Positions 1 to 39,348 of a stretch of 39,348 nt of DNA are shown piece by piece. A program made the position numbers and the translations under genes. The notes beneath the pieces are model-generated. The model saw only the letters and a list, made by a program, of their open reading frames with translations, made no database searches and was not told the DNA's origin. This DNA is from Candidatus Bathyarchaeota archaeon. Lineage in GTDB: Archaea > Thermoproteota > Bathyarchaeia > TCS64. How positions within the stretch are numbered: the stretch's first letter is position 1; each line of letters begins with the position of its first letter. The stretch spans positions 1 through 39,348 of the forward strand of contig JBDRQD010000056.1 in assembly GCA_043826455.1 (NCBI GenBank). Direction: 5' to 3'.

Positions 1-177
1 GGCCAGTAGGGCGATCTCCACGGGGATGATCCGTGTGGTCAGTGTGGAGTCGGGGAACGCCACGTAAAGGGTGGCGAGGCTGCCCAAAGTGGCCCAGAAC
101 ACGGCCTTGGTGAGGCTCTTGAAGTCTCCCCGGACGCCGGCTAGGGCGTCGCGTAACCGTCTACGTATCTGGCTCAC
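1..177 (-). CDS. Small membrane protein of the element (3'-truncated by the window)
   Basis: GTG at 177 overlaps the upstream TGA (GTGA), with GGAGGTG RBS; MSQIRRRLRDALAGVRGDFKSLTKAVFWATLGSLATLYVAFP...; not in the ORF track. Confidence 0.65.
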   Translation of the reverse strand, partial: MSQIRRRLRDALAGVRGDFKSLTKAVFWATLGSLATLYVAFPDSTLTTRIIPVEIALLA

Positions 178-485
178 GCCACCACCTCCAGGGGCTTGGC
201 CTTCATGGGTGAGCCGCATGATGGGCAGTAGTTGGGGTTAGGGCTGGCCTTGCCGCACGACGGGCAGGTGGGCAGAGGGGCCCACTTGAAGCCGATGTCT
301 GAAACATTTTCATCCACAGCGTACCCACTCTTGTCGGGACTGACTGCTGAGAAGTAAAGGTCCATTTTCTGGATGCGTTTCAGCCGCTTCAGGCAGACGG
401 GGCCGATGCCGCGCTTCACGCTTATCGGGTCGGTGAGCTTGCGCCCACACACCATGCACCGGGTGACGACAACTACCGTGGTCAT
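174..485 (-). CDS. DUF6011-like Zn-binding protein with C-terminal zinc ribbon
   Basis: ATG at 485 (ATGA overlap); CMVCGRKLTDPISVKRGIGPVC matches the phage DUF6011 pattern; C-terminal CPSC...CPSC. Only the last 103 aa of the 302-aa track ORF look real. Confidence 0.8.
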   Translation of the reverse strand: MTTVVVVTRCMVCGRKLTDPISVKRGIGPVCLKRLKRIQKMDLYFSAVSPDKSGYAVDENVSDIGFKWAPLPTCPSCGKASPNPNYCPSCGSPMKAKPLEVVA

Positions 486-973
486 GCCTGGGCCTCCCTT
501 GTCTGGATGAAGGGAAGCATAGCCTGGTCCGGGTCCTTGATGCTCTGCTTGATGGAGTCGCCCAGGGTGCCCTGTCTGCCGTCGGGTAGCTGCATGACGA
601 TGTTGGCGGTGAACTCCTCCACCAGGTCCGTGATGCCCAGCTTGACGGCCTGGGTGCGCCGCGCCAGGTAGTCGTAGAAGAACCGCCACCCCACCTCGGG
701 CAGCGGCTTGGGTGGCCCCCGCTTCATCTTCTGGTGGACCTCGGGGACCTCTAGCTTGAAGTGTATCACCCGCTTCATGCTCCCGTCCTCGGTGTCCAGG
801 ACCATCTCGATGAGCACCATGTCGGCGCCGTCCCGCTTCACCAGCGCATAGTCCAGGCCCGCCTCGGTGAGGAGGCCAGCCACCATGCCTTTGAGTTTGG
901 CCACGTCCTTCTTGGTGGCGTATCCTGGGATGGTTTTCAGTTGCTGGGCGGTGAGAACGATCTTCCGAGTCAC
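482..973 (-). CDS. Conserved phage-type hypothetical protein
   Basis: GTG at 973 overlaps the upstream stop; YAT...WRFFYDYL...EEF..IV...G.T pattern resembles an uncharacterised phage/prophage family. Confidence 0.75.
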   Translation of the reverse strand: MTRKIVLTAQQLKTIPGYATKKDVAKLKGMVAGLLTEAGLDYALVKRDGADMVLIEMVLDTEDGSMKRVIHFKLEVPEVHQKMKRGPPKPLPEVGWRFFYDYLARRTQAVKLGITDLVEEFTANIVMQLPDGRQGTLGDSIKQSIKDPDQAMLPFIQTREAQA

Positions 974-1203
974 GCCAGCTCCCTCCAAATCTTGGGCAGG
1001 GCCATGTCGTAGCCACACTTCGGATTTTCACAGTGGACGTAGACCCACTGCTTCTCCTCGAAGCCCTCCACATGGTAGCCACCGTCGTGGGGTCCCCAGA
1101 GGTCCAGGCCGCTTCCCTTCAGAACCTTCCCGCAGATGCAGGTCGGCCTCTTCTCGTCTATCAGGGCGACCAGCCTCTCTAGGCTGAGAACCTGCTCACT
1201 CAT
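970..1203 (-). CDS. Small Zn-finger protein
   Basis: CxC...HDGGYHVEGFEEKQWVYVHCENPKCGY; coupled to both neighbours. Confidence 0.75.
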   Translation of the reverse strand: MSEQVLSLERLVALIDEKRPTCICGKVLKGSGLDLWGPHDGGYHVEGFEEKQWVYVHCENPKCGYDMALPKIWRELA

Positions 1204-1528
1204 GGCCTATCTCCTCCAGCCGCTTGAGGCTCCATGTCTCCATGAACTCGGCGTCAGCTCCGGCCAGCCACTCGCCCAGGCCCTCTTTCTTGGCCTCCAG
1301 CTTCAGGTACGCAAGGTAGTCGGTGACTCGGGGGGTGGTCTTGTTGACGACTATGATCCAGCCGAATACGGCTACGACTGCTAGGAGTGCACCAGGCACC
1401 TGCAGGATAATGGCCCGGGGGTACGTGTTGGCTAGCAGCAGCATCAGGACCCCCATCCCGCCAGCGGTCAGGGCCATCCAGGAGAGGTGGCCCCGGTTCT
1501 CGATGAGCCACGGGTCAGGCGTCCTCAT
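1196..1528 (-). CDS. Two-TM membrane protein
   Basis: ATG at 1528 (ATGA overlap); two hydrophobic segments and a charged C-terminus. Confidence 0.7.
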   Translation of the reverse strand: MRTPDPWLIENRGHLSWMALTAGGMGVLMLLLANTYPRAIILQVPGALLAVVAVFGWIIVVNKTTPRVTDYLAYLKLEAKKEGLGEWLAGADAEFMETWSLKRLEEIGHE

Positions 1529-1695
1529 GCCTCGGCCTCCTCGGGGTTGCCCAGCAGCCACCTCACAGCCTGCCGCTTGGTGGTGATGACTGCCCCGGCT
1601 CTCCCGGCCCTCAGTAAAGCGTCCAGGCCTCCCACGAGGCCTAGGGCGAGTCCCAGGGCGAAGCCCATCGCCGCGGATACGAAGGGGTCACTCAT
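1525..1695 (-). CDS. Small single-TM protein
   Basis: ATG at 1695 (ATGA overlap); Gly-rich hydrophobic helix MGFALGLALGLVGG. Confidence 0.65.
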   Translation of the reverse strand: MSDPFVSAAMGFALGLALGLVGGLDALLRAGRAGAVITTKRQAVRWLLGNPEEAEA

Positions 1696-1931
1696 GGGGC
1701 GCCCTCCAAGCATGCAGCTTCCTCGCGGACGGGGCCCACGGGGGCTTCCAGCGGCTCTCCTTTGATCCTCCTCATGGAGGCCACCTCGCGCAGAACCAAT
1801 CCCATCCCGTGGCGTATAGCCTCGCTCCTCGTCAGGTAGTAGCCCTTGATGGCGGCGTCAAACCGGTCAAGGCACCCGTCCTGGACCAGCAGCCAGATGC
1901 GGCTCTTCCGGGGGTTATGTGTCTCACACAA
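1692..1931 (-). CDS. Ribbon-helix-helix (CopG-like) regulator
   Basis: RIWLLV beta strand, then LDRFD...YYLTRSEAIR; first gene of the leftward operon. Confidence 0.75.
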   Translation of the reverse strand: MCETHNPRKSRIWLLVQDGCLDRFDAAIKGYYLTRSEAIRHGMGLVLREVASMRRIKGEPLEAPVGPVREEAACLEGAP

Positions 1932-1959
1932 CGCTTCTCAGGTCTAGGGTGGCTCAGGG

Positions 1960-2005
1960 GGCCGATAAACACCGAGCTACTATTGGACACCCCCTTCGAT
2001 ACACC
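1960..2005 (-). promoter_or_regulatory. Bipartite promoter/operator, copy 1
   Basis: Minus strand GGTGTATCGA-N20-TCGGTGTTTATCGGCC upstream of the RHH gene; near-identical copy at 2739-2784. Confidence 0.6.
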
Positions 2006-2078
2006 ATTAAACGCACAATGGATTCTAAACACGTCCATAAAAATTCGTGGAATAGACAATGCAACGCCCCATGGGAAG

Positions 2079-2106
2079 CAGGATTAACCGAAAATTGTTA
2101 ATCCTG
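2079..2106. repeat. Perfect 10-8-10 inverted repeat
   Basis: CAGGATTAAC-CGAAAATT-GTTAATCCTG. Confidence 0.8.
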
Positions 2107-2342
2107 AAACGGGGGTCGGAGGCAGGTCCTGGAGACTCTGTAGACGCCCTTTTGGTGCCAGATACGCATCCATGACCCGGGTTTCCGTCCGTGTAACTTT
2201 ACTTCGCCCAGTTAACGCTAGGTTCACCTGCCTCCCCTCTCCTGGACGGCGTTCAACTTTTACATGGAGAGCCTGATGCTTACCTTGAAGACGCGCCGGG
2301 GGGCGCCCCTCCCAGCGCCATTGACACTGGGGCGTGTGGGTT

Positions 2343-2492
2343 GTGAAGAAACTTAAGAGGATAGTATTGCTGGTCCCGGAGAGCTTCCTCGAGGCCTTCG
2401 ACATAAAGACTAGGGGGCTCTACACTAGCCGCAACGAGGCCATAAGGATAGGGATGAAGCAGCTAATGGAGGTGAGTAGCAAAGAGCCGTAG
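2343..2492 (+). CDS. Ribbon-helix-helix regulator, 49 aa, paralog of 1692-1931
   Basis: MKKLKRIVLLVPESFLEAFDIKTRGLYTSRNEAIRIGMKQLMEVSSKEP; aligns without gaps to the other RHH; below the ORF-track cutoff. Confidence 0.8.
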   Translation: MKKLKRIVLLVPESFLEAFDIKTRGLYTSRNEAIRIGMKQLMEVSSKEP

Positions 2493-2738
2493 CCCCAGCC
2501 CCATCCACGGAGGCCCATAAATGGCTACTCCATCCACCCTTCTACGCGCCGGGCCTTACTCCTCGGCTGACCCGTCGAAGCTGGGGGGGCCAACCTGTTT
2601 TACCGGTCTGCCCTTATTGGACCAGCTTAAGCATCTACCTGTTTTATTTAAACCTGTTAATCTCCCCGCTCAGTGATCATAGAATGTTTATCTTCCTGCA
2701 ACTTCAGGGTACTTTTTCTGGTTCCCTGTGCGTGGATG

Positions 2739-2784
2739 GGGGTATCGAGTATACCATGGAGTACAACATCGGTGTTTATCAGCC
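2739..2784 (+). promoter_or_regulatory. Bipartite promoter/operator, copy 2
   Basis: GGGGTATCGA-N20-TCGGTGTTTATCAGCC; the TTTATC box ends about 25 nt before ATG 2805. Confidence 0.6.
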
Positions 2785-2804
2785 TCTTTTCCCATTATCG
2801 GTTG

Positions 2805-3023
2805 ATGACCGTCTCAGCCACGGAGACCAGGGCAGAATACCCGGGAGAGCCGCACCTGACTGGTCGCACAGTTCGTCTGGAGCAGCTTAAGCGGTTCGCC
2901 CTCGGAATGCCCCCGTCGTCCACCTTGCGAAGCATATTACTGGCTGAGAAGGACAATCTGACGGCGGATGACTTCCTTGTAAAGATGGACACCTGGTTGA
3001 GGCTAGCTCAACTCGAAAATTAG
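2805..3023 (+). CDS. Small helical hypothetical protein convergent with the integrase
   Basis: ATG at 2805 lies a leaderless-type distance from the TATA-like box; LKRFA..MP..STLR.ILL.EKD.L...DFLVKM.TWL looks protein-like. Confidence 0.7.
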   Translation: MTVSATETRAEYPGEPHLTGRTVRLEQLKRFALGMPPSSTLRSILLAEKDNLTADDFLVKMDTWLRLAQLEN

Positions 3024-3080
3024 AACAGCTTTATGTCACCAGAAAATAATACGTGTTCCATGTAACAATACATGTGAGTT

Positions 3081-4397
3081 TTAGGGTAGTCTTAGGATGG
3101 CTTTCTCGTCATTCAGCTTAGCCACGAAGTTCCAGCCACGGGACAGAAACTCTTCAACGTCGTCAAGGTTGACGACCCGCTGACTGTTCCCGTTATTCAC
3201 CATCGAACCAAGAAGCTTTTTACGCACAGTCTCCTGGAACTCAGAGTCATCCATCGACATGTCCAGCTCATCGATCTCCTCACCGCTGAACCCAGCCACA
3301 AGCAACAGCTGACGACGCAACGCGTCCCTAAGCCTATCCTCCGAGACACCCTGCCTACCCGTCTCAAGGTACTCAATGCTACGCCGGTAGGCTTCCCTCA
3401 TGTCCTCTATGACATTCTCGGGGAGCCTACCCTTGTTGGTGGTATACCGTGCCTCAATGTCACCCTTATGACCCATGAAGAACTGGCGGTAAGCATGAGC
3501 AATCTTACCGTTGTTCTCGGCCACCAGCAGCTGGGTGTCAAAGTAGGCTCTGAGCACATATGGTCGCCACTTGTACTTGGGGCGCATGGCGTCCCTGATC
3601 TCCTTCGTAAGGGTCTTCGTGGTTATGTGCATGCTGTCTCTGCCCGCCTCGCCCCTGTACCCGGTCTCTACGTAGCCCTCCTTGTAGGTTATCACAGCTG
3701 AGCCTGACTCAAGTTTCTCCCCTGACGCGAGCCGCTTCTCCAGGTAAGCCTTGAGGTGCTCGCATCCTTCGGGGCCGAGGAAGGTGAAGTACTTGTGCCT
3801 GGCCTTGCTCAGCTCGGGCCTGACTGCGACCATGGTGGGTGTCTTGGTGAAGGTGGCTTCTTTGCCGTTGATCTCCAGTTCGGGAAGGTCACCTACCTTA
3901 AGTCCTTCACTTCCTACGCTGTTACCGAGCACTTCGGGTCGTAGGCCGCTGAAGGCCATCAGCGAGACGCTCACCTTGCCCCTGTCAGAGGAGTAGCCCA
4001 GGATCTGTTTCAGCTCGTCCTTCATGGGTACCCGCTCGTCTTCGATGGTGGGTGTTCTGCCTGTGTTCCTTATCTTGATTCTTCTGATGAGGGTGATCTC
4101 GTTGAACTGGAGCCAGCTCTTCACCGTCTTCAGGTAAGCCTCAATGTATGTTGGAGCCTTTCCTTCTTGTTCCATCCTGGTTACGAAGTCGAGGAGGAGG
4201 TCCTCGAAGGCTCTCCTGTCGCTCGTAGCCTGATCAATTATGCTCTGGGGCGTCATGTCGTGCATATTCATGAACCTGTAGAGCACGCGGGCGTTCTCCT
4301 TGGCTGTTATGATGCTTCCCCGTGCGAGGTTCTCGTGCCATCGCTTGAAGTCGGGGTACTCGTCCAGGAGGCTTCTCCATCTGGCTACAATAGGCAT
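3081..4397 (-). CDS. Tyrosine recombinase/integrase
   Basis: SGLRP (catalytic R), K in LSKARH, RPYVLR (YxxR at the HxxR position), MGH...Y nucleophile; adjacent to a tRNA. Confidence 0.95.
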   Translation of the reverse strand: MPIVARWRSLLDEYPDFKRWHENLARGSIITAKENARVLYRFMNMHDMTPQSIIDQATSDRRAFEDLLLDFVTRMEQEGKAPTYIEAYLKTVKSWLQFNEITLIRRIKIRNTGRTPTIEDERVPMKDELKQILGYSSDRGKVSVSLMAFSGLRPEVLGNSVGSEGLKVGDLPELEINGKEATFTKTPTMVAVRPELSKARHKYFTFLGPEGCEHLKAYLEKRLASGEKLESGSAVITYKEGYVETGYRGEAGRDSMHITTKTLTKEIRDAMRPKYKWRPYVLRAYFDTQLLVAENNGKIAHAYRQFFMGHKGDIEARYTTNKGRLPENVIEDMREAYRRSIEYLETGRQGVSEDRLRDALRRQLLLVAGFSGEEIDELDMSMDDSEFQETVRKKLLGSMVNNGNSQRVVNLDDVEEFLSRGWNFVAKLNDEKAILRLP

Positions 4398-4427
4398 CTA
4401 GGGCACCTGGTAGAGGCTCGGTGGATT

Positions 4428-4446
4428 CATTATAAATGCTTTTTGA
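4428..4446 (-). promoter_or_regulatory. BRE/TATA promoter of the integrase
   Basis: Minus strand CAAAAAGCATTTATAA about 30 nt upstream of ATG 4397. Confidence 0.55.
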
Positions 4447-4459
4447 TTAAAGTTTTAGG

Positions 4460-4532
4460 TGGACTGGGGGGGAATTGAACCCCCGACCTCCTGGATGCAA
4501 GCCAGGCATTCATACCACTGAACTACCAGCCC
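4460..4532 (-). tRNA. tRNA-Ala (UGC), intronless, no encoded CCA
   Basis: GGGCTGG/CCAGTCC acceptor stem with G3:U70 Ala identity pair; anticodon arm CCTGG-CTTGCAT-CCAGG; T loop GGTTCAATTCC; discriminator A. Confidence 0.95.
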
Positions 4533-4613
4533 TCAAACCCCAGAGAAGCCCTGCAGTCCATAAAAAGGTTTAGCATCACAGCCTTCATAAGCCATAACGC
4601 ACCAGAAACAGGG

Positions 4614-5297
4614 ATGCAGCAGGTAGACACCATAATCTTCGACCTGGACGGCACCCTCATCGACAGCAACATCAACTACGAGAAACTAGGCACAACCATA
4701 GCCGACATCCTCCGCACCCACGGCTACCAGGGCCCCCTAGAAGACCGCAGAGCCGTCTACAGAGTCATCCGAGGCGGTGAGAAAGAACTCATAGAAAACG
4801 GCCTCACAGGCCCACCCCTCAAAGAAGCCCTCCGCAGAATAGAGCTCGCCATGAACCAGGCAGAGCTGGAGGCCCTACCCACCAACACCCTCAGACCCAA
4901 CGCAGCCGACACCATCAAGACCCTCCACCAGGCCGGCCTAAAACTGGGCATAGCCACCCGCAGCCACCGAGACTACACAGACAGAAGCCTCCAAGCCCTC
5001 GGCCTCACCCAGTACTTCACCACAGTCGTAGCCAGGGACGACACCCCCACCCCCAAGCCCCACCCAGGCCACCTCCTCCAAGCCATCAGCCAACTAGGCT
5101 CAGAGAAGACCAGCACCATATACGTTGGCGACACCACCACCGACCTGGAGACCGCACAGGCAGCAACCGTGACCTTCATAGGCTACTGGCGCGACGACCA
5201 GTGGGCCCAGCGCCTCCTCGACGCCGGGTGCAAAACAATCATAAAAGACCTTAAGGAGCTGGTGGCCTTGGCGGGGGCCAGCCGCCCCCTACCTTGA
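4614..5297 (+). CDS. HAD family hydrolase (phosphoglycolate phosphatase-like)
   Basis: FDLDGTLID, KPHP and YVGD...D motifs. Confidence 0.9.
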   Translation: MQQVDTIIFDLDGTLIDSNINYEKLGTTIADILRTHGYQGPLEDRRAVYRVIRGGEKELIENGLTGPPLKEALRRIELAMNQAELEALPTNTLRPNAADTIKTLHQAGLKLGIATRSHRDYTDRSLQALGLTQYFTTVVARDDTPTPKPHPGHLLQAISQLGSEKTSTIYVGDTTTDLETAQAATVTFIGYWRDDQWAQRLLDAGCKTIIKDLKELVALAGASRPLP

Positions 5298-5987
5298 CCT
5301 GGAGGTGCTCACCCTGGGCCCCAGGAGCACCCACAGCCAGTCCACGAACTCCCGCAGGTTCTTAGTCTGCACATACACCTCACCAGGCCCGTCAATATAG
5401 GTAACGAAGCCCTCACCGCTCAGGATGGTGTCCTTCCACCCCCCGAACTTGCGCACCTCGTACTGGCAGGTGTCGCTGAACGCCGCCAGGTGGAAGTTGT
5501 CCACCACCAGCTGCTCCCCCGCCCCCAGCACATGCTTATCGATGGCCCCGAAGGTGTTCACAAAGAGGTCCCCCGCCCCGGACACCTTCACCATGAAGAG
5601 ACCCTGCCCGAAGATACCCCGGCTAAACCCTTCCCACCTCACATCCAAGTCCACGCCGTGGGTGGACGCCAGGTACCCCGACCTGGCCACCACCCAGCCC
5701 TTCCCCGGGGCCACAGGCAGCTTCGTGATGTCCCCTATGGGGGCCGCCACAAGGGCCAGCCTGCCCTGGCCGCCCCTCGCCGTGAAGTCCGTGACGAAGA
5801 GGCTCTGCCCACCCAGGATACTGGTCTTCAATGTGCCCAGGATGCTTCTCTCCCTAGCCCTGGCGTTTACCTCAATGTTGGGGGTCATGTAGGTGAGGGA
5901 CCCGCCCTCCCCTGTCACCGTCTCCCCCGGCTCAAGGGTGACCTCCAGCATGCTATAGCTTGGCTGATACTTGATCTCAAACTTCAA
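5289..5987 (-). CDS. TIGR00266/AIM24 family protein
   Basis: PSYSMLEVTL.PGE, GGQSLF, VVDNFHL.AF, SGEG...GPG.VYVQTKN. Confidence 0.9.
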   Translation of the reverse strand: MKFEIKYQPSYSMLEVTLEPGETVTGEGGSLTYMTPNIEVNARARERSILGTLKTSILGGQSLFVTDFTARGGQGRLALVAAPIGDITKLPVAPGKGWVVARSGYLASTHGVDLDVRWEGFSRGIFGQGLFMVKVSGAGDLFVNTFGAIDKHVLGAGEQLVVDNFHLAAFSDTCQYEVRKFGGWKDTILSGEGFVTYIDGPGEVYVQTKNLREFVDWLWVLLGPRVSTSRSR

Positions 5988-6054
5988 ACCGTCTCACATG
6001 GTACCTGTTGGCGAGCAGACTTTTAAAGGGTGGTCGAGGGGGCCACCCGCAGCC

Positions 6055-6402
6055 TCACCCCTGCTTCCTCTTGCTTATGCTGTACGCGTCTACGGCCGAC
6101 GCCACCGCTAAGATAGCCCCGACGATGATGATCTGCTCGTAGCTCATGTAGCCGCTGGCCACCAGGCTGAACATGAAGGCCAGCCCGAAGAAGCCCAGGC
6201 CTCTCCGCCACTCACCTAGGTACACGTGGCCCAGGCCGGTAATCAGAAGCGAGAGCACCACCGCCACCCAGGTCCGCCTGTTTGTCTTCTTGGGCATCCC
6301 TAGCAGCCGTGGCTGCTCCTCTCCACACAAGGGGCAGAAAGCCTCCTCGTAGGGGATCATGGTGCCGCAGCGGGGGCAGAACTTGCCCCCTTCCTCGGTC
6401 AT
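6055..6402 (-). CDS. Zinc-ribbon plus TM2-like membrane protein
   Basis: FCPRCG...FCPLCG followed by LSLLITGLGHVYLG. Confidence 0.85.
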   Translation of the reverse strand: MTEEGGKFCPRCGTMIPYEEAFCPLCGEEQPRLLGMPKKTNRRTWVAVVLSLLITGLGHVYLGEWRRGLGFFGLAFMFSLVASGYMSYEQIIIVGAILAVASAVDAYSISKRKQG

Positions 6403-6524
6403 CCCTCGAGGATGTCGCTATCATCCTGTTTTAGGTAGTAGTAGGCGGCGCTTAGAACCCTGTAAAGGAAGTACAGGCTGGGGATAATAGCTACCACATA
6501 CGCTACCCACTGGATGGCGCTCAT
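6399..6524 (-). CDS. 41-aa single-TM protein
   Basis: MSAIQWVAYVVAIIPSLYFLYRVLSAAYYYLKQDDSDILEG; ATGA-coupled to the next gene; TTTTATA about 30 nt upstream. Confidence 0.65.
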   Translation of the reverse strand: MSAIQWVAYVVAIIPSLYFLYRVLSAAYYYLKQDDSDILEG

Positions 6525-6564
6525 ATCGTTCTGCCCAGCATTGGGGTCGCGCCACTATAAAACC

Positions 6565-7662
6565 TTATGATGGTAACAAGAGAGACGGAAAGTCCAGCCG
6601 CGTGTAGCTGCCCCCGCACGGCGGCCCCTTTGTCAGCCACAACGCCCTATCCTCCAAGTCCATCACGACGCTGGTGAGGGTCTCCTCTTGCTGGTCAGGC
6701 TCCTTCCTGGGGTCCTGGTGGAAGCAGACGCTGCCCGGGTACCCCACGTGGCTGCGAAGCACATCCATGAACGACTCTGGGCTGTGCCCCCCGGCTCCTC
6801 TGACAAGCCCTTCCCTGGCCACCAGGAACCTGTGAACCGTACTGGGGTCCGCCTTCAGGTACTCGTCGTGTACCGTCACCGCCCTAGGACCCATGAAGTG
6901 GTTGGTGTGAGCCAGTACCCCTGCCTCCGGAAGAAGTATGTCGGCGCCGCCGGGGTGGGCCTCAAGGTCAAGCACGGCGCCCTCGCACCCAAGCACCACG
7001 TTGTAGGACACTGTCCTCTCCGTGTTCAGGAAAACCTTCATTGCCTCACTGAGATTGTCGCGGCCCAGCATCTCCCTGCACACCAGGAAGAAGGGGGCAG
7101 AGTCCCCCAGCCTGTCCCTGTTCGATACCATGGCGTTGAGGGTTAGACCCAGCCCAGCGGAGTTCATGCCCTTGTGGCCTATGATCCCCGCCTCTGTGTG
7201 CATAACCACGGCGGGCGCCCCGTCCCTTTTCACCTCAAGCACTATGCATGTGTCCCTGACGCCGAGCCTGTAGTCCCAGTTCTGGGCCAGCAGCGTGTCC
7301 CCGAACCTGGTGGCCGTGGGCATGGCCCCGATGGATGTGCATCCCCCCATGAGTTGTACTGGGCTCGCCCAGGCCAGCTCGTACCTGCCGTTCAAGGCCA
7401 GCACCGTCTCCACGGCTACATCGGAGCCGTCGGCGACCCCGCGGACCTCTTCTAGGAGAGCTGGGTTGAATCTCTTCACCGTGTCGGCGAGCTCGGAGCC
7501 CCGCCTCTCTACATCTTCCTTGTTAAGCCCTAGGTTCCTCTGCCAGTAGCCCAGGTAGTATTCTACGTTGGCTCGTACCTTCTCTCCGGCCTCCTCTCCG
7601 TGCTGCAGGCCGCACTCGTAGGCTGAGCCCTCGACCGAGACCACGGGGTAGGGTGACTCCAT
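6565..7662 (-). CDS. Peptidase C45 / Ntn-hydrolase acyltransferase family
   Basis: YECG.QHG, autocleavage site GG|CTS, AQNWD, GMNS.GL, HTNHF. Confidence 0.9.
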   Translation of the reverse strand: MESPYPVVSVEGSAYECGLQHGEEAGEKVRANVEYYLGYWQRNLGLNKEDVERRGSELADTVKRFNPALLEEVRGVADGSDVAVETVLALNGRYELAWASPVQLMGGCTSIGAMPTATRFGDTLLAQNWDYRLGVRDTCIVLEVKRDGAPAVVMHTEAGIIGHKGMNSAGLGLTLNAMVSNRDRLGDSAPFFLVCREMLGRDNLSEAMKVFLNTERTVSYNVVLGCEGAVLDLEAHPGGADILLPEAGVLAHTNHFMGPRAVTVHDEYLKADPSTVHRFLVAREGLVRGAGGHSPESFMDVLRSHVGYPGSVCFHQDPRKEPDQQEETLTSVVMDLEDRALWLTKGPPCGGSYTRLDFPSLLLPS

Positions 7663-7701
7663 GGTAAATAGTTAGTTGATAGTTTCTTAAGGCGTTGGGT
7701 G

Positions 7702-8607
7702 CTAGTCGTCGTCGGCCAGGTCCACCCTGAACACAGCGTATACTGGGTAGTGATCGGAGACGTCCGTCACTATTTCTCCGCTCAACCCGTACTCTGAGTC
7801 GAAGTAGAAAGCGGTGCAGGACCCATCTACGTACTCGTGCAAGGAGGAGTCTGTGATGACTACCCTGTCGTAGGTCCAGTCCGTCTTGGTCATGGTGTCC
7901 AGGCTGTTGCCCGTCACCCATATGTAGGGCTCCGTCTTGAGGGGGCTGGGCCCATCCTCGTCGAAGTAGCTGCCATCCGCGTTGAGGTCCCCCAGTATGA
8001 CGATGTCTCTCTCCCCTGGGTTAGCTGCCAAGACGCTGCTGGCCACAATTGTGAGGTTGCCTATCTCCCACCGGGCGTCCTCAGGTTTGGTGTGGACACC
8101 TATGAGGGTGAAGTCGAAGCCCCCGGCAGTGAAGCTGGCGATGAAGGGCTCTCTCTCGTAGATGTCCAGAGTGTCGTTGTAGACGTAGGCCGAGCCCTCC
8201 ACGAGCCCGACCGTGGCGGTGTTCCAGTAGTAAGCATAACTCTCCTTGCTGCTGGTCCTGCCAAGGCGGGGGCTCTCCACGTAGGCGTAGGCCGGGCCCT
8301 CCAGGCCGTTGATGGCGGCCAGGTACGCGGGCGCCGTATCGCCGCTGATGTCCCTGATCTCCTGCACCAGGACCACGTCGAACTCCCTGGCGACCCTGGT
8401 GAGCACCTCCATGACCTCGGGTTTGCCTCTCTTGGTTGCTCCGAATATCTGGATGTTGAATGCTGCCACCCTGATGGTTGAGGTCTCCGGGGTGGGTTCA
8501 GGCTCCTCCGGCCGAAGAAGGCTGTCCAGGTATCCCTCCTGGTAGGCTAGGTATAATCCGGATAGGGCGACTATGAGTATAACCGGGAGGACACTTTTCT
8601 TACTCAA
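7702..8607 (-). CDS. Membrane-anchored DNase I-like (EEP) nuclease
   Basis: N-terminal TM; AAFNIQIFG, VQEIRD, REPF, VH.KP, GDLNAD, YDR, SDHYPV. Confidence 0.9.
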   Translation of the reverse strand: MSKKSVLPVILIVALSGLYLAYQEGYLDSLLRPEEPEPTPETSTIRVAAFNIQIFGATKRGKPEVMEVLTRVAREFDVVLVQEIRDISGDTAPAYLAAINGLEGPAYAYVESPRLGRTSSKESYAYYWNTATVGLVEGSAYVYNDTLDIYEREPFIASFTAGGFDFTLIGVHTKPEDARWEIGNLTIVASSVLAANPGERDIVILGDLNADGSYFDEDGPSPLKTEPYIWVTGNSLDTMTKTDWTYDRVVITDSSLHEYVDGSCTAFYFDSEYGLSGEIVTDVSDHYPVYAVFRVDLADDD

Positions 8608-8616
8608 AGCTGTCAG

Positions 8617-9159
8617 CTACTTCTTCTCTATCTGGTCAAGCTCCAACTTCTTGAATATACTGCGGAGCTGCCGCCGCATGGAGCCCTTGTCCTGACTTAT
8701 GCCCACATGGTCCGCGAAGTCGGAGGTCGTCCTGACGATCCTGGTCCGGCCCTGCTTCTCCCTTCTTATGAGGCCCATCTCCTCCAGCTGGGCCAGGTGC
8801 TTGTAGGCCTGGCTGCCCCTGTCCTGGGCTACCTCCTTCTGCTCCACCGGCTGGTAGTATGCTATGTAGCTGAGGGTCCTGAGGGGTCCCGCTGAGAGGA
8901 GCGGCTTCATGCTGTACCGGCTGGCCGGCCTGGTGAAATCGGCCTTCAGCTGGAGAACCACCTTCTCCTGGGCGAGCCTCCGTATCTCCAGGGCCGTCGC
9001 CTCGGTCTCGTAGCTCGCTATGAGGCTGTCCACCATCCTGGAGGCCTCCCTCTCGTCCTCCAGCTTCAGCATGGTAACGATCTGTGTGAGGCTCAGGGGC
9101 CTACCTGAGGCGTAGAGTAGCGCCTCCAGTTCGGCGAGTTTACCTTCTTGGGCTACCAG
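8617..9159 (-). CDS. scpB: SMC-Scp complex subunit ScpB (probable CTG start)
   Basis: LEALLYASGRPLS lies upstream of the first ATG (9072); LRTLSYIAYYQP, RGSQAYKH, GRT...TT.DFA; GGGGAG RBS before CTG at 9159. Confidence 0.85.
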   Translation of the reverse strand: MVAQEGKLAELEALLYASGRPLSLTQIVTMLKLEDEREASRMVDSLIASYETEATALEIRRLAQEKVVLQLKADFTRPASRYSMKPLLSAGPLRTLSYIAYYQPVEQKEVAQDRGSQAYKHLAQLEEMGLIRREKQGRTRIVRTTSDFADHVGISQDKGSMRRQLRSIFKKLELDQIEKK

Positions 9160-9189
9160 TGGTTCTCCCCCTAATAATATTGGAGACCC

Positions 9190-10449
9190 TCATCCATTAA
9201 AAGCTTGAAGGTAGCGCCCGTGGGCGATGTCTGTCCTGTAGTGGAGCCTGCCCTTGACTTGGGCAACGTCTACGTACACCTTTCTCCTGGCTTCTTGGAC
9301 GTTGCTGCCTCTCCCCAGGAGCGCCAAGGCCCTGCTGCCGGTGGTCTTGATGACGCCCTTGTCGTCGTAGACGGAGGCGTAGTAGACCTCGGAGCCGGAT
9401 ACGTCTCCCACTTCTATGGGCTGGTCTCTAAGCGGGTTGTCGGGGTACCCCTCCGGGACCAGGTACACGCAGACGGTGGCCTCCTCGGTGAACCTGGGCT
9501 TGGGCATGTTGCCCCCGGTGATGCCGTACCCCATCTCCATGAGGGGCGTCTCGAGGAGGCTGAGCACGTTGATGGCCTCGGGGTCCCCGAACCTGCTGTT
9601 GTACTCTATGAGGAAGACCTCGCTGCCCGTGTACATGAAGCCCCCGTATAGGACCCCCTGGTATGGCCCCACGTGCTCGGCCAGCGCCTCCACTGTCCTC
9701 CTCATGATGTACGTGCCTCGCTCCACGGTCTCCCCGGGCAGGTCAGGCATCCCGTGGTCGGGGCAGCTGAAGCTCCCCATGCTGCCCGTGTTTGGTCCCT
9801 TGTCGCCGTCGTAGGCCCTCTTGAAGTCCCTGACGAGGGGCATGACCTCCACCCTCCTGCCGTCCGTGAAGGCCTGCAGCGTAAACTCCCGTCCCTTGAG
9901 CTTCTCTTCCAGTACCACCAGTCCGTCGGCCTTGACGCGCTCCAGGGCGTAGTTTTTGGCCTCCTTCACTGTGGCCAGGTGGTCACCAGACACTTTAACA
10001 CCTTTACCGCCTGTTAGCACGTCTGGCTTCACGGCCACCTCGGGTTGCTCCTTGAGGAACATGTCCACGTCCTTCTCGTTCCTGCATACCTTGAACGCCG
10101 GGTTACCCGGTATCCCATACTCGTCAAGCACGACCCTGGTGTAGGCCTTGCTCCACTCCAGCTTGGCCAGCTCCTTTCTGGGGCCCACGACGGGGACGCC
10201 CATGCCCCAGAGGGCATCGGAGACACCGTGGGACAGGGGGTCCTCGGGCCCAACATAAGCCATGTCCATGCCCCTGAACCTCGTGTACTCTCCAGGGTCG
10301 TTGATGTCCATGATCTCCACCTTGCTGCTGAGGGCCGCTATCCCGGGGTTGAGCTTGGACATGGCTGCCCACAGCTCAACGTCCTCCTGGGCCAGCTTCC
10401 TGGCTATGGCGTGTTCCCTGGCGCCGTTGCCGACGACGAGTACCTTCAT
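9190..10449 (-). CDS. purD: Phosphoribosylamine--glycine ligase
   Basis: VG.GAREHA, GPE.PL, GGKGV, GD.GPNTGSMG, EYNSRFGDPE. Confidence 0.97.
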   Translation of the reverse strand: MKVLVVGNGAREHAIARKLAQEDVELWAAMSKLNPGIAALSSKVEIMDINDPGEYTRFRGMDMAYVGPEDPLSHGVSDALWGMGVPVVGPRKELAKLEWSKAYTRVVLDEYGIPGNPAFKVCRNEKDVDMFLKEQPEVAVKPDVLTGGKGVKVSGDHLATVKEAKNYALERVKADGLVVLEEKLKGREFTLQAFTDGRRVEVMPLVRDFKRAYDGDKGPNTGSMGSFSCPDHGMPDLPGETVERGTYIMRRTVEALAEHVGPYQGVLYGGFMYTGSEVFLIEYNSRFGDPEAINVLSLLETPLMEMGYGITGGNMPKPRFTEEATVCVYLVPEGYPDNPLRDQPIEVGDVSGSEVYYASVYDDKGVIKTTGSRALALLGRGSNVQEARRKVYVDVAQVKGRLHYRTDIAHGRYLQAFNG

Positions 10450-10495
10450 GAAACCACCGGGTTAACTTGGGTTGTAGAAAATATAAGGTGGAGGG

Positions 10496-11668
10496 CTAGA
10501 CGTGCCTCGCCAGGTGCTCCAGGAACCTCTCGCCCTCGTCCACGGTGTTGTAGGCCCCGGGGCTGATTCTGAGGCCGCCCACCCTGGGGCTCACGTGGAC
10601 GTTCTCCTTGGCCAGGGCCTCGGAGACCTCCTTATAGTTCAGTAGCTTGGCGTTTAGGTATATTCGTCGGCTTTCCTCCACTGGTGTGGCCAGTTCCACC
10701 CCCATTTCCAGGAGGCCGTCAACTATGACCGTGTCCACACGTTTGATCTGTCTCTCGACTCTGTCTAGCCCGAAGCCCAGGAGGACCCTCATGCTGTTCT
10801 CCACGGCCACGTAGGGGCCCTCCGACTGACTGTATATCTCCAGCCGGCTGATTTCCTTCCTGGGCTTGAACTCGTAAAGGTCGAAGCCGTCCGTGGTGTT
10901 CCTCCGGTCCTGCTCGGGGGGTAGGCTCTGTCCGCCTACGTACTCGGCCTGGAGCTCGTCTAGGAGCTCCTCTCTCATGTAGAAGAACCCGACGCTATTG
11001 TTGTAGGGGCCGCCGTACAGCCACTTGTAGCAGCTGGTGGCTAGGAAGTCGGCGCCCTCGTCGTGGATGTCCCACTTTATGGCGCCTGCTGACTGGGTGC
11101 CGTCCACCACCAGGTAGGCTCCGTGGTCGTGGGCGGCCTCGGCTATGGCTTTCACGTCGTGGAGGAGCCCATTGAACCAGCCGGCCTGGTCCACCATCAC
11201 GGCCCCGGTGTTGTCGTCTATGGCTTTGACCCACTCCTCGGTCTCTATGACGCCCTCTTTATGCTTGATGAACCTGGGCTCGACGCCCTTCTCCGCCTGC
11301 TTGTGGACCACCGTGGCGCACATGGGGAAACTCATGTCGGTGACCACGATGTTCTGGCCCCGCTTGAAGGGGATCATGCCGAAGGCCGTGTTTATCCCGG
11401 TGGACGCGTTGGGCAGGAAGGCTATCTCGGACTCCTCGGCTCCTAGAACTTTGGCGAAGAGCCGTTTACTGTTTCTCTTTTTCTCGGCGTACCTGCTCAG
11501 CCCCTCGTTCCAGGAGACCTTCCCGCTGATGGTGTCGGCCAGGTTGCCCCAGTACTGCTTCACCGCCTTGATGGTGGACTCGGGGACTGCTCCGATGACC
11601 GCGTTGTTGAAGTATATCTTGTCGTCGCAGAGGGGGAAAGGCTCCACTTCTCTTATGCTCATGGGCAT
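10496..11668 (-). CDS. PLP-dependent aminotransferase class V enzyme
   Basis: IYFNNA, VDGTQSAG, SCYKWLYGG (PLP Lys), GLRISP..YN; no desulfurase catalytic Cys loop. Confidence 0.9.
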   Translation of the reverse strand: MPMSIREVEPFPLCDDKIYFNNAVIGAVPESTIKAVKQYWGNLADTISGKVSWNEGLSRYAEKKRNSKRLFAKVLGAEESEIAFLPNASTGINTAFGMIPFKRGQNIVVTDMSFPMCATVVHKQAEKGVEPRFIKHKEGVIETEEWVKAIDDNTGAVMVDQAGWFNGLLHDVKAIAEAAHDHGAYLVVDGTQSAGAIKWDIHDEGADFLATSCYKWLYGGPYNNSVGFFYMREELLDELQAEYVGGQSLPPEQDRRNTTDGFDLYEFKPRKEISRLEIYSQSEGPYVAVENSMRVLLGFGLDRVERQIKRVDTVIVDGLLEMGVELATPVEESRRIYLNAKLLNYKEVSEALAKENVHVSPRVGGLRISPGAYNTVDEGERFLEHLARHV

Positions 11669-11869
11669 AGGGTGAGCCTCACAGAATATGACTTTTAAGG
11701 CGTATATCAAACCTAAAAATTAGGCCTTATTCCTTTTCTTAGGAAAACCTTCATCTCCACTCCAGTTACATCAGAGATGAACACAATAACACATCACATG
11801 TTCATGTGCCCAATCAGCATATGATAGCGTCAACACAGGCTTTTCTTTAATATTATAGTATGAGTAGGC

Positions 11870-12007
11870 ATGAGAAATGTCCACGACTGGGTAGTGGATA
11901 AGATCATCCGCATCTTCTTCAGGAAACAAGCTATTGATGCATCAGAGATCATGTTGTTGAGTATTGGCTTGCGGGGCGTTAAGCCTTTGAGAGCAAGTAA
12001 TAGGTAA
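11870..12007 (+). CDS. Candidate 45-aa small protein
   Basis: MRNVHDWVVDKIIRIFFRKQAIDASEIMLLSIGLRGVKPLRASNR; TTTAATAT box about 24 nt upstream. Confidence 0.35.
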   Translation: MRNVHDWVVDKIIRIFFRKQAIDASEIMLLSIGLRGVKPLRASNR

Positions 12008-12130
12008 GGCTCCACTTAGGTTGTGTCCAACGAGAAGCGAGAAATCTAATTTATCATGAAGATGATGGAACAGGAATCCCTATCATTAATATCTTCTACC
12101 AGCACACGTCAAGTATTGGTAGGCGTTACT

Positions 12131-14053
12131 ATGGCGCGTAGACTCGAGATCGACGACCTAGGCAACTTCAACATGGTGAGCAGCCCCCAGCTCAGCCCCG
12201 ACTCCTCCAAGCTGGCCTTCGTCGTCTGCAAGCCCCAGGGCGACGAGTACTTGACCACCATATGGGTTGTAGACAGCGGAAACGGTTACCCCATCAGGTT
12301 CTACGGGGAGGGCAACCCAGCCAACCCTCAGTGGAGCCCCAACGGCCAGCAGATACTGTTCACCAGCCGAAGGGGTATGGAGAAGGCCGAGAAGGGCACG
12401 GGCCTCTACCTAGTGCAGGTGTGGGGCGGAGAGCCCAGGCTTGTCGCCAAGGTTGTAAGCGGGGTCGCCCAGCCCAGGTGGAACAAGTACGGCACAAAGA
12501 TATACTTCATCTCGGGCGTCGGGGAGGAGGACCCCGAGGTCAGGATAGTGGACACCATCCCCATATGGTATAACGCGGAGGGCTGGACTTATTATAAGAC
12601 CAAGCAGCTCCACGTGGTTGACGTCAACTCAGGCATTGTAACCCAGCTCACCACCGGCGACATGAATGTTCAGTGCTACGCACCCGGAAACCTGGGAAGC
12701 AAGATAGCCTATGCCAAGTCGGCTACTCTGCTGAGGCCGGGGGAGTCCGAGCTCTGCGTCTACGACATAGCCACGGGCAAACACGAGAGGCTCATGTGTG
12801 GGTATCATATCTCGGCCCTCTGCTGGTCGCCCCAGGACGACCAGATAGCCATCCTGGGCCACAGCGGAAGCCACGGCTACCCCACCCACTGGGGAGTCCA
12901 TGTGTACGACGTTAAGAGCGGGGAGGTCGCCCACCTCACAGAGAGCCTGGACAGGGGCTGCAGCAAGCGCCACTACTACGACCTGAGGAGCCCCCACTCT
13001 GCCACCCCCGAGCCCGTGTGGGTTGGCCCCGAGATATATTTCCCCGTCTCAGACAGCAGCAGGTTCGGCATCTACAGAGTCCACGTGGAGCGCGGCCACA
13101 CTGACCCCGTGGTCACAGGGGACTTCAGCGTCGAGGAGTTCACCGTGAGCAAGGACGTGGTGGCGTACACCAGGGTCTCCACCGCAAAGCCCACGGAGGT
13201 TTGGGTGAAGGGGGACGCCGAGGCGTGCCTCACCAGGTTCAACGACCACCTCCTGGCCAACCTGGAGCTCAGCGAGGCCAACCGCTTCGAGTTCACCCAG
13301 AAGGACGACACAGTGGTGGAGGGCTGGGTATTGAAGCCGGTGGGGTGGGAAAAGAAAAAGAAGTACCCGGCCATACTGGACATCCATGGCGGCCCCAGGA
13401 GCAAGTTCGGGGCCAGCATGATGTTCGAGCACCAGCTCTACGCGGCTAACGGCTACGGAGTCATATACATCAACATCAGGGGCAGCGACGGGTACAGCCA
13501 GAAGTTCGCGGACATCCGGGGAGAGTGGGGCGTATGGGACTACGAGGATCTGAAGAAGGGAGTAGAGGCGGCTCTCGAGAAGTTCACCTGGATCGATAAG
13601 AACCGTCTGGGCGTCACGGGCCTCAGCTACGGCGGCTTCATGACCAACTGGGTGATAACCCACACGGACATGTTCAAGGCCGCCATAAGCCAGAACAGTA
13701 TAAGCAGCTGGACCGCCTTCTTCGGAACCAGCGACATAGGTTTCCACTTCAGCCCGGAGCAGATAGGCGGCAGCCCCTGGAGCAACCTGGACGCCTACGT
13801 TGAGAAGAGCCCCATAACCTACGCGGGGGACGTGGCGACGCCGGTGCTCTTCATCCACAGCTGGAACGACTACCGGTGCTGGGTAGACCAGAGCATAGAG
13901 TTCTATACTGCCCTCAAGTACCTGGGCAAGGAGACGAAGCTGGCGCTGTTCATGGAGGGTGAGCACAGCTTCAGGTCAACGGCTAGGCTCAGCATCAGGA
14001 AGAGGCGGCTTCGGGTGATGCTTGACTGGTTCGACAAGTACCTGAAAAACTAG
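12131..14053 (+). CDS. S9 family peptidase (acylaminoacyl peptidase-like)
   Basis: Beta-propeller SPD/WSP repeats; IHGGP, GLSYGG, D.RC, EGEH catalytic triad. Confidence 0.95.
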   Translation: MARRLEIDDLGNFNMVSSPQLSPDSSKLAFVVCKPQGDEYLTTIWVVDSGNGYPIRFYGEGNPANPQWSPNGQQILFTSRRGMEKAEKGTGLYLVQVWGGEPRLVAKVVSGVAQPRWNKYGTKIYFISGVGEEDPEVRIVDTIPIWYNAEGWTYYKTKQLHVVDVNSGIVTQLTTGDMNVQCYAPGNLGSKIAYAKSATLLRPGESELCVYDIATGKHERLMCGYHISALCWSPQDDQIAILGHSGSHGYPTHWGVHVYDVKSGEVAHLTESLDRGCSKRHYYDLRSPHSATPEPVWVGPEIYFPVSDSSRFGIYRVHVERGHTDPVVTGDFSVEEFTVSKDVVAYTRVSTAKPTEVWVKGDAEACLTRFNDHLLANLELSEANRFEFTQKDDTVVEGWVLKPVGWEKKKKYPAILDIHGGPRSKFGASMMFEHQLYAANGYGVIYINIRGSDGYSQKFADIRGEWGVWDYEDLKKGVEAALEKFTWIDKNRLGVTGLSYGGFMTNWVITHTDMFKAAISQNSISSWTAFFGTSDIGFHFSPEQIGGSPWSNLDAYVEKSPITYAGDVATPVLFIHSWNDYRCWVDQSIEFYTALKYLGKETKLALFMEGEHSFRSTARLSIRKRRLRVMLDWFDKYLKN

Positions 14054-14527
14054 GAGGTTTCCTAGGAGCCTCGTTTCCGGTGGATGCGGGTCTCCTAACC
14101 GTCTCTGGACATACGATGTAGCGTATAAACGAGACACCAAGACGTGGTAACATCTCACCGGAAGGAAAAGCATGAAGCATGAGATGGAATTTTTTTTCCG
14201 CCTTATCCCGTGCCGGCCAGGATAAGCCACCCAACGTAAAGGCCTGCGCCCACCCCAATGCCACGACGAGGGGGGAGGGGGGGTAGAGTAGAAAAACCGG
14301 AAACGGACGCCCCGCGCCAAAAGGAGGCCGGGAAACCCTCCTTTATGATCCCATTCTATGCAAAAATGCCGTCCATTCCACACAGAAACACGGTCATTTC
14401 AGCGCATCAGGCACGGTACTGATGTGCAAAAAACGTAGGGGAGTATCGATTTTAGGTAGAGAAAACCTCCTAAAATCGGAGCCCAGGGCCCCAGCGCCGA
14501 GCTGAAACAGAGGTTAACCAAACCCAT

Positions 14528-15001
14528 CTAAGATTTTTTTCCTTCAGTTTTCTTTTTCCTGTTCAGGAGCTTCCTGTACCAGAGGATGTCCGGGTGAAGC
14601 CACTCCCTGTTAATCATTAAACCCGTGTAGAAGCGGTCGCTCGAACGGGTGGGCCCGTAGATCCCGATCTCCGCCCCAGGGCCGTCGATCTTGAACTCGC
14701 CGAACTTCTCCGAGGGTGTGGGCCTAATCGACGGGTCCCTATAGGTGTGCTCCTGGTCACCAGCCTTCTCTTTCCTCAGCACGTTCCAGCACACCGGCAC
14801 GGCCACGAGGGCTGTGAACAGGATGACCATGAACCTGAACACTCCGCTGAAGGCCCCTGAGAAGATGATGGTCACCATCACCACCAAGAAGCTGACCGCC
14901 ACAGCCTTATCGCTAATGTCTCTCTCAGGTACGAGTCTGGACGCGCTCTCGAACCCGGGGCACCAGCCTAAATACTTTTGGCACATTCTACGAAGATTCA
15001 T
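14528..15001 (-). CDS. GWCP-motif (DUF1673-like) two-TM membrane protein
   Basis: N-terminal KYLGWCPGF, two TM helices, IRPT motif, basic C-terminus after WYR. Confidence 0.75.
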   Translation of the reverse strand: MNLRRMCQKYLGWCPGFESASRLVPERDISDKAVAVSFLVVMVTIIFSGAFSGVFRFMVILFTALVAVPVCWNVLRKEKAGDQEHTYRDPSIRPTPSEKFGEFKIDGPGAEIGIYGPTRSSDRFYTGLMINREWLHPDILWYRKLLNRKKKTEGKKS

Positions 15002-15509
15002 CTCTCTTCGACTTCTCCTTCTTCAGACGCTTGAAGTGCTTAATCCTGTCACGGTACCAGTCAATACTTATCCCTCTGAGGCCGACAACTTTGTATCGTT
15101 TGCCACCCCACAGAGGGTCAACGGCCATCGGGGTAAAGTCATTACTACTTATCCCCCAAGTAGGCGCGTCTGGTAGTGGCACATCGGGTAAATCGTCGAT
15201 AGATGTGGGTCGTATGGGGAACTCTTCAAGGTTCATAGCTTTTGGCTTAAAGTTTCTCCACGCATAAAGCATAATTGCCAAGGAGCCTAGTAGGAGCATC
15301 AGGGTCGCTCTGTTGGTGAACAGCGTTAGGTCCATCCCTCTGAGGCCCTTAGCCATGTTTAAAGCCAGCCAAAGCCCAGCGAGCCAGGCTATAACGAGGA
15401 GGGAGAGACCTTCCAGCTTGGAGGATAAGGGCCTCTCCTGGAAGCCGGCGGCAGCCTGGAAACCAGGGCACCACCCCAGTATCCTGCTGAAAAGGTTGTT
15501 TCTCTTCAT
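14988..15509 (-). CDS. GWCP-motif (DUF1673-like) two-TM membrane protein, paralog
   Basis: RILGWCPGF, two TM helices, IRPT, WYR plus basic tail. Confidence 0.75.
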   Translation of the reverse strand: MKRNNLFSRILGWCPGFQAAAGFQERPLSSKLEGLSLLVIAWLAGLWLALNMAKGLRGMDLTLFTNRATLMLLLGSLAIMLYAWRNFKPKAMNLEEFPIRPTSIDDLPDVPLPDAPTWGISSNDFTPMAVDPLWGGKRYKVVGLRGISIDWYRDRIKHFKRLKKEKSKRDESS

Positions 15510-15510
15510 G

Positions 15511-15972
15511 TCAAAGCCCCGGTAATATGGATGAGAAGATGCGGTGGGCCAGCTCGCTCGGAGGCAGCTTCAAGTCATCCTGTGATAAGTGTACTTCCCT
15601 CTCCCCCGCCTCCTCTAACAGCCTCTCCTTACAACGGGTCATCCACTTGCATAGGCCGCAGTTTGGCTGCTGGTAGTGCCAGGTCTGGACCCCGTTGCTG
15701 GGCGAGAAGGTGATGATGACCTGGTTCTTAGTGGCGGGGCTGTAGCCCAGGAGCACCCCTTTTGAGGAGTCCACGTACCTCGTCTCCACCATGTTGGACT
15801 CCGCGGTGTGCATGAGAGCCTGCTCCACCTTCTCCAGCATAATCCCCTCCGCGTCGTAGACCGCCTGCCGGGTGATGCCCAGGGTTCTACCTACCTCGGC
15901 CTTGCTGAGCCCCCTCAGCCTCATGGCCCATATCTCCAGCTGCCGGTCCGTTAGGTAGGCTGATGGTAACAT
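15511..15972 (-). CDS. HTH transcriptional regulator (Tfx/sigma70 region 4-like N-terminus) with C-terminal CxxC-x4-C
   Basis: LTDRQLEIW...GLSKAEVGRTLGITRQAV; GVQTWH...CGLCKWMTRC. Confidence 0.85.
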   Translation of the reverse strand: MLPSAYLTDRQLEIWAMRLRGLSKAEVGRTLGITRQAVYDAEGIMLEKVEQALMHTAESNMVETRYVDSSKGVLLGYSPATKNQVIITFSPSNGVQTWHYQQPNCGLCKWMTRCKERLLEEAGEREVHLSQDDLKLPPSELAHRIFSSILPGL

Positions 15973-15991
15973 CCTATGTAACTAAAACAAT

Positions 15992-16013
15992 CGTAAAGTA
16001 TTAAACCTTTACG
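15992..16013 (-). promoter_or_regulatory. Palindromic operator bracketing the TATA box of the HTH-GWCP operon
   Basis: CGTAAAG-TATTAAAC-CTTTACG; the minus strand reads AAAGGTTTAATA about 28 nt upstream of ATG 15972. Confidence 0.7.
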
Positions 16014-16051
16014 GAGGAGTTAAGTCGCTTGAACCCAAGTCACCTTTACCC

Positions 16052-16486
16052 ATGGCCCTGAAAGGAACCTACCTCCTCTGCATCCGCGTCAAGGAAACAA
16101 CAGAGATTAAGATAGGCGCACTAGGGCTCACACGATTTCCACACGGCAGATACGTCTACGTGGGCTCTGCCCTGAACAGCCTCGAGCCCCGCATCAATAG
16201 ACACATCAAAACCAGCAGAGGTGAACACCACGTCACTCACTGGCACATAGACTACCTTCTACGTGAGCCGGCCACCGAACTGGAAGCCGCGTACTTTACC
16301 GAAGCCCCGGAAAAACTAGAGTGCGAGTACGCGTCAGCAGTGGCAGACCACGGGACAGCCGTTAAAGGCTTCGGGTGCACCGACTGCAGGTGCGTAAGCC
16401 ATCTTTACAAAGTAGACGGCTGCGGCTTCATAGAAAAAATGGGTCTAAGGAAGTGGGCTAGAGGCTCTCCTCAACTTCCTGGATGA
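16052..16486 (+). CDS. GIY-YIG / DUF123 (Uri superfamily) nuclease
   Basis: KGTY.L, YVYVGSA, R..RH, HWHIDYL, GFG.TDC.C.SHL. Confidence 0.9.
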   Translation: MALKGTYLLCIRVKETTEIKIGALGLTRFPHGRYVYVGSALNSLEPRINRHIKTSRGEHHVTHWHIDYLLREPATELEAAYFTEAPEKLECEYASAVADHGTAVKGFGCTDCRCVSHLYKVDGCGFIEKMGLRKWARGSPQLPG

Positions 16487-16781
16487 GAGGTATGGCAAGC
16501 TCGGCGACGGTGACGCCGGTGCCCCACGCCATGAGGGCCGCGGCCTGTATCTCCTTCTTGCTGATCCCAGCCTTGAGGGCCTCCACCACGAAGTGGCGTA
16601 GAGCCACAGGGTCCCTCGTGACGCTGTAGATGCCTATCCTGACAAGGAGCGCGGTCCTCTGGTCGAGGACGCCGTCGACGTTGATCTCCCGGCTCAGGCT
16701 CATCCATGCCTCTGCCACCTTGGGCGTCTCCTCGCTGAATATCTGCCAAACATTTTTCGCTACCATATTGAACACCGGCAC
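16458..16781 (-). CDS. Carboxymuconolactone decarboxylase (CMD) family protein
   Basis: GVLD.RT..LV.IG...ALKAGISKKEI; no CxxC. Confidence 0.85.
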   Translation of the reverse strand: MPVFNMVAKNVWQIFSEETPKVAEAWMSLSREINVDGVLDQRTALLVRIGIYSVTRDPVALRHFVVEALKAGISKKEIQAAALMAWGTGVTVAELAIPLIQEVEESL

Positions 16782-17004
16782 CTAGATGGCTTCGTGAAGT
16801 TATAAGTGTGGTCTATTGACGTTGAGACGCGAATCATGGTTATTTACAGTCCTATAGCCTCCAGCCAGAGGTGAATATTCTACTGGACAAAGCAGGTACA
16901 GAAAGATTATTCAATGCAGACAGGATTGTCCATAGTAGAACAGCCATTACAGTGTTTATAAGGAAGTATACGCTGAAAGGCAAAGAACCAGGGAGGAGCA
17001 GAGG

Positions 17005-17640
17005 ATAGGAAAGGAGTTCATCCGGGACGTCGACACCATCATAGAAAAGATCGCTGACGAGCTCACCGAGGAGGAGTTCGACAAGATCATGCTGCTCCGT
17101 GAGGAGATCATGGGCAAGTATCACCGGAACGAGGTTAAGATCAACCACACGGTCATGGAGATTATCTGCGCCAAGTACCTCATCCAGTTGGGCTTCGACG
17201 TTTCCTTGGAGCACAGCCTGAACAGCATAAGCACTGACATCTACGCCCAAAAGGGGATGGGCAGCCTCATAGTGGAGGTGGAGACAGGCTTCGTGCCCCC
17301 GGACCACGCCCTGGACCCCATGACCTACCTCAAGGCCAGGGTCACCAGCAAGATAACCCGGTACAGCTCCTACGCCAACAAGTTCGTGTTGGCCAGCCCC
17401 CCACACTACATCATGCAGGTGCCCCCCAGCCTAACCAAGCCCCCCCGGTTCAGGACGGAGGAAGAGGTGGCCCACATGAAGGAGCTGTGCGACCTCTACT
17501 ACACGAGCCCGCCCGTATCCTTTGAGGAGATAAGAAACGCTAGGATCCACAGCATATACGTGGTGGACGTGGACAACGGGGCCCTCCGTGAGTGGGACGT
17601 CAACGAGTACATGGGCAAGACCGCCCTCTGGACCCTTTAA
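17005..17640 (+). CDS. Conserved archaeal hypothetical protein with PD-(D/E)XK-like motif (probable ATA start)
   Basis: Frame open from 16939; GGAGGAG precedes ATA 17005; KINH.VME, TDIYA.KG..IVEVETGFVPP.HALDP. Confidence 0.8.
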   Translation: MGKEFIRDVDTIIEKIADELTEEEFDKIMLLREEIMGKYHRNEVKINHTVMEIICAKYLIQLGFDVSLEHSLNSISTDIYAQKGMGSLIVEVETGFVPPDHALDPMTYLKARVTSKITRYSSYANKFVLASPPHYIMQVPPSLTKPPRFRTEEEVAHMKELCDLYYTSPPVSFEEIRNARIHSIYVVDVDNGALREWDVNEYMGKTALWTL

Positions 17641-17687
17641 CAGGAAAAGTTTAAGAAAAGGTGCTCCGGCAATAGGTGGGAACGTAT

Positions 17688-17939
17688 ATGGATGTTTCCG
17701 GTGGATTCCTGGCCCTGGGCCTAACCCTGACAGTCATAGGCGTCATCATGGTGTACATCAGCCTGAGGGCTAGGCCATCAGAGGTGCAGTCCAGGGGCGT
17801 AGGGGTTATCTTCATCGGCCCAATCCCCCTAGTGATGGGCGGAGACAGAAAGTTGGTGCTGGCAGCCCTCGGCGTAGCGGCAGTGATAATGGTGGTAATT
17901 ATAGCCAGGGCGGCCGAGTCAAACCTAATCGGATGGTAA
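17688..17939 (+). CDS. DUF131/TIGR00304 membrane protein
   Basis: GVGVIFIGPIPLVMG signature. Confidence 0.9.
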   Translation: MDVSGGFLALGLTLTVIGVIMVYISLRARPSEVQSRGVGVIFIGPIPLVMGGDRKLVLAALGVAAVIMVVIIARAAESNLIGW

Positions 17940-17948
17940 AACCTGAAC

Positions 17949-18605
17949 ATGAGCAGAAGATGCATGGTTTGTGGCAGAGGAGGCGCCGAGATCCTGTGCG
18001 CCAGATGCGGCAGCATCATCTGCGACAGATGCTATGATGATGAAGCCGATACATGCGTCGTTTGCTCCGGGAAAAGGTCTGGAAACAGGAAGGTCCTCAA
18101 CCGCCCCGCGCTCCTTGTGGGCGGATTCATGCTGGTGCTGCTGGGCTTGATGGTCACATCGTGGGCTTTCATCCCCCAAGGAGGAGCCACTGTGGTGCTC
18201 TTTCCCTTCGTGTTCAACGGAGTAGGCGGCCCCGTTGCTCTGCTCCTGAGCCTGGTTTTCTTCGCGCTGTTCAGCCTGTCCAGCCTGCTACCATTGTACT
18301 TGCTGCTTAAAAGAAATGATTACACTGAATGGGACGAAGGACTCTACAATCTTTACGACTCGGTGGTATCGGGGGGAAATACCACGGAGTCCCTGGAGTA
18401 TATGATAACCACGGAGATACCGAGGGGCCTCAAGGACTCCATATACTTGGAGGAAGACGACGACTCCATCATACTCATGAGCAGCAAGGACACTAACTTC
18501 GTCAAGACCTATAACCTGCCAGAGGACTACCACGTGGACGAGGTGGAGTCCGAGTTCGAGGGCAGCTTCCTTCTGGTGAGGGTCCGCCTCACGAGGGACC
18601 TCTAG
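17949..18605 (+). CDS. Zn-finger + membrane segments + Hsp20-like C-terminal domain
   Basis: Four CxxC pairs; TM segments with a DUF131-like GATVVLFPF; C-terminal TEIP...F.KTYNLP...EFEGSFL.V. Confidence 0.7.
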   Translation: MSRRCMVCGRGGAEILCARCGSIICDRCYDDEADTCVVCSGKRSGNRKVLNRPALLVGGFMLVLLGLMVTSWAFIPQGGATVVLFPFVFNGVGGPVALLLSLVFFALFSLSSLLPLYLLLKRNDYTEWDEGLYNLYDSVVSGGNTTESLEYMITTEIPRGLKDSIYLEEDDDSIILMSSKDTNFVKTYNLPEDYHVDEVESEFEGSFLLVRVRLTRDL

Positions 18606-18646
18606 CAACAGATATAATCCGCCGGCACACCAGATTCTCGATACCT

Positions 18647-19297
18647 TTGCCCGCAGTCTACGACCTAGGCGAGTACATTGAATCCCTGAAAGGCGTAAGC
18701 CTCATAGTTGGCGACGGCCTCTGCAGCAACATCTACGTAATAGGACGGGAAAAGGCCACCATAATAGACACGGGAGTGGGCAACAGGGCCAACCCCCTGT
18801 GGCCCCAGTTCGAGGAGCTGGGCATCAGACCCAGGAACATCGACAAGGTGGTAATCACCCACGCCCACCACGACCACGCCATGGGCGCTTTCCTCATCCT
18901 GGAGAGAGCCCGCCCCAAGGTGTACGTCCACGAGAAGGACACCACCTACATAGCCACAAGGTTGGGTGATGCCCTGGTCAGGGTGAATGAGGGCGACGTC
19001 ATCGAGACAGAGCTCTGGCCTCTGGAGGTCTACTGGACGCCCGGGCACACAGAGGGAGGCATGTGCCTCTACAACCCCGAGCGCAAGATCCTGTTCAGCG
19101 GCGACACGGTTTTCCCTGACGGCTACTACGGCCGCTACGACGGCGAGAGCGGCAGCTTCGAGGCTATTGTTGACAGCCTCAGGAAGCTGGACGGCCTGGA
19201 CGTGGAGGCGCTGCTCTCAGGCCACGGCTCACCGGTAATCACGGACGGCAACAAGCACATAGACTTGGCTCTGAGGAACGCAACCCGGTGGGGTTAA
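18647..19297 (+). CDS. MBL-fold metallo-hydrolase
   Basis: IDTG, THAHHDH, TPGHT, FSGD, GHG. Confidence 0.93.
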   Translation: MPAVYDLGEYIESLKGVSLIVGDGLCSNIYVIGREKATIIDTGVGNRANPLWPQFEELGIRPRNIDKVVITHAHHDHAMGAFLILERARPKVYVHEKDTTYIATRLGDALVRVNEGDVIETELWPLEVYWTPGHTEGGMCLYNPERKILFSGDTVFPDGYYGRYDGESGSFEAIVDSLRKLDGLDVEALLSGHGSPVITDGNKHIDLALRNATRWG

Positions 19298-19337
19298 AAC
19301 CTTAAGCAAGGTACGCGTCATACATTCCTCGATTGAT

Positions 19338-20372
19338 TTGGTCGAGAAGAACCTGGACCTGAGAAGCGACACAGTCACATGGCCCACACCCGAGATGAGA
19401 GAGGCATCCTACAAGGCCAAGCTGGGGGACGACGTCTACGGTGACGACCCCACCGTCAACGAGCTGGAGGCTCTGAGCGCAGAGATCTTCGGTAAGGAGG
19501 CGGGGTTGTTCGTCACCAGCGGCACCATGGGCAACGCGGTCGCCGTGTTGGCTCACACCCAGAGGGGCGACGAGATAATCCTGGAGCAGACCAGCCACAT
19601 CTACGTGAACGAGGTAGGCGGTCTGGCGGTAATGGGCCAGTTAATGGCCCGCACCATCCCCGGTGAGAAGGGTTGGATGAGGCCCGACGACATCAAGAGA
19701 GCCGTCCGCGCAGACAACATCCACTACCCCCGCACCAGCCTCCTCTGCATAGAGAACACCCACAACTCCGCCGGCGGAATAGCCCTCACTCCCAAGCAGA
19801 TGAAGAGCAACTGGGACATGGCCAAGGAACACAGCCTAGGAGTCCACCTGGACGGGGCCCGCATCTTCAACGCCGCTGTGGCCCTTAAGGTGGATGTCAA
19901 GGAGCTGGCCAAGTACGCGGACACCATCCAGATATGCCTCAGCAAAGGCCTCTCGGCCCCCGTGGGCAGCATAGTCGTGGGCCCCGAGGACCTGGTGAAA
20001 AAGGCCCGGAAGTACAGGAAGATGCTGGGCGGAGGAATGAGGCAGGCCGGCATCATAGCGGCCCCAGGCATCCTGGCCCTCACCAAGATGGTGGACAGGC
20101 TGGAGGATGACCACAGGAACGCCAAGCTCCTGGCAGCCGGCCTCCAGAAACTTGGCGTCAAGGTAGTGAACGAGGTCCAGACCAACATGGTCTACATCGA
20201 CTTCAGCGCCGTTGGCTGGAAGGGCAGCGACTGGACCAAGGCCTGCGCCAAGCTGGGCTGGAAGAGCCGTGCGGGCGACAACGCCACCGGCACCAGGCTG
20301 GTGACCCACTACGGGATCGAAGGCGAGGACATCAAGAGCTTCCTCGATGGCATAGGGAAGCTCATCCCCTAA
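19338..20372 (+). CDS. ltaE: Low-specificity L-threonine aldolase
   Basis: DLRSDTVT, GDDVYGDDPTV, SGTMGN, HLDGARIFNA, CLSKGL.AP.GS, GGGMRQAG. Confidence 0.95.
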   Translation: MVEKNLDLRSDTVTWPTPEMREASYKAKLGDDVYGDDPTVNELEALSAEIFGKEAGLFVTSGTMGNAVAVLAHTQRGDEIILEQTSHIYVNEVGGLAVMGQLMARTIPGEKGWMRPDDIKRAVRADNIHYPRTSLLCIENTHNSAGGIALTPKQMKSNWDMAKEHSLGVHLDGARIFNAAVALKVDVKELAKYADTIQICLSKGLSAPVGSIVVGPEDLVKKARKYRKMLGGGMRQAGIIAAPGILALTKMVDRLEDDHRNAKLLAAGLQKLGVKVVNEVQTNMVYIDFSAVGWKGSDWTKACAKLGWKSRAGDNATGTRLVTHYGIEGEDIKSFLDGIGKLIP

Positions 20373-20406
20373 CCCTTTTTACCGTGAAACAGCACAAATA
20401 AGATTC

Positions 20407-21447
20407 ATGATTGTTATACCCGCCGACAAGCTGAGGGAGCTGGGCGTACGCATATACACCGCCCAGGGGACCCCCGAGGAGACGGCCAGGTTCATCGTGG
20501 AGACCCTGGTGGAGGCCAACCTCACGGGCCACGACAGCCACGGCGCCCACTACTACCTGGGGTACACCGACAGGATCAGTAGAGGCTTCATAGACGTCAA
20601 GGCTGAGCCGGCCATCGTCAAGGAGACGCCATCGTCAGCCCTCATAGACGGGCGGTGGGCCTTCGGCCAGGTCACAGCCATGAGGCTCACAGAGGTAGCC
20701 GTGGAGAAGGCCAAGGAATGCATGGTGGCGGGCGTCGGAGCCTTCAACTGCAACCACATAGGGCGCCTCGGCTACTACACGGAGTGGGCGGCCAAGCACG
20801 ACATCATTGCCACCATGTACGTCAACGTGGGGAACCCCAGCGTCAGCGTATACCAGGGCCTGGGCAAGGCCTTCGGCACCAACCCCTACAGCGTGTCCGC
20901 GCCCTCGGGATGCGATACGCCGTTCCTGGTGGACTGGGCCACCAGCGTCGTGGCCCACGGCAAGATATCGGTGGCCAGGGCCAAGCGCGCCAGGATTCCC
21001 ATCAACTGGACCAGGGACAGGTACGACAGGGTAACGGATGACCCAAACGCCATATACGATGGGGGCTGGCTGCTGCCCTTCCAGGAGTACAAGGGCTACG
21101 GCATGGCCATGGTCTGCGAGCTCCTGGGCGCCGTGTTGACGGGGTCAAGGATAGGGTTAAGCGGCGTGGCTGAGCCGCCCTCCCCCAACGGGGTCTTCAT
21201 GCTGGCTGTGAACCCTGAGGGCTTCGCGGGGCTGGACGCCTTCAAGATGAACACGGCGGAGCTCTTGGAGAAGGTCAAGAGGCTGCCCGCTGAGGCGGGT
21301 AGACGCATCCTTGTGCCCGGGGAGCCCGAGAAGGAGTCCAAGGCTCAGCGCCTCAGGGACGGAATACCGATACCGGATGACACCTGGAACCAGATTGAGG
21401 TCCTATGCAAACACCTCAACGTAGACCTGGGCGATATCCACAAATAA
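20407..21447 (+). CDS. Ldh_2 family oxidoreductase (malate/L-sulfolactate dehydrogenase-like)
   Basis: ANLTGHDSHG, NHIGRLG, GTNP, D.ATS, YKGYG, VPGE.E. Confidence 0.92.
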   Translation: MIVIPADKLRELGVRIYTAQGTPEETARFIVETLVEANLTGHDSHGAHYYLGYTDRISRGFIDVKAEPAIVKETPSSALIDGRWAFGQVTAMRLTEVAVEKAKECMVAGVGAFNCNHIGRLGYYTEWAAKHDIIATMYVNVGNPSVSVYQGLGKAFGTNPYSVSAPSGCDTPFLVDWATSVVAHGKISVARAKRARIPINWTRDRYDRVTDDPNAIYDGGWLLPFQEYKGYGMAMVCELLGAVLTGSRIGLSGVAEPPSPNGVFMLAVNPEGFAGLDAFKMNTAELLEKVKRLPAEAGRRILVPGEPEKESKAQRLRDGIPIPDDTWNQIEVLCKHLNVDLGDIHK

Positions 21448-21471
21448 CCTCCACCTCCTATTCTCGTTGAA

Positions 21472-22650
21472 ATGAGCCTGGGGTTCCCGACTGAGGAGAT
21501 ACTGGAGGGAAGGGCCAGGGTTCTGGTGCCCAAGCTGGACACATCGAGCGGTGAGCCCCTGCAGCACCTCATGAGCGAAGCCCCAGTGTTCTACAACCCC
21601 GTCATGGCCACCAACAGGGACACGGCCGTCCTCGCCCTCAGAGCCCACACCCGGGGCGGAAAAGAGGTATCAGTCTGCGAGCCCATGTGCGGAACCGGCG
21701 TGAGGGGCATAAGGCTGGCCCTAGAAACGGACAAAGTCCAGCAGGTGGTGATGGGCGACCTGAGCCCCACGGCCCTCAAGGTCGCCCAGGCCAACGCGGC
21801 CCTGAACAGCGTCAGCCACCTGGTGAGGCTGCGGCTGCTGGACGCCAGCCTCCTCATGAGCCTCCACGGGTACCCGGGCGGCAGGTTCAGCTACCTTGAC
21901 GTGGACCCATACGGGTCCCCTGCCCCCTTCATCGACTCCGCCGTCACCGCCACCGAGAACCACGGCCTCCTAGCCGCCACGGCCACCGACATGGCCCCTC
22001 TGTGCGGCGTCAACCCGAGGGCCTGCCTCAGAAAGTACGGGGGCCTCCCATTATCCGGGGAGCTCTGCCACGAAGCCGCTCTAAGGCTCTTGGTCGGTGC
22101 CCTGGTGCGGGGCTCAGCAGTCCACGAGGTAGCCGCCACACCCGTCTTCTCCTACTATGCCGACCACTACGTCAGGGTCTACGTCCGCCTAGACAGGGGC
22201 GCCAAGCGAGCAGACAAGGCCCTCGAACAGATGGGGTACATGAGGCACTGCCAGAGGTGCCTCCACCGTGAGTCCTCTGGGGACGGCCGAAAGGAAAGGT
22301 GCCCCATCTGTGGCGCCGAGATGCATGTAGGGGGCCCCATGTGGATGGGTGAGCTGGCTGAGGAAGGCTTCACCGAAGCCATGTTGGTGGAGGCTGAGGC
22401 CCTTGTGCATCTTGTCGGCTCCAGGGCCACAGGCCTGGTGAAACAGGTGAGGGCAGAGATCGGGTACGGCCCCGGCTTCTACGAGATAGACAAAATATGC
22501 AGCTTAGCGGGCGCGCCCAGCATACCCACAGATGAGGCACTTAACAGGCTCAGGGAAGCCGGGTTCAGGGTCACCATGGCCCACTACAGTGACAGGGCGA
22601 TAAAAACCGATGCAGGAGCCGATGAGCTCCGGAAACTGCTGGGCGGCTAG
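21472..22650 (+). CDS. trm1: tRNA (guanine-26-N2)-dimethyltransferase
   Basis: VFYNP.M..NRD, GTGVRGIR, DVDPYGSP, TATD.APLCG, Zn ribbon, GPMW.G. Confidence 0.95.
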   Translation: MSLGFPTEEILEGRARVLVPKLDTSSGEPLQHLMSEAPVFYNPVMATNRDTAVLALRAHTRGGKEVSVCEPMCGTGVRGIRLALETDKVQQVVMGDLSPTALKVAQANAALNSVSHLVRLRLLDASLLMSLHGYPGGRFSYLDVDPYGSPAPFIDSAVTATENHGLLAATATDMAPLCGVNPRACLRKYGGLPLSGELCHEAALRLLVGALVRGSAVHEVAATPVFSYYADHYVRVYVRLDRGAKRADKALEQMGYMRHCQRCLHRESSGDGRKERCPICGAEMHVGGPMWMGELAEEGFTEAMLVEAEALVHLVGSRATGLVKQVRAEIGYGPGFYEIDKICSLAGAPSIPTDEALNRLREAGFRVTMAHYSDRAIKTDAGADELRKLLGG

Positions 22651-23150
22651 GCCACCTTGTCGAAGCTCTTGGCGGGGGCGTTGCAGATGGGGCACTTCTC
22701 CGGAGGCTTGTTCTCCACAGTGTTGCCGCACACCTTGCAGACGTAGAACTCCACTTGAGGGATGTCCCTCTTCTGTTTCAGGGCCTCGGCCGCCTTCTTG
22801 TAGAGCCCCGCATGGATCTTCTCCACCTCGTTGGCTATGTTGAAGCTCCAGCTTGCCTGGTTCTCCCCCTCCTCCGCGGCGTCAGCCAGGAACTCAGGGT
22901 ACATGGTCTTGAACTCGTACGTCTCCCCTTCTACGGCTTCCTGCAGGTTCTCGGCCGTGCCCTTGATGCCGCCCATGATACGCAGGTGGTTGTGGGCGTG
23001 GATGGTCTCGGCCGCCGCGGCGGCTCTGAACAGCTTGGCTACCTGGGGGTAGCCCTCGTCTTCCGCCTTCTTGGCGAAGGCCAGGTACTTCCTGTTGGCC
23101 TGGCTCTCACCGGCGAAGGCCGTTTTCAGGTTTTCCTTGGTCTTGGTCAT
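22647..23150 (-). CDS. rbr: Rubrerythrin
   Basis: AFAGESQA, E..HA, GETYE..MYP, EK.H, C-terminal CKVCG...CPIC. Confidence 0.95.
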   Translation of the reverse strand: MTKTKENLKTAFAGESQANRKYLAFAKKAEDEGYPQVAKLFRAAAAAETIHAHNHLRIMGGIKGTAENLQEAVEGETYEFKTMYPEFLADAAEEGENQASWSFNIANEVEKIHAGLYKKAAEALKQKRDIPQVEFYVCKVCGNTVENKPPEKCPICNAPAKSFDKVA

Positions 23151-23243
23151 TTACATCACAATGAAGGATTATGTGGAATGGCGGCGTATAAACTGGACAG
23201 GCTAAACCTTCATAAACCGCAGCCGTGTCTTGAGCATTGAAAA

Positions 23244-23954
23244 ATGTCGAATCGTTGGATCCATGAGCGTAAGAGCGACCACTACCATCTGAAGGCAGTG
23301 GAGGAGGGATACAGGAGCAGGGCCAGCTACAAGCTCAAGCAGATCCACAACAAGTTCAGAGTATTCGACGACGCGCGGAACATCCTCGACCTTGGCGCGG
23401 CGCCCGGAGGTTGGCTCCAGGTGGCCTCGGAACTGGCTGCAGACGATGGCCTTGTGCTTGGCGTGGACCTAGAGGAGATCGAGCCGCTTCCAGCAGCCAA
23501 CGTCATCACCATTAAAGGGGATGTCAGGGACCCTGAGATACAGGCCGAGATACTGGAGAGCTTCAACGGTAAAGCGGACGTCATCCTCTCGGATATGGCT
23601 CCAGACGTCATAGGCCAGTGGGAGTTGGATCAGTACAGGCAGATTTATCTGGCCCGGATCGCTCTGCGCCTAGCGGACAAGCTCCTGAAGGAGGATGGGT
23701 GGTTTGTTGTCAAGATTTTCCAGGGCGGCGAGCACGTCAGGTACATCAGGGAGGTCAAGGACGTGTTCGAGTTTGTCAAGAACTATAAGCCAGCGGCTAG
23801 CCGCAAGGGGAGCGCTGAGCGCTACATTGTGGCTCACAGGCTGAAGCCTGACAGGAAGCTGCCGCCGGAGAAGACGAAGGAAGACTGGTTCCTTGAGGAG
23901 GATGAAGGACCCATCCCGGGGGACCAGCTCTTCGACGAGCCTGAGAAGAGTTAA
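23244..23954 (+). CDS. rlmE: 23S rRNA Um2552 methyltransferase
   Basis: YRSRA.YKL, DLGAAPGGW, SDMAP, K.FQG, KP.ASR..S.E.Y. Confidence 0.95.
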   Translation: MSNRWIHERKSDHYHLKAVEEGYRSRASYKLKQIHNKFRVFDDARNILDLGAAPGGWLQVASELAADDGLVLGVDLEEIEPLPAANVITIKGDVRDPEIQAEILESFNGKADVILSDMAPDVIGQWELDQYRQIYLARIALRLADKLLKEDGWFVVKIFQGGEHVRYIREVKDVFEFVKNYKPAASRKGSAERYIVAHRLKPDRKLPPEKTKEDWFLEEDEGPIPGDQLFDEPEKS

Positions 23955-23998
23955 GCCCAAAAAACGTGTCGGATTTCAGGAGAAGCGTGGCGGGATGG

Positions 23999-24874
23999 TT
24001 ACGCGCCTAGTATTCTTCGCACCTTTTCCTCGAAGCCCACGTCCTTAACCCTGTGAGAGCCGTACTGCACCTCTTCCAGGCTGTGGCCCATGGCTAGCCC
24101 CAGAAGCTGCAGATAGAACAGCACTGGCGTCTTGAAAGGGATGCCCAGCTTCCTCGCGGCCATCATCTGGCCCGTGTCATACTGTTGGTAGCACTGGGGG
24201 CAGATCACGGTGACGCAGTCGGCCTGCGCCCTCCTCATGCTCTCCAGCCTGTTCCTCAGCCACGCGTACCCTTCTTCTTGATGCCCGTAGGCTCCGATCA
24301 TCCAGCCGCAGCACAGGTTCTTCAGGTCGTACTCGATGCTGCTGGCTCCTGTGGCGGAGACCAAGTCGTCCAGCAGGTGGGCCTCCAGCCCGTACCGGTT
24401 GGAGAAGTGGCACCCGGTGTGGGCGGCCACACGGAGCCCCTCCAGGGGGACCTTCACGGCTTGACTGATCCTTTTGACCCCTATGTCCTCGTCTAGAACC
24501 TGCACGAAGTGCTTCACCCTTGCCCGGCCCGTGAACTGGTGGCCTGTCTCTGAGAGAGCCTCGTTTACCCTGCTCCTAAGCTCGGCGTCCTCCAGCTCAT
24601 CCACCGTGTGCTTCAGGGTGTAGTAGCAGCCGTTGCACAGGGTCAGGATGTCAAGGCCCTGCTCCTCAGCGAGGCTTATGTTTCTCGCGGCTATGGTCAG
24701 CCAGGTGAGCTTCTCATGAAGACTGAAGCCGGTGGGCTCCGGGCAGCACGTGAAACCGCCCACGTCGTGGAGCTCGACGCCCAGCTCGGGAAGAGTCTTT
24801 CTGGCGACGTGCTCGATGTGGGGAGCCCTAGAGGGAATGAAGCAGCCCCTGAAGAAAGCGTATTTCTTGGTCAT
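23999..24874 (-). CDS. hdrB: Heterodisulfide reductase subunit B-like protein (two CCG domains)
   Basis: GC...TCCP...AARN...CNGC and H.GCH...CCG...CPQC..QYD.GQ, QLLGLAMG. Confidence 0.9.
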   Translation of the reverse strand: MTKKYAFFRGCFIPSRAPHIEHVARKTLPELGVELHDVGGFTCCPEPTGFSLHEKLTWLTIAARNISLAEEQGLDILTLCNGCYYTLKHTVDELEDAELRSRVNEALSETGHQFTGRARVKHFVQVLDEDIGVKRISQAVKVPLEGLRVAAHTGCHFSNRYGLEAHLLDDLVSATGASSIEYDLKNLCCGWMIGAYGHQEEGYAWLRNRLESMRRAQADCVTVICPQCYQQYDTGQMMAARKLGIPFKTPVLFYLQLLGLAMGHSLEEVQYGSHRVKDVGFEEKVRRILGA

Positions 24875-25695
24875 CGGGCCCCACCTTCCTCGGCGCGTGC
24901 ACGCCTAGTCTTCTCCGCGATGATGGCCAGGTCTGATGTGTCCGCCTCCTCCAGCGGGGGCAGGCCGAGCCTTCCTCGGGCTGAGTGGGTCATGGATGAG
25001 GCGGGGTAGACCGTGCCAGTCTTTATCACATTATCTATCTCATCCTGGACCAGCTCCTTTGCTAGCGGCCTGAAGGCCCCGGTGGGGCATACCTCGGCGC
25101 ACTCGCCGCAGGAGGCGCACCCCGACTCCAGGAGGGCCTGCTCGACGCCTGAGACGATGGTCATGTGGTAGCCTCTCCCCTCGAAGTTGAGTACCCCGTA
25201 GTGCCTGAGCTCATTGCACGCGTTGACGCATCGCTCACACAGTATGCACTTGTCGGGGTCGCGGACGATGATCGGGTTTCTGGTGTCGGTCGCCCTGCTT
25301 GGCCTGGGCTTTTGAAGCAGCTTTTTCCTGTGGGGCTCAACGCCCAGCTCTTCCGCGAGGTCCAGGAGGACGTTCTCCCCGTCCTTGTCAAGCGTTGCCG
25401 CGTCCACTGGGAGGTTGTCCAGCAGTAACTCGACGACGGCACGCCTCGATTCAAGCACACGATTGTTTGCGGTCTCCACGGTCATGCCCTTGTAGAGTGG
25501 TGTCGTGCAGGCGGCCTCAAGCCTATCCTTTCTACCTATGTCCACGACACATATCCTGCACGCGCCCGTGGGCTTGAGCTTGGGGTGGGTGCAGAGGGTG
25601 GGTATGTGTATACCGTTCTCCTGGGCCACCTCCAGTATGGTCTGGTCGGGTCGCCCCGTGACCTTCTTTCCGTCGATGGTGATCTCCAAGCTCAT
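24871..25695 (-). CDS. HydA/NuoG N-terminal-like Fe-S subunit (2Fe-2S + 2x4Fe-4S, no catalytic domain)
   Basis: ITIDG...IPTLC...GACRIC...AC; KCILCERC..AC; CASCGEC.EVCPTGA; ends about 65 aa later; TGATG overlap with the upstream gene. Confidence 0.9.
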   Translation of the reverse strand: MSLEITIDGKKVTGRPDQTILEVAQENGIHIPTLCTHPKLKPTGACRICVVDIGRKDRLEAACTTPLYKGMTVETANNRVLESRRAVVELLLDNLPVDAATLDKDGENVLLDLAEELGVEPHRKKLLQKPRPSRATDTRNPIIVRDPDKCILCERCVNACNELRHYGVLNFEGRGYHMTIVSGVEQALLESGCASCGECAEVCPTGAFRPLAKELVQDEIDNVIKTGTVYPASSMTHSARGRLGLPPLEEADTSDLAIIAEKTRRARAEEGGAR

Positions 25696-27683
25696 CACCA
25701 TTCCTCCTTGATTGCCCCGAACGGGCACTTGCTCTCGCATCTTCCACACTTGATGCACGTCTTCGCGTTGATGCTCGCCTTCTTCATGGTCTTCCCAGTC
25801 TTCGCGTCCTTGTTCGCGGTGAAGCTTATAGCGCTGGAGGGGCACTCCTTGGCGCATAGCTCGCAGCCCTTACACATCTCAGCATCCACCGTGTACCCCT
25901 TCATGAAGTGTTTACACAGGTGCGATGGGCATGTGCCCCCTGTGATGTGGGCGTCGTATTCGTCCCTGAAGTACATGAGGGTGCTGGTCACAGGGTTGGG
26001 GGCCGTCCGGCCCAAGGCGCAGAGGGATGAGTCGGCTATCACCTTCGAGAGTCTCTGAAGAGTCTCGATGTCCTCTAAGGTTCCCTCTCCCTCCGTTATT
26101 CGCTCCACCACCTCCAGCATGGCCTGCAGCCCTACCCTGCAGGGTGTGCACTTGCCGCAGGACTCGGCCGTGGTGAAGTTCAGGAAGTATCGGGCCAGGT
26201 CCACTATGCATGTGTCCTCGTCCAGGACGATTATTCCGCCGGACCCCATGATGGCGCCGGCGTCCTGCAGCGACTCGTAGTCCAGGGGCAGGTCAAGCCT
26301 GCTCTCGGGCAGGCAGCCGCCCGACGGTCCGCCTATCTGGACTGCCTTGAACCTTTTATCGTCCGGGACGCCGCCTCCTATATCAAAGATCAGCTGCCTC
26401 AGGGACATGCCGATGGGCACCTCGGCGGCCCCCGTTCTCGTCACCTTGCCTGCCAGGCAGTACACCTTGGTCCCCTTGCTCTTCTCGGTGCCCACCTTGG
26501 CGTACTCCTCGGCCCCCTTCACGATGAGGGCTGGGATGTGGGCCAGGGTCTCGACGTTGTTTATGGTCGTGGGTTTATCCCAGAGGCCCTTGGTGGCCGG
26601 GAAGGGCGGCCTCGGTCTGGGCATGGCCCGCTTCCCCTCTATGGCCGCCATCATGGCCGTCTCCTCGCCGCAGACGAAGGCGCCCGCGCTGAGCATCGGC
26701 TTAACCTCGAGGCTGAAGCCTGAGCCCAGTATGTTGTCACCGAGTAACCCGTACCTTTTAGCCTCCTTTATCGCGAGGGTCAGGTGCTCGGCCATCATGG
26801 GCTTCTCGGCCCTGACGAAGATGTAGCCCTCGCTCGCCCCTATGGCGTATGCGGCTATGATGAGTCCCTCGATCACCTTGTGGGGGTCTCCCTCAGCCGT
26901 GAGCCTGTTCATGAAGGCGCCTGGGTCGCCCTCGTCGGCGTTGCATATCATATACTTGACGTCGCCCTGGACCTGCCTGCAGAGCTTCAGCTTCAGGCCC
27001 GTCGGGAATCCGGCTCCGCCTCGGCCCCTCAGGCCAGACTTGGAGACCTCATCGATGACCGCGTCGGGGGTCATCTCCTTCATGACCCTGGACAGGGCTG
27101 CGTATCCGCCTGAAACTATGTACTCCTCAATGGATTTTGGGTCTATTACGCCACAGTTACGAATAACGTCTCTCTCCTGGTGCTTGAAGAAGGGAAGCTC
27201 GCTGAGGAGGGGCGCATCCCCTTCGCCCATCATCGTCCCCGTCCTCGTCCTCAGGGCGAAGGCCCCTGCAACTGAGCCGCCCAAATAAGCGTCCAGTAGC
27301 TCCTCGACTCTGTCGGGTGTCACGCCGCTGTAGATGGCCGGCGGGCTCCCTTTATTCTCGACCTCCACCATGACCTCGGCGTAGCAGGAGCCCATGCACC
27401 CGGTCCTTACCAGCTTCGCTGTAGGATACTTCTTGGAGAGCTCCCTCTTCAAGGCGTCGTACACCGCCTGGGCTCCTGACGCGAGGCCGCAGGTGCTGGT
27501 GCCCACAGTCACGCGGAGCCCGCCTATCCCGTACAGAGTCTCCTCAACGGCCTCCAGTTTTCTGGCTCTACAGCCGTCATCGCTGTGGCATAACGGGCCC
27601 TGCGTTCTGCATGGTATGAAGTCCGGGCACGGGTTCTCGGCCGAGTGGCTGCACTTGTCGCAGCACTTGTTCACGAGCCTCAT
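25695..27683 (-). CDS. HydB/NuoF-type FMN/NADH subunit with thioredoxin-like 2Fe-2S domain and C-terminal 2x4Fe-4S
   Basis: TCG.ASGA, GCMGSC, GRGGAGFPTG, CNADEGDPGAFM, CGEETA, ESCGKCTPCR, SLC.LG, H...TCP..LC, two CxxCxxCxxxCP. Confidence 0.95.
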   Translation of the reverse strand: MRLVNKCCDKCSHSAENPCPDFIPCRTQGPLCHSDDGCRARKLEAVEETLYGIGGLRVTVGTSTCGLASGAQAVYDALKRELSKKYPTAKLVRTGCMGSCYAEVMVEVENKGSPPAIYSGVTPDRVEELLDAYLGGSVAGAFALRTRTGTMMGEGDAPLLSELPFFKHQERDVIRNCGVIDPKSIEEYIVSGGYAALSRVMKEMTPDAVIDEVSKSGLRGRGGAGFPTGLKLKLCRQVQGDVKYMICNADEGDPGAFMNRLTAEGDPHKVIEGLIIAAYAIGASEGYIFVRAEKPMMAEHLTLAIKEAKRYGLLGDNILGSGFSLEVKPMLSAGAFVCGEETAMMAAIEGKRAMPRPRPPFPATKGLWDKPTTINNVETLAHIPALIVKGAEEYAKVGTEKSKGTKVYCLAGKVTRTGAAEVPIGMSLRQLIFDIGGGVPDDKRFKAVQIGGPSGGCLPESRLDLPLDYESLQDAGAIMGSGGIIVLDEDTCIVDLARYFLNFTTAESCGKCTPCRVGLQAMLEVVERITEGEGTLEDIETLQRLSKVIADSSLCALGRTAPNPVTSTLMYFRDEYDAHITGGTCPSHLCKHFMKGYTVDAEMCKGCELCAKECPSSAISFTANKDAKTGKTMKKASINAKTCIKCGRCESKCPFGAIKEEW

Positions 27684-28192
27684 CGCCTGTCAGCTCCATC
27701 CGCTTTATACTTTGATAGAATGCGTCGAACCTTCGCGGGGTCCAGGTTGCCGTAGAACTCCTCATCGATCTTCATAACGGGCGCGAGGCTGCAGGCCCCG
27801 ACGCATCTGACCTGTTGAAGAGTGAACACGCCGTCCTTGGAAGTGTCTGTCGGCGGTGTGATCCCCAGCTCGCCTAGTATGAGCTCGTTGACCTCCAGCG
27901 ACCCCTTGACGTGGCAGGCTGTGCCCCTGCACACAGTGATCATGTGCCTGCCCTGGGGTCGGAGTCTGAACTGGTGGTAGAACGTAGCCACGCCGTAGAT
28001 GTGGCTGGTGGGCAGCCTCAGGAGCTGTGAGACCCTCTCTAGGGCCTGTTCGGGGAGGTACCCTAACTCTGACTGGATATCCTGGAGGAGGGGGATAAGC
28101 ATGCTCTGCTTATTATCGTGATGACGATAACGCTCAAAGGCACGATCAATAACGAGCCTAATACTATCAGTAGCTTCAGACATATTCGCCAC
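27680..28192 (-). CDS. HydC/NuoE-type 2Fe-2S subunit
   Basis: LIPLLQ.IQ...GYLP, GVATFY, VC.GTAC, CVGAC.LAP. Confidence 0.95.
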   Translation of the reverse strand: MANMSEATDSIRLVIDRAFERYRHHDNKQSMLIPLLQDIQSELGYLPEQALERVSQLLRLPTSHIYGVATFYHQFRLRPQGRHMITVCRGTACHVKGSLEVNELILGELGITPPTDTSKDGVFTLQQVRCVGACSLAPVMKIDEEFYGNLDPAKVRRILSKYKADGADRR

Positions 28193-28264
28193 GTCGGCTT
28201 TCCTATAATGTGCATTCCATCCATTTTTAAAGGTTACAAGCCTGTTAAATTAAGCTGAAAAAAA

Positions 28265-28927
28265 TTAAATGAGCTCTTTCAGAACCCGCGCCATCAACAC
28301 GTTGCTCTGGATAACCGGTTTACCCGTCTCCTTGGCGACCCTGTCCTTGAGCTCAGTGGGGAACCCGAAGCAGTTAAGGAAGATCAAGTCAAGGTCCTGC
28401 TTCTTGAGCCTCTTAACCAGTCCGTCCACGTCCTTGGGCTCATAGGGAGACACTGAGTCAGCGTACACCTTCACTCCAGGTCTCCCAAACTCCTTCTCCG
28501 CGTATGGCGTCTGCTCCACGGCGGGGAAAACAACCCCCAGCTTGCCCTCCTTGAGGCTCCCCTCTATAACGCCCCTGAGAATCTCTGACGGCGTCACCAC
28601 AAGGCCCCTGGACTTGAACTGGGGGAACTTGCCGGTGCACATCACCACAGTGAGCCTGACGCCTTTAGCCTCCAGCTCGTCCAAGCGCCTCTGCATCAGA
28701 GGAAGTATATACTTCTTGGTGATCTTGATCTCGGTGCCGTCCCGCATCCTGCTCACCAAGATATAGTCCTCGGGGTTCAGAGGTATCCTCTTAACGTCCT
28801 CCATGGTCTTGTCGTCCAAGGCCCCGGCCTCCAAAATCTCGACATCGTCCCCCAGCACGTCCATGAGGATGGGGAGGATGTCGTCCCTGGGGGACTGGCC
28901 TATTGTGAGCATTCCTATCTTCTTCAT
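28265..28927 (-). CDS. AroM family protein
   Basis: TIGQSPR.D, GALD, LVSR.RDG, CTG.F, SPY, L.C.GF. Confidence 0.9.
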   Translation of the reverse strand: MKKIGMLTIGQSPRDDILPILMDVLGDDVEILEAGALDDKTMEDVKRIPLNPEDYILVSRMRDGTEIKITKKYILPLMQRRLDELEAKGVRLTVVMCTGKFPQFKSRGLVVTPSEILRGVIEGSLKEGKLGVVFPAVEQTPYAEKEFGRPGVKVYADSVSPYEPKDVDGLVKRLKKQDLDLIFLNCFGFPTELKDRVAKETGKPVIQSNVLMARVLKELI

Positions 28928-28984
28928 GGGTTGAATCTCTGCGCCCACATCCTATATGGTTTGCCGCGTAGAATGGGGCCCCGG

Positions 28985-31849
28985 CTACATGAACCGCTTC
29001 CGCAGGGCCTCCCGCTCGGCCTCTATGATGCGCTCGAAGAACTCGTCCGTCTCCCCCTCGGTCTGGGCTAGGATGTCCCACGCCACCGTGAGGTCCACGT
29101 ACTTGGCTGAGGCGACGATGGCCGCCCTGCGCCCGTACATGGACACCAGCTTGGAGGCGTCAACGCCCCGGTTCCACCAGCGGGGAGGCTCGCGGCTGCT
29201 TCTCTTGGTGGTCTGCTGGAGCTCAGCCGTCTCCTCGTATGACCGATCGAAGACCCCTATCTCCGTGGAGCCGCACACAGGGCACATGATCCTCTCAGGG
29301 TAGTCCTTCACCTGCCGCTCCTCCAGCCAGTCCCTCTTGCCCAGACACGCCAGGATGCGGGTCTCGTTGTATATCCTAGCCTTGGCGGACTCCAAGATGA
29401 TGCGGGTCATCTTCTCCGGGGGCACTATGTCGGTCTTCATGCTGATGCTGTCGACGCCCAGCTTACCAAGGGGGCTCACCTCGCCCTCTGTCTCTAGGAT
29501 GACTACCTCGATCTCGCCGTCAGCCATCTTCCTCAGCAAGTCGGCTGTGGCCTCCACGTCCAGGTCCTGCCTGAGGGTGTCCTTCATAGCCTCCTCGAAG
29601 ATGATGGTGCCCTCAAAGCTCTTCATTAGCCGCCCCAGTGTGATGTTGCTGAAGTTGGCAAACTTGCTCAGAGCTCCAGCCTTCCTGGCCACGTTGATGA
29701 GCCTCTTCTTGAAGAGGCCCGTCTTGGTAACAGCCTCCTTGATTACCTGGTCCATGTTGCTGTTAGCTAGGCTCCGGAGCAGACGGGCGACGTACTGGCT
29801 GTCCACTCCTCCCACGGTCTGGGTTATGATCATGTAGGTGTCCTGCTGGACCCCCACGGGGTAACCGGTGTCCTCGCTGATGACGTGGCCCACCACCCGG
29901 GCCAGGGTCCTGTTGGCGAGACTGCCGAAGTTGGCGTGGATGATGACGTTGTCCTCCCAGTCCTCCAGTACCACCCTTTTATTGGTGGGGACAAGGTAGC
30001 CCGACTCTACGTGATCCACCACCTCTGCAAGGGCCCGCTTGATGGTGTGGATGTTGGCGGGGTACTTATACTGGAGTTCGCTGGCTATCTTGTCGAGGCC
30101 GACGCCGCTCTTTGTGCTTTCCTCCACGGCGCCCTTGATCTCCCCCACCTCCATAGCCACCTCCAGGGGCACAGGTATCTGCTCGCCCACCCAGCTGGGT
30201 ATAGCGCCCGTGGGGTCGTCCTCCGCTCGGACATATATCTTGTCGTTGTGGACGTTGAGTATCTTCCAGGGGCTGCCCCTGAGGGTGAACTTGACGCCCG
30301 GCTTGGCGTACTCGGCCACGAAGGCCTCCTGGAGGATGCCCACGGGGGCATCCTCGTCCACGTCCACAATGAGGTAGTCCTTCTCGTCGGGGATCATGCT
30401 CAGGTTGTTGAAGAAGTACCTGTACATGGTCTTCCTGCTGCCCCTTGGCTTGATCATCACCTCGTCCTCCTCGCTGAGCCAGGCCAGCCTGGGGAACCTG
30501 TCGTGCATGTACCTGGCCGCCTTGAGCACATCCTCCTCGGTTAGCTCCATGTAGGGGTAGGCGTGGTCGAACAGGTTCTTGGCTTGGAGGAAGTATAGCC
30601 TGCTTCTCTGCATGAGCTCGGCTATGAGCTGGTTCACTAGCACGTCGTAGGGCTTATCGGGCACCTGCAAGGGTTCCATGATCTCCTTGAGGGCGCGGCG
30701 GCATATCACCATGGATTCCAGGGCGTCGTCGCTGTTCATGGCTATGATGACGCCTTTGCTGGTCTCCTCGATGCTGTGGCCGCTGCGGCCCACTCTCTGG
30801 AGGAGCCGGGTCACCTGCCTGGGGCTGTTGTACTGGATGACCAGGTCTATCCGGCCTATGTCTATGCCCAGCTCCAGGCTGCTGGTGCAGATGACGGTCT
30901 TCAGGTCGCCTGACCTGAGCCCCTTCTCGGTGGCTATCCTGCTGGTCTTGGCCAGGCTGCCGTGGTGGATGCTAAGAGGGAAATCCATGTCCCACACGTT
31001 GAAACGGCTGGTGAGGGCCTCGCTGGTGCTCCTGGTGTTGGTGAATATGAGGGTGGTGTCGTGCTGCTCTATGAGCTCCTTCATCACCTTGAGCCTGACA
31101 GCTACCTCGGGGTGGGTGAACAGTTTGCGGGCAAGCTCGTAGTCCTCGGCGTCGGGCTCAGGGTACACTATGTCAAGCTGGGTGTCCCTGAGGGCTGAGA
31201 CCTGCACGATCTCCACGGGCCTCTCGGCGCCCACCAGGAACTGGGCGACCCTCTCGGGGCTGCCTATGGTGGCGCTGAGGCCTATAAACTGGATAGGATT
31301 CTCAGTAACAGCCCTTATCCTCTCCAAGGCCAGGCTCAGCTGGCTGCCCCTCTTGTTGTCGGCCAACTCGTGTATCTCGTCTATGACGACCCACCTGACC
31401 GTCTTCAGGTGCTGCTTGATGGTGCGTCCCTGGAGTACGGCCTGCAGCGTCTCAGGGGTGGTGATGAGCATGTCCGGGGGGCTGCGCCTGAGGTAGCTGC
31501 GCTCTCTCTGACTGGTGTCCCCGTGGCGGACCCCCAGCCTCATGTCCAGCCTGTTGCACCAGTAGGTCATCCTATTCAGGATGTCCCGGTTCAGCGCCCT
31601 CAGGGGAGTGATGTATATGATGCTTATGCCTGGCTGGCGTCCACCGTTCAACAGGAACTGGTGGAGTACCGGTAGAACGGCGGCCTCCGTCTTGCCTGTG
31701 GCCGTGGCTGATATCAGTAGAACGTTCTTACCCTCCAGTATTAGGGGGATGAGCCGCCTCTGAGGCTCCGTGGGCTCCACGAAGCCCTTCTCCTCCACAA
31801 GTCTCCTCACTGGGCGGCAGAGCTGCGAAAACACGTTCTCCTGCGTCAA
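28985..31849 (-). CDS. lhr: Lhr-type ATP-dependent SF2 helicase
   Basis: ATATGKT, TPLRALNRD, TTPETL, DEIH, SAT, HHGSL, LELGIDIG, QRVGRSGH; probable TTG start at 31849. Confidence 0.93.
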   Translation of the reverse strand: MTQENVFSQLCRPVRRLVEEKGFVEPTEPQRRLIPLILEGKNVLLISATATGKTEAAVLPVLHQFLLNGGRQPGISIIYITPLRALNRDILNRMTYWCNRLDMRLGVRHGDTSQRERSYLRRSPPDMLITTPETLQAVLQGRTIKQHLKTVRWVVIDEIHELADNKRGSQLSLALERIRAVTENPIQFIGLSATIGSPERVAQFLVGAERPVEIVQVSALRDTQLDIVYPEPDAEDYELARKLFTHPEVAVRLKVMKELIEQHDTTLIFTNTRSTSEALTSRFNVWDMDFPLSIHHGSLAKTSRIATEKGLRSGDLKTVICTSSLELGIDIGRIDLVIQYNSPRQVTRLLQRVGRSGHSIEETSKGVIIAMNSDDALESMVICRRALKEIMEPLQVPDKPYDVLVNQLIAELMQRSRLYFLQAKNLFDHAYPYMELTEEDVLKAARYMHDRFPRLAWLSEEDEVMIKPRGSRKTMYRYFFNNLSMIPDEKDYLIVDVDEDAPVGILQEAFVAEYAKPGVKFTLRGSPWKILNVHNDKIYVRAEDDPTGAIPSWVGEQIPVPLEVAMEVGEIKGAVEESTKSGVGLDKIASELQYKYPANIHTIKRALAEVVDHVESGYLVPTNKRVVLEDWEDNVIIHANFGSLANRTLARVVGHVISEDTGYPVGVQQDTYMIITQTVGGVDSQYVARLLRSLANSNMDQVIKEAVTKTGLFKKRLINVARKAGALSKFANFSNITLGRLMKSFEGTIIFEEAMKDTLRQDLDVEATADLLRKMADGEIEVVILETEGEVSPLGKLGVDSISMKTDIVPPEKMTRIILESAKARIYNETRILACLGKRDWLEERQVKDYPERIMCPVCGSTEIGVFDRSYEETAELQQTTKRSSREPPRWWNRGVDASKLVSMYGRRAAIVASAKYVDLTVAWDILAQTEGETDEFFERIIEAEREALRKRFM

Positions 31850-31945
31850 GGCTTGCGGCAACCTTCTACGCAGCCTAAAATAATAAAGTTGCTCATGCCC
31901 CATCTGAGAAGGTTCTTAACCGGCCCTTCCCGAGAAGCCCGTGAA

Positions 31946-32362
31946 ATGAGCGTCGACGACGAGCTTGAGAAGATAAAGCAGGACATGATGAGGCGCATGG
32001 TGAACGCCAAGCCGTCCAAGACCACCTTTCTAAAGTCAGGGGAAGTCAACGAGCTGACGGATACCAGCTTCCACGCGGCGCTCGCCGAGACAGATAAGCC
32101 CGTCCTGGTGGACTTCTGGGCCGAGTGGTGCGCTCCCTGCAGGATGATGGCCCCCGTGGTGCACCAGATGGCCTCCGAGCTGAGTGGCAGAGCCTTCGTG
32201 GCCAAGCTCAACGTGGACCAGAACCAGAGGACAGCCGCCCAGTTCGGCGTCATGAGCATTCCCAACTTCATTGTCTTCAAGGGAGGAAAGCCCGCCGGGC
32301 AGGTCGTGGGCGCCGTCGGCAAACCAAGCTTACTGCAGCTACTTCAGCGCCACATGCCCTAG
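31946..32362 (+). CDS. trxA: Thioredoxin with N-terminal helical extension
   Basis: VDFWAEWCAPC, KLNVD, SIP. Confidence 0.93.
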   Translation: MSVDDELEKIKQDMMRRMVNAKPSKTTFLKSGEVNELTDTSFHAALAETDKPVLVDFWAEWCAPCRMMAPVVHQMASELSGRAFVAKLNVDQNQRTAAQFGVMSIPNFIVFKGGKPAGQVVGAVGKPSLLQLLQRHMP

Positions 32363-32396
32363 TTTTAAATACCCACCTAAATGATTCTAAACCGTC

Positions 32397-32651
32397 ATGG
32401 CCGAGTATGTTACCAGGCAGCACATAATAGCGTTCCTGGGCGGTTTCCTTATAGGTAAGGTTCTGGGGGCTTGTGTGAGTCTTCTACCCATCTGGGGCCT
32501 GCTGCTGGAGGACCCCGACCTGGGGGGGCTAGTACTGGAGGAGTTCATGATCCAGCTTCTCGCCTTCAACCTTTACCACTACGTCCTCGGGATAATCGGC
32601 GGCCTGATTCTAGCCATCTTGGTGGAGACTCGTAGGCTGGAGGAAGCATAG
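32397..32651 (+). CDS. Small membrane protein
   Basis: Hydrophobic 84-aa ORF with host-like codon usage. Confidence 0.7.
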   Translation: MAEYVTRQHIIAFLGGFLIGKVLGACVSLLPIWGLLLEDPDLGGLVLEEFMIQLLAFNLYHYVLGIIGGLILAILVETRRLEEA

Positions 32652-32872
32652 GTCGGAGGGTGGGTAGGACTAGCCTAGAGCTGTTCTTCCTACCATGATG
32701 CACCGTGTTGTTAAAAAAGCGTATTTTATCTAATACTCAAATATAATCCAGTTTTGACTAATATAGAACCATTTGAATGAGATTTTTTTTTTCAATAATA
32801 AAAAAATACTAATAAAAAATCGATTATTTCATATAATACTAAATACAAGTTTCAATAGATAGTAAAAAATAC

Positions 32873-33328
32873 TTGGGTGGTGTGTGTATAAACCCCAACC
32901 TATTAGCGGACAGATTGGCGAGTATGAGGAAGGAAGACTGGATACAGATATTGAGCACATTCGATCCTCCTCTCACTGAGAACCTTTCTAATGTCATTGG
33001 ATATGATCTACCAGAAAACGACATAATCACGTCGAAGATGATTACATTCGCGAATGTCTTGAACCAGAGTATACGAGACGCCGAAACATATAGAATGATT
33101 CCCTCCGAGCTTCGTCTGTTTCTGGAGTCTAACAGTGAGGCCATGTACGCCCTGGGCCGCAGGCTCACTGAAGCGGTGAACGCGAGGGATCAGGTAACAG
33201 TAATACGAGATTATATAGACATGGCAAAAAGTAACTCCGAAAAAAAATGCGCTAAATGTGAGTTAATGGAGATAATAGAGGCCATCGAGACTATCGTGAA
33301 CTCTTCCTTCCTAGATACCTCAGTCTGA
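32873..33328 (+). CDS. Hypothetical helical protein (lower GC)
   Basis: 151-aa ORF after a very AT-rich spacer; C-terminal CAKC; start uncertain. Confidence 0.65.
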   Translation: MGGVCINPNLLADRLASMRKEDWIQILSTFDPPLTENLSNVIGYDLPENDIITSKMITFANVLNQSIRDAETYRMIPSELRLFLESNSEAMYALGRRLTEAVNARDQVTVIRDYIDMAKSNSEKKCAKCELMEIIEAIETIVNSSFLDTSV

Positions 33329-33421
33329 GGCCCCAGCCAATGGTCCCACTTACAGGCGCCTCCCCCTCTATATCTTGTTTAGAAGGACATAAAAACCAGG
33401 CACCCGGTTACTAGGTGTGAC

Positions 33422-34399
33422 GTGAGCACATTGAGCAGCGGAATGTGGGCTGAGAAGTACCGTCCCAAGACTCTGGACGAGATAGTCAACCAGAAGGAGA
33501 TAGTGAGCAGGCTCAAGAGCTTCGTGCAGGAGAAGAACCTACCCCATCTTCTCCTAGTGGGCCCCGCCGGGGTGGGTAAGACCACCAGCATCCTGGCCCT
33601 AGCCAGAGATCTATACGGCCCAGGGTACAGGAACTTTGTGCTGGAGCTCAACGCCAGCGACGAGCGAGGCATCGACGTCATCAGGGATAAAGTGAAGAAC
33701 TTTGCCCGTACAGCCGCCATAGCCAGCTCCGTCAGCTTCAAGATACTCATCATGGACGAGGCGGACAGCCTGACCTCGGCCGCGCAGCACGCCCTCCGCC
33801 GCACCATGGAGATATACACCAAGACCTGCCGCTTCTGCCTCCTCGGTAACTACAGCGAGAACATAATAGACCCCATCCAGAGCCGGTGCAGCATATTCCG
33901 TTATGGCCCTCTCGATGAATCAGACGCCAAGGGATGGATAAAGTACATTGCGAAGAATGAGGGCGTCGAGGTACTCGATGAGGGGCTAGAAGCCCTGTAC
34001 CAAGCCAGCGGAGGAGACCTGAGGAAGGCCACCAACCTGCTTCAGGCCGCAGCCGCGACCAAGAGCGCCATAGACGACATCACGGTGTACGAGGTGCTGG
34101 GCAAGGTGAGCCCCGAGAGGGTCCGCGCCATGATACAGAAGGCCCTGGACGGGGGCTTCATGGAGTCCAGGGACATCCTGAGGGAGCTCCTCATAGACCA
34201 GGGCCTGGCGCCGGACGACATCATCAGGATGACCTACAGTGAACTCATGAGGCACACGGGCATCTCCGAGAAGTGGAAGGTGAAGCTCAGCGACACGGTG
34301 GGCGAGGTGGATTTCAGGCTAACCCAGGGGGCCCGCCCGGAGATACAGCTCAGCACCCTCCTGGCCCACCTGGCACTAGCAGGTGAAAAAATAAGGTGA
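33422..34399 (+). CDS. rfcS: Replication factor C small subunit
   Basis: WAEKYRP, GPAGVGKT, ELNASDERGID, DEAD, IQSRC, GDLR; no intein. Confidence 0.97.
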   Translation: MSTLSSGMWAEKYRPKTLDEIVNQKEIVSRLKSFVQEKNLPHLLLVGPAGVGKTTSILALARDLYGPGYRNFVLELNASDERGIDVIRDKVKNFARTAAIASSVSFKILIMDEADSLTSAAQHALRRTMEIYTKTCRFCLLGNYSENIIDPIQSRCSIFRYGPLDESDAKGWIKYIAKNEGVEVLDEGLEALYQASGGDLRKATNLLQAAAATKSAIDDITVYEVLGKVSPERVRAMIQKALDGGFMESRDILRELLIDQGLAPDDIIRMTYSELMRHTGISEKWKVKLSDTVGEVDFRLTQGARPEIQLSTLLAHLALAGEKIR

Positions 34400-35820
34400 G
34401 CACAGACCAGCCCTGGACCTACAGGTATAGGCCCAAGTCCAAGGCGGAAATCATAGGCAACAGCGAGGCCTTGGACCAGCTGGAGAAGTGGCTAAGGAGC
34501 TGGGAGAAGGGCCCCCCGAAGAAGAGGGCGGCCTTCGTCCACGGCCCCCCCGGCATAGGCAAGACATGCGCCGTCCAGGCCCTGGCCAAGGAACACAACT
34601 TTGACCTCATGGAGGTGAACGCCAGCGACAGCCGAAGCAAGACCCAGATAGAGGAGTACATTGGGAAATCATCTGGGCTGACGATGAACATCTTCGGCCA
34701 GCGCCGGATGATACTTCTGGACGAGATGGAGGGAGTAAGTGGCCAGAAGGACCGGGGAGGGATAGCGGCCATCTCAGACCTACTGAAGATTACCGTGAAC
34801 CCCATCGTCATGGTGGCGACCACCATAGGGGAGAACATGCAGGACAAGTTCCGGCCCTTAGTAGACAAGGCTGTCCTAGTGGAGTTCCAACCCGTTCCCT
34901 TCAGCGACGTGTACGAGACACTGGAAACCATCGCCAAGGAGCAGGGTGTAACCGTTCACCCGGATGCGCTGGAGACCCTGGCCATGAAGAGCGGAGGAGA
35001 CCTGCGGTCAGCCATCACCGACCTGGAGACGGTGGCGCGGGGCAGAACACGGGTGGAGCCCGAGGACATCTCCTGGATGAAGGACAGGGACAGGCAGGAC
35101 ACCACCCCAAACCTGATAAACAAGATATTCTGCGCCAGCAGCCTCCTGGAGGCCAGGCAGACCATAAGCCAGAGCATGATCCCCTACGAGGACCTCTTCG
35201 ACTGGGTCTACGAGAATCTGCCCCTCATAATAGATGACCCGGAGGAGAAGCTGGAGGCCCTGGAGGTGCTGGCCAAGGCCGACGTATACCAGAACAGGGC
35301 GAGGAGCGCCGACTACAGGCTGCTGAAGTACATGTTTAACCTGATGACGGGGGGCGTCGCCTTCGCCAAGAAACGAAGCAAGGGCCTGGGCCTCATGAAG
35401 CAGGTGCAGCAGGCCGTGCTGCGGGCTGGGCTGCCCCTGAGTAGCTTCCAGACCAGCGAGGCAAAGGAAGGAATCATCGTGAACCCCACGAGGTGGCTCG
35501 GCAGAGACAAGTGGGGTGACCTCAACTCCCATATGAGGGGCATCGGCGGTAAGTGGGTGTACGGCCAGAACGTGTGGGTGGTGCCCTACCTGAGGGAGCC
35601 TCAGGCCAAGTGGAGGTACATCATGACCTACCACGACCGCAGGAAGATGAGGGCGGTGGCCGAGAAGCTGGCCCAGAGAACCCACACGTCCACCCAGGAG
35701 GCTGTTACCGAGACCTTGCCACTTCTAAGGATCATCTACAAGGCCAGCCAGGAGAGCGCCGACGTGATCGATGGGTGGCTTGAACTGGAGGACAAGGAGC
35801 GAGAGTACCTGTCCTCCTAG
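34396..35820 (+). CDS. rfcL: Replication factor C large subunit, with C-terminal insertion
   Basis: PW..RYRP, GPPGIGKT, EVNASD.R, LDE, GDLRSA, W.YEN.P; GTGA-coupled to rfcS. Confidence 0.93.
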   Translation: MSTDQPWTYRYRPKSKAEIIGNSEALDQLEKWLRSWEKGPPKKRAAFVHGPPGIGKTCAVQALAKEHNFDLMEVNASDSRSKTQIEEYIGKSSGLTMNIFGQRRMILLDEMEGVSGQKDRGGIAAISDLLKITVNPIVMVATTIGENMQDKFRPLVDKAVLVEFQPVPFSDVYETLETIAKEQGVTVHPDALETLAMKSGGDLRSAITDLETVARGRTRVEPEDISWMKDRDRQDTTPNLINKIFCASSLLEARQTISQSMIPYEDLFDWVYENLPLIIDDPEEKLEALEVLAKADVYQNRARSADYRLLKYMFNLMTGGVAFAKKRSKGLGLMKQVQQAVLRAGLPLSSFQTSEAKEGIIVNPTRWLGRDKWGDLNSHMRGIGGKWVYGQNVWVVPYLREPQAKWRYIMTYHDRRKMRAVAEKLAQRTHTSTQEAVTETLPLLRIIYKASQESADVIDGWLELEDKEREYLSS

Positions 35821-35869
35821 AGTCAAAGTATTAAGCATCCCCAAGCTATCATTATCCCAGGTGTATTAC

Positions 35870-36922
35870 ATGAAGTTCAGCGCGCTACCCAGAGCCAGGC
35901 TGGCGTCCCTGCCGACGCCCCTGCAGTACCTGCCCAACCTCACCAAGAGGCTCGGCGGACCCAGGATATGGGTGAAGAGAGACGACCTCACAGGCCTCGC
36001 CTTCGGAGGCAACAAGGCCAGGAAGCTGGAGTACCTCATGGGCGACGCCTTGGAGAAGAAGGCCGACTACATAGTCACCCACGCAGGGTTCCACAGCAAC
36101 TGGTGCACCCAAACGGCAGCCGCGGCCGTGAAGCTGAGCATAAAGATCAGGCTCATCAAGACGGGGCCGAGCAAGGGTTACGACGGCGAGTCCTGGGACG
36201 GTAACCATCTTCTCCACAGGCTAATGGGGGCAGATATACAGGTGGTCAAGCCGGAGGACACGAAGTCCACCATAGACGTATCCATGAAGGAGCTCAAGGA
36301 CAAGGGCTATAACCCCTACTACATGCCGGTGGGAGGCTCCATAGCCCTCGGGGCGGCGGGGTACATCAACGCCATGCTGGAGCTAACATACCAGCAGGCC
36401 GACCAGGGGGTCCAGTTCAGCCACCTAGTACACGCCACCGGCAGCGGGGGCACCCAAGCTGGCCTGGTCGCGGGGGCAAAGGCCTTCAACGCGGGCATCA
36501 AGGTCATCGGGGCCATGACGAGCCCGAGCGAAAAAGAGGCACAGGCCAAGAAGGTCAAGGAGATAACGCTGGACTCCAAGAAACAGTTTGAACTAGACTT
36601 CTCGCTCGGAGACGACGATGTAGTTGTCTACAACGAGTATGCGGGCGGCGGGTACGGCTTCATGTCGGAGGGCAAAGCCGAGGCCGTGAAGATGCTGGCG
36701 GAGACAGAGGGAATGATGATCGACCCGGTCTACACGGCCGTGGCCGCAGCGTGCCTCATCGACCAGGTCAGGAAGAAGAAGCTTACCAAGAAGGACAACG
36801 TGGTATTCCTCCACACAGGCGGAGCCGTAGCCCTGTTCCCCTACAGGGAGCCCCTGAAGGCGTACATCAAAGGGGAGGGCCTCCCTTGGACAATACCCAA
36901 GTGGAGCCCCCAGAGCCAGTGA
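35870..36922 (+). CDS. D-cysteine desulfhydrase / ACC deaminase family PLP enzyme
   Basis: PTPL, KRDDLTG..GGNK.RKLEY, GSGGT.AG, DPVYT, F.HTGG. Confidence 0.92.
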   Translation: MKFSALPRARLASLPTPLQYLPNLTKRLGGPRIWVKRDDLTGLAFGGNKARKLEYLMGDALEKKADYIVTHAGFHSNWCTQTAAAAVKLSIKIRLIKTGPSKGYDGESWDGNHLLHRLMGADIQVVKPEDTKSTIDVSMKELKDKGYNPYYMPVGGSIALGAAGYINAMLELTYQQADQGVQFSHLVHATGSGGTQAGLVAGAKAFNAGIKVIGAMTSPSEKEAQAKKVKEITLDSKKQFELDFSLGDDDVVVYNEYAGGGYGFMSEGKAEAVKMLAETEGMMIDPVYTAVAAACLIDQVRKKKLTKKDNVVFLHTGGAVALFPYREPLKAYIKGEGLPWTIPKWSPQSQ

Positions 36923-36934
36923 CCGGAACATCAT

Positions 36935-37990
36935 ATGACGGACTTCCCGCAGATAGACCTCACCCTCCCCTACATCACCAGCGACCTCTCGGGCGTGGGC
37001 GGGGTCATCAAAGCCAAGCCCGAGTACTTCGTCGTGGACGAGATACCTCTCTACGAGCCCAGTGGCTCTGGTGAGCACCTCTACGTAAACGTTACCAAGA
37101 CCAACATGACCACCAGGGACGTTCAGGTTGGTTTAGCGGAGCTCTTCGAGCTGAAACCTGAGAACGTTGGGAAGGCCGGCCTTAAGGACAAGAACGCCGT
37201 GACCTCTCAGATCTTTAGCGTCCACCTCCAGAATAGGCCCATGACCACAGGCGAGGCCACGTGGTTGATAGAGGACCAGATGAAGGTAAAGGTGAACTGG
37301 GCAAACTATCATGTAAACAAGCTGAGGTCAGGGCACCTCAAAGGAAACAGGTTCACCATAGTCATCACGGGGCTCGAGGAGCCCATGAGCCGGGTTCTGG
37401 AGAAGATGACTAGGATCGCCTCGCGGCTCAACCAGGCGGGTTTACCCAACTACTACGGGGAGCAGAGGACCAGTGAGGATGGAGACAACATCAGGTCCGG
37501 GTGGGAGATACTTCAGGGGCGGAAGAGGATACGCGACCGGTGGCTCAACAGGTTCCTGCTGTCCAGCTACCAGAGCTACCTGTGCAACAGGTACCTGGCT
37601 GAGAGGGTGAGGCGAGGGCTGTTCGGCAGGCTGCTCCTCGGAGACGTAGCTAAGAAGCATGACACTGGGGGCCTCTTCACGGTGAGCGACCTGGAGGCAG
37701 AGCAGCATAGGTACGAGGCAAAGGAGATCAGCTTCACGGCCCCCATGTACGGGTACAAGATGTGGAAGCCGCAGAACGAGGCAGTCGAACTAGAGAACAT
37801 GATCCTGGAGGAGTCCGGCCTAACAGAAGAGCAGCTCAGACGGAGCAGGGTGAAGGGGACAAGGAGGTTGGGCAGGCTGCTGCCTGAGGTGTCCCATGGG
37901 GAGGTCTCTGAGGGCGTTAGACTGGTTTTCACGTTGCCCATGGGGGGCTACGCGACGATCCTGCTGAGGGAGTTCATGAAAACAGGGTAG
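36935..37990 (+). CDS. truD: tRNA pseudouridine(13) synthase
   Basis: F.VDEIP, GEH, AGLKDK.AVT.Q, GN.F.I, PNYYGEQR, F.LP.G.YAT.LLRE. Confidence 0.95.
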   Translation: MTDFPQIDLTLPYITSDLSGVGGVIKAKPEYFVVDEIPLYEPSGSGEHLYVNVTKTNMTTRDVQVGLAELFELKPENVGKAGLKDKNAVTSQIFSVHLQNRPMTTGEATWLIEDQMKVKVNWANYHVNKLRSGHLKGNRFTIVITGLEEPMSRVLEKMTRIASRLNQAGLPNYYGEQRTSEDGDNIRSGWEILQGRKRIRDRWLNRFLLSSYQSYLCNRYLAERVRRGLFGRLLLGDVAKKHDTGGLFTVSDLEAEQHRYEAKEISFTAPMYGYKMWKPQNEAVELENMILEESGLTEEQLRRSRVKGTRRLGRLLPEVSHGEVSEGVRLVFTLPMGGYATILLREFMKTG

Positions 37991-38154
37991 ACAGCGGCGT
38001 CAATGATGGAGCAATATCGATGAGCCGTGTTATATAACCACGTTATGCATCTCATTACCTGATTGATAATAAAATACAATGTTATTTGTCTCACTCTCTA
38101 CCTTCTTTAAAAACACCTAGCGCGGGGATACTTTAACTTGGATGGTGGGATCAA

Positions 38155-38676
38155 ATGAGTCAATATGATAAGGTTGAGGTCATGGACTTCCTGATCAACG
38201 TGTTGAAGGATCACGAGAAATCATTGGACACTTTGATCTCCCGCGCCGAGGACGTCATAGCCGAGAACCAGAGCCGCCTCGAATCAAAGCAGCCCGGCTC
38301 ACCCGAGTCCCCACCCCACAAGATCGTCCTGAAGGACTGGCCAGAGTTCAGGAAGAGGCTGAACGACGTGGATCTAGTGTGTTTCGACCTGGTCAACTCC
38401 GTTTTCGTGGTCTCTGCAAGCGTGGGCTTGAAGATTTATGAGTACCGGGAGGCCGTCCCAGCTGACGCAGCAGTTAAACATCTGGGCAAAGGACTCTCAC
38501 CCACCTACCGGTTATCCATCGGCCTAGATCTTTTCTCAAAAAACGTCTGCGAGGACGAGGTAGAAGGAGGCTTAGCCCGCTTATTCGAGATAGAGCCTCA
38601 GTACACCCGGGGTTGGTTGTCCAAGGAGCTAAGCATACACCAGGACTACATCGTGTGTGGAGACATAGAGATCTAG
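38155..38676 (+). CDS. Hypothetical protein with N-terminal coiled coil
   Basis: DFLINVLKDHEK.LD.LI heptad pattern; TTTAA box about 24 nt upstream. Confidence 0.75.
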   Translation: MSQYDKVEVMDFLINVLKDHEKSLDTLISRAEDVIAENQSRLESKQPGSPESPPHKIVLKDWPEFRKRLNDVDLVCFDLVNSVFVVSASVGLKIYEYREAVPADAAVKHLGKGLSPTYRLSIGLDLFSKNVCEDEVEGGLARLFEIEPQYTRGWLSKELSIHQDYIVCGDIEI

Positions 38677-38973
38677 TTATTTCTCGTGTTCTTCCGGTCC
38701 CTGGATCTCGACCAGGCTCTTGGCTTTACTGTAGTAGCGCACCACGTTCTCTCCCTTCATGGTGAGATCGAACTGGACCTTGGTTCTCTTGTCCTTGATG
38801 TCCTCCTCGATCTCCGCTATGAGGCCTTGACTGACCAGACTCCTGAGTATCTCCTGGAGGGGACGCCACGACAGGTTTGCTGCGTACATGATCTGAGTAG
38901 GCTTACTGGCACCGTTCTTGATCTCCGATAACACATCTACGTAGATCTCGAAACGGGATCTCCTACTGCTCAT
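38677..38973 (-). CDS. Winged-helix regulator (HTH_45/DUF4364-like)
   Basis: RRSRFEIY.D.L...KPT.IMYAANLSW...LT.KG. Confidence 0.9.
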   Translation of the reverse strand: MSSRRSRFEIYVDVLSEIKNGASKPTQIMYAANLSWRPLQEILRSLVSQGLIAEIEEDIKDKRTKVQFDLTMKGENVVRYYSKAKSLVEIQGPEEHEK

Positions 38974-39171
38974 TAACCCCCCTCAGATAGTGGATATGAT
39001 TAATTGTAAATGATATTTAACGATTTTTGTATAGATAATTCTTTCACATCAAGTTGGTACAAGTTGCGAGATACGAATCATACCGTGGATGTGTGGGACT
39101 CAGTTACATACATCTTGTTAAAAGAAATGAGGCGATGAAATTGTTGTACTTCAAAAGGATAGGAGTGACAC

Positions 39172-39348
39172 ATGACCAGTATAAGTATCCTCAGAAAACG
39201 GCATGGTATGACTGGGCTGGAGACAGCCATTATCCTTGTGGCTTTCGTCATTACGGCGGCTGCCTTCGCCTTCGTCGTGCTGAACATGGGTTTCCTGACA
39301 GCGGAGAAAGCGCAGTCGGTGATCAGCGCAGGCATGACTGAGGCCAGC
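39172..39348 (+). CDS. flaB: Archaellin (3'-truncated by the window)
   Basis: MTSISILRKRHG|MTGLETAIILVAFVITAAAFAFVVLNMGFLTAEKAQSVISAG: class III signal peptide and archaellin N-terminal helix; AGGAG RBS; missing from the ORF track. Confidence 0.9.
   Translation, partial: MTSISILRKRHGMTGLETAIILVAFVITAAAFAFVVLNMGFLTAEKAQSVISAGMTEAS

Follow-up and report, generated by a model that had tools for sequence, protein, structure and literature searches.

Four ORFs on the minus strand of the window (the whole 39,348-nucleotide stretch of bathyarchaeial DNA analysed here), namely bfuC, bfuB, bfuA and hdrB, form one conserved operon, and their products very probably assemble into a physical complex, BfuC-BfuB-BfuA*-HdrB, in which the short BfuA (BfuA*) is, as judged from its sequence, a chimera of the FeS domains of an Fdh-BfuA with an HdrC C-terminal tail in its last ~55 residues. 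Sequence comparison demonstrates the composition, chimeric A subunit, synteny and ancestry of this "Hdr-Bfu" unit, and our main reading of its function, to which we assign a probability of about 0.5 by analogy with characterised enzymes, is that electrons from NADH and from reduced ferredoxin converge on HdrB, which would reduce a sulfur carrier. The enzyme is apparently undescribed: the portions of the literature available to our search contain no description of a Bfu-HdrB unit or of an HdrA-less HdrCB-FdhA unit, which agrees with a preceding sequence-only reading of this DNA that knew of no complex of this composition. The features are as follows.

28224-28231, minus strand: TTTAAAAA, a TATA-like box that lies 32-39 nt upstream of the GTG start of bfuC.
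27680-28192, minus strand: bfuC (HydC/NuoE-like), start GTG, with an ATG at 28183; thioredoxin-like [2Fe-2S] C1 cluster.
25695-27683, minus strand: bfuB (HydB-like, 662 aa), with FMN/NAD site, B1, B2 His/Cys site, B3/B4 ferredoxin domain and an N-terminal CCxxC prefix.
24871-25695, minus strand: bfuA (274 aa).
25063-25695, minus strand: N-terminal part of bfuA (residues 1-211), with [2Fe-2S] and 2x[4Fe-4S]; the His-ligated A3 motif is absent.
24871-25062, minus strand: C-terminal tail of bfuA (residues 212-274), which shares homology with the C-terminal segment of HdrC and is the predicted dock for HdrB.
23999-24874, minus strand: hdrB-like subunit (291 aa), with two CCG (non-cubane cluster) domains and a divergent substrate pocket.

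The genes overlap at each junction (ATGA, TGATG, ATGA), as had been read from the letters, while the 328-aa version of bfuA proposed by the ORF finder (start 25857) was set aside because its upstream extension is absent from homologues. The TATA-like box claimed earlier is indeed present at 28231-28224, but it is weak evidence alone because a search of the window with a loose TATA pattern gives 17 matches, and its sole support is its place in an AT-rich gap; no promoter came out of a sigma-70 scan, which is what one expects of an archaeon. The next gene after hdrB, rlmE (23244-23954), is convergent to the operon, and the unit therefore ends with hdrB. A rubrerythrin (22647-23150) was rejected as a further subunit, since it lies beyond this convergent gene and, of the 12 related loci that were listed, accompanies the operon in 1. 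Contigs of run X1 are identical to the stretch, with no differences, and X1 may be the source of the DNA. One metatranscriptome contig of a relative crosses the A-hdrB junction, but it is not proof of transcription, as the coverage extends to neighbouring genes and the sample may contain DNA.

The bfuC and bfuB products retain, by sequence, every Bfu (HydABC-type) signature that was checked. BfuC matches PF01257 (E = 2.7e-49), and its cysteines 85, 90, 127 and 131, numbered from the ATG at 28183, are the four expected for a thioredoxin-like [2Fe-2S] cluster. In the BfuABC family, BfuB comprises FMN-binding, NADH 4Fe-4S, SLBB and C-terminal 4Fe-4S domains (PMC9304861); the family matches listed for this BfuB include PF01512, PF10589, Fer4 and NCBIfam NF040902, SLBB is not among the five of 12 families listed but the stretch expected to hold it can be aligned gap-free with 7t2r_B and 9n5u_B, and its best PDB matches are bifurcating HydB/NfnB chains (7t2r_B, E = 6e-209). 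The B2 site ligands of A. mobile, C438, C476/Thr, H525, C531 and C536 (PMC9304861), correspond by alignment to C492, T530, H579, C585 and C590. Likewise, T. sibiricus NfnB has the AFM motif, Phe281, GGPSG, Asp195 and Glu286 (NADH over NADPH) (PMC12018979), and their equivalents here are A256/M258, F336, GGPSG, D250 and E341 (alignment to 9n5u_B). The features of bifurcating members previously ascribed to the B subunit were all recovered: the ADEGDPGAFM and PPFP motifs, a B2 site with His and Cys ligands, and 2x[4Fe-4S] at the C-terminus.

The A subunit contains 12 cysteines in total, and its residues 1-211 share 52-57% identity with residues 1-208 of the ~900-aa Fdh-BfuA of relatives. The A3 motif H-x3-C-x2-C occurs in 0/29 chimeric rows, PF10588 matches the long BfuA relatives and none of the short As scanned, and domain scans agree with the earlier statement that A has neither an H-cluster nor a molybdopterin domain. 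The accompanying statement that hdrA and hdrC are missing is correct as regards genes, neither being among the 37 window ORFs scanned, but has to be amended for the HdrC C-terminal tail fused to A. The homology of this tail to HdrC is visible only with a profile: the NCBIfam search of A left the tail undetected, and when residues 140-274 of A were compared with the PDB as a single protein, the 60 matches listed were HydA/FdhA-type chains without any HdrC. A tail profile built from chimeric rows only had HdrC as its best non-self match in the genome (E = 4e-10, among 37,358 six-frame segments), and 18 HdrC matches were obtained in the 20 sister loci. With a mixed tail alignment (8 HdrC tails and 2 chimeric tails) a PDB HdrC was the first match; because it contains 8 HdrC tails, this alignment can assign the tail to its family but gives no independent confirmation.

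The hdrB product carries PF02754 twice, and the two CCG cluster motifs recognised before belong to a pair of CCG domains in which none of the ten cluster cysteines is missing (C11, 43, 44, 80, 83, 155, 188, 189, 225 and 228), which are invariant in 35 rows. Its best Foldseek match is 5odc_B (TM 0.90), and it scores 259.4 bits against the curated HdrB model TIGR03288, below the cut-off of 345.15. The signature CCPEP, CCGW-x4-YG and CPQC marks this HdrB; among the top 120 homologues CCGW is found in 120 and CCGW-x4-[YF]G in 119, and CNGC is kept in 119/120, the CoM-site-blocking His of EMO being absent. In methanogen HdrB the CoM sulfonate site is formed by the backbone NH of Gly46 and Gly198; T48 and I193 stand at these positions, where the contacts are backbone ones and the side-chain change is not decisive. 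CoB is bound there by Arg14, Arg201, Arg240 and Phe233 (5ODR; PMC13261682), and one of the three arginines is kept (Arg14 = R16), Arg201 being replaced by Y196, Arg240 by T234 (a weaker test, M. marburgensis HdrB having Val at that position too) and Phe233 by Q227. The conserved Trp191 and Tyr196, at the positions of methanogen Ala196 and Arg201, could shut off the pocket in the way described for BamD. With two of three CoB-binding arginines absent, CoM-S-S-CoB, formerly a candidate acceptor, is doubtful as the substrate. The host had been taken as probably non-methanogenic, and no McrA, nor any DsrC, ComA or FeFe hydrogenase, was found in its genome (97.7% complete).

Among 109 loci, hdrB lies next to A in 30/30 that bear the tail and in 0/79 that do not, some of the latter being cut by contig ends, so the adjacency is conserved. 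In the BfuB and HdrB trees (quick searches, no bootstrap, midpoint roots) each partner forms its own clade: Hdr-linked BfuBs (SH-aLRT 95) are nested among Fdh-Bfu BfuBs, and Bfu-linked HdrBs (99) lie inside an Fdh-linked clade, whose other members sit in HdrA-less hdrC-hdrB-fdhA operons. The fusion was found in only a single Bathyarchaeia family of uncultured sediment archaea; a phylum sample contained it in 1/401 genomes, namely its own, and no independent fusion appeared among the best 150 representatives, of which 1 covered the full profile and 0/149 others had the tail. We propose that the unit arose once, by recombination: a BfuA of the Fdh type would have shed the molybdopterin domain together with the A3 cluster and acquired, from an hdrC-hdrB-fdhA operon, both the HdrC C-terminal tail and hdrB. 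Derivation of the contig-80 FdhA from Fdh-BfuA by reciprocal swap was not supported (49-58% identity).

Structure prediction docked A onto HdrB with a score of 0.78 versus 0.01 for the best control, which may partly reflect likeness to solved HdrC-HdrB; the mark set for such models is reached by 116/157 solved pairs and 2/215 mismatched pairs. The runs share at least 93% of contacts, with partner pLDDT of at least 87, and AlphaFold2 of A alone gave pLDDT 60, under 50 over residues 126-212. The predicted interface includes the tail (213-267) and A 189-201, facing HdrB 155-156 and 186-198. The product would be a soluble four-subunit complex in which the tail clamps HdrB, with the second [4Fe-4S] motif of A against the HdrB C-terminal cluster loops, such that the tail and clusters of A are predicted to replace both HdrA and HdrC.

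The earlier interpretation is supported as regards a dedicated BfuABC-HdrB unit, given the synteny, tail and interface model, and lacks support as regards the direction of electrons. In the Bfu enzymes that have been characterised, the partner of high potential is NAD(H), that of low potential is ferredoxin, and BfuA provides the connection to a third substrate (PMC9304861, PMC12018979, PMC12318220), which would place HdrB on the merged, mid-potential arm. The core would oxidise NADH and reduced ferredoxin together, via FMN/B1, the A clusters and the non-cubane clusters, and HdrB would reduce a disulfide or similar sulfur carrier other than CoM-S-S-CoB, probably common to the HdrC-HdrB-FdhA enzyme, so that the complex would act as a coupled electron sink. 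BamGHI provides a precedent for such confurcation by a Bfu module (bioRxiv 10.64898/2026.04.10.717634), and this reading is supported because all ten cysteines and an open CNGC are kept, unlike in the wire-type EMO/BamD domains. By our own arithmetic it releases free energy with every acceptor between -140 and -300 mV, but 19-104 kJ would be wasted by spending ferredoxin on a high-potential acceptor.

The main rival, which we consider rather unlikely, makes HdrB a relay and not a catalyst, either between BfuA* and a separately encoded FdhA/HdrCB (directly or by a low-potential carrier) or to ETF; in the former version two pieces would rebuild the formate <-> NAD+ + ferredoxin bifurcation that is the job of one Fdh-BfuA in relatives. 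Both halves of the unit descend from formate dehydrogenase systems, hdrC-hdrB-fdhA is present in 5/7 chimera genomes (the other two are 68% and 72% complete), and within the family the HdrB clade occurs in 0/17 genomes with verified Fdh-BfuA versus 26/54 others (Fisher p = 1.2e-4, overstated by kinship). Formate can take the mid-potential place in a Bfu reaction (PMC9304861, Table 1), the CCGW-type signature is nearly uniform in the top homologues, and non-cubane domains are wires to ETF in BamD and EMO, the host having two ETF pairs. A relay is harder to reconcile with the missing EMO-type His and the full ligand sets of both clusters; moreover, in 21 of the 26 genomes that carry an Fdh-linked HdrB the chimera is missing, hence the HdrC-HdrB-FdhA enzyme works without it, and reducing NAD+ and ferredoxin is beyond the reach of an ordinary thiol pool.

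The direction first proposed, in which NADH is the mid-potential donor and its electrons part at the flavin, some going to a disulfide of high potential at HdrB and some to ferredoxin, is improbable. FMN does lie between B1 (A/HdrB side) and C1 (ferredoxin side) (PMC12018979), the reaction would yield -15 kJ with an acceptor near -140 mV, NADH at -320 and ferredoxin at -420, and the literature, as far as accessible, gives no such assay of a Bfu enzyme with a high-potential third substrate. Yet NAD is the high-potential acceptor in PMC9304861 and PMC12318220, which also rule out an Etf/Nfn/Hdr-type flavin mechanism for BfuABC, and the free energy is zero or positive in 14/16 cases, spanning -15 to +15 kJ even at a -140 mV acceptor; this direction is therefore unsupported. 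Marginally less probable still is that the complex oxidises NADH with its acceptor in an uncoupled way, as a diaphorase plus HdrB whose ferredoxin arm is vestigial or regulatory: NADH by itself suffices for acceptors above about -280 mV and alone reduced 68% of isolated BamGHI, but 11/11 Hdr-linked BfuB rows keep AFM and PPFP as well as the His of B2 and the two C-terminal clusters, and B2-B5 are missing from non-bifurcating homologues (PMC9304861). That hdrB is a mere neighbour, joining a canonical HdrABC-Mvh while BfuABC acts for some distant partner (NiFe hydrogenase, HdrAC), is very improbable despite several HdrA (on other contigs), MvhD and NiFe large-subunit genes in the genome, given the common lineage of A's HdrC tail and HdrB, the 30/30 synteny and the interface model.

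The unit would give the Bfu family an Hdr-type third module and exemplify module swapping, a ~55-residue HdrC tail on BfuA recruiting HdrB and bypassing HdrA. As a small soluble complex, possibly with a high-potential acceptor on the BfuA arm, it offers a test of whether Bfu enzymes split mid-potential electrons only or those of NADH too. More tentatively, Bathyarchaeia might use as a redox currency some thiol-disulfide or low-potential sulfur carrier other than CoM/CoB, and a dedicated HdrB clade would read it, plugged without HdrA into formate dehydrogenase or, via the HdrC-tail graft, into a Bfu core; Hdr-Bfu would couple this carrier to NAD and ferredoxin, possibly with NADH driving ferredoxin reduction at the Bfu FMN. 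The two HdrA-free, expressible enzymes allow one to ask what Hdr reduces in Bathyarchaeia, a question left open in PMC7886697.

Type 2 Bfu enzymes (Wor-, FdhFeFe-, Por-, Codh- and Bam-Bfu; Schut et al. 2022, PMC9304861) likewise join a BfuBC core to an extra subunit for their third substrate, and the BfuA of these enzymes, with A1, A2 and A4 only and no catalytic domain, is matched by the short BfuA, which lacks A3/A5; however, an Hdr-type module is absent from their 12 listed functions, whereas here the extra subunit is a CCG protein and A is fused to an HdrC tail. The closest relatives are the type 1 Fdh-Bfu of related Bathyarchaeia (60-69% identity for BfuB, 52-60% for A residues 1-208), from which the present unit differs by loss of the molybdopterin domain and A3 and gain of the HdrC tail and HdrB. 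Methanogen HdrABC-MvhAGD and Fdh-Hdr (5ODC, 7BKB, 8RVU) share the HdrB fold, ten cysteines and HdrC tail as partner, but Hdr-Bfu has no HdrA flavin or HdrC cubane domain, and Arg201, Arg240, Gly198 and Phe233 are all replaced. The class II benzoyl-CoA reductase BamBCDEFGHI (bioRxiv 10.64898/2026.04.10.717634) also combines a Bfu module with an HdrBC-like protein of altered pocket, BamD, but interposes HdrA (BamE) and an MvhD adaptor (BamF), neither of which is in the Hdr-Bfu unit; BamD has an altered distal cluster and reduces ETF, and in EMO a His beside the Cys81 ligand blocks the CoM position, whereas Hdr-Bfu HdrB keeps all cluster ligands and CNGC. The HdrA-less hdrC-hdrB-fdhA operon of Bathyarchaeia, the putative source of the tail, shares the same HdrB clade and pocket signature, but there a free FdhA feeds a full HdrC in a three-gene unit devoid of the flavin module.

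Four genes with overlapping stop and start codons were confirmed from the sequence at the place given by the sequence-only reading; they lie on the minus strand and are organized as follows.

23999..28192, minus strand: the unit bfuC-bfuB-bfuA-hdrB
bfuC, minus strand: match to PF01257
bfuB, minus strand: PF01512, PF10589 and C-terminal 2x[4Fe-4S]
bfuA, minus strand: ATG start at 25695 (274 aa), agreeing with homologues; only [2Fe-2S] and 2x[4Fe-4S] domains
hdrB, minus strand: two CCG domains

Since the gene after hdrB is convergent, the transcript holds no further gene beyond hdrB. In the genome, which measures 2.95 Mb at 97.7% completeness and 7.2% contamination, bfuB and bfuC each occur once and HdrB-like genes of full length six times, and those relatives that have names are Bathyarchaeia. 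Contig 55 of the same genome bears a large hdr/mvh cluster (11644-25500) that encodes MvhDGA, several HdrA and three pairs of HdrCB, and hence the host also owns conventional HdrA-fed systems. A rubrerythrin gene lies two genes past hdrB (22647-23150), a linkage which is not conserved among related loci; Rub-Bfu is known from the literature.

Over residues 1-208, the A subunit shares 52-60% identity with the N-terminal part of relatives' ~900-aa BfuA proteins with a molybdopterin domain (Fdh-BfuA), one of which was checked and scores above the formate dehydrogenase cut-off of TIGR01591. The His-ligated A3 motif of the long proteins is present in 0/29 aligned short As (the query and 28 of 36 homologues, i.e., 29/37 sequences, leaving out fragments and near-duplicates), and past the last cluster cysteine, where the long proteins continue into the molybdopterin domain, the short As bear a different tail of ~55 residues. 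When a profile built from short-A tails only was searched against 37,358 six-frame segments of the same genome, its best non-self match (E=4e-10) was the gene upstream of hdrB on contig 80, and the following two matches (E 0.09, 0.1) were likewise ORFs directly upstream of hdrB genes. Judged by its matches, the contig-80 protein is an HdrC: TIGR03290 is its best NCBIfam match (below cut-off), and its best PDB matches are HdrC chains, in an alignment that spans the tail. The profile also recovers 18 HdrC tails in 20 sister loci of the type hdrC-hdrB-fdhA (E 2e-14 to 9e-8), and a mixed alignment of ten tails, searched against 177,635 PDB sequences, has HdrC chains in the top two places (E=5e-4). 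From these matches, the end of A is assigned as an HdrC segment, and by sequence comparison the subunit is a chimera of an Fdh-BfuA N-terminal part and an HdrC C-terminal segment. In the 5ODC structure, the matching HdrC segment wraps around HdrB.

An interface between A and HdrB, which the sequence-only reading had anticipated, is predicted by fold modelling, with a complex score of 0.78 against 0.01 for the best of three controls; such a mark is attained by 116/157 solved complexes and 2/215 mismatched pairs, and the tail portion of the score may stem from likeness to solved HdrC-HdrB. The model runs share at least 93% of contacts with a partner pLDDT of at least 87, and the interface includes, besides the tail, A 189-201 (the second cluster motif) as well as HdrB 155-156 and 186-198, stretches containing ligands of the C-terminal non-cubane cluster. 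In FeFe hydrogenase structures, the motif that corresponds to 189-201 binds A4, the cluster next to the catalytic domain. PMC9304861 describes A4 as the exit used in Type 2 Bfu enzymes, in which BfuA has no catalytic domain and an extra subunit handles the third substrate. The model supports binding of A to HdrB.

A-hdrB adjacency, a further expectation of the same reading, is kept: a search with the A alignment gave 109 loci (41 from GTDB, 68 from metagenomes), and hdrB is the next gene in all 30 that bear the tail (six shortened by a contig end), although some of these are near-duplicated across the two collections, so that 30 is not the number of independent lineages. All four genes are visible in 8 of the 30. 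In the remaining 79 loci, some of which end too early to tell, hdrB was found downstream of A in none. The full-length chimera occurs in 7/401 genomes of the class, all from one family (2 genera), with one more cut by a contig end, and in 1/401 genomes of a phylum sample, namely the genome studied. In a search of 1.84 billion 50%-identity representatives, one of the best 150 matches spans the whole profile, and the tail is absent from the other 149. This distribution points to a single origin and a narrow range. One locus, titled Desulfaltia bacterium (L105), is 89-94% identical to the window proteins and lies among the archaeal genes that flank the unit here as well (rlmE, rubrerythrin, trm1); it is probably a mislabelled bin rather than a transfer.

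Phylogenies, likewise proposed earlier, place Hdr-linked BfuBs and Bfu-linked HdrBs each in a clade of their own. A quick ML tree built from 63 rows nests the Hdr-linked BfuBs (SH-aLRT 95) among BfuBs of Fdh-type operons, and in a quick HdrB tree of 66 rows, the 24 Bfu-linked rows (99) fall within a wider clade (99), whose 28 rows stand at 50-60% identity. The wider clade is housed in hdrC-hdrB-fdhA operons without hdrA in the unit, in 20/20 wide loci (one with fdhA shortened) and 23/23 narrow loci, two overlapping sets; all three FdhA proteins checked pass TIGR01591. The same operon is present in the genome studied (contig 80, 616-1985, and contig 14, 10660-12198, which overlap by 141 bases) and in 5/7 chimera genomes. 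The simplest history would be that an Fdh-Bfu operon recombined with one of the type hdrC-hdrB-fdhA. The hdrA-free arrangement, seen also in L244-L263, is conserved across several Bathyarchaeia families, with the same CCGW..YG pocket in HdrB; no description of this three-gene operon was found in the literature searched, and it may encode an HdrA-free formate:acceptor oxidoreductase.

Within the family of the genome studied (71 genomes), Fdh-BfuA and hdrC-hdrB-fdhA look mutually exclusive: the wider HdrB clade is found in 0/17 genomes with verified Fdh-BfuA versus 26/54 others (operon context checked in 23/26). The p value of 1.2e-4 is too strong, as related genomes are not independent observations and scoring covered no more than six candidates in each genome. 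A genome of another family (G145) seems to carry both. A 3-keto-5-aminohexanoate cleavage (Kce/BKACE)-like gene pair adjoins hdrC-hdrB-fdhA in the genome studied and the Bfu-HdrB operon at three other loci, a hint of former adjacency between these two operons. The pairs are:

L050:2262-3975, Kce/BKACE-like pair
L151:3239-4953, Kce/BKACE-like pair
L152:3913-5447, Kce/BKACE-like pair
L190:1489-3203, Kce/BKACE-like pair

In another Bfu-HdrB locus, an hdrC 75% identical to that of contig 80 lies divergently just upstream of bfuC (L153:4711-5481), and no hdrB of its own was seen within the locus.

The B and C subunits are assigned by homology to the Bfu type. The top PDB matches of BfuB are the bifurcating subunits 7t2r_B, 9n5u_B, 9bov_B and 8oh5_B (E 6e-209 to 4e-201), non-bifurcating FdsB and Nqo1 ranking behind at E 1e-122 or weaker. 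The B2 ligands C438, C476, H525, C531 and C536, given for A. mobile in PMC9304861, correspond to C492, T530, H579, C585 and C590. The signature residues A201, M203, F281 and D195 of T. sibiricus, and E286, which selects NADH (PMC12018979), correspond to A256, M258, F336, D250 and E341. All 11 Hdr-linked BfuB rows retain AFM, PPFP, the B2 His and both C-terminal clusters. BfuB opens with a cysteine-rich CCxxC prefix (27543-27683), which scores above the cut-off of NF040902 and seems to be missing from some close relatives. Other BfuBs include a 1036-aa protein that ends in a GltD/Nfn-like FAD domain in place of the ferredoxin domain and precedes an Fdh-type BfuA (L045:6558-9668), and variants with SGESS replacing CGEET and no PPFP motif, followed by a ~200-aa BfuA (L046-L048).

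In the Bfu wiring described in PMC9304861, PMC12018979 and PMC12318220, the third substrate connects via BfuA to FMN/B1/C1, with NAD as the high-potential and ferredoxin as the low-potential partner. HdrB would occupy the third-substrate position, and we infer, at a rough probability of 0.5, a direction and substrate in which NADH and reduced ferredoxin would be confurcated onto a sulfur acceptor at HdrB.

The modelled HdrB (pLDDT 91.6) has the HdrB fold (Foldseek TM 0.90 to 5odc_B), and with two CCG domains and all ten cluster ligands kept, the earlier observation that both CCG motifs persist holds. Of the 5ODR contact residues listed in PMC13261682 (Arg14, Arg201, Arg240, Phe233, Gly46, Gly198), Arg14 is retained, while the others become Tyr, Thr, Gln, Thr and Ile, respectively. 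Where methanogens have the loop CCGAGG, 119 of the 120 best homologues carry CCGW-x4-[YF]G, a motif common to Bfu-linked and Fdh-linked HdrBs. Given these changes, and since a search of the genome for McrA, ComA and DsrC found none of them, CoM-S-S-CoB is an unlikely substrate. Two preprints (10.64898/2026.04.10.717634 and 10.64898/2026.08.18.745454) describe HdrB-like domains serving as wires to ETF, whose pocket contains His, Trp and Tyr and whose distal cluster is altered. The window HdrB lacks the blocking His and seems to keep both clusters whole, which speaks for catalysis; its conserved Trp and Tyr favour a closed or very different pocket.

Confurcation onto a sulfur acceptor is favoured over other readings by Bfu wiring and energetics; a relay through HdrB to formate dehydrogenase or ETF is the next most likely reading. 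Calculated with textbook potentials, joint electron transfer from NADH and reduced ferredoxin to an acceptor at -140 to -300 mV would yield -104 to -19 kJ, whereas the mode in which NADH drives the reduction of acceptor and ferredoxin alike comes to -15 to +46 kJ, with a negative value in 2/16 cases. The latter direction, preferred by the sequence-only reading, also runs against Bfu wiring and is improbable; an uncoupled diaphorase is rated marginally lower still. Mere adjacency of hdrB to Bfu genes is scarcely credible.

No description of the Bfu-HdrB unit was found in the literature searched, which included passages of PMC9304861, PMC13261682, PMC12018979, PMC12318220, PMC8407382, PMC5736913, PMC9012536, PMC11406978, PMC11631310, PMC7886697 and the preprints 10.64898/2026.04.10.717634 and 10.64898/2026.08.18.745454; the sequence-only reading likewise knew of no described complex of this composition. 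The term 'Hdr' is absent from one 8,449-character supplement text of PMC9304861, outside which Supplementary Table 1 and figures may lie, and the phylogeny of non-cubane domains in the EMO preprint could include the window HdrB clade. With composition, fusion, synteny and ancestry established at the sequence level, the unit is a real and conserved Type 2 Bfu variant, to all appearance not described before, and a domain graft would fix its partner. It is assembled from known modules, has a narrow range and a putative activity. The nearest described Bfu link to an HdrB-like protein, according to 10.64898/2026.04.10.717634, is class II benzoyl-CoA reductase, in which HdrA and an MvhD adaptor intervene.
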